A stretch of DNA of 64,000 bases, taken from a virus. This document shows, in pieces, positions 1-64,000 of the stretch (position 1 is its first letter; every line of letters starts with the position of its first letter). The position numbers and the translations under genes were made by a program. The stretch lies in IMG/VR virus record IMGVR_UViG_3300037608_000032, positions 11,043 through 75,042 of that record. The stretch is one strand, 5' to 3'. The notes under the pieces were generated by a model. The model was not told the origin of the DNA. It made no database searches and saw only the letters and a list, made by a program, of their open reading frames with translations.

Positions 1-1293
1 CAGCTTGAGGCGCATGCCGAGATCGCCAAGCGGGTGCAGGGGTATGTGGTCCTGCCCTGCGGCGGGGGCAAGACCACGCTCGGTTCAACAAGTGTCTTGC
101 ACCTGAATCAATCTTCTCTGGTGCTCGTTGGGAGCGTTGACCTGCTTGACCAGTGGGACGGGGCCCTGATTCGAGGCAGCGCCGGGAAGGTGAGACCGAG
201 GCTGATCGGGGGCGGGAGCCGGGTGGACCTGCGACCCTTGAGGCCGGGTGAGGTGGCCGTGGCTACGGTGCAGAGTCTCTACGACCGGCCCGACATCCAG
301 CCGTTCCTGGACTCGGTGGCCATTCTGCTTGGAGACGAGATCCACCATGTCCCGTGCAGGCAGTTCCGCTACGTCGTAGACCGGTGCGCTGCCAGGTGGC
401 GGCTCGGGCTCTCCGCAACGCCGGACCGGTCGGACGGGTGGGGCTTCCTGCTTCGGGTCTTGCTCGGTCCGATGCTTTTCAGGAGGACTTCGCGTGAGCT
501 CGTAGACCTCGGGTTCCTCCAGTGCCCGACGATCATCCCGGTCCGATCCGAGTGGGGGCCAGGGCCTGCCGAGTATCGCTGGCGGTTGACGTGCTCGGAG
601 TGCGGGTTCAAGGGGGAACACCCGTGGGGACCGTGGCAGCGAGGAGAAGCCCAGTGCCAAGGCAAGCGCCGGGTGACCGGTCCGCGCGGAGGGGTCAAGT
701 TGGAAAGATGCTCGCACCTGTTGGAAATTGACTGCGAGGCCAGGCAAGGTGACCTCGACTGGGGCAAGACCTCCACGGCGCTGTTCACTGACGGTAGTCG
801 TCAGCACCTGTTGGCGACTTTGGCACGGGCTGCGGTGGGGACCGGGCGAAGGGTCTTGATGCTCGTCGGGCGCAAGGCCGGGCTCGAAGACATCGCCGGA
901 AAGACGGGACAGGGAGGCGTGCGAGTCGCGGCCGTATCTTCGAAGACATCTGCCAGAGACGAGCGGATCGGGGCCTTTCGGGCGGGCAAACTGGACGTGC
1001 TGATCGCTACGTCGCTGGCTGACGAAGGGCTGGACGTTCCCGAGCTGGACTGCGTGGTGCTCGGTCAACCCGGAAAGGACCCAGGGAAGGCCCGCCAGCG
1101 GTCCGGTCGGACTACCAGACCCCAGGGCAAGCCCGCGGTGGTCTTCGACGTAGTGGACCGGGGTGACACGATGTCCCGCCACTGGTCAGCGCGGAAGAAG
1201 GCCTACGTCGAAGAGTACGGGGAGCGGTGCTTGGGAGCGCCAAGGCCGGTGTCGGTTGACGAAGCCGTGGCCATCATGCGCCGGCTCGGGTGA
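1..1293 (+). CDS. SF2 (DEAD/DEAH-like, XPB/UvsW-type) helicase with Zn-ribbon insert; 5' truncated
   Basis: Walker A LPCGGGKT, DEIHH, GLSATPDR, EGLDVPELD, QRSGRTTR; CSECG insert; frame open from base 1. Confidence 0.9.
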   Translation, partial: QLEAHAEIAKRVQGYVVLPCGGGKTTLGSTSVLHLNQSSLVLVGSVDLLDQWDGALIRGSAGKVRPRLIGGGSRVDLRPLRPGEVAVATVQSLYDRPDIQPFLDSVAILLGDEIHHVPCRQFRYVVDRCAARWRLGLSATPDRSDGWGFLLRVLLGPMLFRRTSRELVDLGFLQCPTIIPVRSEWGPGPAEYRWRLTCSECGFKGEHPWGPWQRGEAQCQGKRRVTGPRGGVKLERCSHLLEIDCEARQGDLDWGKTSTALFTDGSRQHLLATLARAAVGTGRRVLMLVGRKAGLEDIAGKTGQGGVRVAAVSSKTSARDERIGAFRAGKLDVLIATSLADEGLDVPELDCVVLGQPGKDPGKARQRSGRTTRPQGKPAVVFDVVDRGDTMSRHWSARKKAYVEEYGERCLGAPRPVSVDEAVAIMRRLG

Positions 1294-1418
1294 CTTCGAA
1301 GTCCTGGCTACTACCTGATCGAACCCCAGCAAGGAGACCAGCCACGAAGCACACCGGGGGAGCGTGTCTACCTCAACTCAGCGCTCTCCCGAACTTCGTG
1401 CGGTACTCGGAGGACAGC

Positions 1419-2933
1419 ATGTTTTCAGGCCACGTCAAGACGATCATCGACCGCTACCCGATGGCAGCGGGCCTGCCAGACAACGGCAAGTTCATCGCCA
1501 TCTCGAACAGCGACGTCGGCAAGCTGGCGTGCGAGCGCCGGTTTCTGCTCTCGCAGATCGAGGCCCTCAAGGCCCCGTCCACGGGCCCGATGGACCTGGG
1601 GACCGCGTGGCATGAGGTCTCGGAAGATTGCTTCAGGTGGTGGGCACTTCAAGACACCGGCTACCCTGACGAGGGGCTGGATCGGTGCCCGTTCTGCCGT
1701 GGGTCTGGGGTGGTAGACGAGGCCACGGGGATCTGGCAGGGAAAGGAGCTTTCATGTGCGAGGTGTTTGCGCTGCAACGGCTCCGGGAAGTCGGCCTTGT
1801 CCATGGCGATGGTTCCCTACCGTGCCAAGGTCGAGACCATGGAGATCTCTTCCGGCGATGCGGACCTTGTAGAGGAGACCTTGCGCCGGATGCTCCAGGG
1901 CTACCTCAAGCGGTGGGAGTCGGGGCCGCTGGACTCCATCAAGATCCTCGGTGTCGAGATGTCCTTGTCGAGGGCCATCGTCAACCCGAAGACCGGGCTG
2001 GTCTTCAAGCCAGAAGTCACGCTCGAACAGAACGAGGACGGCTTCTGGGTCCTGACCGGGCCGGGATCGACTGCCAAGGCAGACCGAGGGGAAGGGTCGG
2101 TCCGTCGGGTGCGCTGGCCCTGGTATCAGGTGGGCTACTTGGACGTGCTCGGGTGCGACCGCGTGACGAAGCTCGGGTGGGTCATTGACATCAAGGGGTC
2201 TGGCCAGCCGAGTCGGTATCCAAAGGGGATGGGCGTGGACCCGCAGCTTCCGGGGTACTGCTGGCTTCTGGAGGGGCACCTGCAGGATCTCGGGTGCTCC
2301 GGTATCGCCGGGTTCATGTACGACGTCAGCAACACGAAGTACCAGCCGGACCCGCACGAACTCAAGTGGATCCCGCCGAAGATGGACGACCTCAAGGCGA
2401 TGGTCGAAGCCAAGGGCATCAAGGTCACGGGCCGCAAGTCTGAGGACTACTGCCAGGCGCTCGGTATCGTACCGGGACACGGCGGGTTCTCGGTGGCCAT
2501 GAATTCCGGCGTGCCTTCGTGGAGGTACGAATGGGCCATCAAGGCGGCTGGCGTGGACCGGGCCCCCTACGAGGAGCACCTTCAGTACCTCGCTGAGACG
2601 GTGGACCCCGGGCTCTACTCGCGTCCGTGGATGAGGTACGGGGAGAGCCATCGCCAGAGGTACGGGCGCGAGATCTACGCCAAGGCGGTCAGGATGCACC
2701 TGCTCCGCAAGGCGGCGGCAGGGTGTGATGACGCCGAAGGGCTGGACGTGCTCTTCCCACGGACGCCGGTTTGCACAGTGCCGGGAAGTGGGTGCGGGTA
2801 TTCGGACCTCTGCGCGGCCGAAGACTGCCCTCGGACGGGCTACTACGTGACCCCGACCCAGCGGTGGGCGGAAGAATCCGACCGGCAGTCTGCCGACGGG
2901 GAGCAGCAACAACAGACTGAGCTTGGATGGTGA
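1419..2933 (+). CDS. PD-(D/E)XK Cas4/RecB-like exonuclease
   Basis: GTAWHE, GVE, LDVL...IDIKGS, QLPGYC; Cys in LACER plus C-terminal CxxxxxxCxYxxxC; ATG 1419 after GGAGGA (GTG 1290 alternative). Confidence 0.8.
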   Translation: MFSGHVKTIIDRYPMAAGLPDNGKFIAISNSDVGKLACERRFLLSQIEALKAPSTGPMDLGTAWHEVSEDCFRWWALQDTGYPDEGLDRCPFCRGSGVVDEATGIWQGKELSCARCLRCNGSGKSALSMAMVPYRAKVETMEISSGDADLVEETLRRMLQGYLKRWESGPLDSIKILGVEMSLSRAIVNPKTGLVFKPEVTLEQNEDGFWVLTGPGSTAKADRGEGSVRRVRWPWYQVGYLDVLGCDRVTKLGWVIDIKGSGQPSRYPKGMGVDPQLPGYCWLLEGHLQDLGCSGIAGFMYDVSNTKYQPDPHELKWIPPKMDDLKAMVEAKGIKVTGRKSEDYCQALGIVPGHGGFSVAMNSGVPSWRYEWAIKAAGVDRAPYEEHLQYLAETVDPGLYSRPWMRYGESHRQRYGREIYAKAVRMHLLRKAAAGCDDAEGLDVLFPRTPVCTVPGSGCGYSDLCAAEDCPRTGYYVTPTQRWAEESDRQSADGEQQQQTELGW

Positions 2934-4213
2934 CCATGGGCGAAGAGACTACGACTGCGACCCCGGCAACGGGGCGAAGGATCAACCGAGGAAAGGCGGC
3001 GACCCCGCCAGCGACGACCGAGACGAAGGTGGCGGAAGACCCGAAGACGGAGACGACGGCGACGACCCCGAAGCCTGACGAGGTGGTCACGAAGACCCCA
3101 GAGCCGGAGAAGTCCGAACAGGTGCAGCCCACTTCCGGCGATGCGGGACCGAAGACGGAGCCGAAGTCCGAACAGGTGCAAGCACCTTGTGGGGGCGTGG
3201 TCCCCTCGACTCCGGCTATCGAGCCTTCGACAACCGACGCGCTGGATGGCATCACGGGCTTGTCGTTCTCCCGAGCGGGAGACGTGGACACGAGCGACAT
3301 GAGCTACATGATCCTGGTCTACGGTGACTCCGGAGCTGGCAAGACGCACCTTGCGTCCTCGTGCGACGACGTGATCGTGGCGTTGCTCGAACCCCAAGGT
3401 TTCGCGACGGTCCGGACAGCTAACCCCAGCGCCATCGTGGCCGGGGACGCCGACGTGTCGATCAAGGGCAAGCCCCGGTGGCTGAAGAGCATGCAGCAGG
3501 TGCGAGATTTTTTCCAAGCGGCTGCGTCGGGTCGGTTTCTCAAGGCCGGGATCAAGACCATCGTGCTCGACTCGGCGACCGAGCTTCAGCAGATGTTCAT
3601 TGACGAGATCGTGGCCGAGAAAAAGCGCAAGGTCCAGCCGACAGCGCAGCCCGTGGCAGGCCGGACGGTCGGGCAGAAGGCGGCTCCCGCTCCAGCAGCG
3701 CCGGAGCAGGTGAAGGGGCCAGCGCCGGAGATGACGAAGCAGGACTGGGGGACGCTCGCCGTGAAGTGGCGCAATTTCATGAGGATGCTCCGAGGCCTGC
3801 CCTACAACGTCGTGGTGCTGGCCTTGTCGGAGCCGACGCAGGACGAGTCCACAGGGCGGCGGCTCATGTTCCCCAAGCTCTCCGGGTCTGCCCAGGCGGC
3901 CCTGCCGGCCTACTTCAACATCTGCACCTACCTCTACAAGGCGACGGTGGACGGGGAGGTGGTGCGGCTTTGCCTCGTAGACGGAGACGACCGGTTCTAC
4001 ACCAAGTCCTTCGGGCCCATCAAGGGCATCGTGTCGGCCGACCTTCGCGAGTGGTTCGCGGCGCTCGCGGGCGCGGAAGCGGATCTCCATGTCGAGGGCG
4101 CAAGACCTCCCGGCGCGTCGGGCTCGGGTGGCAGGACCATCGCCAGGGGCGGGACGGCGCAAGAGTCGCCTGCACCTGCGGAGACTTCGGACGCGACGGA
4201 TACCAGCTACTAA
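2927..4213 (+). CDS. AAA_24 / Sak4-like recombination ATPase
   Basis: YGDSGAGKT, TIVLDSATEL, QDWG motif; located between exonuclease and SSB. Confidence 0.85.
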   Translation: MVTMGEETTTATPATGRRINRGKAATPPATTETKVAEDPKTETTATTPKPDEVVTKTPEPEKSEQVQPTSGDAGPKTEPKSEQVQAPCGGVVPSTPAIEPSTTDALDGITGLSFSRAGDVDTSDMSYMILVYGDSGAGKTHLASSCDDVIVALLEPQGFATVRTANPSAIVAGDADVSIKGKPRWLKSMQQVRDFFQAAASGRFLKAGIKTIVLDSATELQQMFIDEIVAEKKRKVQPTAQPVAGRTVGQKAAPAPAAPEQVKGPAPEMTKQDWGTLAVKWRNFMRMLRGLPYNVVVLALSEPTQDESTGRRLMFPKLSGSAQAALPAYFNICTYLYKATVDGEVVRLCLVDGDDRFYTKSFGPIKGIVSADLREWFAALAGAEADLHVEGARPPGASGSGGRTIARGGTAQESPAPAETSDATDTSY

Positions 4214-4225
4214 GACTTTCACGGG

Positions 4226-4256
4226 GCCTCGGTCCGGCTGGGTGACCGGGGCTTTT
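4226..4256 (+). terminator. possible intrinsic terminator
   Basis: gcctcggtc...gaccggggc followed by tttt just after the stop. Confidence 0.4.
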
Positions 4257-4304
4257 CATCGTACCCAGCAGCACGAGACATGCACGAGACACAAGGAGTG
4301 TGAA

Positions 4305-4916
4305 ATGATCGATCCGAAAGCGCGTGCCAAAGAGCGCAAGGACAAGGGGTATTCTGACGACGGGCCGTCAACGTCGTTTCTCCGGGCGACCGGCAAGTTC
4401 ACCATGGCGGGATGCGGATTCGAGCGGTTCAACTCGTCCGCCAAGGGGACCCCGGGCATCATGATCCGGCTGGTCGTGGTCGAAGGGGACCACGCGGGGG
4501 ACGTGCTGGACCGGGACTTCTGGCTGACCCAGAACGCTTTGTTCCAACTCGCCGATTTCGCTCTGGCGTTCGGCTTCGAGGAGCCGTTCGACGAGAAGTC
4601 CGACGACGACATCGAGAAGATCATGACCAGCGGACTCGGAGTCGTGGTGGTGAAGGTCCAGGCCGAAGGGTACGCGAAGAACGACGGCAGCGCCGGGACC
4701 AAGTACAACGCTGCATTCTTTTCGCCGTACAAGGGAGCAGCCAAGGACTCCTGGCAGGAGCACATTCAGGCCGGGGAGAAGTCCTTCAACGGCTATCTCA
4801 AGTGGCGCACGAACAATCCGAGGGCCACACCGGGGCAGGCTCGACAGCAGCCGAGGCAGCAGCGGCCGGCTGAGGACGCGAGCGAGTACGACGACGGGAA
4901 CGGGATACCCTTCTAG
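4305..4916 (+). CDS. single-stranded DNA-binding protein (DUF669-like)
   Basis: AAGGAG RBS, SAKGTPGI, acidic tail ending DDGNGIPF. Confidence 0.8.
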   Translation: MIDPKARAKERKDKGYSDDGPSTSFLRATGKFTMAGCGFERFNSSAKGTPGIMIRLVVVEGDHAGDVLDRDFWLTQNALFQLADFALAFGFEEPFDEKSDDDIEKIMTSGLGVVVVKVQAEGYAKNDGSAGTKYNAAFFSPYKGAAKDSWQEHIQAGEKSFNGYLKWRTNNPRATPGQARQQPRQQRPAEDASEYDDGNGIPF

Positions 4917-4918
4917 CC

Positions 4919-5536
4919 GTGACCTTTCCATGGCTGGGCATTGACCCAGGACGGGCCGGGGCCGCGTTGCTTCTTTCGGAGCACCGACGGCCCCTTGTTT
5001 TGTACGTCTGGCGAGACCGTCAGCAGTTCAGCCGAGACGTGTACGAGGTAGCCGTGGTCACGGACGAGCACCAGCGCCGGGAAGTGGTCCAAGACCTCCA
5101 CGGGGTTGGACTGCTTCTGGAGTCGTCGGTAGCCAGGGTCCTGGAGACTCCTACATGGGGCATCGCCGTGGAGGCTCCATACGTCGGCCGGTCTGCGAAG
5201 ACGAGCCTGATCGTGGCCTACCAGACCGGGCTGATTCTCGGGCCGTTGGAAAGTCGTTGCAGGTGTAAGCAAGTTTCTCCGGGGGCTTCGACTTGGCGGG
5301 CGCGGTTACTGGGCTTGCCCCGCCAGACGAAGCGTGAGGAAGCGAAGAAGGCCAGTCTGTTGATGATGCCCCGTCGGCTCCCTGGACTGGAGGAACTACT
5401 ACAACGGATGTCAGGGCTCTTGGGCGTTGCGCGAGAGGACCTGGACCACGTTACGGACGCAGCGGGGATCGCCGAATACGGGTACTTGTTCGGAACCCCG
5501 AAGGAGACGATGGGGCATGGCCGGAGAACTCGATAG
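4919..5536 (+). CDS. RuvC-like Holliday junction resolvase
   Basis: LGIDPG, IAVEAP, DHVTDAAGIA acidic motifs. Confidence 0.75.
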   Translation: MTFPWLGIDPGRAGAALLLSEHRRPLVLYVWRDRQQFSRDVYEVAVVTDEHQRREVVQDLHGVGLLLESSVARVLETPTWGIAVEAPYVGRSAKTSLIVAYQTGLILGPLESRCRCKQVSPGASTWRARLLGLPRQTKREEAKKASLLMMPRRLPGLEELLQRMSGLLGVAREDLDHVTDAAGIAEYGYLFGTPKETMGHGRRTR

Positions 5537-5936
5537 ACTCATGAGTGACCAACAGGTGTTGGCAGTTTTCGAGGCATGGCGGCGACACCGACCGAACCCT
5601 GGCCGGGTGAAGCTGACCCCAGCGAGGGCCTCGGTCATTCGAGCGAGGCTCCGAGACCATCATTCGGTCGAAGAGCTCTCGCTCCTGGTTGGCGAGTACG
5701 CCCACGAAGCTGACACGAAAGAGGCGACGTGGTGGCGGGGAGACAACCCGGAGGGGACCGAGTACCTCGACATCATCAACCTGCTCCGGTCGTCGAAGAC
5801 CGCCGGGCGAGTCGAGAGGGCCTGGGAGTGGAAGCACGGACAGCAAGGGACTGGTGTCGAGCCCGACGTGGACCTTGGACCGATGGCTCTCTTTCGGGGA
5901 CCGCAAGCCACAGGGCGCGTCCTTCGCAGGGGGTAA
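5517..5936 (+). CDS. putative replication initiator/replisome organiser-like protein
   Basis: VFEAW...LTPAR...IRARL pattern; immediately upstream of primase-helicase. Confidence 0.5.
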   Translation: MAGELDRLMSDQQVLAVFEAWRRHRPNPGRVKLTPARASVIRARLRDHHSVEELSLLVGEYAHEADTKEATWWRGDNPEGTEYLDIINLLRSSKTAGRVERAWEWKHGQQGTGVEPDVDLGPMALFRGPQATGRVLRRG

Positions 5937-5938
5937 CC

Positions 5939-8182
5939 TTGGAATGGCTCCAATGCCTCAAGGCGTCCACCGTTCAAGATGTCGCCACGTCTCACCTCGG
6001 GCTCCGGTCCGGGAGACTTCGGACGCTCGGACCGTGCCCCGCGTGCGGAGCTGAGAAGCGCGGGGGTCAGGACTCGAGACTTCCTATCGGCATCGCCGGG
6101 GACGGTAGGGGCTGGCAGTGCCATGCGTGCGGCGTGCGCGGGGACGTTGTCGAGCTGGTCTGCCTGGCCGTGTGGAAGCGGTCCACGAAGGACATGACAT
6201 CGGACGAATGGGGGCAGCTCCGGGAGTGGGCTATCCAGCGAGGCCTCGTGACCCGAGACGAGGAACCTCGTCAGGGCAGGGGCGGGCGGAAAGCCTGGAC
6301 ACCTCCCCCGGCGATGTCAGCGCAGGCCCTACTGAATGGTGGCGGGCGACGGCTCCCGAGAAGCACGTCGGAAGCGAAGCACCGGACCGAAGACGAAGCC
6401 CCGCAAGAGTTGCCCGCACCTGCGGGGAGATTTTCATGGACGCCGACTCTGGTAGACGAGTGCGCGGTGGCCTTGTGGGGGGACTCGGTCCAGGCCAAGC
6501 AGGCCCGAGACTACCTCATGCTGGCCCGGTGTCTTAAGGAGACCGATATTCGAGAGTGGCGGCTTGGGGTCTACGTGGTCGATGGGGTGCCCGTGGTCAA
6601 CGGCGCGGGGAGGCCCTACATCACGACGCCGCTCCCAGACCAGACGGGCAAGGCGGTCAACGTCCGGTTCCGGTCGGTTCCCATCGTGGGAACGTGTCCA
6701 GACTGTTCGTCGGTGTTCGGCTGTCGGAAGTGCAAGGAGTACCGAGTCTGCACGGGTAGGCCGTTGCCCTTGTTCGGGTCTCACCGGATGGTCGCTGACA
6801 AGGGCGTGCCGGTGCTCGTGACCGAGGGCGAGTTCGACGTGATCGCCATGTCCTCCTACGGCTACCGGCAGAACGTCGTTAGCGGCACCGCCGGGGCCAA
6901 GACGATGAAGGAGGAGTGGTTAGACCAACTCGAACCCTACGAGACGATCTTCGGGCTCTATGACCAGGACGGGGACGGGGAAGAGGGCTGGAAGAAGCTG
7001 GTCGAAAAGATCGGGATCTACAAGTGCTCCCGCGTGGTGCTCCCGTGCAAGGACGCCAACGAGTGCCTCTGGGAGGGGATCGCGCAAGCCGAGATTCAGC
7101 GGGCCATCGACGCCGCGAAGCCTGAGCACGGGATGAATTTCAGGCGGGTGGACTCGTTCTCGGAGGAAGTAGAGCAGCTCATCGACCATCCGGAATTACT
7201 GCGTGGAGTGCCGACGGGTTCCAAGAAACTGGACACCTTGTTAGGGGGGTGGAGGCCAGGAGTAGAGGTCATTATGGGGGAGAGTGGGCATGGCAAAACT
7301 AGCTGGGGAACCTGGGTTATTCTCCAACAGGCCAAAGCCGGGAATCCGGTCCTGATCACGTCCTTCGAGCAACGTCCGATCGGCACGACCCAGAAGCTCC
7401 TGAGGATGCAGGTAGGTCGTGACTTCACGGCGGTCACGAAGGAAGACCGCCTGAACGCCATGCAGGCGCTCGGGGAGCTCCCCCTCTACATCCTGGACCA
7501 CTACGGCAACATCCCGCCGGAGCAGATGATCGAGGCCATCCGGTACTGTCGGAGACGACTCGGGATCCGGTTCTTCCTGATCGACCACCTTGGCTATCTC
7601 ATCGACGACGGAGCCGAAGACGAGCGGCGTGCCATCGGGGCGATGATGAAGGCGCTGGCCATGGTCTCAAAGATCATGGGCGTGGTGATCTTCCTGATCG
7701 TCCACCCACGGAACGACTCGGTGAGCGACGGGAAGCGCTGGCAGCCGATGAACTACACCCGCGCCAAGGGCTCGTCTTCGATTCGCCAGGAGTGCGACGA
7801 ATTCCTGATCGTGGACAGGGACTACCCGGACCGCATCAAGGGCCAGAAGGTCAAGCGACCGTGGCCACAGACTCGGGTGAGGACGGAGAAGATCCGGTCC
7901 GAGTTCGCCATCGGGGGCGGGGAGGTCGCGCTGGCCTTCGACCCTGGGTCCTGCTGCTACGCCGACGACTGGGCAGACACGCCGTCGGGCAAGCTCGGGT
8001 TGCTTGTGCCCCGGGCGGCCGGGTACAAGGACTCGGACGACGACGACCGGGAGAAAAAGCCCCGCACGTCTACGGGCAGGACCATCGCCAGAGGAAAGAA
8101 GCCCGCACCTGAAGACGAGTCGCAACAGCAGGCGCTCGAAGAAGCGGGTGGGGCGGGCGCTGACGAGGACCTCGGGTTCTGA
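5939..8182 (+). CDS. primase-helicase (Zn finger + TOPRIM + SF4 helicase, T7 gp4/Twinkle-like)
   Basis: CPAC...CHAC, VTEGEFD, YDQDGDG, KDANE, GESGHGKT, IDHL, LIVHPR, KGSSSI; TTG start inferred. Confidence 0.92.
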   Translation: MEWLQCLKASTVQDVATSHLGLRSGRLRTLGPCPACGAEKRGGQDSRLPIGIAGDGRGWQCHACGVRGDVVELVCLAVWKRSTKDMTSDEWGQLREWAIQRGLVTRDEEPRQGRGGRKAWTPPPAMSAQALLNGGGRRLPRSTSEAKHRTEDEAPQELPAPAGRFSWTPTLVDECAVALWGDSVQAKQARDYLMLARCLKETDIREWRLGVYVVDGVPVVNGAGRPYITTPLPDQTGKAVNVRFRSVPIVGTCPDCSSVFGCRKCKEYRVCTGRPLPLFGSHRMVADKGVPVLVTEGEFDVIAMSSYGYRQNVVSGTAGAKTMKEEWLDQLEPYETIFGLYDQDGDGEEGWKKLVEKIGIYKCSRVVLPCKDANECLWEGIAQAEIQRAIDAAKPEHGMNFRRVDSFSEEVEQLIDHPELLRGVPTGSKKLDTLLGGWRPGVEVIMGESGHGKTSWGTWVILQQAKAGNPVLITSFEQRPIGTTQKLLRMQVGRDFTAVTKEDRLNAMQALGELPLYILDHYGNIPPEQMIEAIRYCRRRLGIRFFLIDHLGYLIDDGAEDERRAIGAMMKALAMVSKIMGVVIFLIVHPRNDSVSDGKRWQPMNYTRAKGSSSIRQECDEFLIVDRDYPDRIKGQKVKRPWPQTRVRTEKIRSEFAIGGGEVALAFDPGSCCYADDWADTPSGKLGLLVPRAAGYKDSDDDDREKKPRTSTGRTIARGKKPAPEDESQQQALEEAGGAGADEDLGF

Positions 8183-8252
8183 CCCTGACGACGCCGAAGA
8201 GACAGGCTACTACCTCGCAGGCGTTACCATTTTCCATCACCAGGAGTTTCTC

Positions 8253-9200
8253 ATGCCAGTCATCGACCTCGACTTCAATGCCAGCAAGAATTCTGCCGAA
8301 GGGAAGGGGACCTTCAACCGATTCGGCGTCAAACGGGACGGCCGGGATGCGTCGGCTTTCGTCTACGACCTGTCCATCGTGTTCATGATCGCCAGTGTAG
8401 ACGAGGCTCGTATCGTGGCAGGGCTTTTCCCCGGCGCTGCGGAAGACTATGTCAGGGCGACGGAACGCGACAACTGGAAGCGTCAGTCTCGCATCACGCC
8501 CGAAATCACCGGGGCCCTGGCGTCGCTGTTCAATGCTGAGACGGGCGAGTCACTCATCGAGGGCGGGGCCGAAGTCAAGGCGGTAGTGCTGCGGGCCTCC
8601 AAGCGGGCGGTGGCCATGACCGTGCAGCTTCAGATGGCAGGTCAGACGGCAGCGATGGCGTCGAAGCTGGCCTACGACCTGGCCAACGTGGTTTCCCTCA
8701 AGGTCACCGGCAGTCAGCAGGTGCTCCCGCTGTTCGGCGACAAGCCCAAGCCGGTCCTGGTTTCCATGGGCGGCATCGCCGTAGGAACGGACGCCGAAGG
8801 GGACACGGTATGGGGCCGCGTGGTTGACCAGGACCTGGAGACGGGCCGGTGCAAGCTCGACACCTTCGAGGACGAGGTCTTCGTGGAGCACGATACAGTC
8901 AGCGCCTGTTGGCCGCTGCTCCCCGGCGATGTGACCGAGAAGGCCCTCAAGAAGTTCGTCACGGCGTGCAAGAAGTCGAAGGCGGCCCCCAGCTACCGCG
9001 CCATCACGCTGGCCGTCGGAGAGTCCTACGCGGCGCACCAGCCAGCGGAAGGTGAGTTCATCCTGTCCCGGGAGATCGTCGCCAGGGCCGTGGAGTTCGC
9101 GAAGGACCCGGAAGGCGCGGGGGTGCTCCCGCCCGAGGCTGACGAGACCGACCCCGGGAACGTCGTGGATTTCGGATCGGTGAAGGTCGCTCAGGCATAG
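8253..9200 (+). CDS. hypothetical protein
   Basis: CAGGAG RBS, followed by a terminator. Confidence 0.7.
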   Translation: MPVIDLDFNASKNSAEGKGTFNRFGVKRDGRDASAFVYDLSIVFMIASVDEARIVAGLFPGAAEDYVRATERDNWKRQSRITPEITGALASLFNAETGESLIEGGAEVKAVVLRASKRAVAMTVQLQMAGQTAAMASKLAYDLANVVSLKVTGSQQVLPLFGDKPKPVLVSMGGIAVGTDAEGDTVWGRVVDQDLETGRCKLDTFEDEVFVEHDTVSACWPLLPGDVTEKALKKFVTACKKSKAAPSYRAITLAVGESYAAHQPAEGEFILSREIVARAVEFAKDPEGAGVLPPEADETDPGNVVDFGSVKVAQA

Positions 9201-9227
9201 TATTGTCCGGTCCTCTGGACCACTCAC

Positions 9228-9265
9228 GAAGGGCGCGCCTAATGGTGGGTGCGCCCTTCATTTTT
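9228..9265 (+). terminator. intrinsic terminator
   Basis: gaagggcgcgcc...gggtgcgcccttc + attttt. Confidence 0.8.
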
Positions 9266-9333
9266 GGGGCGTTTCCGGTTTTGCGGAGAAAAAGCAGGAT
9301 GCGGCTACTGCTGCGAGAAAGGGAGCAACCACG

Positions 9334-11631
9334 ATGCACGAGATAGCCAAGCAGGCCATGGACCCCGCTGGAAAGCCGTTGCGGGCGCTGGTAGAAGAGT
9401 TCTACGGACCCACCGGGCCGCTCGCTGAGATGGGGTGGGAGATTAGATCGCAACAGGTGCAGATGTCTTTGGGCATCGTGGACCTGGTTGAGGCCCGCGC
9501 GAAGTCGGGGCGAGACGAAGAAGGCAACTTCATCTCACGAATTCCTCAATGGGGGTTCGTGGAAGCTCCTTGCGGTACGGGTAAAGGCCTGGCCTACGGT
9601 GTGCCGGGCGTGCTCATGGCGCTGAGGGCCAAGGTGGTCTTCAACGCGGCCGTGGCCAGGGCGAAGAAGGCGGGGACGCGAGTCCCGACTGAGCCCCCGA
9701 AGCTCCTGGTCTCCACGGCGAACATCGCGCTGCAGGAGCAGCTCGTCAAGAAGGACTTTCCTGCGTTGGCGAGGATGCTCGGGATCGAGGACGTGTTGAA
9801 GGTCGTACTTCTCAAGTCCCGACAGAACTACCTTTGCCGATACAAGATCCGGGCGCTCGGTGGGGAGCTCATCGCCGACGAAGAGATCGCGAAGCTCCTT
9901 CGGTGGTCTCGCCTTCCCGAGTGCTCCGGGGACAAGGAAGACCTGACCTGGGACTCTGGATGGCGATGGCAGGAGATGGCCGCTGGGTCGGACGAATGCA
10001 CCGGGGACGCCTGCGCTCACTTCACCGAGAAGGACGAGCCCGACGCGCCGAAGCTCTGTTTCTGGCGACGGGCGATCCGGGGCTACCTGACGGCTCATGT
10101 CGTCGTCACGAACCACCATTATCTGTGCGTGGCCGGGAAGCTCCAGACGTGCCTGCTGGCCGTGGACGAGTCGCATGACCTGGAGGACTGCCTTCGGTCT
10201 ACGGCGACGGGTCAGGTCACGCCGTTCTCAGGCAAGACGCTGGCGGGCAGGGTCCGGGTAGCGGGCCTGTCCGAGGACGAAGCCAAGGCAGCGGTAGACC
10301 GGCCGGTGAAGTGGCTCATGGACCGCGCTGCGGAATGGGTGGACGCCCAGCAGATTCCGGGCCAGCCGGCCCAGGACATGCTCAAGATGGTGCCGGGCTG
10401 GCTCGGAGCTGACCAGCCGGAAGCCGAGCGGTACGCCAACGGGCTGGAAGACCTCCTCGGAGATGTCGCCAAGGCCTGCTTCGCCTTCGGGTGCTCTCAG
10501 TTCCATCCGCGCGTGATGAAGCCTCCGAAGTTCGACGATTCTGAGGTATCGGACAAGGGCGGCAAGCTCGCGAAGACATGGGAGCAGCTCCTGGCGCTCT
10601 CCGAGCGATACCGCGCCGTCATCAACGCGGAGCCCTGCACGGAATGGCCGGGGTGCGATGATCCGTGGGCGTTCTGGTTCGAGCAAGTACGGGGCAAGAC
10701 CGGAGAAATCAGAGTCAACGCCAAGATGTCACCGGCGGACGTGTCTTGGGCGACGTCGGACATGGCAGCGAAGTACCCGCTGGCCGTGTTCACGACTGCA
10801 ACGATGCCGGACTACGAGCCCCAGCGGATCGCGCTTGGATTCGGGACCCGGACCGACGACGAAGGCAAGAAGATCGGCGCACCTGTTCCGACTTTTGAGA
10901 CCAGACTCCCATCCCCGTTTCCGCTCGCCGAGCAGGGCGTCTTGGTTGTGCCTCAAGGGCCGGAGCCGAATGACGTCGCATGGCCGGAGTGGGCGACCCG
11001 GCAGGTAGTCGAGACCGTCAAGCTGGCCGGCGGTGGGGTGCTCGTATTGGCGTCCTCGATGCGTCAGATGAATGCCTATGCCACGGCGCTTCGGAACGCA
11101 GCGTCAGGCCAGCCGTGGGACGTGCGGGTTCAGGGCGAGTCAGGCCGGGCGGAATTGCGGAACTGGTTCCGAGACGACCGAGACGGGGTGCTCGTAGCCA
11201 CGCGGTCCTTCTTCCAGGGCCTGGATGTCCAGGGGGACTCGTGCAGGTGCGTCGTGATTGACCGCGTGCCGTTCGCACGTCCGGATGACCCGATGGAGGA
11301 AGCTGTGGGGAAGCTCCTGGTGAGCCGGGCGCTCGACAACGGGCTGGACTCACCGTCGGCCTACACTTTGAGGTCCATCCCGCAAGCGGCGATGGTGCTG
11401 GCACAAGGGGCGGGTAGGCTGATCCGAAGCCAGACAGACCGCGGCGTAGTGGTCCTGCTCGACAACCGGGTCTTGAAGTTCGGGATCGGCTGGCAGACCC
11501 TGAAAGCCGCGCTACCCCCTTTCCCGATGTCCCGAGACCTTCGAGACGTCGCTAACCAGCTCGCCGGCAGACCGCTGGCGGGTGTTGCCCAGGCCCCACG
11601 GGGTAGGGTGTTGAGACGAGGTGCAGCTTGA
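9334..11631 (+). CDS. DinG/YoaA-family Fe-S helicase
   Basis: RSQQ Q-motif, EAPCGTGK, KSRQNYLC and further Cys, TNHHY, DESH, QGLDVQG, IDRVPF, QGAGRLIRS. Confidence 0.92.
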   Translation: MHEIAKQAMDPAGKPLRALVEEFYGPTGPLAEMGWEIRSQQVQMSLGIVDLVEARAKSGRDEEGNFISRIPQWGFVEAPCGTGKGLAYGVPGVLMALRAKVVFNAAVARAKKAGTRVPTEPPKLLVSTANIALQEQLVKKDFPALARMLGIEDVLKVVLLKSRQNYLCRYKIRALGGELIADEEIAKLLRWSRLPECSGDKEDLTWDSGWRWQEMAAGSDECTGDACAHFTEKDEPDAPKLCFWRRAIRGYLTAHVVVTNHHYLCVAGKLQTCLLAVDESHDLEDCLRSTATGQVTPFSGKTLAGRVRVAGLSEDEAKAAVDRPVKWLMDRAAEWVDAQQIPGQPAQDMLKMVPGWLGADQPEAERYANGLEDLLGDVAKACFAFGCSQFHPRVMKPPKFDDSEVSDKGGKLAKTWEQLLALSERYRAVINAEPCTEWPGCDDPWAFWFEQVRGKTGEIRVNAKMSPADVSWATSDMAAKYPLAVFTTATMPDYEPQRIALGFGTRTDDEGKKIGAPVPTFETRLPSPFPLAEQGVLVVPQGPEPNDVAWPEWATRQVVETVKLAGGGVLVLASSMRQMNAYATALRNAASGQPWDVRVQGESGRAELRNWFRDDRDGVLVATRSFFQGLDVQGDSCRCVVIDRVPFARPDDPMEEAVGKLLVSRALDNGLDSPSAYTLRSIPQAAMVLAQGAGRLIRSQTDRGVVVLLDNRVLKFGIGWQTLKAALPPFPMSRDLRDVANQLAGRPLAGVAQAPRGRVLRRGAA

Positions 11632-11924
11632 CCGACCGACCGACCATCATCACCCTTGACCCTACGACCCTGAAGGACAGCCTCCAGACCGACCCCGCGC
11701 TGCTGGCCTTGATGGACCGAGGGTACTCCATCGCCAGTACGTTGATCGTCCAGGACGGGGAGGAAGGGAGGGGACGCCTTGGGCTGATCCTCGTGCCGCC
11801 AGCCCAGCCCCCGCCTACTCCGGCGCTGTCTTGGCCTACCTGGACGCCTTGGGCCGTCGGGCTGGCCTTGGGGCTCCTGGGGGCCTTGGTGGCTCTGCTG
11901 TCGGTGTTGGTGGCTCGTGCCTGA
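11628..11924 (+). CDS. small membrane protein
   Basis: C-terminal hydrophobic helix; overlapping start/stop with neighbours. Confidence 0.6.
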   Translation: MTDRPTIITLDPTTLKDSLQTDPALLALMDRGYSIASTLIVQDGEEGRGRLGLILVPPAQPPPTPALSWPTWTPWAVGLALGLLGALVALLSVLVARA

Positions 11925-12606
11925 CCCTCGGTACCTCGACAAGGCCACGGACGCCGAATGGCCGACGCGCATGCCACCTTCCGTCTTGGGGGACTGGCAG
12001 GCCTTGACGAAGTGGCTGGCAGGGGTGTCTCCCGAGTACCGGGCCCGCGTCGTGTCCCTCTGCATCGAGCTGGATCTGGAGGCCGGGCGGGTGGCCTACC
12101 GGGACGCCATGGCGGCCGGAGAGCGGTTCAAGGCCGACCTGATCAAGCGCAACGGGCCGGCCGTGGTGGCCAGCGCCAAGGTCCTGTCGGCCTCGGTCGG
12201 TCGGGCCATGGACGCGCTGACGACGTGGCGGGCGGTGGGCTTGGCGGCGGTCCGGGCGACGGAACAGGCCCGGCAAGACCTGGAGGTCTTCAGGTGGGTC
12301 CGGGCGTCGTTCGTGAGAGTTGCTCGCACATGGAGCGATGTATCTGCGGCGAAGGGGGAGGGGATGACGAGGGACGACACGCCTGCGGGTGTGGCCAAGG
12401 CCCGTCGGGAGTTCGAGGACGAACAGCGCCGGAAGCGCGGGGCTGGCGCGAAGGATGACGATGTGCTCGTGAGCACAGCGCCGGTGAAGGACGCCTACAT
12501 TGCCGAAGAGACGGCCAACCAGGCGAAGCGAGACCGGGCAGACGCCGAAGACCGGGCGAAGGCTACTACGAAGTCCACGCCAAAGGGCGGACTGTTCGGA
12601 GGTTGA
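11917..12606 (+). CDS. hypothetical protein
   Basis: coupled to neighbours; ends GGLFGG. Confidence 0.6.
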   Translation: MPDPRYLDKATDAEWPTRMPPSVLGDWQALTKWLAGVSPEYRARVVSLCIELDLEAGRVAYRDAMAAGERFKADLIKRNGPAVVASAKVLSASVGRAMDALTTWRAVGLAAVRATEQARQDLEVFRWVRASFVRVARTWSDVSAAKGEGMTRDDTPAGVAKARREFEDEQRRKRGAGAKDDDVLVSTAPVKDAYIAEETANQAKRDRADAEDRAKATTKSTPKGGLFGG

Positions 12607-13061
12607 CCGTGCTTCACCTGACTTGCTGGGGGCCGAAGGGCCTGAGATATCTAGGACATGGACGTGCCTTGACCATCATGGCCCTGCCCCGCCAGTGGGA
12701 GGTTGGTGACGGCTCGGTGACGGTGCTTGTCCCTTCCGGCGATGTGATCCGCATGATGCGGGCAGCGCTGGACGCGCGCAAGAACCCGCTCTTCGCTGGA
12801 CGCGAGCCCTTGAACCGCTATCAGGCGGTCTACGAGGCTGGGCTTCAAGGTGTGCTGGACGCGGGGCAGCTCGCACCCGGAAAACTGATGGCCCGGACAG
12901 GGCTGCACAGGTTCCCGGTCGCTGATGGAGACTCCCTGATGTGCGCGTGTCAACCGGGGGAAGAGTGCCACCGTCAGTGGGCCGCTCGGTTCTTGATGCG
13001 TGCCGGTTGGCGGGTTTCGTTGGACGGACAGGAGTTGACTTCATGTGCAAGCAACTTGTGA
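12603..13061 (+). CDS. DUF488/DUF4326-like protein
   Basis: LMCACQPGEECHR motif. Confidence 0.5.
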   Translation: MTVLHLTCWGPKGLRYLGHGRALTIMALPRQWEVGDGSVTVLVPSGDVIRMMRAALDARKNPLFAGREPLNRYQAVYEAGLQGVLDAGQLAPGKLMARTGLHRFPVADGDSLMCACQPGEECHRQWAARFLMRAGWRVSLDGQELTSCASNL

Positions 13062-13126
13062 GACTTCCGGTGTTCGTGGCTTTCGGGGTGTGCCTGCTGA
13101 TGGTCGCTTGGTGGAGAACGAGGTGA
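13043..13126 (+). CDS. 27-aa membrane peptide
   Basis: AGGAG RBS, MCKQLVRLPVFVAFGVCLLMVAWWRTR, stop overlaps the methylase GTG. Confidence 0.45.
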   Translation: MCKQLVRLPVFVAFGVCLLMVAWWRTR

Positions 13127-14601
13127 GAGACATCGTGGCGGTGGACCTGTTCGCGGGAGGCGGGGGTGCTTCGGAGGGGATGCGCAGGGCTGGGGGGAAC
13201 GTCGTGATCGCGGTCGACCATGACCCGGCTTCGATCTTGATGCACACGGCGAACCATCCAGAAACGATCCACTTTGAGAAGTCGGTCTTTGAGGTTTCGC
13301 CGAATGTCGTAGGCCGGAAGGTGGACCTGCTCTGGGCATCGCCGGACTGCACGCATTTTCCCAGAGCGAAGGGCGGCAAGCCTCGAAAGAAGGAGATTCG
13401 GGATCTCGCATGGGTCGTTGTCGAGTGGGCGCAAGCCGTCCGACCGGACGTAATTTGCATGGAAAATGTGCAGGAATTCCTGACGTGGGGCCCCCTGGAC
13501 GAAGAGGGCCAGCCCATCAAAAAGCAGGCAGGCGAGACGTTTCAGGTCTTCGTGGCTCGGCTTCGGTTGCTCGGGTATCGCGTAGACTGGCGCGTCCTGT
13601 GCGCGGCTGACTACGGAGCCCCCACTTCGAGACGACGGCTCTTTCTGGTTGCTCGGGGCGATGGAGAGCCCGTGGTCTGGCCGGAGCCGACGCACGGTAA
13701 GGGACGCGAGTCCTACCGGACGGCTGCGGAGTGCATTGACTGGTCTTTGCTGTGCCCCTCGATATTCGAGCGCAAGAAGCCGCTGGCTGAGGCGACACAA
13801 CGCCGCATCGCCGAAGGGGTGCGACGGTACGTCCTGGAGGCGGCTCACCCGTTCCTGGTACGGTACAATTCTGAGCATCCTGGACAACGACCGCGCGTGG
13901 AGTCGGTAGACGACGTATTCCCGACGGTGACGACCGAGAACCGGTTCGGACTGGTCATACCTTCCCTGAACCATCACCGGGGGAAGTCGGTGGGCAGAAA
14001 GATCGATGCACCTGCACCGACTATTACCGCGTCGTTCGGTGGGCACCTGGGGCTTGTGTCGGCGTTCCTGGCGAAGCACTACGGCGGACCGAACGGGTAT
14101 CAGAATCGGGGTCTCGCAGTAGACGAGCCTCTCGGTACGGTGACGGCCGTTGACCATCATGGCCTCGTCGCAGTCTTCCTCGACAAGCTCCACGGGTCTG
14201 CACTGGCAGGCCAACCCATCGACATTCCAGCACTGACGGTGACGACTGGCGGTGGACGTGGTGGTGGTCATGCTGCGTTGGTCGCGGTGTTCCTGACGAA
14301 GTTCTACGGGCAGGGCTCGCAGGCTCAATGCGTAGGGGCGCCGCTCGATACCATCGTCTCGAAGGACCGCTTCGGGCTCGTGTTCGTGACGCTGGACGGT
14401 GAGTCCTACGTCCTGGCTGACATCGGCATGCGGATGCTCCAGCCCCGCGAGTTGGCCCGTGCTCAAGGGTTCCAGGATTCCTACATTCTGACCGGGACGA
14501 AGGCTCAACAGGTAGCCAGGATCGGGAACTCGGTGCCGCCCGCTGTGGTGGTTGCCGTGGTTCGTGCCCAATTCGGGAGACGGACGAAGAAGGGGACGTA
14601 G
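13123..14601 (+). CDS. C5-cytosine DNA methyltransferase
   Basis: DLFAGGGG, WASPDC, MENV, RRRLF, AQGF, IGNSV. Confidence 0.93.
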   Translation: MRDIVAVDLFAGGGGASEGMRRAGGNVVIAVDHDPASILMHTANHPETIHFEKSVFEVSPNVVGRKVDLLWASPDCTHFPRAKGGKPRKKEIRDLAWVVVEWAQAVRPDVICMENVQEFLTWGPLDEEGQPIKKQAGETFQVFVARLRLLGYRVDWRVLCAADYGAPTSRRRLFLVARGDGEPVVWPEPTHGKGRESYRTAAECIDWSLLCPSIFERKKPLAEATQRRIAEGVRRYVLEAAHPFLVRYNSEHPGQRPRVESVDDVFPTVTTENRFGLVIPSLNHHRGKSVGRKIDAPAPTITASFGGHLGLVSAFLAKHYGGPNGYQNRGLAVDEPLGTVTAVDHHGLVAVFLDKLHGSALAGQPIDIPALTVTTGGGRGGGHAALVAVFLTKFYGQGSQAQCVGAPLDTIVSKDRFGLVFVTLDGESYVLADIGMRMLQPRELARAQGFQDSYILTGTKAQQVARIGNSVPPAVVVAVVRAQFGRRTKKGT

Positions 14602-14639
14602 GGGCTACTACGTCAGCGAACCTTCACCAAGGGAAGCTG

Positions 14640-14840
14640 ATGGGACAAGGAGCGATTGCCGCGTTGTTGTTGCTGGGCATGGAACCGACAGAAGCCGAGA
14701 TGTTCCATGCCCTCGGGGACAAGCAGGAGACTTTCCTGAACGGCTGGACCATCCGAAGGTGCATGGACTGCGGGAAGCCTGTTGCAGGTGGTCCTACTCG
14801 ATGCGTTCTCTGTGCTGACATTGCTGGGGGTGAGGGGTGA
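14640..14840 (+). CDS. small Zn-finger protein
   Basis: CMDCG...CVLC; stop overlaps next start. Confidence 0.55.
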   Translation: MGQGAIAALLLLGMEPTEAEMFHALGDKQETFLNGWTIRRCMDCGKPVAGGPTRCVLCADIAGGEG

Positions 14841-15343
14841 AAGCTCTCACGCTCTGGCCTGAGTGGCTGTTCGCTATCCTGTACCTCGGGAAGCGGATCG
14901 AGAACAGGCCTCGGTCTCCGAAGTGGTACGGGCTTCAACCGGGAGACTGGTTCGCCCTGCACGCGGGGGTCAACAGGCCGACGCTTCAGCGGATCTCCGA
15001 CGTCGGGGACATGGCGCTGAGGGCCGGAGTGCGAGGGATGACCTTCAAGGCCGACGGGAGTATCAAGTACGAGGGGCAGGTGCTCTCGCGTGAGACGTGC
15101 CCCTTGGGCGTCATCCCGGCGATGGCCCGTCTCGGTTCTGCGTGCCTCGGGTTCGCTCGCCCATGGGGCGTCGAAGACCAGTGGCAGTGGTCGCTTGACG
15201 AGGTGCGGGTGCTCCCGGAGCCGGTCTCATGCAAGGGCCATCAAGGCGGGTGGTTCGTGCCTGATGAAGTAGAGGCTCGCATCCGCAAGCAACTTCCGAG
15301 CCTGCCAGGGCTCCACGGCGAGCAAGGGGGCTTCTTCGGGTAG
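14837..15343 (+). CDS. ASCH-domain protein
   Basis: MKALTLWPEW...GKRIENR, ALHAG, PVSCKGHQGGW. Confidence 0.85.
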   Translation: MKALTLWPEWLFAILYLGKRIENRPRSPKWYGLQPGDWFALHAGVNRPTLQRISDVGDMALRAGVRGMTFKADGSIKYEGQVLSRETCPLGVIPAMARLGSACLGFARPWGVEDQWQWSLDEVRVLPEPVSCKGHQGGWFVPDEVEARIRKQLPSLPGLHGEQGGFFG

Positions 15344-15359
15344 GTACGCACCGCCACCC

Positions 15360-15388
15360 GTGAAAAGTCCTTGCAGGTGTGGTATCTT
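15360..15388 (+). promoter_or_regulatory. sigma70-like promoter with extended -10
   Basis: GTGAAA-N17-TATCTT with TGn before -10. Confidence 0.45.
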
Positions 15389-15441
15389 TTCGGAGCAGGG
15401 ACGAAAGACGGTACGAAAGTACGAGCCCCCGAAGGATCAGG

Positions 15442-16215
15442 ATGACCGAGATCGAACCACAATCGAAGCAACTCGCGAAAAGAGGCGGTGAAACCTCCAA
15501 CGCGCATCGGGCCTTCCTTTTGTGGCTCATGCAGGACCCTGGAAAGAAAGGGGCACGGACGAATACCGCGACCGCCAAGGCAGTAAAGAAGACCGAAGGA
15601 GCAGTTAGAAAGTGGCGTATCGCGTTCGAGTGGGACGAACGGGCGCGGGTTCTTGGGCTCGGTGCTGATGCGATGGCCGCGCGGGTCTATGCCGAGAAGT
15701 ACCCTGGCAAGGGGCCGGTGGAAGTCTCGCGGATAATCCACTTGATGAGCGTGCAATTCGTGAGGGAGGACGGGACGGTGCCGGAACCTGTGCCGCAACC
15801 TCCACCCGAGCCAGCGATACCGCTTGAACGGCAACGAGACGCCAAGGCAGAAGACGCGCGGAACGTCGCGAAACGACGGATGACCCTGATTCTGGACGCC
15901 GCAGAAGGTACGCTGGCCAAGGCGCTCCAAGACGGCAAGGCCAGGGTCAACATCGCGGACCTGGCCATCGTTCAGAAGCTTCGGCGTGACCTACAAGACG
16001 GACCGACCGCAGCCCAGATCAAGGACCCGCTGGCGACGTCGGTTCGAGTCGAGGAAGCCGTGAAGCGTGGAGCTGACTGGAACGAGGCTCTACAGGAAGA
16101 CCTGGAGGAGATGGGGTTGATACTCGGGATTCTCCGGACTTCTACCGAGGTATCGAACGTCCTACCCTTTCCTGGCGGCCGGCCGGTGCTGGAGAAGGTG
16201 GCAAGCGGGGAGTAG
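15442..16215 (+). CDS. HTH protein, probable terminase small subunit
   Basis: ETxxAxxAF...RT...A......VRKW...EWDERA pattern seen in phage TerS-like proteins. Confidence 0.55.
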   Translation: MTEIEPQSKQLAKRGGETSNAHRAFLLWLMQDPGKKGARTNTATAKAVKKTEGAVRKWRIAFEWDERARVLGLGADAMAARVYAEKYPGKGPVEVSRIIHLMSVQFVREDGTVPEPVPQPPPEPAIPLERQRDAKAEDARNVAKRRMTLILDAAEGTLAKALQDGKARVNIADLAIVQKLRRDLQDGPTAAQIKDPLATSVRVEEAVKRGADWNEALQEDLEEMGLILGILRTSTEVSNVLPFPGGRPVLEKVASGE

Positions 16216-16254
16216 GGGCTACTACTTCGGTGAACCCAACCCCAGGAGTGGAGC

Positions 16255-16527
16255 ATGAGAACCACAGAACGGGATAGAAATCTATTCGGCGCGGCGTTCC
16301 TCGATGACGTCATTGACGTCATTGAGTACATCGCCGACAACTTCGACCCGGGCGAAGTGTTCGAGCCGGAGACCCTCAAGGAGTGGGTCCGTGATACCTT
16401 TTCTCCTGACGAGGTCTTCGGCGGGCGCAAGGTGGATGATTGGGTCCGCGACAGCCGCAACCCCGATGACGTGTTTTCTACGTCTCAGCTTGAGGAATGG
16501 GCTGAGGCCGACGGCTACACGAAGTAG
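16255..16527 (+). CDS. acidic hypothetical protein with three internal repeats
   Basis: PxEVF......EW repeated three times; GGAG RBS. Confidence 0.65.
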   Translation: MRTTERDRNLFGAAFLDDVIDVIEYIADNFDPGEVFEPETLKEWVRDTFSPDEVFGGRKVDDWVRDSRNPDDVFSTSQLEEWAEADGYTK

Positions 16528-16573
16528 CTTGCAGGCGTTACCACTTATTCCACCTTCGACTCTGGAGGCCTTC

Positions 16574-17200
16574 ATGGGCCAGGCACGATGGGATCTCCTG
16601 AACGCCCTTGCTTACCAGCTTGGAGCGGTCCGCTACCTCGAAATAGGCGTCCAGTCTGGCAACTGCTTCTCACGAGTGGAGTGCCCCGAGAAGATCGGGG
16701 TTGACCCAGCGGGCGGGTGCGCGACCGTCAGGGCTACGTCAGACGCCTACTTCAAGAGCTTGCCTCCGGGGTTCACCTTCGATCTCGTCTTCGTGGACGG
16801 GCTCCATCACCGGGAGCAGGTCTGCCGAGACATCGTCAATGCCTGGGAGCACCTGACGCCGGGCGGGGCCATCCTGGTTCACGACTGCGACCCGCCGACG
16901 GAGCATTCTGGTAGGCGGGGCCTGTGCGGGGGCATCTGGTGCGGGGACGTGTGGCGCGGGTGGATGGACGCGAGACACCAACTCGGGCCCGAAGCCTGGA
17001 TGGGCGTTGTCGAGACGGACCTCGGATGCGGGCTCGTCTTGCCCGGTGGTGCCGTCAGGTCGTCGCCGGTGCCGTGGTCCAAGGAAGAAACCGACCGGGC
17101 CGGGTGGGATTTCTTCGTGGCGCATCGCCGGGAGTGGCTGAACCTCGTCTCGGTGGATGAATTCAGATGGCTCGTGTCGAGACTCGCGAGGATTCGCTGA
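16574..17200 (+). CDS. class I SAM methyltransferase (Methyltransf_24-like)
   Basis: YLEIGVQSG, FDLVFVDGLH, LTPGGAILVHD. Confidence 0.85.
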   Translation: MGQARWDLLNALAYQLGAVRYLEIGVQSGNCFSRVECPEKIGVDPAGGCATVRATSDAYFKSLPPGFTFDLVFVDGLHHREQVCRDIVNAWEHLTPGGAILVHDCDPPTEHSGRRGLCGGIWCGDVWRGWMDARHQLGPEAWMGVVETDLGCGLVLPGGAVRSSPVPWSKEETDRAGWDFFVAHRREWLNLVSVDEFRWLVSRLARIR

Positions 17201-17727
17201 TGCATGTCGAGATCCTGGACTTTCTACGTCGTGCCCGCGACGAAGCCGAAGTACCAGCGTCCCTCGCGGGTCTGTCGGTTGTCGAGTTCGGGAGCTACAT
17301 CATCAACGGCTCACCGCGAGAAGTCTTTACAGGTGCGGGGACTTATATAGGGGTGGACTGGCGGGCCGGGCCAGGGGTGGACGTGGTCTCGCTGGCTCAC
17401 GACGTCGCGGTTGACAGGGCGGACATCGTCCTGTGCTGCCAGGTCTTCGAGCATGATCCGCACTGGGAGCGGACCGTCAGGAAGGCGTGCGAGATGATAC
17501 GAGCGGGAGGCTGGCTGTTCTTCACATGGGCCGGGCCTGGGTATCAGGAACACGAGTTGGCGACGGCCCCGTCTGTCGATGGGGGGAGTCGATACTACCG
17601 GAACCTGCCCACGGAGGACGTGGTGGAAGGGGTCCTCAAGGTTCTACCCGACGCCTTGGTCGTCGCGGGATACCAACGGGGCACGCTGGATGCGTGCTTG
17701 TGGGCGTGGTGGCGGCCGGAGTTCTGA
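17200..17727 (+). CDS. class I SAM methyltransferase
   Basis: VVEFGS, YIGVD, CQVFEHDP, GGWLFFT; TGATG coupling. Confidence 0.8.
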   Translation: MHVEILDFLRRARDEAEVPASLAGLSVVEFGSYIINGSPREVFTGAGTYIGVDWRAGPGVDVVSLAHDVAVDRADIVLCCQVFEHDPHWERTVRKACEMIRAGGWLFFTWAGPGYQEHELATAPSVDGGSRYYRNLPTEDVVEGVLKVLPDALVVAGYQRGTLDACLWAWWRPEF

Positions 17728-17776
17728 TCTCTCCGGTGATGTCCCGTTATACTGGCGGATGAAAGGAGGGTGTTGA

Positions 17777-18379
17777 ATGCCCCGTGCGAAGAAGAAGACC
17801 GACCCCGTCAAGGAAGCCCTTGCTCAAGCCGCGCCTGTTTGGCGGCTGGCGAAGATTGCCGAGCTACATCAGGACCCGACGAACGCCAGGAAGCACGGGG
17901 ACAGGAACCGTGAAGTAGTCCGGGCTTCATTGGAGACCTTCGGGCAGGTCGAGAACCTCGTAGTCGAGCGGGGCACCGGAAAGGTGCTCGGTGGCAACTG
18001 CCGGCTTGACGAGTTGATCGCCCTCGGCCGTGACGAGGTGATGATCGCCGAAGTGGATGTTCACGGACCGGCGGCGACGAAGCTGGCACTGGTCCTGAAT
18101 CGGTCTGCGGAGCTGGCCGAGTGGGACCCCGTTGGGCTGGCCGACGTGGTGCGGGAGCTTCAAGGGAGCTTCGACGGGTTGGCGGACATCGGGTGGGATC
18201 CGAAGGAGCTTGAGAAGATCGTCGGCAGGCAGGAGGCCCCGATAGTCACTGGGAACGCTCCGGTAACGGACCTTGAGCAGCGGTTCGACATCGTCGTGGA
18301 GTGCGGCGATTACAAGGAGCAGGAGGCTCTACTGGCTCGACTACTGACGGAAGGTGTGAAATGCCGACCGATCATGTAG
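17777..18379 (+). CDS. ParB/Srx-like N-terminal domain protein
   Basis: PTNARKH, SLETFGQ, VLGGNCR, LNRSAELAEWD; AGGAGG RBS. Confidence 0.85.
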   Translation: MPRAKKKTDPVKEALAQAAPVWRLAKIAELHQDPTNARKHGDRNREVVRASLETFGQVENLVVERGTGKVLGGNCRLDELIALGRDEVMIAEVDVHGPAATKLALVLNRSAELAEWDPVGLADVVRELQGSFDGLADIGWDPKELEKIVGRQEAPIVTGNAPVTDLEQRFDIVVECGDYKEQEALLARLLTEGVKCRPIM

Positions 18380-19449
18380 TCCTTGAAGTGCAGGTGGAGA
18401 GAACGCCCCGCGTGCTCCGGGTTGAATCCATGTTCGACGTTCCGGCTTCGGAGAAGTCCCGACTTGAACTCGACATCGGGATGCCGATTGAAGATCGGCC
18501 GTGGTCGGTTGGGCTGATCGTCGGGCCGTCAGGTGCGGGAAAGTCCACTGTAGGTGCAAGGATCTTTCAGCGACCGGTCAGTCTGGAGTGGTCAGGCTCG
18601 AAGGCGTTGGTGGATTCCTTCGACCAGCGGTTCACGATCCAGGACATCGCTGAAGCGCTCGCGTCGGTTGGCCTGTCTTCGATCCCTTCCTGGTTGCGGC
18701 CTTTCCGGGTGCTTTCGACGGGTGAGCAGTTCCGAGCCATGATGGCGCGGACGATTCTGGAGACCGATGGCCTGGTAGTCGTGGACGAGTTCACGTCGGT
18801 TGTTGACCGGCAAGTCGCACAGGTGGCGAGTCATGCCGTGCAGAAGTACGTTCGTAAAACCGGGCGGCAGTTCGTGGCTATCGGGTGTCACTACGACGTG
18901 ATCGACTGGCTCCAACCAGACTGGATCTACGAGCCCCATGTGAATCGCTTCAACTGGAGGTCACTTCAACGACACCCAGAATTGCAGCTCGAAATCCATA
19001 AAGTTCACGGGTCCGACTACTGGCCCTTGTTTGGGCGTTATCACTATATGAGCGGCGAATTGCACAAGGCCGCCCGGTGTTTCGTGTTGACCCTGGACGG
19101 TCAACCTGTGGCGTTCAACGCCTACATGCACCAGGCCCATGCCCAGACGAAGAACATAAAGTTCGGGCATCGGTTGGTAGTGCTGCCCGATTATCAAGGG
19201 CTTGGCATTGGACCAAGGTTTGATGAGTGGCTGGGAGAATACCTGTATGCACGCGGGTTTCGATATCACAATCACACAGCTAATCCGGCCATGATTAGAT
19301 ATTATTCAAAGTCCGTCCGGTGGCGGGCATTGAATCAAACACTGGGAATAACCGGGACAAGTGCCAACAAATCGTTGAAAATAAAAGCAAAGCTAATTCG
19401 TAGGCTGTCTCTTCGTTCGTTCGCATATTCGCCGAAGGTAACACAATGA
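18361..19449 (+). CDS. ABC-type ATPase fused to GNAT acyltransferase
   Basis: GPSGAGKS, LSTGEQFR, VVDEFTSVVDR, GCHYD; GNAT motif RLVVLPDYQGLGIG. Confidence 0.9.
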   Translation: MPTDHVVLEVQVERTPRVLRVESMFDVPASEKSRLELDIGMPIEDRPWSVGLIVGPSGAGKSTVGARIFQRPVSLEWSGSKALVDSFDQRFTIQDIAEALASVGLSSIPSWLRPFRVLSTGEQFRAMMARTILETDGLVVVDEFTSVVDRQVAQVASHAVQKYVRKTGRQFVAIGCHYDVIDWLQPDWIYEPHVNRFNWRSLQRHPELQLEIHKVHGSDYWPLFGRYHYMSGELHKAARCFVLTLDGQPVAFNAYMHQAHAQTKNIKFGHRLVVLPDYQGLGIGPRFDEWLGEYLYARGFRYHNHTANPAMIRYYSKSVRWRALNQTLGITGTSANKSLKIKAKLIRRLSLRSFAYSPKVTQ

Positions 19450-19793
19450 AAACCTTTGTATCAGGCAAGGTCCACGATGTCAGAGTCACCGACAAGCATA
19501 TTCGATATGTCGGGTCCATCTCGCTATCCAGAAACCTGATTGCAGCGGCGGGCATGGAGCCCTACGAGCAGGTCCATGTCATCAACCTCAACAACGGCAA
19601 CCGGTGGGTGACGTATATCCTGCCCGTGGACGAAGACGGCGTGTTCACCTTGAACGGCGGCGGGGCTCGCCTCGGTGAAATCGGGGATGTCTGCGTGCTG
19701 ATTACCTATGCCGCGTCCGAGCACTTCGACGGAGCGAAGGTGGTGTTCTGCACGGCGAAGAACGAGATCGACCATGAAACCACCTATCCTTGA
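19446..19793 (+). CDS. panD: aspartate 1-decarboxylase (pyruvoyl-dependent)
   Basis: GKVH, YVG|SI self-cleavage site, NGNRWVTY, LNGGGARL, GD. Confidence 0.92.
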   Translation: MKTFVSGKVHDVRVTDKHIRYVGSISLSRNLIAAAGMEPYEQVHVINLNNGNRWVTYILPVDEDGVFTLNGGGARLGEIGDVCVLITYAASEHFDGAKVVFCTAKNEIDHETTYP

Positions 19794-20469
19794 GATTGGC
19801 CGCTATCTGGTACCCGCCTATGCCGGGATGGTGCTCGCGGAGCAGGGTTTCCAGGTAGAAAAGTGGTTGTACCTGCAAGACCCTATTCAGGGGCTTCTTC
19901 ACGGAGACGAGCTTTGGCGGTGGGTCAACGCGGGGAAGGTGCTCGTCAACCACGTAGCGGACGAAGTGCTAAACCTGTCGGTAGGAGCCTTCTCCGGCGT
20001 TGTCGAGAATCTCTCGGAGTCGTGGTGGTTGGCGCATGGCGTGGACCCTGATGAACAGGCGCGACGGCTTGACGTGCCCTGGGTCTCGTTTCGGCCACAA
20101 GTAGGTGAGCGGTCCTTCGACGTTATCGCTCAGGCGCAGGCGTGGGCCGGTGTAGCTCCCTGGGTGCCTTTCTACATTGGAGACACCTTGGGGGGCCTGT
20201 GGGTCGCCTACAAGCTCGTGTCCATGCTGGCGCTCGGGAAGACAGGCCGCGTGGTCATCCGTCATGCCGATTGCTTGGCGAAGATGGTGGAAGGGGAGTT
20301 GACCCTTCCGAGGCCGTCGGGTCCAGTGCCATGGGATATCGAGGTCTATCGACTCGGGGAGCAAGGGGCCGAAGTCGAGTATCGGGGTAACATCGTAAAG
20401 GAGCCTCTACGGGATGACGCTTGGCGTCGGGAGCACCTGACAACAGTCAGCGGGCGGATTGTCGTCTGA
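19774..20469 (+). CDS. compact family III (CaiB/BaiF) CoA-transferase
   Basis: ILEIGRYLVPAYAGMVLAEQG, DP, NAGK, VVENL, FDVIAQA, GDTLGG. Confidence 0.75.
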   Translation: MKPPILEIGRYLVPAYAGMVLAEQGFQVEKWLYLQDPIQGLLHGDELWRWVNAGKVLVNHVADEVLNLSVGAFSGVVENLSESWWLAHGVDPDEQARRLDVPWVSFRPQVGERSFDVIAQAQAWAGVAPWVPFYIGDTLGGLWVAYKLVSMLALGKTGRVVIRHADCLAKMVEGELTLPRPSGPVPWDIEVYRLGEQGAEVEYRGNIVKEPLRDDAWRREHLTTVSGRIVV

Positions 20470-21706
20470 CGCTTTCGTTCTGGGCGATCATGGTGCCCAG
20501 GGGGCCGGTCTCTTCCTCGATACGTGCTCGGAGTTCTGGTGAGATCCGCCAGAGCGACAACTTGCCCGCACATGCAACGGGCTTCTTGAGTGCCACGGCG
20601 TAGGTAACGGGAAGACATACGGGACCTTCTGCCCACTCGCGATCCGTCGTAACTTGTTCAACGGGGACGCCTTCGCCGAGAATAACAACACCGATGATAG
20701 CGGACGTGGGTAGTAAGCCTATGCCGTCGGTGAGCTTCGGGTCGGCGTCTACGTCGAAAGACGCGGACGCATGGATGAAGACCCAGCGCGAGCCCTTGAT
20801 GCCGAGTCCTGTGGATCGATTCTCCCAGGTCTTGCGACCCGAGACGAGCAACGAAGCCCAGGGCTGCTTGACAGACAGGGCACGAAGGTCTCCAGCCCAT
20901 CCGTCGTCCGCCTCGGTGGGCATGTCCAACCCAACGACGGCCTTGATGGACTCCTTCCACTTCACGAGGGGGTCGTCACGGAGGCGCAAGTACAGCGCCT
21001 TCACCCGGTCGTCAGACTGCGAGGCTTCCAGGCGACGGAGGCCCTCAAGGTGGGTGGCGTCGGCGAAGCCGTTGTGCTTCAGCCGTGCTGCACCCTGGTT
21101 CAGTTTCCCGATCCAGATCGAATCGGTCACGAAGGGGGACAAGATGCTTACAAGTGCGAGCACCTTTTCCTCTTGGACTTCGAGCAACGGCTCGCAGGAC
21201 ACCGATGTCCTGAATCCCTGGGAGTAGGCGTATTCGAGGGCCATCAAGCGCTCCTCGAAGCTGGGAGCGCCGGGCTCCCACCACTTGAGGATGACCGACG
21301 AAGACGACCCGATCGTGAAGCGGAACATGATTTTGGACTTGTACTGGGCAAGCTCGGTGCAGACCCGAGCTATCACGTCAAGGTGGGGCTTGGAGACTAC
21401 CAGGACTTCGTTCCCGGCCTCAAGGAGGTTCTTCAACCCCTGGATAGTCCAGTTGGCCAGCGCCGGGGAGATATCGTGGGTGGTGGGATACATGACCGTG
21501 CCCTGGTAGCGGCGCTTTGTTTTTGCCATTCCCGGGGTGCTTGGATGTTCGTTGGACCACTGACCGGGCTCACATCGCCGGAAGCGGTAGGCCATGGCTG
21601 ATCCATAGCAATAGCAACAAGAATTTGAGCAGCCCCGCACGGTATTTACCGAGTTTGAGGCCCATTCTCTGGTTCCGGAAACAGCGATAGGTCTGGTTTC
21701 TTCCAT
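20447..21706 (-). CDS. radical SAM protein (SPL/DUF5131-like) fused to C-terminal ASCH domain
   Basis: GCSNSCCYCY, WEPGAPS..ERL, SCEPLL; ALSVKQPWASLLVSGRKTWENR, FIHAS. Confidence 0.85.
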   Translation of the reverse strand: MEETRPIAVSGTREWASNSVNTVRGCSNSCCYCYGSAMAYRFRRCEPGQWSNEHPSTPGMAKTKRRYQGTVMYPTTHDISPALANWTIQGLKNLLEAGNEVLVVSKPHLDVIARVCTELAQYKSKIMFRFTIGSSSSVILKWWEPGAPSFEERLMALEYAYSQGFRTSVSCEPLLEVQEEKVLALVSILSPFVTDSIWIGKLNQGAARLKHNGFADATHLEGLRRLEASQSDDRVKALYLRLRDDPLVKWKESIKAVVGLDMPTEADDGWAGDLRALSVKQPWASLLVSGRKTWENRSTGLGIKGSRWVFIHASASFDVDADPKLTDGIGLLPTSAIIGVVILGEGVPVEQVTTDREWAEGPVCLPVTYAVALKKPVACAGKLSLWRISPELRARIEEETGPLGTMIAQNESVRRQSAR

Positions 21707-22248
21707 CCGCTTTTTCTTCCTTGTCCTACGTTATGACCGTTTATGTATTTTCGTGGTCTTTGATGCTCATCGTATTTTAGAAATGTAGATCCGCATCCAC
21801 AGGCGCACGGAACGATCTCGTTGATCTTGGACTTCTTTCCTTTTCTCCAATGGCCGCCGTCGATGTACTTTCGTAGTCTTCCGGACTCATCGAACTTAAA
21901 AAAAGTAGCTCCGCAGCCACAAGCACATGAGACGAGTTCGTTAGGTTCGTCTGGAAGTTGACGCACCTTGCCGCTGTGTCGATGGTGAACCTTGTGCGCC
22001 CATATGCTGCTGACAATCTCGATGTTCTCTGGCCGGTTATCCGTTCGGTCTTCGTTCTTGTGATGCACAAGTTCGGTGGGGAGAATCTTTCTACCAAGGA
22101 TCTGCTCTGCAACGATTCTGTGCTCGTAGGCGTACCCGTTGATGTGGGCGAGGTGATGGCCGTCTTCGACTTTGACCAGCACGTATCCGTTGCTTCCGAC
22201 AAGACGTCCGCCTTTCCAGTTCGGGTTCTTCTCTCTTTTGAGGCCCAT
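21646..22248 (-). CDS. HNH endonuclease with two CACGCG repeats
   Basis: NPNWKGG, YEHRIVAE, VHHKNEDRTDNRPENI; AT-richer DNA; AAGGAG RBS. Confidence 0.88.
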   Translation of the reverse strand: MGLKREKNPNWKGGRLVGSNGYVLVKVEDGHHLAHINGYAYEHRIVAEQILGRKILPTELVHHKNEDRTDNRPENIEIVSSIWAHKVHHRHSGKVRQLPDEPNELVSCACGCGATFFKFDESGRLRKYIDGGHWRKGKKSKINEIVPCACGCGSTFLKYDEHQRPRKYINGHNVGQGRKSGWKKPDLSLFPEPENGPQTR

Positions 22249-22324
22249 GGTTGACTCCTTGGTTGATGTGCATCTATGTGATAGCAGCATCTACCTATGG
22301 AATCAACAATAAAGTTGATGCGTG

Positions 22325-22522
22325 TTACTCGTTCCTCTTGAGTCTGACCTCAGCCAGAATCTCGTCCGCCTCGACACGGGCCAGGCGCTTGGCCTCGCGC
22401 ACCGTGTTGGCGACGTGGAAGATGGAGAGGGGCCAGAAGACCTGGCCGTCTTTAGACATGGTGCCGGCCATCGCCATGGGGCGGCCGGTGGTGGTGCGTT
22501 CGACTTTGTAGACGTACTTCAT
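22325..22522 (-). CDS. hypothetical protein
   Basis: AAGGAG RBS, 65 aa. Confidence 0.6.
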   Translation of the reverse strand: MKYVYKVERTTTGRPMAMAGTMSKDGQVFWPLSIFHVANTVREAKRLARVEADEILAEVRLKRNE

Positions 22523-22601
22523 GGGGAAGCTCCTTGGAGGTTCGTTCCTACCGCGTTACTCACCCGACATCGCCGGGTGAGCAGCTCGCTGGGGACGACT
22601 A

Positions 22602-23081
22602 CTAGTCTTTGTCTTCCTTGATGGCTTCGACTTCGTCGGCGTACTTGCCCTCGATGTACTCGACCGACCTCAGGCCCTGCTCGCCGGTGTCGCGGCGCTG
22701 GGCCCAGGTATCAATGATGCGCTCGCAACCGCAGTGCAGGCACACTTCGTGGATGTGGACCCCCCCCCCGGAGCCAAAGACCCCGGGGTTCTCTTCGCAC
22801 CCGCCGACGATGTCGACGGGGGACTGCCAGTCGTGGTCTTCGTCGTCGGTGCAGTCGGGCTCTTCGGGGTCGGTCGTGACGACTACCGTGTCGACGACAA
22901 CGTCTTCGTAGCCGTCTTCCGCTTCGATGATCTGGACGTCGGTCCAGGTGGTCTCGGTGCTGGTCTCCCATTTGGATGCGTCACCCTCTTCGAGGGCGGC
23001 CTCCCTGGCGGCTTCGATGGTGGGGTAATCATCGCCAACTACCTCGCCGTCGATTCGAAGGGAGTAAGTGCACTGTGTCAT
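22602..23081 (-). CDS. very acidic hypothetical protein with His/Cys metal motif
   Basis: C...HDW...CLHCG; directly downstream of a strong promoter. Confidence 0.7.
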   Translation of the reverse strand: MTQCTYSLRIDGEVVGDDYPTIEAAREAALEEGDASKWETSTETTWTDVQIIEAEDGYEDVVVDTVVVTTDPEEPDCTDDEDHDWQSPVDIVGGCEENPGVFGSGGGVHIHEVCLHCGCERIIDTWAQRRDTGEQGLRSVEYIEGKYADEVEAIKEDKD

Positions 23082-23140
23082 GTTGTCTTCCTTGCTGGGG
23101 TGGGGTGGAGGCATGAACAACAACCGCTGTTCATGCACTA

Positions 23141-23170
23141 ACTATAACTCGATTCACGTTAGACTGTCAA
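23141..23170 (-). promoter_or_regulatory. strong sigma70-type promoter containing operator
   Basis: TTGACA-N18-TATAGT; CTAAC-N9-GTTAT in spacer; gcatgaaca/tgttcatgc hairpin at 23111-23136. Confidence 0.75.
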
Positions 23171-24143
23171 CGGAATAACTCTTAGATACTTCTTTTTCCT
23201 TCGGGGATCGGACGGGCTTCTGGCTCGCCATCGCAGAGCACAGCGCCGTGGCCAGGGCGTGGGCGTTGAAGGCCCGGCGGGACTCGATACCAAGGAGCAG
23301 CTCGGCGGTGCGGACGTCACCAGACGCCATGGCGCGAACCAGGGACACGGACCAAGACCCTTCCGGCGATGTCGGGTCAACCGGTGTGGGCTCGTTCACC
23401 GGGGGCTCGGGAGCGTTCACGGGGGCCGGGTTCTCGTTCACCGGGATCGGCTCGTTCAGTGAACCAGCGAGGGCCTCGTTCACGAGGTCTTCGGCCTGGA
23501 CGCTCGCCAGGATGTCGAGGGCCTCCTCAAGCTCCGGGGGCATCGCCGGGGAGATGGTCTCCACGATGAGCGGGCGCACGATTTCGGGTGATGTCCTCAC
23601 CAGTTCTTCGGTGTCCTCCCACCCAGCCGTCCAGTCTCGAGCTTGGTCCACGTCGTACTCGCGGGGGACGTCTCGGGCAGGGACGCCTTGGGCGAAAGCT
23701 CCACGGCCTGTCATGTAGGCGGACGACCGAGCGCCGGTCTCGCGGGGGAGCTTTTCGGGCTCTCCGTGGGCCCTGCACGTCGGGACCTTGACGACCTTGG
23801 GCTCCGGGCCCTGGTCCTTGACCGTTTCGACCACGAAGCCGTCCTCTCGGTATTCGGCCGTCGTGACCTGGACGGGGCGGGGCTTCCTGGCGGGCCTGGG
23901 CGTGTCTGGTACTCCGAGCATCGCCGGGAGTCGGTGGGGCTTCCAGGTCTCGATGACCTCCTCGGGGACTTCGAGGACTGCGATACGAAGCCGGAGCTGG
24001 TCCACGCGAGCCTGTCGGGGGACCTTGGCGGATTCTTCCAGGGCCAGGGCTTGTTTGAGGGTGGGGACGTCAGAGACGCCCTTGATCAGCTCACGGGAGC
24101 CGATGGACAAGGGGAGGCGGAAGATTTCGCGCGCGGTGGGCAT
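23154..24143 (-). CDS. hypothetical protein with Rmf/CrpP-like motif
   Basis: AYMTGRGAFAQG...P......W.AGW; Pro-rich PVNE repeats; AGGAG RBS. Confidence 0.6.
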   Translation of the reverse strand: MPTAREIFRLPLSIGSRELIKGVSDVPTLKQALALEESAKVPRQARVDQLRLRIAVLEVPEEVIETWKPHRLPAMLGVPDTPRPARKPRPVQVTTAEYREDGFVVETVKDQGPEPKVVKVPTCRAHGEPEKLPRETGARSSAYMTGRGAFAQGVPARDVPREYDVDQARDWTAGWEDTEELVRTSPEIVRPLIVETISPAMPPELEEALDILASVQAEDLVNEALAGSLNEPIPVNENPAPVNAPEPPVNEPTPVDPTSPEGSWSVSLVRAMASGDVRTAELLLGIESRRAFNAHALATALCSAMASQKPVRSPKEKEVSKSYSVDSLT

Positions 24144-24145
24144 GG

Positions 24146-24928
24146 TTACTCCTGATACTCGGGTCGTCTCCAGAGACGGGAGACGTACTCGATGTCAGAG
24201 GACCTCGCTCCGGCAATAGTCGTTTCTCCGCAGCCCGTGGGATGTCCGAGGGCATCGTGAGCGCGGCTGTAGGTAGCCTCGTCTACCCACATCGAGTCGA
24301 GTCTGAGGACGGTCCTCTCGCGGAGGGTCAGTTTTCGCCAGCCCAGATCGCGGGCAAGGCGGTAGAGCGCGCGGGAGGCGGCCCGGTTGGCCTCGGAAAG
24401 CGTGGGGCAATTCTCGGGGAGCCACGTCCCGGAGTCGGCGAGAGCAGTGACCTCATCCATCGGAAGCATGGCGTAGTACCTCCGCCAGTGCCACATTACG
24501 ATCCGAGGGAGACAGTACCTGTCCAGATCGCTCCGGAGCCGAGCGTACTCGCCCTTCCATCCACGCATCCCTGGACGGGAGATGGAGATGGAGATCGATG
24601 CGTCGGTCTCAGTGACCGCCACCTCGGCGTGAGCGAGATAGCGGGTCTCGCTCTGCTGCATGGCCCGGACCGTGATGCGGTCCCGCTCCGTGCCGTCGAA
24701 ATGGCCGGCCTTTCGGACCACGCTGATCACAAGGTCGTGATCAGCCGGGAGATCTGAGCCCCGATCATCGATAAGCACGTCCACAAGCTTACCGGGTACG
24801 CCCCGGAGGACGTAGCGTCGGCAGCGGCAGCTCTTCGAGAGCCAGACGCGGTCCTCGGTCGGCTCCAAGGGGAGCACGGGGAGTGCGCCCACTGTGGACG
24901 TGAGGATGTTCTTTGGGCGGATAGTCAT
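24146..24928 (-). CDS. hypothetical protein
   Basis: AAGGAG RBS; first gene of leftward unit. Confidence 0.65.
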   Translation of the reverse strand: MTIRPKNILTSTVGALPVLPLEPTEDRVWLSKSCRCRRYVLRGVPGKLVDVLIDDRGSDLPADHDLVISVVRKAGHFDGTERDRITVRAMQQSETRYLAHAEVAVTETDASISISISRPGMRGWKGEYARLRSDLDRYCLPRIVMWHWRRYYAMLPMDEVTALADSGTWLPENCPTLSEANRAASRALYRLARDLGWRKLTLRERTVLRLDSMWVDEATYSRAHDALGHPTGCGETTIAGARSSDIEYVSRLWRRPEYQE

Positions 24929-25078
24929 TGAAACTCCTTCTGGGTTCGGGCATCAACAGGCAACTGCCTGTCATCAACATAGTAACATGAACCGGGTTAG
25001 TCGCGTGCAGGAACCAGCACCTATTTCAACATCGCCGGAGTGGTCAGGGCTACTACGAGGCACACCCTTGGAGGCACG

Positions 25079-25417
25079 ATGTCAGAGAATCCCGAAAAGC
25101 AGCTACTCTTCAACGCCCTGTCCTGGCGGGCCATGGTCAAGCCGGGGCTACAGCTACCCGGACGGCCCTTGGTCCTGCGAGACGTCCAGTACGGCGGGGG
25201 AGACGACCGCACGGACCGGCGGATGGTGCTCGACACCGCTCAGCTCCGCATGCTCCTCGACATGGCCGAGAATTCAACCACGGGGCGCGTGGTGCTCCAC
25301 AGGGTAGGGATCCGCGTGATGCTCCTTCGAGACCAGTCTGGGCACCAGTACGAGTGGTGCTCGTTGGTGGCCAGCAAACTCGAAGCCGAAGCCTCCGGGT
25401 TTTTGGTGGACCGATGA
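25079..25417 (+). CDS. hypothetical protein
   Basis: GGAGG RBS; ATGA coupling downstream. Confidence 0.65.
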   Translation: MSENPEKQLLFNALSWRAMVKPGLQLPGRPLVLRDVQYGGGDDRTDRRMVLDTAQLRMLLDMAENSTTGRVVLHRVGIRVMLLRDQSGHQYEWCSLVASKLEAEASGFLVDR

Positions 25418-25878
25418 CTCCGGAACAGGTGCAGCAACTTCTCGTAGTCGGTGGGTGCCTTCAGTTCACAGCGTCGGACCATCGGGCCGGGCCGTTGACG
25501 TGGGCGGGCATCCGCATGAGGGACGGCTTGGCGGTCTGCGCCGAGCCCCTCCCTGAAGACCTGACCGAGGATGAAGACGTGCTCGGGTGGCTCAAGCAGG
25601 AAGAGCGGTCCTGGTTCTTCGCACAAGACGCTTCCCCGGCCTGGTGCTTCGTGGACTGGCACGCTGGCCATGGGGAGCCGGTGCCTCTGGAGGACACAGA
25701 GTCGCTGGCTCTGCTTGAGGGAGACGAAGACCTGATGTTGCTTGCGGCTGCTGTCTGCCAGCTCGCGGAGCTTGTCTACCCGGACGGGTGGGCAGGGTAC
25801 GAGTCTTCCGGGGCGTTGACCTTGGACGTGATCGCCGTCTACCCGATGGCTACCACGGGTCAGGACATGGAGGCGTGA
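25414..25878 (+). CDS. hypothetical protein
   Basis: ATGA coupling. Confidence 0.6.
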   Translation: MTPEQVQQLLVVGGCLQFTASDHRAGPLTWAGIRMRDGLAVCAEPLPEDLTEDEDVLGWLKQEERSWFFAQDASPAWCFVDWHAGHGEPVPLEDTESLALLEGDEDLMLLAAAVCQLAELVYPDGWAGYESSGALTLDVIAVYPMATTGQDMEA

Positions 25879-25880
25879 CG

Positions 25881-26405
25881 ATGGGGCAGGTTCAGCTCTT
25901 TGCCGACGATGCACTCGCTCAAGACGGGGCGACGTTCACCGACGACCGGCGCTACAGATATCGACTCTGGCGGAAGTGGGGCATGGGCCAGACCGTAGCC
26001 TTCCTCGGTCTCAACCCGAGCACGGCAGACGAGTCCAAGGACGACCCTACCATCCGGCGATGCAGGAACTTCGCTCACGCTTGGGGCTTCGACGGGATGT
26101 GGATGCTGAATTTGTACGGATGGCGCTCCACGGACCCACGGGCCCTCTGGGACGGTACGGTCTTGGACCTCATCGGGCCAGGCCATGACGAGTCCCTCGT
26201 AGACGTGAGCCGACAGGTGGCCTTCGTGGTCTGCGCTTGGGGAGCGTTCCCGAAAGCCCAGGCCCGTGGACAGCACGTCCTTGGACTGCTTCACAGCGCC
26301 GGGGTGGAGACGCGGGCGCTTGGTTTGACGGCCAGCGGGTTCCCGGCGCATCCGCTCTACTTGCTGGCGACTTCGAAGCCTTCACCGTGGCCGGTGCTTC
26401 CATGA
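25881..26405 (+). CDS. DUF1643-family protein
   Basis: RYRYRLWRKW, LNPSTAD...DDPTIRRC, NLY, AWG, PAHPLY. Confidence 0.85.
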   Translation: MGQVQLFADDALAQDGATFTDDRRYRYRLWRKWGMGQTVAFLGLNPSTADESKDDPTIRRCRNFAHAWGFDGMWMLNLYGWRSTDPRALWDGTVLDLIGPGHDESLVDVSRQVAFVVCAWGAFPKAQARGQHVLGLLHSAGVETRALGLTASGFPAHPLYLLATSKPSPWPVLP

Positions 26406-26719
26406 CCTTCTGGGGCACCCGTGAACCCGGGTCCATCGCCGTCAGACCTCGCCGAGAAGACGAGGACTTCGACAGCACTTCGGTACTACTCTGCGAGTTC
26501 ATCGCCTCGGATTGGTTCGAGGCACCGAACGACCCGCGCTTGCCAGCGACCGGGCGGCTACGGGTGGAAGAGAGGGGATACATGACGTGCCCGAAGTGCG
26601 GTACGACGGTCCCGTATCTTCAAGCCCAAGGGGTCGGTGTAATAGATTGTCGCAGGTGCAAGAAGTTTATGTTCTATCTGGCCGAAGGGTCGGGGTTGGA
26701 AGAGGTGAGCCATGGGTAA
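26402..26719 (+). CDS. Zn-ribbon protein
   Basis: CPKCG...CRRC; ATGA coupling. Confidence 0.55.
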   Translation: MTFWGTREPGSIAVRPRREDEDFDSTSVLLCEFIASDWFEAPNDPRLPATGRLRVEERGYMTCPKCGTTVPYLQAQGVGVIDCRRCKKFMFYLAEGSGLEEVSHG

Positions 26720-27026
26720 GAAGCGATGCGCATGCCGAGTTGAACTGGCCCGACTTCAAGCTATTCTCGATGCCGAGACCGGCACGGAGGGAATGGACGG
26801 GTGGCTCTTCTCCCAGACATCGCAGTCATGGTGCGCCGACGGTGGACGCGGGCCAGGGTATGTCGAGCGCATCGAAGCCGGGAAGTGGAGATGGACGGTC
26901 TGGCGGGACAGGGAGCGCGACGGGGCACCTGACGACGCATGGACCTTCGTACCGACGGCGCTTGAGGGCATGGAGGCGGCCATGGCGACGGGTAGGGCGG
27001 CAGCCGAACGGGTAGCTAATGCCTGA
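26712..27026 (+). CDS. hypothetical protein
   Basis: GAGG RBS; overlaps neighbours. Confidence 0.55.
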   Translation: MGKKRCACRVELARLQAILDAETGTEGMDGWLFSQTSQSWCADGGRGPGYVERIEAGKWRWTVWRDRERDGAPDDAWTFVPTALEGMEAAMATGRAAAERVANA

Positions 27027-27300
27027 CCCCGAAGTCCTGCGAGCCGCGCTGTCCGTCGCCGTGCCCCTCCAGATCTCGGAGCTGGAGCGCTGCGGCGGCC
27101 CGGGTCCTTCGGAGCTCGCCGAGGCCCGCGAGGTGGGCCAGCTTCTGGCCGAGAAGGGCGACGTGCTGATGTTCAAGAGCCCGAAAGGCGAAACCGCCAA
27201 GGTCTTCGGGCGAGTCGCAAGGGCCATCGCGGTGCTCGCCTTCTGCCCGGGCGGAGTCCAGGTCTTCGGAGACCGCTACGAAGGGCATGCCGATGCCTGA
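27019..27300 (+). CDS. hypothetical phage protein
   Basis: GDVLMF...LAFCPGGVQVFG; coupled. Confidence 0.6.
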   Translation: MPDPEVLRAALSVAVPLQISELERCGGPGPSELAEAREVGQLLAEKGDVLMFKSPKGETAKVFGRVARAIAVLAFCPGGVQVFGDRYEGHADA

Positions 27301-27541
27301 ACTGGCCCGTGAGATGACCCGCGCCGAATTCATGACCCAGGAGCGCAAGGCCTTCATGCGCTTCATGCGGGACGCGCCAGAGACGACGCTCGGATGGTCC
27401 GTGACCTACCGCTGCGACTGCGGCCACGTTGACCGGACGCCGTCCGACGCATGGAGTCATGCCCAGGCCTGCGACGGGACCGGGACGAAGCCAGCGGGTC
27501 AACAGGTGCTCTTCGGAGACCCTTCCCCGGCGAATCAATGA
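27287..27541 (+). CDS. hypothetical protein
   Basis: CDCG...H..C; ATGA overlap with next gene. Confidence 0.55.
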   Translation: MPMPELAREMTRAEFMTQERKAFMRFMRDAPETTLGWSVTYRCDCGHVDRTPSDAWSHAQACDGTGTKPAGQQVLFGDPSPANQ

Positions 27542-28425
27542 ATCAGCGTTGGCGAGAACGACGCGAGAGCTACAGGCCAGCACAAGAGCCTATCGACCCG
27601 AGCAAGTACGGTGTCGAGTTGATCCGAGAACAAGACGCGAAGGCCTACGTTATTCGGCATCATTACTCGGGGACCTACCCGGCGGCGCGTCTTCGGGTCG
27701 GTCTGTTTAGGTCTTTACCGTTCAACGCTCCCGCTTTGGTAGGCGTTGCCGTCTTCTCGGTCCCGATGGTAGGGGCCGTCATCTCGAAGTGGCTCGGAGT
27801 GGAGCCCGCCAAGGGAGTAGAGCTCGGGAGATTCGTGCTGAATGACGACGTGGAGGGGAACGGAGAAACGTGGTTTTTGGCTCGTGCTTTTCGTTTGCTG
27901 GCCCGTGAACTCCAGGAGGTTGAAGGTGTGGTCAGCATGTCAGACCCTGTTCAGCGAAGGTCGGCCTTTGGCGACGTGGTGACTCCTGGACATGTTGGGA
28001 CGATCTACCAAGCGCTGAATGGAAGATTCGTCGGGAGGTCGAAACCGAAGAAGATGGTTCTTGACCAGGAGGGAAGAGCCCTGTCGGAACGTGCCTTGTC
28101 CAAGATACGAAATGACGAATGCGGGGCTCGATACGCCTACGATCAGCTTCTGGACTCTGGAGCTCCAAGACGGGAATTCGGGGAGACCGGGGAGCACTAC
28201 ATAGCCAGAGCGCTACGAGACGGTCCATTCGTCAGGGTCGCTCATCCCGGGAACATAGTCTATGTCTGGGCGACTGAACGGGCGAGCAAGATGACCGTTC
28301 AAGGCCTTCGGGACCCCATGAAGTACCTCAAGGCTCGAGATGCTGTAGTGTGCATGGAGCGAGAGGTCATCGCCAGGGTAGATTCACGCACCTGCAAGCA
28401 ACTTGGACTCTTTCCGGCGATGTAG
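27538..28425 (+). CDS. Mom-family adenine-modification enzyme (GNAT fold)
   Basis: HHYSG, LVGVAVF, VELGRFVL, NGETWFLA, SMSDP, GHVGTIYQALN. Confidence 0.85.
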   Translation: MNQRWRERRESYRPAQEPIDPSKYGVELIREQDAKAYVIRHHYSGTYPAARLRVGLFRSLPFNAPALVGVAVFSVPMVGAVISKWLGVEPAKGVELGRFVLNDDVEGNGETWFLARAFRLLARELQEVEGVVSMSDPVQRRSAFGDVVTPGHVGTIYQALNGRFVGRSKPKKMVLDQEGRALSERALSKIRNDECGARYAYDQLLDSGAPRREFGETGEHYIARALRDGPFVRVAHPGNIVYVWATERASKMTVQGLRDPMKYLKARDAVVCMEREVIARVDSRTCKQLGLFPAM

Positions 28426-28439
28426 GGTATGCTCCCAGC

Positions 28440-30158
28440 ATGGATTCTGATCAAGCCCAGACCCGACTTCAAGAGCTCCACGCTGGCTCGTGTGGCTCTC
28501 TGCACCGGCGCTTCCCCTTGCTCGGGATGGCGCGAGCCCTGCACCACAACAAGCGCGGCCAGCCGATCACGTTCGCCGACAAGCCGTACCTGATTCCCCT
28601 CTACGCATGGATGGACGCGCTCCAAGAGGCCAGCTTTTGCAAGGCGACGTTGACGGGGATCTCGGAGCTGTTCATTCAGAAGATCCTCCACGACGCAGGC
28701 TGGAAGAATCGGATCTGTGCCTACATCATGCCGCAGTATCAGACCTCCGAGCGGTTCGTCGGGGAGCGCATCGACCCCCTGCTGACCGACGTGCCGGCCT
28801 ACGCCGGGCGGGTTCCGGGCGGGGAGTACGGGGCCAACGCGAAGACCCAGGGCTCACTGAAGCGCAAGCGGTTCGGGCCCCTTGGCGGCCTGCTGTTCCT
28901 CGGGAGCAACACGCCATCGGACTTCCTGGAGTTCAGCGCCGACACGGTGATTGTAGACGAGTACGACGCCTGCGAGTTTGAGAACGTGGCGAAGGTCTGG
29001 GACCGGGTTCGGGAAAGTAGTTACCCGCAGGTGTTCAAGGTTTCCAATCCGTCCAGGCCGAAGGATGGCGTCAACAAGATATGGAAGGACGGCTCCCGCG
29101 CCAGGTGGTTTCATCGGTGCCCTGGGTGCGGAGAGCGCCAGCCGCTGGACTGGGAGGAGCACTTCGTCCGCAAGGCCGACGACGGGCGGTGGGTGCCGAG
29201 AGACGACGCTCGAGCCGGGGACCTGATGACCGGGGACCTCCGGCCAGTGTGCCGGCGGTGTCACCAGCCCTGGGAGCGCATCGCCGAGGGGTCTTGCTGG
29301 GTCGGGGAGTTCCCGCAAAAGCCAGCGGCCTTCCACATCTCGCGGTTGGACGTTCTGGCAACGACTCGCGAGCCCCAGCCCGTGCGCCGGTTCTACTCGG
29401 AGTGGTGCGCTGCTCAGGGCAACTCCGCGAAGCTCCGGGCGTTCTCCACGGGCGTGCTCGGGTGGCTCCGGGAAGAGTCGGGCTCGCGGATCTCCGTGGA
29501 GCTCCTCGAACGAGCCGAAGCCGGTCAAGAGCCCCTCGACTACACCGGCGGCGAAGCCTACAAGAAGTTGACCGTCGTGATGGGCGTTGATATCGGGACC
29601 TTGTTGCACGTCTCAATATCGGTCTTGGAGCGGGTCGAAGACCGGTACGTACGGAGGAGAGGACGACTGCTCTGCACGGTCAACACGAAGGACGAGATTT
29701 ACAGGTTGCAGCGGGTCTTCAACGTCGGGACGATGTGCCTGGACGTCGGGCCCGAGACTCGGCTCGTCAAGGAGATTCGGGACCACTTCCAGGAGTCGGG
29801 GGAGTGCGAGGTCTGGCTGTGCCGGTTCTCCCCGACGCCGAGGGTAGGGGAGGAAGCGTTTGGCCTTCGTGTCATGGAGCATGGATGGCAAGAACGAGTC
29901 GTCACGGCGGACCGGACCCAGCTACTCGATACGACCCTTGAGGAGTTGGCTTCAGGTGCAAGGACTTTACCGAGCGACTCGGGAACGGTGCTCGGGTTCC
30001 ATGACCAGATGCGTGCGCCGGTCCGGGTGCTGGACGAAAAGGGGCAACGGTACATCTGGACCGAGGGGTCGGACCCGGACCACTTCCGGTTCGCAGATGC
30101 TTACGAGCGAGTTGCCCAGGAGATGCAGGACCGCGGAGGTGGGTTCTTCTCGGTGTGA
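28440..30158 (+). CDS. terL: terminase large subunit (GpA-like)
   Basis: KATLTGISE, VIVDEYD, SNPS, CPGCG...CRRC, MGVDIG, DHFRFAD. Confidence 0.88.
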   Translation: MDSDQAQTRLQELHAGSCGSLHRRFPLLGMARALHHNKRGQPITFADKPYLIPLYAWMDALQEASFCKATLTGISELFIQKILHDAGWKNRICAYIMPQYQTSERFVGERIDPLLTDVPAYAGRVPGGEYGANAKTQGSLKRKRFGPLGGLLFLGSNTPSDFLEFSADTVIVDEYDACEFENVAKVWDRVRESSYPQVFKVSNPSRPKDGVNKIWKDGSRARWFHRCPGCGERQPLDWEEHFVRKADDGRWVPRDDARAGDLMTGDLRPVCRRCHQPWERIAEGSCWVGEFPQKPAAFHISRLDVLATTREPQPVRRFYSEWCAAQGNSAKLRAFSTGVLGWLREESGSRISVELLERAEAGQEPLDYTGGEAYKKLTVVMGVDIGTLLHVSISVLERVEDRYVRRRGRLLCTVNTKDEIYRLQRVFNVGTMCLDVGPETRLVKEIRDHFQESGECEVWLCRFSPTPRVGEEAFGLRVMEHGWQERVVTADRTQLLDTTLEELASGARTLPSDSGTVLGFHDQMRAPVRVLDEKGQRYIWTEGSDPDHFRFADAYERVAQEMQDRGGGFFSV

Positions 30159-30293
30159 CGGCTACTATAGGTGGAAGTTTCTGCGTTTCTCGCGGCGGGA
30201 CAACCGCCAGTAACGACAAGACTCGCAGTTCAGCAATGCGCACAGGCTATCGGAACAGACCGCCCTTGGCGCGAATGGTCTGCCGAAGAAGCA

Positions 30294-30575
30294 TTACCTT
30301 GGGGAAACGTCAGAGTGAGGATTCGATAAGCAGACATTTTTACATGCCTCCGGGATGACTTCTGACAGTAGTTGCTCGCAGGTGAGAGCTTCTATTTCGA
30401 CGAGGCATTTAGACATGACGAACGGGTCGGACATCGAGCACCAGGGGGCGACCGACAGAGAGACATCCAGCCCGCACGTTTCCGCGTGGTCAGAGTAGAT
30501 GCCGTCCAGGTCCGGGAACAGCCCTCCGCACTCGCCGTCGAAGGAGAGCAGGAGCAGGGCCAGGAGACGGGTCAC
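30294..30575 (-). CDS. small Cys-rich exported protein
   Basis: hydrophobic N-terminus, 7 Cys; GTGA coupling to upstream gene. Confidence 0.55.
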   Translation of the reverse strand: MTRLLALLLLSFDGECGGLFPDLDGIYSDHAETCGLDVSLSVAPWCSMSDPFVMSKCLVEIEALTCEQLLSEVIPEACKNVCLSNPHSDVSPR

Positions 30576-31030
30576 TGTGAATAGCCGGAATACACCGGTG
30601 CGGTCTTGGCCGTGGGTGCAACGGCTGCCGTTGGAGCGACGGCGGCAACCGAAGCCATTGGGGCGGACCCCAGCCGAGAGACGTAGTAGGTGGCTGCTCC
30701 AAGCAGGAAGATCATGAGCGGTTTTTGGGCCCACGAAACGAACGCCGTGAACATGCCCCAGCCGCGCTTGGACCGATCTTTTTCGTCGGCGTCCTTCTTG
30801 GCCACCATGTCGGAGTGGGTTTTCGCCGTAGCGCAAACCATGTCTACCCGTTTGAGAGCTTCGTCAACGCGTCCGGTCCCGAGGAGGATCGCGCTTTGCA
30901 TGACATCGACAGCCCCACGGATCTCGGCTCTCAGGCTTGCTGATTCGGTGGCGTTGGTTCGGAGGAGTTCAAACATGGTCCGCAGGATCTCCTGCGTGGT
31001 TTCGTGGGCTGCCTGCTTCGGTTCGGCCAT
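30572..31030 (-). CDS. coiled-coil membrane protein (holin-like candidate)
   Basis: AGGAGG RBS; hydrophobic segment near C-terminus. Confidence 0.6.
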   Translation of the reverse strand: MAEPKQAAHETTQEILRTMFELLRTNATESASLRAEIRGAVDVMQSAILLGTGRVDEALKRVDMVCATAKTHSDMVAKKDADEKDRSKRGWGMFTAFVSWAQKPLMIFLLGAATYYVSRLGSAPMASVAAVAPTAAVAPTAKTAPVYSGYSQ

Positions 31031-31068
31031 AGAGCCTCCTGCTTCCAGGGTGACACGTCCGAGGCGCT

Positions 31069-31098
31069 ATGACAAGAGGCTTGCAGGCGTGGTAGACT
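31069..31098 (+). promoter_or_regulatory. sigma70-like promoter for portal
   Basis: ATGACA-N18-TAGACT with TGn. Confidence 0.55.
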
Positions 31099-31121
31099 CC
31101 CCGAGTCTTCAAGGAGTTTCC

Positions 31122-33665
31122 ATGTCTCACCCGATCATCCTCTCCACGAACCTAGTCCTTCGGACCGACCGCCAGTCTTTCTCCGGCGGTGGCGGGGCCA
31201 TGATGGTCTCTCCGGGTGGGTCAGCGAGCACCCGAGACCGGACCGGCAAGGCGGCCTTCGCTGCCATGATGACGATGACCGGGCTTCCGGTCGGGTACGC
31301 TGAAAGTACACGAATCCTCACGAATTCTGAACTCTGGCAGGCTTATCGGCTCTGCCCTGACGTGCGGTCGTCTATTGAAACTACCGTTAGGAAGATTTCG
31401 ACTCGAAACTGGGCAGTCAAGCCTCGGCTGGACCCATCTGATCCGCAGTACGAGATGGCTCTTGGGGTGGCCGCACAGGCCGAGACTTTCCTGGGGTCCC
31501 CGAATAAAGACGGGGAAACGTGGCAAGTGGTGTGGTCGAAAGCGATACGGGACCTCCTGGTCTACGATGCCTTCGCTATCGAGCACGTCTTCGACAAGCG
31601 CGGGCGACTGGAAGAGTTGGTGGTGCTCCACGGCGGAAACGTCAACCCCCAGGAAGACCCGTACCAGCGGCTGATGGGGTACTGTCAACTGACCCCGAAC
31701 GGAGCGCCGATATATCTTGAACCGGAGCAGGTACTTTACGCCAACTTGTTCCCGAACACGACGGCACCAGGAGGGACTCCGCTGATCGAGACGTTGATTA
31801 CGGAGATTACCTCCTTGATGCGCCAGTCCAACCACGTCATGCGGGACTTTGATTCGGACGAGGTTCCTCCTGGCGTGCTCGTGCTGATCGGCATCGCGGG
31901 GGAAGCCGCCAAACGAGCGGCGGCGGACTTCCAGCAGAAGAAAGGTCGGGATGACAAGCTCCGCATCATTACCGTCCAGGACCCCACGTCACAGGGCGCG
32001 AGGTGGGTGCAGATGACCCCATCGAACAAAGACATGGACATGACGGAAGTCGTCAAAGAGGTCCGGCGGACGGTCTGGCGGTTGTTCGGCGTGAAGCCGG
32101 TCAGCATGGGCGACACCGAGGCAACCCCACGGGCTACCGCAGAGGTGCAGGCTGTGTCAGAGGAGGGGTCGCTCATCGAGCCGATCCTCGAACTTCTCGA
32201 AGGGCTTATCAACACCCGGACGATGCCCTTGGTCGTCGGGGAGCCCGAACTCGCGAAGCTCGTCTATTTCTCCTACGACTGGGAACAGAAGTACCTGCCT
32301 GAGCAGGAACTCAAGCAGGCCCAGGCGGACGCCTCGGACTTCGACCGGGGGACGATGACCGTGAACGAGGTCCGCGAGCGGCGCGGCCGGGCCCCTGTCG
32401 AGAACGGAGACGTGCCCCTGGTCAAGACCGGTGCCGGGTACGTGCCCTTGTCGTCGGTGGTCATGGGCCAGGCAACGCCGGAAGGAGTGTCGGAGCCCGA
32501 CGCGGGCCAAGACGCGGGGACAGCGCCGGGTGAGACCGAGGGAGACGGGGAGCCCGAAAATGGAGCCCCTGGGACCATCGGGAACGCCAGGCCCAAGGTC
32601 GGCCAGCGGTATCGACCTACCCCGGCGATGCACCGATACAAGCCCCCGCGTGACGTGCCATTTGTGCTGCTCCGGTCAGCGTGCGGGTGTTCCGAGTGCG
32701 AGCCTCGGGTGGTCTATGCCCACAGGTCTACGCTGCCCTCGGAGTGGCAGCCCGACGGGAAGTTCAAGGGATACCGGACGCTTGATCTTTCGCGACTCGG
32801 AGACCAACTCCTGAAGTACTCGTCAGAGGTCACCCCGCTGTATCGACGGGCCCGCATGGACACCGTGGCAGCGGTCCGGTCCTACCTCGGCGATGGCAAG
32901 ATCGACAACCAGGAGATCATCCCGCTTACGGGCAGGATTCGGGACATCCTGGAGACCCTGCACGTCAACTGGCGCATGGTTACCGAGGACATCTACCGAG
33001 TGGCGTCGAAGGTCGGGCGGGATGCAGCCGTGCAGTTCCAGGGTGCGGCCGTGGCACAGGACTGGGAAGTTCGTGGGGCTCGGTACTGCGACAAGGCGAT
33101 GGGGTATCTCGTAGCCCAGGGCGGCTTGGTCAAGGACCTGTCGGACTCCCTGATCCAGCTACTCGTGTCAGCGGTCAGGTGCCGACCTGGTTCCGACGTG
33201 ACCAGGATTCGAGAGCGGCTCACCCGAGCGTGGACTGATGGCCGGGCGGTAGAAGACGACGTGGTGGCGTTGATCGACGGGTCCATTGACACGGGCGCGT
33301 TGCTCGGGTCGGTACGTCATGTTTTCGACTCCAACCAGTTCCGGATCGCCAACTGGCAGGGGAAGTTGGTAGAGTTGTCGAACGAGACCCTGCTGTCAGG
33401 CCTGGCCGAACAGCCCTCGGTCACGGACGCCAACGGGAACACGACCCCGCCGGAAGAATGGTGGTACGACTGGTGCTCGGTTGGAGACAACGCCCGATGC
33501 CCTACATGCGTAACCGAGGGGACCATGAGCTTTCGGCCGGTGTCACAAATGAAAATTCAACCTGGCGGGGAGACCGAGTGCCGCGGAAAGTGTCGGTGCG
33601 TCTTGACCTTCTGGCTTGCGTCGGAGGTCAAGAACGGGACCGCCGTCAGTCTCTCGAATCTCTAA
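31122..33665 (+). CDS. portal protein fused to MuF/gp7-like minor head domain
   Basis: GTPLIE, PPGVL, FGVKP, MTVNEVRERRG; C-terminal W...GD..CPTC...CRC. Confidence 0.87.
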   Translation: MSHPIILSTNLVLRTDRQSFSGGGGAMMVSPGGSASTRDRTGKAAFAAMMTMTGLPVGYAESTRILTNSELWQAYRLCPDVRSSIETTVRKISTRNWAVKPRLDPSDPQYEMALGVAAQAETFLGSPNKDGETWQVVWSKAIRDLLVYDAFAIEHVFDKRGRLEELVVLHGGNVNPQEDPYQRLMGYCQLTPNGAPIYLEPEQVLYANLFPNTTAPGGTPLIETLITEITSLMRQSNHVMRDFDSDEVPPGVLVLIGIAGEAAKRAAADFQQKKGRDDKLRIITVQDPTSQGARWVQMTPSNKDMDMTEVVKEVRRTVWRLFGVKPVSMGDTEATPRATAEVQAVSEEGSLIEPILELLEGLINTRTMPLVVGEPELAKLVYFSYDWEQKYLPEQELKQAQADASDFDRGTMTVNEVRERRGRAPVENGDVPLVKTGAGYVPLSSVVMGQATPEGVSEPDAGQDAGTAPGETEGDGEPENGAPGTIGNARPKVGQRYRPTPAMHRYKPPRDVPFVLLRSACGCSECEPRVVYAHRSTLPSEWQPDGKFKGYRTLDLSRLGDQLLKYSSEVTPLYRRARMDTVAAVRSYLGDGKIDNQEIIPLTGRIRDILETLHVNWRMVTEDIYRVASKVGRDAAVQFQGAAVAQDWEVRGARYCDKAMGYLVAQGGLVKDLSDSLIQLLVSAVRCRPGSDVTRIRERLTRAWTDGRAVEDDVVALIDGSIDTGALLGSVRHVFDSNQFRIANWQGKLVELSNETLLSGLAEQPSVTDANGNTTPPEEWWYDWCSVGDNARCPTCVTEGTMSFRPVSQMKIQPGGETECRGKCRCVLTFWLASEVKNGTAVSLSNL

Positions 33666-33723
33666 CCCGACCGGAGTTAGAGCCGGGCGGGTATTGACGT
33701 CTGGAAAGGGCAATAGGTAATAT
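33662..33723 (+). promoter_or_regulatory. operator + promoter for head genes
   Basis: CTAAC-N9-GTTAG, 13 nt, TTGACG-N18-TAATAT. Confidence 0.7.
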
Positions 33724-33755
33724 CAGGTGCGACAACCTTTCCAGGAGTCCACCTG

Positions 33756-35204
33756 ATGAACCCCCTCGCCGAAGCCCTCAAAGCAGCGTTCTCCCGAGCC
33801 ACGAAGACCGACGAAGGGTTCGTGCTCCGGTCGACGCGCGGAGACTTGCCCTTTCGGATTGACCTGAGGTCCATCGGGACCGTGGAGCATAGATCAAAAC
33901 AGGTGCAAGGAGATATCGTGGTCAGGGCCGAAGGGATGCCCGGACCCGAGATCGAGACCTCGGAGACCTGTGACGATGTGCTCGTGACCGGCACCGCGTC
34001 CTCCACGTCGGTGGACTGGTACGGGACCGAGATGTCCGAGAAGTGCCTCCAAGGCATGGCTGATCAGTTCTCCCGAGGTGTCGGCGTCTTTCCATCGCAC
34101 GGTGGCGGGCTGTTCGGGCCCGGCCTGGAGTGGGATGACGAGATGGGCAAGACCACCGGCGGGGAGGTCTCGCGGGCGCAGGTCGTGGAGCCCTTCGACG
34201 CCACGGAGCCCGGGTGGGCGCTCAAGGTCCTGATGGCCCTGGACGGCGGCATGGAGAAGGTCTGCGAGCTCGCGCGACGACTCGCCAAGGGTCAGCCGAT
34301 CGGCCTGTCCATCGGTGGATGGTTCCGAGAAGTCCGGTATATTGAAGACGAGCGCGGGCGGGAGTACGACCGGATCATCGTCGAAGAGGTCGAACTGGAC
34401 CACCTTGCCATAGTGCGTGCGCCTGCGTGCCCCGACTGCCAGGACTTGGAGCTGCTCTCGAAGGCTGGAGCCGAGTGGAAGCGGGGAGAGCCCACCCCGG
34501 CGATGCCAGAAGAGACCCCCGAAGAGACCCCGAAGGACGAAGCCGAGCCCGCAAGCGAGCCGAGCGCCGAAGTCGAACCCCGTGGCGGTGACGTAGAAGC
34601 CGAGATGGCAGCCCCCGAAACCTCTAACCCGACCGGAGTTAGCACCTCGCAGGGGCTTGACTCTATTTCGATCAACAGTGAGAATCGGGACGTGGCTGAT
34701 GAAGCCGTCCCCACACAGGAGAATGAATCCATGACCCCCGAAGAGCGAGCCCTGTTCGATTCCCTCAAGGCCGAAGTCAACGCCATCAAGGCGGCCCGTT
34801 CCACCCCCGAACCCGCCGTGGAGACTGCCGAAGCCCGCGCGATCCGCCTCGAAGGCGAGCTCGCCCGGTCCCGTCAGGTCATCGCCAACCTGACCAGCCA
34901 GCCTCAAAGGGTAGGTCGTGGTCTCGGCATGGTGAGCGCCAGCGGCCAGGTCTCCGAGGTCGATGCCATGATCAACCGGGCCAAGGGCACCGGCAAGCAC
35001 GAAGCCCTCGTCGGCGTCGTAGAACGGTCGAAAAAGATCCTCTCCGTCGGATTCCGTGCCCGTGGCGAGGAAGTCCGCACGAAGCTCGCGGAAGCCCGCG
35101 ACGAAGCCCCCGACTTCCTCCGAGACGTCTGCGAGGCAGCTCATGCGGACGGCACGCTGTCCGAGTGGTACTCCACGGCCCGCAACGAGACCCTCGTCGG
35201 GTAG
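33756..35204 (+). CDS. prohead protease with C-terminal scaffold
   Basis: GTASSTSVD, PSH, GLSIGG, LDHLAIVRAPA; acidic linker then helical domain. Confidence 0.85.
   Translation: MNPLAEALKAAFSRATKTDEGFVLRSTRGDLPFRIDLRSIGTVEHRSKQVQGDIVVRAEGMPGPEIETSETCDDVLVTGTASSTSVDWYGTEMSEKCLQGMADQFSRGVGVFPSHGGGLFGPGLEWDDEMGKTTGGEVSRAQVVEPFDATEPGWALKVLMALDGGMEKVCELARRLAKGQPIGLSIGGWFREVRYIEDERGREYDRIIVEEVELDHLAIVRAPACPDCQDLELLSKAGAEWKRGEPTPAMPEETPEETPKDEAEPASEPSAEVEPRGGDVEAEMAAPETSNPTGVSTSQGLDSISINSENRDVADEAVPTQENESMTPEERALFDSLKAEVNAIKAARSTPEPAVETAEARAIRLEGELARSRQVIANLTSQPQRVGRGLGMVSASGQVSEVDAMINRAKGTGKHEALVGVVERSKKILSVGFRARGEEVRTKLAEARDEAPDFLRDVCEAAHADGTLSEWYSTARNETLVG
34624..34685 (+). promoter_or_regulatory. 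internal operator + promoter upstream of nested scaffold start
   Basis: CTAAC-N9-GTTAG, 14 nt, TTGACT-N17-GAGAAT; AGGAG + in-frame ATG 34731. Confidence 0.65.
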
Positions 35205-35258
35205 TCCCCGGTATACTTCCGAACCCATTTCAAAAGACTTTCGAACCAGGAGAATCCC

Positions 35259-36233
35259 ATGTCCTTCGCAGATTTCGACGCCGGGCGACGTGAAGCCTTC
35301 CAGCGCAGTCTCGATATCGGCACCGCCGGTACCGTCCTGCTCCAGACCTCCATCTCCAAGGCTGTGCAGCTCGTCACGAACCGACAGCTCGGCATCCAGT
35401 CCACCATCCCCCGCAAGCCGGGCTCCGGTGACGGCTTCTACAGCAACCGTCGGTCGGCGGCTGCCACGGGTGGTTCCTGGGTGGACGATGACGAGGAGAT
35501 CGTGGAGCAGGAGGGTGGATACACCCAGGTCAAGTTCGGCTTCAAGACTCTCCAGGGCCGAATCAAGGTCACCCGCAAGCTGATCGCTCAGGGCCGCAGC
35601 TACGGCGACGTGCTCGCCACGGAGCTGGTCGGCAAGGCGGAAGACTTCGCCCAGGACCTGGAGACCGCCAGCGCCATCGGCGACACAGCCACCAACTCGA
35701 AGTCGATCAACGGGCTCATCACCCTGGTCGGCGCTGTCAGCACCCAGACCGTGGCCAATACCTCGGCGGCCGGGGGGGACGCGCTCTACCTGGATAAGCT
35801 CGACTCGGCCATCCAGAAGGTCAAGGGTTCGAGCATGAAGGCCAACCTCCGGATCTACGGCTCGCAGCTCGGACACCGACTCCTGAACAACGCCCTCCAG
35901 GCGCAGCAGCGGTTCCAGAACATGGTGGAGATCGACGCCGGCTTCGTGGTCGAGTCCTACCAGGGCATCCCGATCGTCGAAAGCAACGGCATCCCCGACG
36001 TGATGACCTTCAACACGACCACGGGCCGTCCGCTCGCCTACAGCACCGGGGCCACCACGGCGCTGATCGTCGTGAACACCCAGTACGTCTTCTACTCCGA
36101 GCTCACCGCGACCACGGTCATGCCGCTCGCCAAGAAGTCCTCGCAGTACGACGAAGTGGACATGTTCAACGACATCGTCCTGGTGCTCGACAACCCCGTC
36201 GGCGCGGCCATCCTCTGCGGCCTGAGCGGGTAA
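35259..36233 (+). CDS. major capsid protein (HK97 fold)
   Basis: position after protease, strong codon bias, YQGIPIVES, following terminator. Confidence 0.88.
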   Translation: MSFADFDAGRREAFQRSLDIGTAGTVLLQTSISKAVQLVTNRQLGIQSTIPRKPGSGDGFYSNRRSAAATGGSWVDDDEEIVEQEGGYTQVKFGFKTLQGRIKVTRKLIAQGRSYGDVLATELVGKAEDFAQDLETASAIGDTATNSKSINGLITLVGAVSTQTVANTSAAGGDALYLDKLDSAIQKVKGSSMKANLRIYGSQLGHRLLNNALQAQQRFQNMVEIDAGFVVESYQGIPIVESNGIPDVMTFNTTTGRPLAYSTGATTALIVVNTQYVFYSELTATTVMPLAKKSSQYDEVDMFNDIVLVLDNPVGAAILCGLSG

Positions 36234-36267
36234 CCAGTCTACCTCAGCCCTTCACGGGGCCTGTTTG

Positions 36268-36302
36268 AGGGCACCTCGGAAACGGGGTGCCCTTTTTCTT
36301 TT
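36268..36302 (+). terminator. intrinsic terminator
   Basis: agggcacctcg-gaaa-cggggtgccct + T tract. Confidence 0.85.
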
Positions 36303-36349
36303 GCCAAAACTGCGCTACACTGGCGAGGAACCCTACAAGGAGGCTGACC

Positions 36350-36781
36350 TTGCCACACGCATCACGGCAGATACCCGACCCTGGCACCTACTCGCATGTT
36401 CTCTTCAGAGCCGACTGGAACCCTGACCCCGAGTACATGGAGAGCATGTACGGCGAGATCGCCAAGAGCCGGTGCATCCAGTGGCCGGAGAGCATCCCGT
36501 TCCCGGCGGCTATTCGCGGGTCGACAAACCGCTGGCTACCGACAGCACAAGATCGCTGCACCTGCATGATGTTCATCCGCAGCGCTCACCTACGATCGAG
36601 GATGACCAAGCTCGGCTGGGTCGAAGTCACCGACCTGTGGCGGGCCCCCACCGAGAAGAAGGTGGTGCTGACTCCCGTGGTAGAGTCCAAGCCCCTCGGT
36701 CCGGCGCTGTCGGTGCCGGTCCCCCCGGCGAAGCGAGACCTGACCGGGGTCAACGCCAAGCGGCAAGCGGCGAAGAGGTAG
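36350..36781 (+). CDS. hypothetical protein
   Basis: AAGGAGG + TTG. Confidence 0.6.
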   Translation: MPHASRQIPDPGTYSHVLFRADWNPDPEYMESMYGEIAKSRCIQWPESIPFPAAIRGSTNRWLPTAQDRCTCMMFIRSAHLRSRMTKLGWVEVTDLWRAPTEKKVVLTPVVESKPLGPALSVPVPPAKRDLTGVNAKRQAAKR

Positions 36782-36784
36782 TCC

Positions 36785-37342
36785 ATGGCCATCACGTCAG
36801 CAGCCAGAATCAAGGCCTTCATGGGGATCCCCGCTGGCCTGACCTACCATGACACGGTGCTCGGGTACGCGGCTACCGCAGCGGACGCGGTGGTCCTGCG
36901 AGCCCTTGACCAAGCGTCCTTGGCCGTGCTGACCATCCAGGAATACCCGGAGGTCTTCAACGCCGGGCAGGTGAGCGTGCTACTCAAGCACGCGCCCGTG
37001 GCCGGGATTGTCGCCATCACGAACGACGGAGCAGCCATCGGAGCGACTCAATACCGGCTTGACTCCGACGTCGGGCAGGTCACCCTGATGGACGGGAACG
37101 GGTACTGGTCACAGGAGCGCGAAGGTGCCGAGGTGATGTACGGGTACGGGTACGACTCCACGACGATTCCTGACGACATCGTAGCGGCGGCCGACTTCCT
37201 CGGAGCCTTCTTTTTCAACCGGACGAAGCACCTTGGCTTCGACTCGCAGGGCGCGTCCGGGTACTCGGTGAGCCTGTCGAAGGCCCCGATCCCTCCAGAA
37301 GTCCAGGCGATTCTCTCACGATACCAGGACGTCCACAGATAG
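36785..37342 (+). CDS. head-tail adaptor (gp6/gp15-like)
   Basis: Y.YGY....IPDDI..A, GYSVS, IPPEVQAILSRY. Confidence 0.8.
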   Translation: MAITSAARIKAFMGIPAGLTYHDTVLGYAATAADAVVLRALDQASLAVLTIQEYPEVFNAGQVSVLLKHAPVAGIVAITNDGAAIGATQYRLDSDVGQVTLMDGNGYWSQEREGAEVMYGYGYDSTTIPDDIVAAADFLGAFFFNRTKHLGFDSQGASGYSVSLSKAPIPPEVQAILSRYQDVHR

Positions 37343-37355
37343 GAGCTTGCAGGTG

Positions 37356-37721
37356 ATGGCAACTTTCAAGAGACCGACAAGACCAGCGGACAGGAATCTC
37401 GGGTACGTGGCGGGTGAACAGCTTCGACCTCGCCGAGAAGGCGGGTTCACGTTCGTCCAGGCCAGCGGGCCCCAAGCGAAGCGGCTCCTGACGAAGGACG
37501 GGTGGGGGCCTGTCGAGGAACCTTCCCCGGCGATACCCGAGTTCTTCACGGGCGGACCGGTTGAAGCCCCGGTAGTTGACTGCACCTGTTCGACACTTCC
37601 ACGGGACATCGCCGAGAAGGTCACCGAACCAGCGCCTGTAACAACCGGACTCACCGTGGATCTGGCGGGCAAGGTGTTGATGCAGCCCAAGTCGGGGAAG
37701 ACGCAGCGGATCAGAAGATAA
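37356..37721 (+). CDS. hypothetical protein
   Basis: AGGAG/AGGTG RBS. Confidence 0.5.
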   Translation: MATFKRPTRPADRNLGYVAGEQLRPRREGGFTFVQASGPQAKRLLTKDGWGPVEEPSPAIPEFFTGGPVEAPVVDCTCSTLPRDIAEKVTEPAPVTTGLTVDLAGKVLMQPKSGKTQRIRR

Positions 37722-38061
37722 GTTCTTCTTCCTCGGTGCCTTCCTGCCCATCGGCGTCATCGTCGGGGAAGACGTAGTCTATGCTGGGGTTCCAGCCACA
37801 CGAACAGGTGAATCCTCCGGCCATTGGGTTCCCGCACTTGCACCGCCAGACATGCCAGCTTTCGATAGCCGTTTCGCCGTGCTGCAGGGCTTCTTCTATT
37901 TCGTCACGTCCCGGTGGAAACTGCATACAAAAGTTACAGAACCACACGGACCGGGTCCGAAAGTCTTTGCTCGGGTCACCTGTCGTGTCAATGACTTTGA
38001 CTCTCTTTCCTCCTCCAGCAGAAGGAAAATTGAGCAAGTCTCCCTTTTTGTAGTCTGGCAT
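37711..38061 (-). CDS. Cys-rich hypothetical protein (AT-richer moron-like gene)
   Basis: GGAG RBS; CNFC, CKCG, CSCG; acidic tail. Confidence 0.6.
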   Translation of the reverse strand: MPDYKKGDLLNFPSAGGGKRVKVIDTTGDPSKDFRTRSVWFCNFCMQFPPGRDEIEEALQHGETAIESWHVWRCKCGNPMAGGFTCSCGWNPSIDYVFPDDDADGQEGTEEEELIF

Positions 38062-38079
38062 CGTTGCTCCGTTCGTTAA

Positions 38080-38095
38080 CGTAGTAGCTACTACG
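38080..38095. promoter_or_regulatory. palindromic double GCTACTAC motif between divergent genes
   Basis: perfect 16-bp palindrome CGTAGTAGCTACTACG. Confidence 0.65.
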
Positions 38096-38142
38096 GAATG
38101 ACGGCCGGGACGGACCCGGCCAACAACCCGAAGGAGTCCAAC

Positions 38143-39495
38143 GTGAAAAGAGTGCTCGTTACCGGAGGTGCGGGGTTCATCGGTTCCCACGTCGTCTCTC
38201 TCCTCCTTGACCATGGCTGCGATGTCATGTCCTACGATTGCCTGCTGCCCCAGGTCCATTCCGGCTTCTTCAAATGGCCGGAGTACCAGAAGCCCCAGGA
38301 ACACCTGACCCTCCACTACGAGGACGTTCGGAACGTCCCGGAGCTGACGAAGGCCCTGGCCGCGTTCCGACCCGACACCGTGATCCACCTCGCTGCCATG
38401 GTCGGAGTCGCCCAGTCCAACCACATGATCGCCCAGTACGTCAGCGACAACGTGACCGGAACAGCCTGCCTACTGGACCGGATCGCGGACTACAACCAGA
38501 CCGTGCGCGAGAACAAGGCCCGTCTCCAGGCCATCCGCGAGTGCCCCGTGGGTCCCGAGCCCGGCCAGACCCAGGCCGAAGCGGACGCCAAGTACCAGGC
38601 CCGCATGGCAAGCATCATCGCCGACCTGGAGGCCAAGCCCCAAGACGAGATCGAGCAGGTCCTTGTGGCCGGGTCGATGTCCTCCTACGGAGAAGGGGCT
38701 TACGGGCTGGATGACGAGGACCTCATGCGAGATCTCGATGGCGTCATGGAGTTCGACGGCGACGCCTACGTAAAGCCTCCGTCAGACTTCGTGCCGGGGA
38801 GCCTGACGAACCCTGACGGCTCCGTGGCCTGGGACGCTCCGGGCATGCACCCGATACCGACCGGGGAGCACGTCCATCTTCAGCCCGAGTCAGTCTACTC
38901 CTGGTCGAAAGCCCAGCAGGAAGAGCTTGCTCTCCTGGTCGGGCGCGTGCGCGGCATCGCCGTGAAGGTGGCGAGGTTCTTCAACACCTACGGCCCCAAC
39001 CAGGCCCTATCGAACCCATACACTGGGATCGGGGCCATCTTCTCGGCTCGGGTGCTCGCGGGCCTGAACCCCGTAGTCTTCGAGGACGGGCGTCAGCTCC
39101 GGGACTTCACGCACGTCTCGGACGTGGCCGAAGCCGTCCTGACCATCCTCGACAAGGGCGAGCCCGGCGAGGTCTACAACGTCGGCACGGGCGTACCGTC
39201 GTCCGTCCTGGACGTGGCCAAGGCCCTCTGCTCCGATACGCTGTGCCAGCCCGACATCACGGGCGTTCGTCGGGTGGGCGATATCCGGCACTGCTACGCG
39301 GACGCTTCGAAGCTCCGGGCCCTCGGGTGGGAGCCGAAGGTGAACCTTGAGGACGGCATGCGGATGCTTCGGGAATGGGTATCGACCCAGCGACCCGAGC
39401 TGACGGCGGAACTCCTCGACAAGGCCAACATGGAGCTGGACCGGTACGGGCTCCTGGTCATGTCCGAGCCGGCCGAAGATCAGGGCCAACAATGA
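38143..39495 (+). CDS. NAD-dependent nucleotide-sugar epimerase/dehydratase (extended SDR)
   Basis: VTGGAGFIG, HLAA, SMSSYGEG, YSWSK, NPYTG, EDGRQLRDF. Confidence 0.92.
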   Translation: MKRVLVTGGAGFIGSHVVSLLLDHGCDVMSYDCLLPQVHSGFFKWPEYQKPQEHLTLHYEDVRNVPELTKALAAFRPDTVIHLAAMVGVAQSNHMIAQYVSDNVTGTACLLDRIADYNQTVRENKARLQAIRECPVGPEPGQTQAEADAKYQARMASIIADLEAKPQDEIEQVLVAGSMSSYGEGAYGLDDEDLMRDLDGVMEFDGDAYVKPPSDFVPGSLTNPDGSVAWDAPGMHPIPTGEHVHLQPESVYSWSKAQQEELALLVGRVRGIAVKVARFFNTYGPNQALSNPYTGIGAIFSARVLAGLNPVVFEDGRQLRDFTHVSDVAEAVLTILDKGEPGEVYNVGTGVPSSVLDVAKALCSDTLCQPDITGVRRVGDIRHCYADASKLRALGWEPKVNLEDGMRMLREWVSTQRPELTAELLDKANMELDRYGLLVMSEPAEDQGQQ

Positions 39496-40058
39496 TTCCA
39501 GCCCCGGTCTTCCCCAAGTTCATCGCCTGCCTCGGTGGGTCCAACACGCTGGGCGTCCGCACGACGCGCGGGTATCCCGAGCACCTCCCAGCGATGTTTT
39601 CGCCTACCCCGTTCGTTTTCAACCGAGGCCTGGCCGGGGCGAAGACGCTGGACGTGCTCAGGCACCTGCCCGAAGACATGGCCTTGATGGACCGGGTAGA
39701 CACCGTGGTCTTCGGACTGCCGACCCACGATGCCCAGGGGACCGGGGTTCCCCCGTCAGAGCTTCGGGCGCTGGTAGAGGTCTTGCTTCACCAGCTTCTC
39801 CTGACCGAGGCCCGGATCGTGCTCTGCACGCCAACCCCGGTCGTAACCGCAAGCCCGGTTCGAGGGTTCGGGAGACCCTCCCGGCGATGGGTGGAAAAGG
39901 CTGTGCAGGTGATCGAGACTATTGGAGCCGAGCACGAGATCCCCGTGGTACGCTGGCACACGATGCCCCTGGGCTTGATGGCGGATGCCGTCCATCCGGG
40001 GCCGGGCGGGTGTCGCTGGCAAGCTGAACAGGTTGCCGCTGCGTTGAAGAACCCGTAG
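39492..40058 (+). CDS. SGNH/GDSL hydrolase or acyltransferase
   Basis: LGGSNT, NRGLAG, THD, DAVHP. Confidence 0.75.
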   Translation: MIPAPVFPKFIACLGGSNTLGVRTTRGYPEHLPAMFSPTPFVFNRGLAGAKTLDVLRHLPEDMALMDRVDTVVFGLPTHDAQGTGVPPSELRALVEVLLHQLLLTEARIVLCTPTPVVTASPVRGFGRPSRRWVEKAVQVIETIGAEHEIPVVRWHTMPLGLMADAVHPGPGGCRWQAEQVAAALKNP

Positions 40059-40076
40059 TCTCACGCTGGATTGACG

Positions 40077-40113
40077 AGGGCCGTACTTGGCAACAGGTGC
40101 GGCCCTTTTTCTT
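40077..40113 (+). terminator. intrinsic terminator
   Basis: agggccgtacttg-gcaa-caggtgcggccct + T tract. Confidence 0.8.
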
Positions 40114-40146
40114 GAGTCGGGGTAGACTGCCCCCAAGAGGTGCCTC

Positions 40147-40755
40147 ATGTTCGCTCTCACCAACATCCTGGTCAACTGGCGTAGGTCCACCGCCCTGGTG
40201 CTCGACTCCCGCACGCCAACGGGGACCATGGCCGCGTCACGGGCCCCTGTTCGTACTAGTTGCATTCAGGTGCAGCTAACTGGTACGCCTACCGGGACCG
40301 TAACCGTGGCGGGGTTGGTCGGGGGCGTGGCCGACACCGAGGTCTTGACGTGGGCTGGAGTCGCGGGGGCACGGGTCACGGTGAAGGAGTTCTCCACGGT
40401 GGCGTTCACCTCGTCACTCACCGGCGCTGTCAAGGTCGAAGCGTCGGCCGTCGGCATGGACGGGACCCCGCAGGCCGGGACCTACGCCGTCAGGTCAAGT
40501 TGGCCCGTGCAACTCGCAGCGCCGGGGTCTGGCCAGCGATGGCCTGGGCAGGTGCCTGGACATGAGCTGACTTCGGACCGGGTATGTCGGGTGCCCTACG
40601 AGGAGACGTGGGCTCCGCGTGAGGGAGACGTTGTGGACGTCGTGCAACCCGCCACAGGAGAGACCTTCCAGGTCTTCGGGCGGCCTACTGTGCAGGTCGT
40701 TGGGATGGTCCAAGACCACTGGCAGGTCAAGCTGACCCAGCAACAGGGGGCCTAA
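40147..40755 (+). CDS. putative head-closure/structural protein
   Basis: beta-rich, PREGD motif, position in neck region. Confidence 0.55.
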   Translation: MFALTNILVNWRRSTALVLDSRTPTGTMAASRAPVRTSCIQVQLTGTPTGTVTVAGLVGGVADTEVLTWAGVAGARVTVKEFSTVAFTSSLTGAVKVEASAVGMDGTPQAGTYAVRSSWPVQLAAPGSGQRWPGQVPGHELTSDRVCRVPYEETWAPREGDVVDVVQPATGETFQVFGRPTVQVVGMVQDHWQVKLTQQQGA

Positions 40756-40813
40756 CCGCATCGGAGTTAGGACCTTACAGGCGCTTGACGTTTCAGCATG
40801 AGGCAGGGAAGAT
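40752..40813 (+). promoter_or_regulatory. operator + promoter
   Basis: CTAAC-N9-GTTAG, 14 nt, TTGACG-N17-GAAGAT. Confidence 0.65.
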
Positions 40814-40842
40814 CGGGTAGTACTTTCAACCCCGAGGTTCTC

Positions 40843-42495
40843 ATGACCATGGCCGTTCCGTCCTTCCAGGACATCAAGGACGCAATCCTTTCGGGTTCCA
40901 TCCGGAAGATCCGTGATTTCATCTGGCAGCCCCTCCAGGATGCCTCTACTGACCTGACCGCGCTCGCTGGTGCGATGATCCGCAAGGGCACCGTCACCAC
41001 AAACGCCGACTTCCCCACTCTGGCCCTCGTACAGATCGGGTGGACGTACCGTGTCACCGCGATCGTCACCGACAACAATGCAGCCAAGACCAACACGGGC
41101 TTGGTGTTCGCCGCTGACGAACTGATCGTCTGGAACGGAACGACCTGGATCCGGATGACCCAGGCGATGGCTGACCATCTGGTCAACGTCAGCAACCCCC
41201 ACGTCGTCACGAAGGCGCAGATCGGGCTGACCGTTCCCCTCGACTACAAGGGCACCGTCACCGCCAACACGGACTTCCCCTTGCTCGCGGACGTCAAGGC
41301 CGGGTGGACCTACCGCACCACGGCGGCCGTGACCGACAACGACGCCACGAAGACGAACTCCGGGGTGGCCTTCGCGGCCAACGAACTGATCGTCTGGACG
41401 GCTGGCCCGAACTGGGAGCGCCTGAACCAGACCCCGGTGCTACACGGGTCCTCGCACATCGGCGGTGCGTCGGACGCCATCCCCGTGGCGGTCTCCGGCG
41501 GCGCTGCGGGCCTGATGGCCGGGGCGGACAAGGCCTCGCTCGACTCCCTGGTGACCGAAGGCGCGGGCTTCTGGAGCGACACTGCGGACGGAGCCATCGG
41601 CGTCGGGCGCTTCGTCGAGATCGACGGTGCGGGCGACCTCGTAGCCGGCTCGGTCGGCTCGGATTCCGTCGTCGGCGCAGGGCTCAACGCCGCGCCCGTG
41701 GTCGGGACCGACCCGATCGTCGTTGGCATCGGCAAGCGCTCCCTGGTTGCTGCTGACGCCATCCTGGCTGGGCAGGAACTCAAGTGCGGTGAAGCGGGCA
41801 TGGCCATCAGTGCGGTCACCACGAACAACGGACTCGCCAGTGCGGCCATGGGCGGCGGCGCGGGCATCGAGTACACGAACCAGCCGGCGAACGACCAGAT
41901 CACGATCGAATCTTCCGACGCGCTCGATATCGGAGTCCCGATCACGATCATCGGCACCACGAACGGCGGGGTTGTCGTTGTCGAGGAGATCCTCGCCACC
42001 GACGGCGCGGACGGAACCACCCCGGTAGACTCCGTGAAGGTGGACTGGGGCCTGATCCTCGCGGTCAAGAAGCCTGCGACCCTCGGCACGATCACGCTCA
42101 AGGAGAAGTCGGGCGGCCTGACGATCCGAGTCGTCCCGCTGGCGTCCACCACGGACGCGGTCATCGCCGTAGCCGCCGGGAATCAGCAGGCCTACAACGC
42201 GAAGCCGGAATTCGCGGCCGAAGCTGCCACCACGAAGGTGATCGGGTTCAAGCGGATCGCCACCACGGGCACGACCGAGACCTACGAGGGTGTCACCCTC
42301 AACGGCACGGCGAAACAGAAGCCGGCTACCGCGTCTCGCCGGGTGACCGAACTTTACGTCGGCGACCTCGAAGCGGCCCGCACGCTGGCGGTGACCACCA
42401 CGGCCACGGCGGATGCCCAGGAGATCCGCACCGGCCGGGCCTACTCCGCTGCGGCGGCTCGCGGGGATACCATCTCGGCGATCGTCCGCCCGTAG
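40843..42495 (+). CDS. virion decoration/head-fibre protein with duplicated ~50-aa module
   Basis: two KGTVT..DFP...GWTYR...ELIVW repeats, NPHVVTKAQIGL, capsid-cement-like end; capsid-like codon bias. Confidence 0.65.
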   Translation: MTMAVPSFQDIKDAILSGSIRKIRDFIWQPLQDASTDLTALAGAMIRKGTVTTNADFPTLALVQIGWTYRVTAIVTDNNAAKTNTGLVFAADELIVWNGTTWIRMTQAMADHLVNVSNPHVVTKAQIGLTVPLDYKGTVTANTDFPLLADVKAGWTYRTTAAVTDNDATKTNSGVAFAANELIVWTAGPNWERLNQTPVLHGSSHIGGASDAIPVAVSGGAAGLMAGADKASLDSLVTEGAGFWSDTADGAIGVGRFVEIDGAGDLVAGSVGSDSVVGAGLNAAPVVGTDPIVVGIGKRSLVAADAILAGQELKCGEAGMAISAVTTNNGLASAAMGGGAGIEYTNQPANDQITIESSDALDIGVPITIIGTTNGGVVVVEEILATDGADGTTPVDSVKVDWGLILAVKKPATLGTITLKEKSGGLTIRVVPLASTTDAVIAVAAGNQQAYNAKPEFAAEAATTKVIGFKRIATTGTTETYEGVTLNGTAKQKPATASRRVTELYVGDLEAARTLAVTTTATADAQEIRTGRAYSAAAARGDTISAIVRP

Positions 42496-42511
42496 TCTCT
42501 GACCTGTTCCC

Positions 42512-42549
42512 AGCCCCGGTCGGGTACGCCCTGGCCGGGGCTTTTCTTT
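42512..42549 (+). terminator. intrinsic terminator
   Basis: agccccggtcggg...cctggccggggct + tttcttt. Confidence 0.8.
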
Positions 42550-42594
42550 GCGAGCTACTACTTCGAGGAATCTTCAACCTCGTAGGAGTAGTCC

Positions 42595-45573
42595 ATGCCC
42601 CTTCCCGTAGATCAGGCTCACGATGTCCTGGTCATCATCCCCACCGTCGCCGTGCCCCGCGTGCTTGTGCCGGCATTCCAGAAGCTCTGCACGACCCTGG
42701 ACGGGCTACGGGTCCACGTCGTCCTGGCGGCCAACCCAAAGGACTCGGAAGCCGCTGGGGTAGCCCTTGATGAGTGCATCCGGATCTGGCGGTCCTACGA
42801 CCCCGCTGAGTGCCACCTCACGACCTACAACCACGGCGCGCTCGCAGGCTTTGGGGGAGCTATCAACCTCGGCCTGCGGGCAGTCCTTGGGGACCTGTCC
42901 AACGCCTGCACCGTGACCAAGACCTCCGGGGAATGCGGCGTGTTCTGGGGTGTGCCCCGCCTGACGGTCGTCTACAACGACGACCTTGTCGCAACGCCGG
43001 GATGGATCCAGGGCCTGCTACGAGCCCTCGACTCCGAGACGGTGTGCGAGTGGTCGGAGCTTCCGACCCAGGACCCCGGGACCAAGGGCTACACCCGCCC
43101 GATCCGTCGGATGGCCGACTACGGCAAAGTGGGGCTCGTAGGGCCCGCCTCGAACAACGCGGCGGGAATCCAGGGCCAATGCCAGGCCACGCTGAAGCAG
43201 ATTCAGGACAAGGGCTACGACCACTTCGCCGGGGAATGGGCGGAACAGAACGAGGGCAACGTCTTGACCGCTACCTTCCTGTCGGGCTTCTGCCTCGGTA
43301 TCACGCGGGAGTGCATGGAGGCCCTGACCGTCTACTCCGGCGATGGCGAGTTCTCCTGGCTCTTCGACGAACGGTTCAAGGTCGCTGGCTACGAGGACAA
43401 CGACCTGTGCATGCGTGCGGACCTTGCAGGGTTCCGTGCGGTAGTCGCTGGGGATGTCTTCGTGCCTCACATCGGACACCAGACTTTCGACGCCAGCTTC
43501 CCGGAGATGCGGCGTGGATTGGCAAATCGCCTCACCTACTACGACAAGTGGCGCGAGTGGGTCCAGGACCATGGACGGCGCACCGTGGCGGCCTACCGAG
43601 TGCGGTTCGACGTACCAGGGGACCTGGGGCTCTTTCGGGAGTCCCTCCGGCGATGTGCCTCCCTGGTTGATGGCGTGGCGGTGCTGCTGACCGGCAACCC
43701 GGCGGCGGTGCTCGACTCGGCAGAGTTCAAGTCGGCGGGCATGACCGCAGATAGTGACTTGCACCTGTGCCAACTTTGTGCAGCCAAGCCGGGGAACGCT
43801 CACGCCTATGTCTACGCCTGGGTTTCGCAGGTGCTCTACAAGACGGCGGGCTCGCGGTTCAGCCAGCCGAAGGTCGTCGAAGACGTCTTCGTAAAGGCCT
43901 CGGACTGGACGGCCCCGATGAACGAGCGAGACGAGCGCAACGTCCTCCTGGCGATGGCCGAGTCTATCAAGGCGGACTGGGTGCTCTCCATCGATCACGA
44001 TGAGGTCCTCGAACCCCGCCTCACCCGTGCTCATGTCGAGCGCATGATGCTTCACCCTGACCCCTTGGTCCAGTGCTGGGACCTGGCCTTCGTCAACCAC
44101 TGGGAGAATCCCCGCATGTACCGCGTGGACCGGCCTTGGGGAGACGGCGGAACGTGGACGGGCGGGATGCGAGGATACCGGTTCTATCGGGTCAACCACG
44201 CGGCCCCTCGTCGGATTCTCGCAGGGGGTCATGCCGGCTTGCACTGCGGCAACACCCCCGGAGTGGACCTGATGGCCAAGCGGGTTTCTGGGGTGCGTTT
44301 CAGGCACTTCGGCTACATGAATTCCCGAGATCGATTCCGGAAAGAACGACGGTACAACGTCCAGGACCCGACCCCTGACCCGCTCTTGGTCGGTGGCACG
44401 TCCTACGCCCACATCACGCGGGACGAAGCCATGGTGCTCTCCGCGTTCGTGCCCGAAAACGGGATCGGGCTCCACATGCTCATGCACGAGGGGGAGTCTG
44501 CGGACGACCTCGGACGGCTGTTGGATGGTCTCTACGCGGTAATGGACCGGGTGGTGCTCGTGTGGACGGGGAAGTGGCTGAACGGAGACAAGGAGTGGCT
44601 CGTTCACCCCGGCGATGTCAACATCGGGGACCCGGCGATTCTCGAAGACGCGGGATACTGGCCGATGTCGGGCCCCTCGGAAGCCGTCGCCAAGATGGCC
44701 GCGCACTTCGGGTGCGAGTGGCTTCATCATCCGTTGGCAGACGACCTCGGAGCGGCTCGCAACGCGGGGCTGGACGCTCTCCAGGGCACGCCTGGCATGG
44801 GTTGGGCCGTGTTCTTCGACCCTGACGAGCACGTTCCCCCACAGGCTCCCGTGGTCCTGCGACGGATGGCGGAAGCCGGGGACTGCTGGGGATGGATGTT
44901 CCGGTTCCGGAACACCTACCAGGACGGCACGGCCAATCAGTCAGAATCGGTTCGGATGTCCAGGCTGGATCCTGACCAGCGCATGCGCGTTCACGGGCGC
45001 GTGCATGAGGGCTTCTCGCGTGCGGTGCGCCAGCTCGTAGACGACGGGTTCGGCTCAGTGCTTCGGGTCTGCCCGTTCATCGTCGCCAACACCGGGCTCT
45101 CAAAGGACCCGGAAGAGATCCAGGCGAAGTTCGACCGTTACCGGCGACTCACCGAGCTTCAGCTTCAAGAAGACCCGAAGGACCCTGGCGCATGGGTCAC
45201 GCTCGGGTTGTACTGGGCAAACGAGGGATGTCATGACACGGCTGCGGAATGCTTCTCGCGCGGGGTGCTGTGCGCCGACAAGGAATACCTGCCCTTCCAG
45301 GAGCTTGGGCTTCACCTGCTCCGCCAGGCCCGAGACATGTTCGCGGAAGCCGTGGAGCGGATGTCGGGGCATCAGATGCAGGCCCCCTGGCAGGCAGTGG
45401 TGGACTTCGCAGACAAGGCGGCCCCACCCATGAAAATCATGGGCACCGTCGGGGAATTCTGGCACCGGGCATGGTCGGACGGAGAGGCCATGAAGACCTT
45501 GCCTGGATCCGAGCGACGTACCAGGATGGTCGATGGCGTGGAGTATCCAGACCTGACCGACCCCCGCGATTAG
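42595..45573 (+). CDS. multidomain GT-A/GT2 glycosyltransferase with TPR-like C-terminus
   Basis: GFGGAINLG/YNDD/GYEDND; ERN...IDHDE...HFGY; ARNAGL...FDPDE...GRVHE; DPGAWVTLG. Confidence 0.87.
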   Translation: MPLPVDQAHDVLVIIPTVAVPRVLVPAFQKLCTTLDGLRVHVVLAANPKDSEAAGVALDECIRIWRSYDPAECHLTTYNHGALAGFGGAINLGLRAVLGDLSNACTVTKTSGECGVFWGVPRLTVVYNDDLVATPGWIQGLLRALDSETVCEWSELPTQDPGTKGYTRPIRRMADYGKVGLVGPASNNAAGIQGQCQATLKQIQDKGYDHFAGEWAEQNEGNVLTATFLSGFCLGITRECMEALTVYSGDGEFSWLFDERFKVAGYEDNDLCMRADLAGFRAVVAGDVFVPHIGHQTFDASFPEMRRGLANRLTYYDKWREWVQDHGRRTVAAYRVRFDVPGDLGLFRESLRRCASLVDGVAVLLTGNPAAVLDSAEFKSAGMTADSDLHLCQLCAAKPGNAHAYVYAWVSQVLYKTAGSRFSQPKVVEDVFVKASDWTAPMNERDERNVLLAMAESIKADWVLSIDHDEVLEPRLTRAHVERMMLHPDPLVQCWDLAFVNHWENPRMYRVDRPWGDGGTWTGGMRGYRFYRVNHAAPRRILAGGHAGLHCGNTPGVDLMAKRVSGVRFRHFGYMNSRDRFRKERRYNVQDPTPDPLLVGGTSYAHITRDEAMVLSAFVPENGIGLHMLMHEGESADDLGRLLDGLYAVMDRVVLVWTGKWLNGDKEWLVHPGDVNIGDPAILEDAGYWPMSGPSEAVAKMAAHFGCEWLHHPLADDLGAARNAGLDALQGTPGMGWAVFFDPDEHVPPQAPVVLRRMAEAGDCWGWMFRFRNTYQDGTANQSESVRMSRLDPDQRMRVHGRVHEGFSRAVRQLVDDGFGSVLRVCPFIVANTGLSKDPEEIQAKFDRYRRLTELQLQEDPKDPGAWVTLGLYWANEGCHDTAAECFSRGVLCADKEYLPFQELGLHLLRQARDMFAEAVERMSGHQMQAPWQAVVDFADKAAPPMKIMGTVGEFWHRAWSDGEAMKTLPGSERRTRMVDGVEYPDLTDPRD

Positions 45574-45653
45574 TCCGTTACACCTGCACCGACTTATCGG
45601 GGCTGCGTCCTCGGACGTGGCCCTTCCCCTTTCCTGCGTGGTAGATTCTGGCC

Positions 45654-46253
45654 ATGAGATTCGACACGGCCAGCCTCCAGTTCACCTTGATCGCCTTGGA
45701 CCACTCCACGATGGCGATTCAACAGGCTGGTGAAGATGCCGTCCAGGCGGCCGGTGAAGTGCTCTTGCGCGAGTGCAAGAAGGCCGTGGGGCTTCGTGAC
45801 CACTCGTTGACAGACCTGGCCAAGATGGACCACCCCTATGCCCGTCGGCACGGGTCTATCCGAGTCCACACCGAGGCCCCCTGGCAGGTTCACCGCAAGC
45901 CCAGCCCGTTCAACGCCAAGCACCGAAACCAGACGGACACGCTCTACCGAGCGACCCAGGGGGCCTACTACCTGGCGAACGGACGGCCGATGTACGAGGT
46001 CAGGTTCAACCTCAACGACGCCCCGCACGCGCGCTTCGTGGTGGGCGGGACTCGCGTGATGCTTCCGAGAGACCCGCTCTGGATAACGGCCAACGACCCC
46101 AAGGTCCGCAAAGCCCTGATGGTCGGGATCATAAGGCGGCTCGGCAAGGAGCTCCGGACGAAGCTCGGGGTGAGGTTCGGCACGATGCCTGCCACGTCCA
46201 CCCGCACAACCAGGGGCTTCGGTGGCCACGTCGGGTCAACGGGTGTAAGGTAG
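45654..46253 (+). CDS. neck/tail completion protein (HK97 gp10-like)
   Basis: APHARFVVGGT..MLPR; basic; position. Confidence 0.65.
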   Translation: MRFDTASLQFTLIALDHSTMAIQQAGEDAVQAAGEVLLRECKKAVGLRDHSLTDLAKMDHPYARRHGSIRVHTEAPWQVHRKPSPFNAKHRNQTDTLYRATQGAYYLANGRPMYEVRFNLNDAPHARFVVGGTRVMLPRDPLWITANDPKVRKALMVGIIRRLGKELRTKLGVRFGTMPATSTRTTRGFGGHVGSTGVR

Positions 46254-46273
46254 CGACATCGCCGGAGTAGTCC

Positions 46274-46708
46274 ATGATCAACATCGCCCACGCCAAGCAG
46301 CTCGTCCGCCAGCTCCTGCTGAACACCCCGGCGGTGCAGGCGCTGGTAGGTGGGCACGTCTACGGAGCACACCCCCAGGACTCGGACGCCCCGGCCATCC
46401 CGATGCCGTGCGTCATCACCGACGTGCAGGGCGGGTCGTCGAACTACTGCGGTGGGATCCAGACCCTCTCCATGGATGTCTACGCCTACTCGCGGACGTC
46501 TCCAGATGAAGCCGACGCGGTGTATCAGCTCGTCTACGCCACGATGCACGCGGCCCGACTCGTCAACGCTACCACTCTGGCAGGCGGTGCCAAGGCGAAC
46601 TCGCAAGCCGGCGGGGCTCGGGAAGTCTCAAGGCCCGTCAACGGGTGGAACGAGGCCGTGTCGGCCTGGTACTCGCTCGGGAAGTGGGTAGTGGTCACGG
46701 CCGGGTGA
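46274..46708 (+). CDS. tail terminator (DUF3168-like)
   Basis: V.ALVGGHVY, P.PC, MDVYAY. Confidence 0.75.
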   Translation: MINIAHAKQLVRQLLLNTPAVQALVGGHVYGAHPQDSDAPAIPMPCVITDVQGGSSNYCGGIQTLSMDVYAYSRTSPDEADAVYQLVYATMHAARLVNATTLAGGAKANSQAGGAREVSRPVNGWNEAVSAWYSLGKWVVVTAG

Positions 46709-46727
46709 CCCGGCAAGGACGGACAGG

Positions 46728-46931
46728 ATGAAAACGATCCCAGGAATCAGGATGCGCGGCGGGTGCGACGGAGACAAGACGGTGCGCGTGGTCTGCGGGG
46801 AGTGCCACGAAATCGGGTACGTGCTCCCGGCGGGCGAGCGCCTGTCGAAAGCCCAGAACGCCATCGAGCGGACCGTGGCTTGCTCGGCTTGCGGCAAGGA
46901 CCTCAAGGTGTGCGTGGTGGCGAATGGGTAA
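46728..46931 (+). CDS. small Zn-ribbon protein
   Basis: CGEC...CSACG. Confidence 0.55.
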   Translation: MKTIPGIRMRGGCDGDKTVRVVCGECHEIGYVLPAGERLSKAQNAIERTVACSACGKDLKVCVVANG

Positions 46932-47466
46932 CGGGGCGCGGGTTCAGGTCCCTCCGGCGATGCGGGATGTCATCGAGGCAATCCTGGCCGACCGGGACTC
47001 TGCCTTGTCCGCCCGACTGGCGGCGATGGAAGACGATTTGTCGAGGGCGTCGAAGATCATCACGGGCTTGATGCGCGAGAAGCACCTGTCCCTCGGACAG
47101 GACGACGAAGTCCCCCAAGAACCCGTGGACAAGGTCTGGTGCTGCCAGAAGTGCGGCTCGCAGCAAGGGTACTACGACGAAGCCAACGACGTGTTGAGGG
47201 TCCGCTACAAGGAGCACGTCGTCCACGTCCACACCGGGATCGGTGGGTGGATCCGGCTGGTCTGCCGGAAGTGCGGGGAGTTGAACGTCTTGGAGTATGC
47301 GCCCTCGGTGACCGAGGTAGACGGCGGGCTCCCGGAGGTCTCTGTGTCAGGCGACCGGCTGGTGCTTGACGAGCCCCTCCTGGCAGAGCTGCAAGACATC
47401 GTGCGCCGCGGAAACGGTACGGCGACGGTCAAGTTGACCCAGGCTCCCGAGCCCTCCCCGCAATAG
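46924..47466 (+). CDS. Zn-ribbon protein
   Basis: CQKCG...CRKCGELN. Confidence 0.6.
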   Translation: MGNGARVQVPPAMRDVIEAILADRDSALSARLAAMEDDLSRASKIITGLMREKHLSLGQDDEVPQEPVDKVWCCQKCGSQQGYYDEANDVLRVRYKEHVVHVHTGIGGWIRLVCRKCGELNVLEYAPSVTEVDGGLPEVSVSGDRLVLDEPLLAELQDIVRRGNGTATVKLTQAPEPSPQ

Positions 47467-47470
47467 GTGC

Positions 47471-47499
47471 TTGCACCTGTAGCCGGGTAGTGATACCGT
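47471..47499 (+). promoter_or_regulatory. sigma70-like promoter for tail tube
   Basis: TTGCAC-N17-TACCGT with TGn. Confidence 0.55.
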
Positions 47500-47550
47500 C
47501 GGAGGTAGACGCCCGAGAGGCGCATTCCACCCCCACACGCAGGAATCACT

Positions 47551-48105
47551 ATGCCTCTCAATGTTCCGAATTTCACGACCTCCAAGTTCTCCTTCGGCCC
47601 TGGCGTGCTGTACCTCGGTGCGGCCGGCACGACTCCCACCGTTGACGTCGGTGGCATCACCGAAGACGGCATCAAGGTCGCCATGATGTCCAAGAAAAAG
47701 GACATTCACCAGGGCAATCCGAAGCTCGTCTGCTACACCTTCAACCAGGAACAGGGGATGGAGATCGAGCTCTCGGGTATCGAGTGGAACTTCGACTCCC
47801 TGGCCTACGCTCTCGGAGCCGGCAACACGACCGTGTCGGGCACCGAAGAGACCTTCGCCTTCGGCGGCGACCCCCTGTGCCAGACCGTGGCAATCAGGAT
47901 CGTTCACCAGATGGCCACGTCGGGCCACACGATGCTCGCCTACGTCTGGCAGGCCGTCAGCAACGGCGACCTGGAGCTGACCTTCGGCCATGACGAGCAC
48001 AAGTTCCCGATGAAGTGGAAGGCGCAGCGCTGTACCACAAACTGGGCCGGTGCCACGCTCCCCTACGATGAGCAGCTCGGACTGCTGGTCGAGCAGATCG
48101 CGTAG
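47551..48105 (+). CDS. major tail tube protein
   Basis: FGPGVLY...DVG.TEDG..V; strong codon bias; terminator follows. Confidence 0.82.
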   Translation: MPLNVPNFTTSKFSFGPGVLYLGAAGTTPTVDVGGITEDGIKVAMMSKKKDIHQGNPKLVCYTFNQEQGMEIELSGIEWNFDSLAYALGAGNTTVSGTEETFAFGGDPLCQTVAIRIVHQMATSGHTMLAYVWQAVSNGDLELTFGHDEHKFPMKWKAQRCTTNWAGATLPYDEQLGLLVEQIA

Positions 48106-48122
48106 CTCGTCCTTTCCCGACC

Positions 48123-48162
48123 AAGGGCCTTGGGGTATCATGCCTACAGGCCCTTTTCTTTT
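48123..48162 (+). terminator. intrinsic terminator
   Basis: aagggcct...aggccctt + ttctttt. Confidence 0.6.
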
Positions 48163-48169
48163 CTGGAGA

Positions 48170-48964
48170 ATGAACATGGACTGGACTGAAAAGTGGGTAG
48201 ACGCCCTGACGAAAGACGGCGTGAACGTACGAGACCTTCGCGGGGTGCTGCCCCACAAGACCGATACAGAGTTCATGCGGCGGGACCCGGTGAAACTCCA
48301 CGGGATGACTCTTCATCACGCGGCGATCCGGGGAAACACCGAGAAAGACCTCGTCAGTATCGCCCGATACCATGTCGGGCCCAACCACATCGCCGGGGGA
48401 GGCTGTCCGGGGCTCTGCTACACCGGGGCGGTGCTCGGAGATGGGACCTTCTGCCTGGCCTGGAACTTGAACGTGACGACGTGGTCTCAGGGAGACGGGA
48501 ATTCCAAGCACCTTGGGATCCTGGTGCTCGGAGACTTCTACTCCCCGTCGAACCCTACCGGCTTCGACCCTACCCCTCCCCAGTGGGATAGTTGCTTGCA
48601 GGTGTGGCGTACTTCTGCGCAGGTCTTCGGGTGGTCGAAGAACCAGCTCTTCGGGCACTTCGACTTCGGGAAGCCGGCGTGCCCAGGTGACACGCTTCGG
48701 AACCTTGTCATGGACATCCGGGAAGGAATCGAGCCTGAAAAGATGGTTCTCCTACCCGACCTCGGGATGGACCTCCCGTCAACGGCACGGCACCAGAAGG
48801 CCCTGGAGATGCTCGGCTTCTCACCCGGCGCTGTAGACGGTATCTGGGGACCGATGTCCAAGGCGGCGCTGGCGCGGTTCCAGGCGTCCGCCGGGCTTCC
48901 CGTGGACGGCGTGTGGGGAGCGAACACCCAGCGGGCCATCGACGCGGCTCTGAAGAATCTGTGA
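48170..48964 (+). CDS. N-acetylmuramoyl-L-alanine amidase (PGRP-like) + peptidoglycan-binding domain; endolysin
   Basis: LHHA, GHFDF..ACPG; VDGIWGP..ALARFQ..GLPVDGVWG. Confidence 0.9.
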   Translation: MNMDWTEKWVDALTKDGVNVRDLRGVLPHKTDTEFMRRDPVKLHGMTLHHAAIRGNTEKDLVSIARYHVGPNHIAGGGCPGLCYTGAVLGDGTFCLAWNLNVTTWSQGDGNSKHLGILVLGDFYSPSNPTGFDPTPPQWDSCLQVWRTSAQVFGWSKNQLFGHFDFGKPACPGDTLRNLVMDIREGIEPEKMVLLPDLGMDLPSTARHQKALEMLGFSPGAVDGIWGPMSKAALARFQASAGLPVDGVWGANTQRAIDAALKNL

Positions 48965-49086
48965 CCACGGGCCCCGTCACCGTCGAAGCTGACCAGCCTC
49001 CGCTACCCCGGCGGCGGGTGCTCGTGGTCTTGCGGGTGGGCAGGGCCGTAGAGACGGGCTACTACCGAGGCAGGAGGCTAACCACC

Positions 49087-49632
49087 ATGGCCGAAAAGAC
49101 CGAAGTCAAGACCCCTTCCCCGATGCTCCCCGCAACGTCCGCCGACTGGCAGGACTTGTTGGAGCGCATGTTTCCGTCCGGCGTTCACACCCTGCACGAC
49201 CTCAGTGGGAACGCCTACGAGGTGCGGACGGTGCTCTCTGCGAGACGAGAGACCGAGCTTCTGCGGGTGCTCTCCAAGGTGGCAGAGCTGCCCGTGGGCG
49301 ACTGGACTCAAGGCATGAAGACCGCGGGAGCTACACCCCAGGAGACCATTACGGGGCTGGTAGCGGTGCTCGCGCGGGTGACTTCTGATTCGCGGGCCCT
49401 CGACTTGCTCGACGAAGCCTTCTGCCTTGTGTTCCGGCCGGTGGTTGACCGGGCCCTTGCCGCGTGCTCGGACCTGACCGAGGGCCTCGACAAGCCCTCT
49501 GCTGTGGACGTCTTCGACACCGTGGAGATGGTACAGGCCCTCCTCCCTTTCGGCGCGAGGGCGGCCGTGAAGGTGATGCGGCTGGTCCAGACGGCGCGAG
49601 CCAAGACCGCGAGTTCTCCCCTCGTGAACTGA
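49087..49632 (+). CDS. tail assembly chaperone (G)
   Basis: AGGAGG RBS; position before tape measure; slippery site. Confidence 0.7.
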   Translation: MAEKTEVKTPSPMLPATSADWQDLLERMFPSGVHTLHDLSGNAYEVRTVLSARRETELLRVLSKVAELPVGDWTQGMKTAGATPQETITGLVAVLARVTSDSRALDLLDEAFCLVFRPVVDRALAACSDLTEGLDKPSAVDVFDTVEMVQALLPFGARAAVKVMRLVQTARAKTASSPLVN

Positions 49633-49970
49633 AGCAGGCGCTCGGAATCGTCTTCACTTCCGGGCATGACTTGGAGGTTCTTGACCGATGGTCATGGGAG
49701 CAGGTGCAACTCGTTGCCGAGTGCATCGCCCTGCACAAGGTCCAGCAGCTTGAGATGATTCTCGGGCCCATCGCTACCGGGCTTGGAGCCGAGTATAAGT
49801 CCTCGCAGGTGCGAGAGACTACCCGACGCCAACCCGGCGATGCGAAGCGACGGACGACGCTGAATCGAGAAGACCCGGCGGCCATCAAGCGGGCTCAACA
49901 GCGGGACGCCGCGATCATAATGGCGGCGAAGTCCAACGCCAACGGCTTCAGGTTCAAAGTCGAAGGGTAG
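49545..49970 (+). CDS. -1 frameshift extension of tail chaperone (GT)
   Basis: C CCT TTC heptamer in phase at 49545-49551; -1 frame open to 49970. Confidence 0.7.
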   Translation, partial: PFRREGGREGDAAGPDGASQDREFSPRELKQALGIVFTSGHDLEVLDRWSWEQVQLVAECIALHKVQQLEMILGPIATGLGAEYKSSQVRETTRRQPGDAKRRTTLNREDPAAIKRAQQRDAAIIMAAKSNANGFRFKVEG

Positions 49971-50044
49971 GTCGAGCCAGCTAGATCCGATCAGGTGCGA
50001 CCGACAAGATCGGATAGACTGGGGGCATCCTCAAGGAGCCCCTC

Positions 50045-53000
50045 ATGGCCGACTCTACGACTATCGGAAAACTCGTCATCCAGATGTTACTGGACTCCAC
50101 CCCGTTCTCGCAAGGCGTGGAACAGGTCAAGTCCGGGACGAACGCGCTTGGGAGCCAGCTAAAAAGCTGGGCAGACGGGCTTAATACCGTAGTCGTCGGG
50201 GCCATGAAGGCGGCCGGGCTGGCCATGGCTGGACTGGCGGCAGCTTCAACGGCAGTCGGTGCCCAGTTCCAGCAGAAGATGCAGTATGTCGGCGTCGTCG
50301 CCGGGGCCACCGAAGAACAGATGAAGCACCTCACCGCGACGGCTCGGGAGCTGGGTTCAACGACCACCTATTCCGCGTCCCAGGCGGCCGACGCCATGGC
50401 CCTGCTGGCTGGGTCGGGCCTCGACACGGCGGCGACCATCAAGGCGGCTGGAGACGCGCTCCGGCTCGCTGGCGTGGACGGTGCTTCGATGGACGTGGCG
50501 GCGGCGGCGCTGACCGCGACCATGGCGCAGTTCTCCTTGACGGCTGACGAGTCCGGGCGCATCGCGGACGTGTTCGCCAAGGCGACGGCCCTCAGTCAGT
50601 TCAAGGTCGATTCGTTGTCGGACGCCATGAAGTACGGCGGCACCGTCGGCGCGGGCTTCGGGTGGTCACTCGAACAGACCGTGGCGGCGCTGGCCATGTT
50701 CCGGGATGCAGGCCTGGACGGGGCGCGGGCTGGTACGGCGCTCAGGTCTTCGATGTCTCAGGCCACGATGGTCAACGAGAAGAACATCGAGACCATGGCC
50801 AAGTACGGCTTGACCATGGAGGCCGTGAACCCGGAGACCAATACTTTCGCACAGATTCTGGAGGCCGTGGGCAAGGCGGGGATGACCACGACGGACGCCA
50901 TGGTCGTCTTCGGGGTCGAAGCTGGAGCGACCATCAAGACGCTGGCCGAACAAGCTGCGCAAGGGTCCACGAAGTACGCGGAAATGCTGAACAACCTGGA
51001 GAATTCCACAGGCACAGCCGAGGCCATGTACTCGAAGATGAACGAGACGGTTTCCGGGTCGTTCATCATGCTCAAGTCAGCGGCCGAAGAAGTCCTCCTG
51101 GTACTCTTCGACACCTACAAGGGGCCGCTTGCGGAGCTCCTCGGCGCTGTCATGAACGTCGTCAACGCCACTGGCGAGGCGCTCGGAATGGTGGCCGGGT
51201 CCATCACGTCGGACATGGGAGACGCTCTCGGGTCGGTGACGGACTTCCTGAACACCAACGCTGACTTCATCGGGGAGTCCATCGCCGGGTGGTTGAAGGC
51301 GGTCGCTGACTTCGCCGGGGAAGTGAAGGCGCTGATACCGATCTTCCAGGCGATCCTGCCCTTACTCGATGACATCGCCTTGACCATGGGCCTGATCTGG
51401 GTGGCGACGAAGGTAATGGCCTTCGTGAAAGCCGTCTCGGAAGCGCAGGTGGTCGTGGCCCTGCTCAAGTGGGACGTGAGGGCCCTGGCTGCGGAGCTGA
51501 CCGCTGCCACGGGCGGGCTGTACGCATTGATCGCCGCTATCGGGGTGCTGGTAGTCGGAATGGTAGCGTTGATCACCCGGTACAACGAAGCCGAGAGGTC
51601 AGCGCGGGCCCTCAAGGACGCCCAAGACGCCCTGGCTGGAAGCACCGCAGCGGTGAATCAGGAGCGGGCGGCCTACCTGGAGTCGTTGCTTTCGACCCAG
51701 CGTGAGGAGGCCAAGGCGGCGCTGGTTGCCGAGCTCGCGGCCGGAGACGTGTCGAGGGCCCGACAGACGGAGCTTGAGATTCTCTCCAAGCTCACCGGGG
51801 CCACGGCTCAACAGATGGAGGCAGAAGGAAAGCTGGTGCTCGTCAGGGGCCAGCTTCGCACGGCGGCGTCCATCGGGACGGACCTGAACCCGGACGACGT
51901 GAACGCCTTCAATTCCCGCGTGAAGGAGATGGAGTCTACCGCCAGAGCATCGGCGGCAGAACTCCAGAAGTTGAAGGACTCCATGGCGGGCATGGAGGAG
52001 ACCGCGAAGATCTCGACTTCAGGGGCCACAGGGGACGCCCTGCGAAAGATGGTGACCGACTCGAAGGCCAGGATAGCGCAGCTTGAAGACGAGGTGCCGA
52101 GACAGCGTGAAGCCATCTCGAAGCTCAGCGGGGACTTGACCAAGGCCGAGAACGATGTCCTGGCCGGAATCGCCAAGAACCACGACCGGATCCGAGAGAC
52201 CCGCGGCAAGACCGCCACCGACGGGGCGAAGAAAGAGAAGGAGTACGTTGACCGGGTAGCAGAGATGCACAGGGGGTTGCTTGCCGAACTTGCGGGCTTC
52301 TCGCAGACCGATCTCCAACGGGTAGACGTGAACATCGCCGAGAGGAAAGCGAAAGTCGAAGCCTCCTACGCTGACCAGATCAAGGCGGCGGGGGGGAACA
52401 CGAAGGAGGTAGCTCGACTTCAAGCCCAGCTTCAAGCGGACCTGACCTTGCTCACCGGGATCGGGGAGCAGGAACGGAAGAAGCTCATCATCGACGCTGC
52501 CAAGGAAGCGGCTGACAAGCGGATGACAGAACAGAAGCGGGTGCTCGGGCTCATCGCGGCGCTGGAAGTAGAGGGGCTTTCGACCTCGGAGAAACTGGAA
52601 CGAGAGAAGGCGGACACGCTCGCGGGCATCGACGATTCGCTCTACGTCTACAAGACCCGACTTTCGCAGCTCTACGACGACAAGATCCAGGCGGCCCGGG
52701 ACGAGGAAGCTGCACAGGCAGCAAGCAACGCCGAAGCGGAGATCTCCTGGCTCTCGCGCGTGACCGATGCCTGGTACGACGTAGCGGGGGCCATCGGGTC
52801 CGTGTGGTCCACGGCGCGAGGGTTCACAGATTTCTTGTCGTCGGCCTTGGAGAAACTGACCGGCTTCGCATTCTCGTTGTCGGATGCCCTGTCGAGCATC
52901 AGTCAATCGCTGACCGAGTCCGTCGGGACCGTCAATGCGGCGTGGGAGACAGTAGTCTCGGCGAAAGCTCCGAGCGCCCAGCGGGAAGGAGAGGATGCCA

Positions 53001-54214
53001 CCCAGTACGCCGCCCGTCAGTACGTGGAAAATCTCGTTGCAGGTGCAGCATCTTTTTCCACGGTGCTAATGGATGCCATCCCGGTTCTGCTGCAGCAACT
53101 CGTCCAGGCCATCCCGCAAGTCGTAGACGTCTTCATCGCGACGTTGCCGAGCATCGTCACCGCGCTGTTGGCGGTGCTTCCGCCTCTCATGAGCACCCTG
53201 GTAGATGCGGGGGTGAAGCTCATCGACTCCATGTTGACAGAGATTCCCCGGTTCGTGATTGGCCTGGTCCAGATGGTGCCCGAACTCGTCCGGCAACTCC
53301 TGGCCCAGATTCCCGTCATCATCACCGGCCTGGTAGCGGGTGTCGCCGACATCGTCGTAGCGGTGTTGCAGGCCTTGCCGGAGATCCTCAACGCCGTGGT
53401 GAAGGCGCTCCCTGACATCATCATCGCGGTCATCGACTCGGTGATCGGGGCCATACCACAGATCCTGGCAGCGCTGATCCGCGCGGTGCCAAGGCTCATC
53501 GCGGCGTTGCTCCGGGCCGTGCCCATAATCATCGACTCGGTCATGTCGCAGGTGCCCTTCATCATCCTGACCTTGGTAGGGATGATTCCTGACCTGATCA
53601 TCGCGCTTGCCCAGGCGCTCCCGACTCTGATTCCTGCAATAGTGGCCTTGATACCGGACATCATCACGGCCATCATTCCACAGCTTCCGACCATTGCCGT
53701 GTCCTTGCTTGAAGCGATCGTCTTCGGTTTGATCGCCAAGATCCCCGAGATCGCCGTGTCCATCGGGAAGGCCATCGTCCAGGCTCTCACCGGGGCCTGG
53801 AAAGCGTTGGTAGACGCCCTGATCGGGCTCTTGAAGGCGGCCTGGAACGCGGTGCTGTCGGCGGTCGGACTCGGGAGCGAAGACTCCGGGTCCCACTACG
53901 CCGGCATCAACTACGTGCCCGCCACGATGCGCGTCACGGTCCACCCTGGGGAGATGGTGGTGCCGGCGTCCAGGAACCCAATGCGAGCCCCGGACCGCGC
54001 TGACCCGGCGCTGGCGGGGTCTCCTTCCGGCGCTGGCGGTCGGTCTTCCGAGCCGGTTCAGATCGGCATCTACTCCGACGGGCGGCTTGTCGAGACGGCC
54101 CTGGTCAACGGGCAGAACTCCGGACGGGCGACGAAGCTGACTCGCATGATGAGGTCCACGGCGAAGGTCAAGGCCGGGCTGGATCGTGGTAAGTACAACG
54201 GCTGGTCCAAGTAG
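50045..54214 (+). CDS. tape measure protein (TP901-like)
   Basis: ARELGSTT.YSASQAADAM, AGTALR, 11-aa amphipathic Pro-periodic repeats, VHPGEMVVP. Confidence 0.95.
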   Translation: MADSTTIGKLVIQMLLDSTPFSQGVEQVKSGTNALGSQLKSWADGLNTVVVGAMKAAGLAMAGLAAASTAVGAQFQQKMQYVGVVAGATEEQMKHLTATARELGSTTTYSASQAADAMALLAGSGLDTAATIKAAGDALRLAGVDGASMDVAAAALTATMAQFSLTADESGRIADVFAKATALSQFKVDSLSDAMKYGGTVGAGFGWSLEQTVAALAMFRDAGLDGARAGTALRSSMSQATMVNEKNIETMAKYGLTMEAVNPETNTFAQILEAVGKAGMTTTDAMVVFGVEAGATIKTLAEQAAQGSTKYAEMLNNLENSTGTAEAMYSKMNETVSGSFIMLKSAAEEVLLVLFDTYKGPLAELLGAVMNVVNATGEALGMVAGSITSDMGDALGSVTDFLNTNADFIGESIAGWLKAVADFAGEVKALIPIFQAILPLLDDIALTMGLIWVATKVMAFVKAVSEAQVVVALLKWDVRALAAELTAATGGLYALIAAIGVLVVGMVALITRYNEAERSARALKDAQDALAGSTAAVNQERAAYLESLLSTQREEAKAALVAELAAGDVSRARQTELEILSKLTGATAQQMEAEGKLVLVRGQLRTAASIGTDLNPDDVNAFNSRVKEMESTARASAAELQKLKDSMAGMEETAKISTSGATGDALRKMVTDSKARIAQLEDEVPRQREAISKLSGDLTKAENDVLAGIAKNHDRIRETRGKTATDGAKKEKEYVDRVAEMHRGLLAELAGFSQTDLQRVDVNIAERKAKVEASYADQIKAAGGNTKEVARLQAQLQADLTLLTGIGEQERKKLIIDAAKEAADKRMTEQKRVLGLIAALEVEGLSTSEKLEREKADTLAGIDDSLYVYKTRLSQLYDDKIQAARDEEAAQAASNAEAEISWLSRVTDAWYDVAGAIGSVWSTARGFTDFLSSALEKLTGFAFSLSDALSSISQSLTESVGTVNAAWETVVSAKAPSAQREGEDATQYAARQYVENLVAGAASFSTVLMDAIPVLLQQLVQAIPQVVDVFIATLPSIVTALLAVLPPLMSTLVDAGVKLIDSMLTEIPRFVIGLVQMVPELVRQLLAQIPVIITGLVAGVADIVVAVLQALPEILNAVVKALPDIIIAVIDSVIGAIPQILAALIRAVPRLIAALLRAVPIIIDSVMSQVPFIILTLVGMIPDLIIALAQALPTLIPAIVALIPDIITAIIPQLPTIAVSLLEAIVFGLIAKIPEIAVSIGKAIVQALTGAWKALVDALIGLLKAAWNAVLSAVGLGSEDSGSHYAGINYVPATMRVTVHPGEMVVPASRNPMRAPDRADPALAGSPSGAGGRSSEPVQIGIYSDGRLVETALVNGQNSGRATKLTRMMRSTAKVKAGLDRGKYNGWSK

Positions 54215-54226
54215 GAGCACGAGAAC

Positions 54227-57200
54227 ATGGCGAACACCCCGATATTCCGAGTCGAGACCTACCAGCTTGCTGCTGGGGACTTCTCCGGCGCGACCTTCAA
54301 CCTTCGACTCAGACATGAGCTTTCGGTCAACTACTTCGTGCTCTGCCAGTGGGCCGTGAACTCCGCTAGTGACACGCTCCCGTCTGACGTCGGCGTCCAG
54401 GTCACGCAGGACCCCTATGGGACCGGGGACCTCGCAGTCGCCGGGGGAAACTGGCTGCAACTGAAGCGCACTACTTCGGTGGGGTGCAACGCGGACCTTG
54501 TGGTCACGGTCGTGGAGTGCCTGGCAGACTCAGAAGGAGCAGGGTTCAAGCTCGTTGACGTGGCTATGACCGCCATGGGCACGGTAGGAGCTCCGGGAAC
54601 GCAGACCGTCGTGGATACGTGCGCGGCATGGACGAATCTGGACCACGTCGTGACCTTCGGCGGGTTCCGGGGTGGCGGCCTGTCGTGTGGCGTGGCGGCG
54701 GCGGCCAACCAGGTGTTCAGCCTGGGGGTCAAGGTCTACCCGTCCGGGACGAATCAGCTCAACTTCGAGCGGTTCACCCCGAACCCCGCTCAGCTTCTGA
54801 CGTGCTCGGTCACGACCTACGTCGTGGAGTGGGGCTCGGAGTGGACGGTAGATCGCGTGTCAGTGCTCGGCACGAACTCGGGTGCGACGTTGTCCCTGGC
54901 CGCCCACTACTCCACGGCGACACTGACCTACCCGGCGGTGCGCGCGAATACCTGGTGCTGGTCGACCGGGTGGACCGATGGCCTGGACTGCGGGAGCATG
55001 GCGCTCGCACAGGTCGCGACCATCGGAGACGGAGCTGCACAGCTTGCACTTGAGACCAAGGCGGCCGTCGGGTGCTGTCAAGGTCTTGCTGCTCGGTCGG
55101 TGGACGTGTTCGTGTTGCAGCATGCAAAGCTGACCACGGACTGGGTCTTCAAGACGGCTGCCATGGGCGCGGGGTCTATGGACCTGACCGTGGACGCGGT
55201 GCTCGAAGACGAGGTCTACTCGCTGGCCGACTCGCTCTACGCCGCGTCAACCCGTGGAAGATTGCCGCACCTGCAAGCATCTGTCCCGTCGGCGTTGACG
55301 TCGGACCTGTCCGAGGCCTTGTTGGTCTCCAGGCCTACGGGATCGACGAAGGTACGAGCGACGACCTTGGACCCTGCTCCGGCGTTGGCGTGGGTCGGAT
55401 GGCTTGAATCCGCGGACTTCTCGCAGGTGACCACGAAGCAGGACTCGCTCCCGTCTTTCCGGGTGACGACCTACAGGATCACGGGCGCGACGTTCACCGG
55501 AACGACCTACGACCTGACTCTGAAGAACCCGCTCGTGCCGAACTACTTCGCTATGGTCATCGGGACCGACACGGCGGTAGCGACCCCAAACCCGGCGGAC
55601 GGGAACGCATGGGTATCTCAGGACCCCTACGGCACCGGGGACCTTGGAGTGTCGTCGAGTTCGAAGGTCATCAGGCTCGCCAGGGGCAACAACGCGCACG
55701 CATGGGCTGGGGAGGTCATCGTAGTCGAGTGCCTTCGTGGGTCTGCTCACCAGGGCTTCCGGTTGGTAGACGTGAAGGCCGTAGCCCTGCCAGCCATGGC
55801 TGACACGGGCGTTCAGGTCGTCAATGCCACGGCGAACGCCCCGTGGACCACTCCGGACCGCGTGGTGCTCTTCGGCGGGCACCGAGGTGGCGGGTTGCAG
55901 CCGACCGTGGCACACGGGGCGGCGGACATCCAGTCTCAAGGCGTGGCGCTCGTACCGACCGGAACCTCAGGTATCCAGGCCATGCGCTACTCGGCATCGG
56001 CGACGTCGTTGCTGGCCATGACCGCGTGGGTCTACGTGGTGGAGTGGGGCGACGAATGGCAGGTGCAGCAGCTCCTGGTACAGGCCACGGGCGGCGGGCC
56101 AGACGTCAACGCGACGGGGGACTACCAGACCTTCTACCTGACCGACGCCGTGGACCCGACCAAGACGCTCGTGTGGGGTGGGTTCTGTGCGGAGGCATCG
56201 ACTACCGATTCCTGCTGGCTCTCCCCGGCGATGGGGCTTGGAGATGGGGTAGCTCAAGCTGCGTCGGAGTCGCGCCTGTCCATCGGGCTCTGGCAGCCGA
56301 ACGCCTTCCTGGGTGCCATCTACGTTTTGAGCCACGCAGACTTGAAAAACCAGTGGGGCTACATCGCCACGAATAACGCCTTGCAGGTGCTGCAATCTAT
56401 TACAGCGCCGGTGAGGTCTGAAGGCTACTCGTCTTTGGTGACCTGCGGACAGCGCGGCGGGCTTGGGTACACCGCGAACTCCGGCAACGCCTCACCTCCG
56501 GCGGTGTCCGGAGCCGAGTTCTTCTTGCGGCCGACCGCACAGACCACACTGGCGATCAACCGCGAGAACAACACCGGGTCTTGGGCTGGGTGGGTCCAGA
56601 CCTTCGATTTCGGAGGGCTCTACACAGCGGCGGGGGGCATTGAGGTAGCCACCGACGACGCCTTGGCCGGAACTCCCCAGCAGTACCTCGTCCTGCAGGA
56701 CCCCCAGTGGGACGGGTCAACGAACCTGATTCGGGTAACGTCCGAGGGCGGGATCTCCGCTGGCCCTGTGCAGCCCGACGTCAGCAACCTCGGGTCCGTG
56801 GTCGGATACCAGGAGGGAACCCCTACGGCGGACACCGAGCTTCGATACTTGCTTCGAGAGGGCGGGGTCGGTGGGTCCGGGGGTTGGCTCTGGCGCTACA
56901 CGTCAGAGACCACGGCGGAATCGTGGCGGGCCATGAACGCCTTGACGCAGCTCTGGCGTCAACAGACCGTGGACACGGGGGCCAGGTGGGCGGCCCATGA
57001 CATCGCTTATTCCACGGTCTTCCGGCGGGTGCTCATTGCCAAGACGATGTCGGCAACGAACATCAGGATCTACTACAAGGACGTGGACGACTTCACCCTG
57101 GCCGCGTGGTCCATCGTGAACATCACGACTACAGGCCTAATCGACCCGGCGACTACTACCAGGAACGGGCTCGGGCTCTGTGAGCTCCCCGACGGATCGA

Positions 57201-64000: not shown

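Follow-up and report, generated by a model that had tools for sequence, protein, structure and literature searches.

A conserved phage cassette of ParB-like, ABC-GNAT, PanD and half-size CoA-transferase-like genes, possibly for beta-alanyl modification of DNA

Four co-oriented genes with overlapping ends are located at positions 17777-20469 of the window, the 64,000-nt stretch analysed here, which corresponds to positions 11,043-75,042 of the IMG/VR record IMGVR_UViG_3300037608_000032 (68% complete). According to the window ORFs and family searches they encode, in order, a ParB-like protein, an ABC-GNAT fusion of a soluble ABC-ATPase with a small GNAT, PanD and a half-size family III CoA-transferase-like protein. 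That the cassette is more than a chance arrangement is confirmed, because phage Jace and dozens of viral contigs carry the genes in the identical order. Together the genes may enable the phage to synthesise an acyl donor of its own, beta-alanyl-CoA, and with it to modify the phage DNA post-replicatively, which is the reading we prefer and consider plausible, if somewhat short of probable. The analysis was computational and covered the structure of the genes, their assignment to families and folds, the catalytic residues, how far the cassette is conserved, co-variation of GNAT and transferase, and the occurrence of the transferase family in an omega-amino-acid context. The features of the cassette are as follows.

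17777..18379, + strand, ParB/Srx-like protein, 200 aa (phrog_620, profile against structures)
18361..18975, + strand, ABC-ATPase half of ABC-GNAT, residues 1-205 (PF00005, motifs, AF2 fold)
18976..19449, + strand, GNAT half of ABC-GNAT, residues 206-362 (PF00583, PF13508, fold match)
19446..19793, + strand, PanD-type pyruvoyl aspartate 1-decarboxylase, 115 aa (PF02261, residue alignment)
19774..20469, + strand, half-size family III CoA-transferase-like protein, 231 aa, Asp137 (homologues with PF02515, fold)

The ParB and ABC-GNAT genes overlap by 19 nt (ABC-GNAT ATG at 18361, ParB stop TAG at 18377-18379), ABC-GNAT and PanD share the sequence ATGA (PanD ATG at 19446, ABC-GNAT stop TGA at 19447-19449), and PanD and the transferase gene overlap by 20 nt (transferase ATG at 19774, PanD stop TGA at 19791-19793), just as the original prediction, made from the sequence, had described (18361<18379, ATGA 19446-49, 19774<19793). 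Its assignment of the four genes to families agrees in every case with Pfam, PHROG, profile or fold matches, and the motifs that it quoted, QGLGIG in the GNAT and FDVIAQA and GDTLGG in the transferase-like protein, are all present in the window translations.

The ATG of the ParB ORF is preceded by AAGGAGG, a strong Shine-Dalgarno sequence, and the protein has an N-terminal domain of the ParB nucleotide-binding type and a small conserved C-terminal domain. The single sequence gave no Pfam match at E<=0.01 in the Pfam scan, but it matches phrog_620 with an E-value of 1.8e-25 in the PHROG search, and a profile of 40 sequences matches Noc/Spo0J/ParB structures (E 1.8e-17 to 2e-13), indicating homology to the ParB/Srx N-terminal domain.

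The fusion protein matches phrog_11143 with an E-value of 6e-104 in the PHROG search and has at least 7974 relatives at E<=0.001 among 8000 scored candidates, as well as matches in 61 GenBank phage records. The ABC half reaches 28.4 bits with PF00005 (Pfam cut-off 25) and contains a Walker A motif GPSGAGKST, a signature LSTGEQFR, a Walker B motif VVVDEF and an H-loop CHYD, with the motif residues invariant across 40 homologues. In the AF2 model (pLDDT 90.8) this half, residues 1 to ~205, matches ABC nucleotide-binding domains with Z about 14 and a Foldseek prob of 1.00. The GNAT half scores above the cut-offs of PF00583 (27.8 bits, cut-off 20.7) and PF13508 (28.5 bits, cut-off 27), has QGLGIG, of the Q/R-x-x-G-x-G/A pattern, as its CoA pyrophosphate loop at residues 279-284, and resembles small GNATs over residues 208-362 of the same model (Z 13-14.6). 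The GC content is 0.50 in the GNAT half versus 0.59 in the ABC half.

The closest ABC structures are transporter subunits and not DNA-binding ABC proteins, and the closest solved GNATs are protein or small-molecule N-acetyltransferases (such as RimI, Naa50 and IAA acetyltransferase), both of which count against a DNA target. The same matches, together with the lack of an evident DNA-binding domain within ABC-GNAT itself, would suit a pathway with the same donor and a different acceptor, which might be a protein amine of host or phage, an RNA, or a small amine such as a polyamine; a passage in PMC7824862 mentions acetylation of the host's RNA polymerase by phage GNATs, Rac among them. We hold such an acceptor to be somewhat unlikely, since a ParB homologue was detected upstream of ABC-GNAT in 62 of 76 loci, ABC-GNAT genes in loci without the transferase are commonly followed directly by terminase-sized genes (identified as terS and TerL in the two such loci scanned), and the cassette of the window stands in a block with three methyltransferases, one of them a C5 DNA methylase. 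ParB proteins are also DNA clamps, and one is described in PMC13229309 as activating a phage DNA dioxygenase on dsDNA. The neighbouring genes are listed below.

13045-14601, + strand, C5-MTase (Pfam)
14837..15343, + strand, stand-alone ASCH-like protein, 168 aa, possible accessory (phrog_3193, E 7.6e-15)
16574-17200, + strand, SAM MTase (Pfam)
17167-17727, + strand, SAM MTase (Pfam)
20447..21706, - strand, radical-SAM (CX3CX2C) and ASCH fusion, possible accessory (weak Pfam Radical_SAM and ASCH matches; phrog_3193, phrog_13321)

The stand-alone ASCH-like protein is encoded in the same + strand block as the three DNA/SAM methyltransferases, and the radical-SAM/ASCH gene is convergent to the cassette and overlaps the end of the transferase gene by 23 nt. 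ASCH-like genes also adjoin the cassette in Jace and in loci L027, L032, L041, L119 and L132.

The original prediction had been made to depend on panD and the CaiB-like gene co-occurring with ABC-GNAT elsewhere, and this they do, in Jace, in IMG/VR and in bacterial loci. ABC-GNAT adjoins the short transferase in 37 of 39 IMG/VR transferase loci, the other two ending at a contig edge, while ParB was detected in 27 and PanD in 31 of the 39; in 30 of these 31 PanD is flanked by ABC-GNAT and the transferase, the order being different in L010. The cultured temperate Rhodococcus phage Jace has the identical four genes in identical order (gp85-88), and is the only GenBank phage with both PanD and short transferase genes. 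ABC-GNAT is also found at 7 of the 21 transferase loci in bacterial genomes, in Actinomycetota, Alphaproteobacteria, Planctomycetota and a Thermoanaerobaculia MAG, and the gene order of the cassette is kept across four bacterial phyla.

The transferase is absent from the fetched flank in 66 of the best 80 IMG/VR ABC-GNAT loci; most ABC-GNAT loci thus do without donor-synthesis genes, which implies a common host acyl-CoA as the default donor. Since the textbook role of PanD is in CoA synthesis, PanD and the transferase might accordingly be auxiliary metabolic genes that boost CoA/acetyl-CoA, with beta-alanine feeding host pantothenate/CoA synthesis, the transferase regenerating acetyl-CoA, and ABC-GNAT merely acetylating its target. 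This we regard as unlikely. Neither panB nor panC was found in the source record (68% complete) or in 5 further records, of which 4 reach a completeness of 91% or more, in line with the absence first noted for the window; furthermore, the transferase family pairs elsewhere with GABA-forming enzymes, and the GNAT halves linked to it form a subtype that would be unexpected if the donor had stayed acetyl-CoA (both described below).

PanD of the window matches PF02261 with an E-value of 3e-28 and 98.4 bits (cut-off 25) over profile positions 4-114 of 115, and TIGR00223 with 79.3 bits, under the equivalog cut-off of 106 (NCBIfam), indicating a divergent member. The translation contains YVGS and NRWVTY, and the self-cleavage site lies between Gly23 and Ser24. 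Residues K8, H10, Y21, G23-S24, R53, T56, Y57 and N70 line up with those of PanD from M. tuberculosis (2c45), so the cleavage site and the catalytic residues are retained as had been claimed, and among 29 distinct cassette PanDs each of these active-site residues is conserved in 26-29. In E. coli numbering we take the catalytic and substrate residues to be Lys9, His11, Tyr22, Arg54, Thr57, Tyr58 and Asn72.

PanD is dispensable to the module, because three records with a completeness of 91% or more have ABC-GNAT and the transferase but lack PanD altogether, and it has been gained or lost several times on the transferase tree. In such phages beta-alanine would therefore have to be host-supplied, or the acid differs, which counts against the beta-alanyl pathway. 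Both observations, as well as the chromosomal relatives of the transferase that sit with GABA-forming enzymes, would fit a transferase that activates another carboxylic acid (GABA or another host acid), with PanD as an optional add-on in a separate role. That version appears improbable to us given the position of PanD between ABC-GNAT and the transferase in nearly all PanD-bearing loci, the overlap of its ends with both neighbours in the window, and the conservation of its aspartate-specific residues.

The transferase of the window on its own had no match in Pfam (E<=0.01), PHROG or NCBIfam, and a precomputed PF02515 match is present in 49 of the 71 homologues listed. Its AlphaFold model (pLDDT 82.6) has only family III CoA-transferases as top Foldseek matches (E 2.4e-8, prob 1.00), E-values against family III structures ranging from 2e-8 to 1e-5 with query-normalised TM of about 0.5-0.63, and its profile matches formyl-CoA transferase with an E-value of 1.3e-4. 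Asp137 aligns to Asp175 of Rv3272 (match E 0.077), which together with the fold bears out the proposal of a CaiB-like protein with the catalytic Asp in GDTLGG. In family III enzymes it is on this aspartate that the acyl-anhydride and CoA-thioester intermediates are formed. The members of the short family are 206-269 aa long, with one 195-aa partial, and do not have the full two-domain chain of family III; they score at least 120 bits versus at most 75 bits for canonical family III members, indicating a discrete, small subfamily. As the protein has 231 aa versus the usual 350-430 or so, is without most of the part that forms the interlocked dimer, and has no Pfam match of its own, its activity is only predicted. 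The half length, and the long branch of the window transferase on the family tree (1.34), might also be expected of a catalytically dead protein serving as a CoA-binding or structural subunit, or of extra genes that are hitch-hiking cargo outside the module, but this is very improbable in view of 32 columns, the catalytic Asp137 and the GDT...G motif among them, that do not vary in 25 homologues, and of the gene order kept across phyla.

Nine actinomycete chromosomal loci have the transferase gene but no ABC-GNAT, and in 8 of them it is flanked by a glutamate-decarboxylase-like gene on one side and an aminobutyraldehyde dehydrogenase gene on the other. The former scores 347-363 bits with TIGR01788 in the three scanned, just under the equivalog cut-off of 380, and the latter 621.6 bits with NF010000 (cut-off 615). 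Both enzymes make GABA, the next homologue of beta-alanine, and a second, non-homologous amino-acid decarboxylase thus also partners the short transferase. The family context points to omega-amino acids, and not acetate, as substrates. The transferases in GABA context form a separate clade on the transferase tree, which, like the sub-cut-off scores of the glutamate-decarboxylase-like genes, counts against the preferred pathway.

The GNAT half, and not the ABC half, co-varies with the presence of the transferase, and the linked GNATs are a distinct subtype. The mean identity of the GNAT half is 0.59 among transferase-linked proteins and 0.385 between linked and unlinked ones, compared with 0.56 and 0.50 for the ABC half; linkage changes 3 times on the GNAT tree versus 7 on the ABC tree, and position 288 of ABC-GNAT is acidic in 25 of 28 linked proteins and in 0 of 54 unlinked ones. 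The co-variation could partly reflect shared phage ancestry rather than donor specificity. Together with the GABA context of the transferase, this GNAT-specific co-variation lends independent support to the logic of the donor pathway.

From these data we infer every substrate and the DNA target, the beta-alanyl transfer included. In the preferred pathway PanD would convert L-aspartate to beta-alanine, onto which the transferase, via its conserved Asp, would transfer CoA from host acetyl- or succinyl-CoA, giving beta-alanyl-CoA. The GNAT half might then place the beta-alanyl group on an exocyclic amine of a DNA base, with the ABC ATPase providing ATP-driven DNA engagement and the ParB-like protein aiding action on double-stranded DNA, as ParB does with some phage thymine dioxygenases. 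The resulting base would be cationic and aminoacylated (+71.037 Da), or an isomer of the same mass if it rearranges like the glycyl-dA of phage Mu, and could protect against host restriction. Acyl groups on N6-adenine are described as unstable in the Mom paper (PMC13219725), which counts against such a product. A still more tentative joint reading is that phages of at least four bacterial phyla put beta-alanine on their DNA, as the first base hypermodification with an acyl-CoA donor from a dedicated phage pathway (PanD and a minimal omega-amino-acid CoA-transferase), yielding the cationic base or a Mom-like rearranged isomer. A new omega-amino-acid enzyme family (beta-alanine in phages, GABA in actinomycetes) would then be represented by the half-size transferases, and GNAT subtype and neighbouring genes would make the acyl group programmable in the far larger ParB/ABC-GNAT family.

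The ParB/ABC-GNAT pair is among the commonest unexplained gene pairs beside phage packaging genes, and its chemistry, first predicted in 2013, is still a prediction. Here the cassette's own donor-synthesis genes name a concrete and unusual acyl group, with a defined mass and an aspartate/beta-alanine label route, and the cultured temperate BSL-1 actinophage Jace makes the hypothesis directly testable. If it is true, DNA hypermodification and anti-restriction chemistry would gain a new class, the CoA-transferases a new minimal family, and amine-functionalised DNA a possible enzymatic route.

The claim that no system like this had been described was overstated, since Iyer, Zhang, Burroughs and Aravind (NAR 2013) had already predicted acylation of a DNA base by the ParB/ABC-GNAT core, as related in a passage of a 2021 paper (PMC7824862). 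The window resembles that predicted module in having a ParB gene followed by an ABC-GNAT fusion in a late or packaging-proximal genome position, and differs in the PanD and short transferase genes behind the fusion and in the distinct GNAT subtype. In the literature searched, to which the 2013 paper and its supplement did not belong, we found neither an experimental test of acylation by ParB/ABC-GNAT nor a description of the PanD and short transferase extension of this widespread core, which appears to be undescribed. TmcA/NAT10, in which an ATPase joined to a GNAT uses acyl-CoA and ATP for N4 acetylation of RNA cytidine, had been brought in for comparison, and the likeness holds as an analogy (ATPase plus GNAT) and not as homology, since the ATPase is helicase-like and not of the ABC class, the substrate RNA and the donor acetyl-CoA. 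Thymidine hypermodification in phages M6, ViI and others, reportedly a post-replicative, amino-acid-derived and often cationic base decoration made by dedicated phage enzymes, is similar in these respects to the proposed pathway. It starts from 5-hydroxymethyl-dU and uses kinases, aGPT-Pplase transferases and PLP enzymes, and no such 5-hydroxymethyl-dU-type genes were present among the window genes scanned. The transferase shares the Rossmann-type large-domain fold and the aligned catalytic Asp with family III enzymes (Frc, YfdW, CaiB, Rv3272, SUGCT) and differs from them in length. The reaction proposed for it is performed by the beta-alanine CoA-transferase of Anaerotignum (Clostridium) propionicum, for which PMC10266731 gives beta-alanine and propionyl-CoA as substrates and beta-alanyl-CoA as product. 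This enzyme is catabolic, feeding beta-alanyl-CoA ammonia lyase, and is likened by reaction and not by sequence. It presumably falls into another family of CoA-transferases. A tRNA-dependent donor such as that of Mom would not serve for beta-alanine, which is not charged onto tRNA, and a CoA route would therefore be needed. The GNAT-fold protein Mom of phage Mu, as portrayed in PMC13219725, puts glycine onto the exocyclic N6 of dA in dsDNA post-replicatively, giving 6-NcmdA and restriction evasion, and is thus, by description, alike in superfamily and in amino-acyl transfer, whereas its donor is Gly-tRNA rather than a CoA thioester and it acts with neither an ATPase nor a ParB partner.

The cassette is made up of four genes on the + strand. 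The coordinates and overlapping gene ends of the original prediction, which read the region as a candidate operon for beta-alanyl modification of DNA, were all borne out on recheck, and the start codon chosen for the last gene is backed by homologue N-termini in an alignment.

17777–18379, + strand, ParB-like gene with a strong Shine-Dalgarno sequence
from 18361, + strand, ABC-GNAT fusion gene, starting 19 nt ahead of the ParB stop
from 19446, + strand, PanD gene, with an ATGA overlap
19774–20469, + strand, short CoA-transferase-like gene, starting 20 nt before the PanD stop

In a promoter and terminator scan of 12500–22500 the cassette interior did not rise above shuffled expectation: no promoter-like site turned up, and the 8 terminator-like sites compare with an expected 7.3. 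One weak terminator-like site lies at 19009–19026 within the GNAT part. The absence of internal signals is compatible with a single transcription unit, though no proof of one.

The ParB-like protein has no Pfam match as a single sequence; it matches phrog_620 (E 1.8e-25), and a profile of 40 homologues encoded upstream of ABC-GNAT genes matched solved structures of Noc, Spo0J and ParB with E values from 1.8e-17 to 2e-13. The ABC-GNAT matches phrog_11143 ("unknown function", E 6e-104) and exceeds the cut-offs of Pfam ABC_tran and of two GNAT models. Its AlphaFold model (pLDDT 90.8), compared with solved structures also by Foldseek, has two cleanly separate parts, residues 1 to ~205 resembling ABC nucleotide-binding domains and residues 208–362 resembling small GNATs, both with Z ~13–14.6. 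A predicted complex of ABC-GNAT and ParB, run without controls, scored 0.00 and speaks neither for nor against binding. The PanD is a clear Pfam member (E 3e-28) and a divergent one, since its NCBIfam equivalog score of 79.3 falls below the cut-off of 106. The active-site residues first noticed in the sequence hold up in an alignment with M. tuberculosis PanD and in one of 29 cassette PanDs, which keep the Gly-Ser site, Lys, His, two Tyr, Arg, Thr and also an Asn, and the protein is very probably a true aspartate decarboxylase.

The last protein alone gives no family match. Its 71 homologues are 195–269 aa long, many of them with PF02515, and a profile of the family reaches formyl-CoA transferase at E 1.3e-4. 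The Asp predicted to be catalytic in this CaiB-like protein could be placed in the profile as the invariant Asp137, aligned with Asp175 of Rv3272, and only family III CoA-transferases are found at the top of the structure-match list of its AlphaFold model (pLDDT 82.6). An exhaustive profile search returned only 35 representatives at E<=1e-30 among 1.84 billion, with a wide score gap to ordinary CoA-transferases of 350–800 aa, and the short transferase therefore constitutes a small, discrete, half-size subfamily. A dedicated search for longer fused forms found none, which is weak evidence. The exhaustive search also returned P0193, a protein of 404 aa in which an ABC-ATPase half (1–180) is joined directly to a short transferase (181–404), without GNAT and without PanD; the join may have arisen naturally, by fusion or deletion, or it may be an artefact of assembly.

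The source record is linear, 75,042 bp long and 68% complete according to CheckV, and the 64 kb covered by the window have a GC content of ~63%. The record contains a replication block with primase-helicase, helicases and a PD-(D/E)XK nuclease, and a packaging/head block. Its TerL has no close relative among GenBank phages (~21% identity at most). The cassette sits in a + strand block that opens with a C5 DNA methyltransferase gene, after which come an ASCH-like gene and two genes for SAM methyltransferases.

13045–14601, + strand, C5 DNA methyltransferase gene
14837–15343, + strand, second, stand-alone ASCH-like gene, upstream of the cassette
15379–16215, 278-aa protein without family assignment, within the 13045–17727 run of modification genes
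20447–21706, − strand, radical-SAM (CX3CX2C) and ASCH fusion gene
28350–30158, TerL, packaging/head block
30690–33665, portal, packaging/head block
35259–36233, major head protein, packaging/head block

Ahead of the cassette, the modification genes of 13045–17727 encode a 518-aa C5 cytosine DNA methyltransferase and two SAM methyltransferases, of the Methyltransf_24 and Methyltransf_23 types. The radical-SAM/ASCH gene converges with the cassette, the two overlapping by 23 nt at the cassette end, and its radical-SAM part is weakly similar to Rv2578c and to mobile-pair-B type radical SAM proteins. ASCH-like genes adjoin the cassette also in the cultured phage Jace and in L027, L032, L041, L119 and L132. 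A pathway of the thymidine-hypermodification type was rejected, because no gene of that type is present among the scanned replication, methylase and packaging genes of the window.

Conservation of the cassette is real. Rhodococcus phage Jace, filed under the name Gordonia phage Jace, carries the four genes in the same order, annotated as ParB (gp85), "ATP binding protein" (gp86), "aspartate decarboxylase" (gp87) and "hypothetical protein" (gp88). A transferase-profile scan gave 39 IMG/VR loci, whose neighbours were called by tblastn with the proteins of the window. The ABC-GNAT adjoins the short transferase in 37 of them, the two exceptions (L018 and L040) having the transferase at a contig end where the contig begins. 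PanD is present in 31 of the 39 and lies between ABC-GNAT and transferase in 30 of these 31; in the remaining one, the 4203-bp contig L010, the order is PanD, transferase, ABC-GNAT, with the ABC-GNAT downstream of both, and the contig is probably circularly permuted or repeat-joined. The ABC-GNAT is followed directly by the transferase, with no gene between, in six loci (L022, L024, L025, L033, L037, L038), and ParB was detected in 27 of the 39. Many loci are near-duplicates, with 45 distinct transferase rows out of 56. Bacteria and archaea, at one genome per species, gave 21 loci with the short transferase. The ABC-GNAT is present in seven of these (Streptomyces, Nonomuraea, Alsobacter, Hyphomicrobium, two Gemmataceae and a Thermoanaerobaculia MAG), nine are actinomycete chromosomal loci with neither ABC-GNAT nor PanD, and of the rest three are truncated immediately ahead of PanD and two are partial loci. 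The original prediction would lead one to expect panD and the CaiB-like gene beside ABC-GNAT elsewhere, and they are so found in Jace, in IMG/VR loci and in bacterial genomes.

Two prophages show other arrangements. In that of Alsobacter metallidurans (L128) PanD (1061–1399) is located ~3 kb upstream of the ABC-GNAT (4544–6693 region) and not between it and the transferase. In that of a Hyphomicrobium MAG (L129), a locus without PanD, the gene inserted between ABC-GNAT and transferase (5010–5981) encodes a LAGLIDADG homing endonuclease and no alternative pathway enzyme.

The ABC-GNAT itself is very common, with 7974 of 8000 scored candidates at E<=0.001 and 61 matching phage records in GenBank, spread over many host genera, of which Jace alone has the short transferase. 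Among the 80 IMG/VR loci that best match the ABC-GNAT of the window, 14 have the transferase (ranks 1–13 and 18) and the other 66 have none inside the fetched flank; in these, genes of terminase size or a small convergent gene come next after the ABC-GNAT, and scanning identified some of them as terS, TerL and ASCH. In L064, which has no transferase nearby, the 857-aa protein after the ABC-GNAT (7042–9615) has homing-endonuclease/LAGLIDADG domains and its gene may be intein-bearing.

In a tree of 86 ABC-GNATs one branch (SH-aLRT 88) sets 54 of the 57 proteins without a nearby transferase (unlinked) on one side, and all 29 with one (linked) on the other, together with the unlinked L052, L059 and L064, whose records are fragmentary (50%, 9% and 12% complete). 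This tree and the transferase tree omit same-contig duplicate loci (L042–L051, L028) as well as identical sequences, and L029, without an intact ABC-GNAT ORF, was dropped. The very long-branched L041 was left out of the discriminating-residue, half-identity, half-tree and position-288 analyses; L052, L059 and L064 were left out of the unlinked group for discriminating residues, identities and position 288 and kept in the half-trees. In the GNAT half, linked proteins have a mean identity of 0.59 to one another and of 0.385 to unlinked ones; in the ABC half the two values are 0.56 and 0.50. The protein of the window has 0.556 identity to linked and 0.391 to unlinked proteins in its GNAT half, and 0.516 and 0.530 in its ABC half. 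Linkage state has to change three times on the GNAT half-tree and seven times on the ABC half-tree, eight of the nine group-discriminating residues are in the GNAT half, and an acidic residue stands at position 288, just past the CoA loop, in 25 of 28 linked proteins and in none of 54 unlinked ones. We read these sequence comparisons as indicating that a GNAT subtype travels with the transferase, with the signal located in the GNAT half, as expected if the transferase makes the donor of the GNAT; alternatively, the same co-variation may reflect common ancestry of the phages that carry the genes. The GNAT half (18976–19449) has a GC content of 0.50 and a GC3 of 0.56, and the ABC half is intermediate (GC 0.59), compared with ~0.63 and ~0.8 in the rest of the phage; the HNH endonuclease gene at 21646–22290 is AT-rich like the GNAT half (GC 0.50). 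This base composition suggests that the GNAT half is a recently swapped-in module.

The nine actinomycete chromosomes place the transferase in a second, independent setting. In eight of them (L118, L121, L122, L123, L124, L126, L131 and L133, from Salininema, actinobacterium OK074, Lentzea, two Actinopolyspora, two Streptomyces and Promicromonospora) the transferase gene is flanked on both sides by same-strand genes, in a conserved three-gene row at ~4500–8300 of each locus. The upstream gene encodes a PLP-dependent decarboxylase that best fits the glutamate decarboxylase model (TIGR01788, 347–363 bits in three scanned copies, just below the cut-off of 380), and the downstream gene an aldehyde dehydrogenase passing the aminobutyraldehyde dehydrogenase model (NF010000, 621.6 bits against 615 in the Lentzea copy). 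Both glutamate decarboxylase and aminobutyraldehyde dehydrogenase yield 4-aminobutyrate, and the row may represent an undescribed GABA-CoA route. The Lentzea locus also has an IDO-like gene, an SAH hydrolase gene and an SAM synthetase gene nearby. In the transferase tree the GAD-linked proteins form a single clade (SH-aLRT 100) amid the phage ones, and no GAD-like or aldehyde-dehydrogenase gene was found in any of the viral loci examined. The family thus twice adjoins a decarboxylase yielding an omega-amino acid, the pyruvoyl PanD and the PLP-dependent GAD-like enzyme being unrelated, and this double association is the strongest argument at hand for beta-alanine as the acid loaded onto CoA in the phages; the transferase probably acts on an omega-amino acid.

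The ParB/ABC-GNAT core is of a known kind, by prediction only: acyl modification of a DNA base by such a core was predicted in 2013, as cited in PMC7824862. The view that no such system had been described accordingly appears to hold for the PanD/short-transferase extension and not for the core. Full-text literature searches did not find the extension, although the 2013 NAR paper with its supplement, and Dataset S10 of PMC13229309, may already list PanD or CoA-transferase genes as neighbours, and the 2026 Jace paper (PMC13313380), with no occurrence of "aspartate decarboxylase" or "ParB", does not mention it.

In the proposed route PanD would convert aspartate to beta-alanine, the transferase would turn this into beta-alanyl-CoA with a host acyl-CoA as CoA donor, and the GNAT, assisted by the ABC ATPase and ParB, would attach the beta-alanyl group to an amine on a base of the phage DNA. 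That the GNAT uses the product of the transferase is slightly favoured. DNA is the likelier acceptor, given the ParB partner, the methyltransferase and ASCH neighbours, the packaging genes downstream and the 2013 prediction, and a dioxygenase partner of another phage ParB requires that ParB for activity on dsDNA, according to PMC13229309. The whole chain, from aspartate over beta-alanyl-CoA to a base of the phage DNA, is tentative, with the odds somewhat against it. Against it stand three phages with records at least 91% complete, in which the other genes are present and PanD is nowhere to be found; the half size of the transferase, a putative enzyme; the closest solved structures to the two halves of the ABC-GNAT, protein or small-molecule acetyltransferases for the GNAT half and transporter subunits for the ABC half, which hint at no nucleic-acid substrate; and the instability ascribed to N-acyl adenines in PMC13219725.

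The cassette turns a long-standing acylation prediction into a specific experiment that is feasible in a cultured phage. To our knowledge no tRNA carries beta-alanine, and a CoA route is therefore the obvious alternative to the donor used by Mom, the DNA-modifying enzyme of phage Mu. Mom, which has a GNAT fold, is a precedent for the proposed chemistry: it places glycine on N6 of dA in dsDNA, and the glycyl group then rearranges on the base (PMC13219725). The amino-acyl donor of Mom is not CoA-based, whereas the route proposed for the cassette would use a CoA thioester, and beta-alanine as the amino acid.
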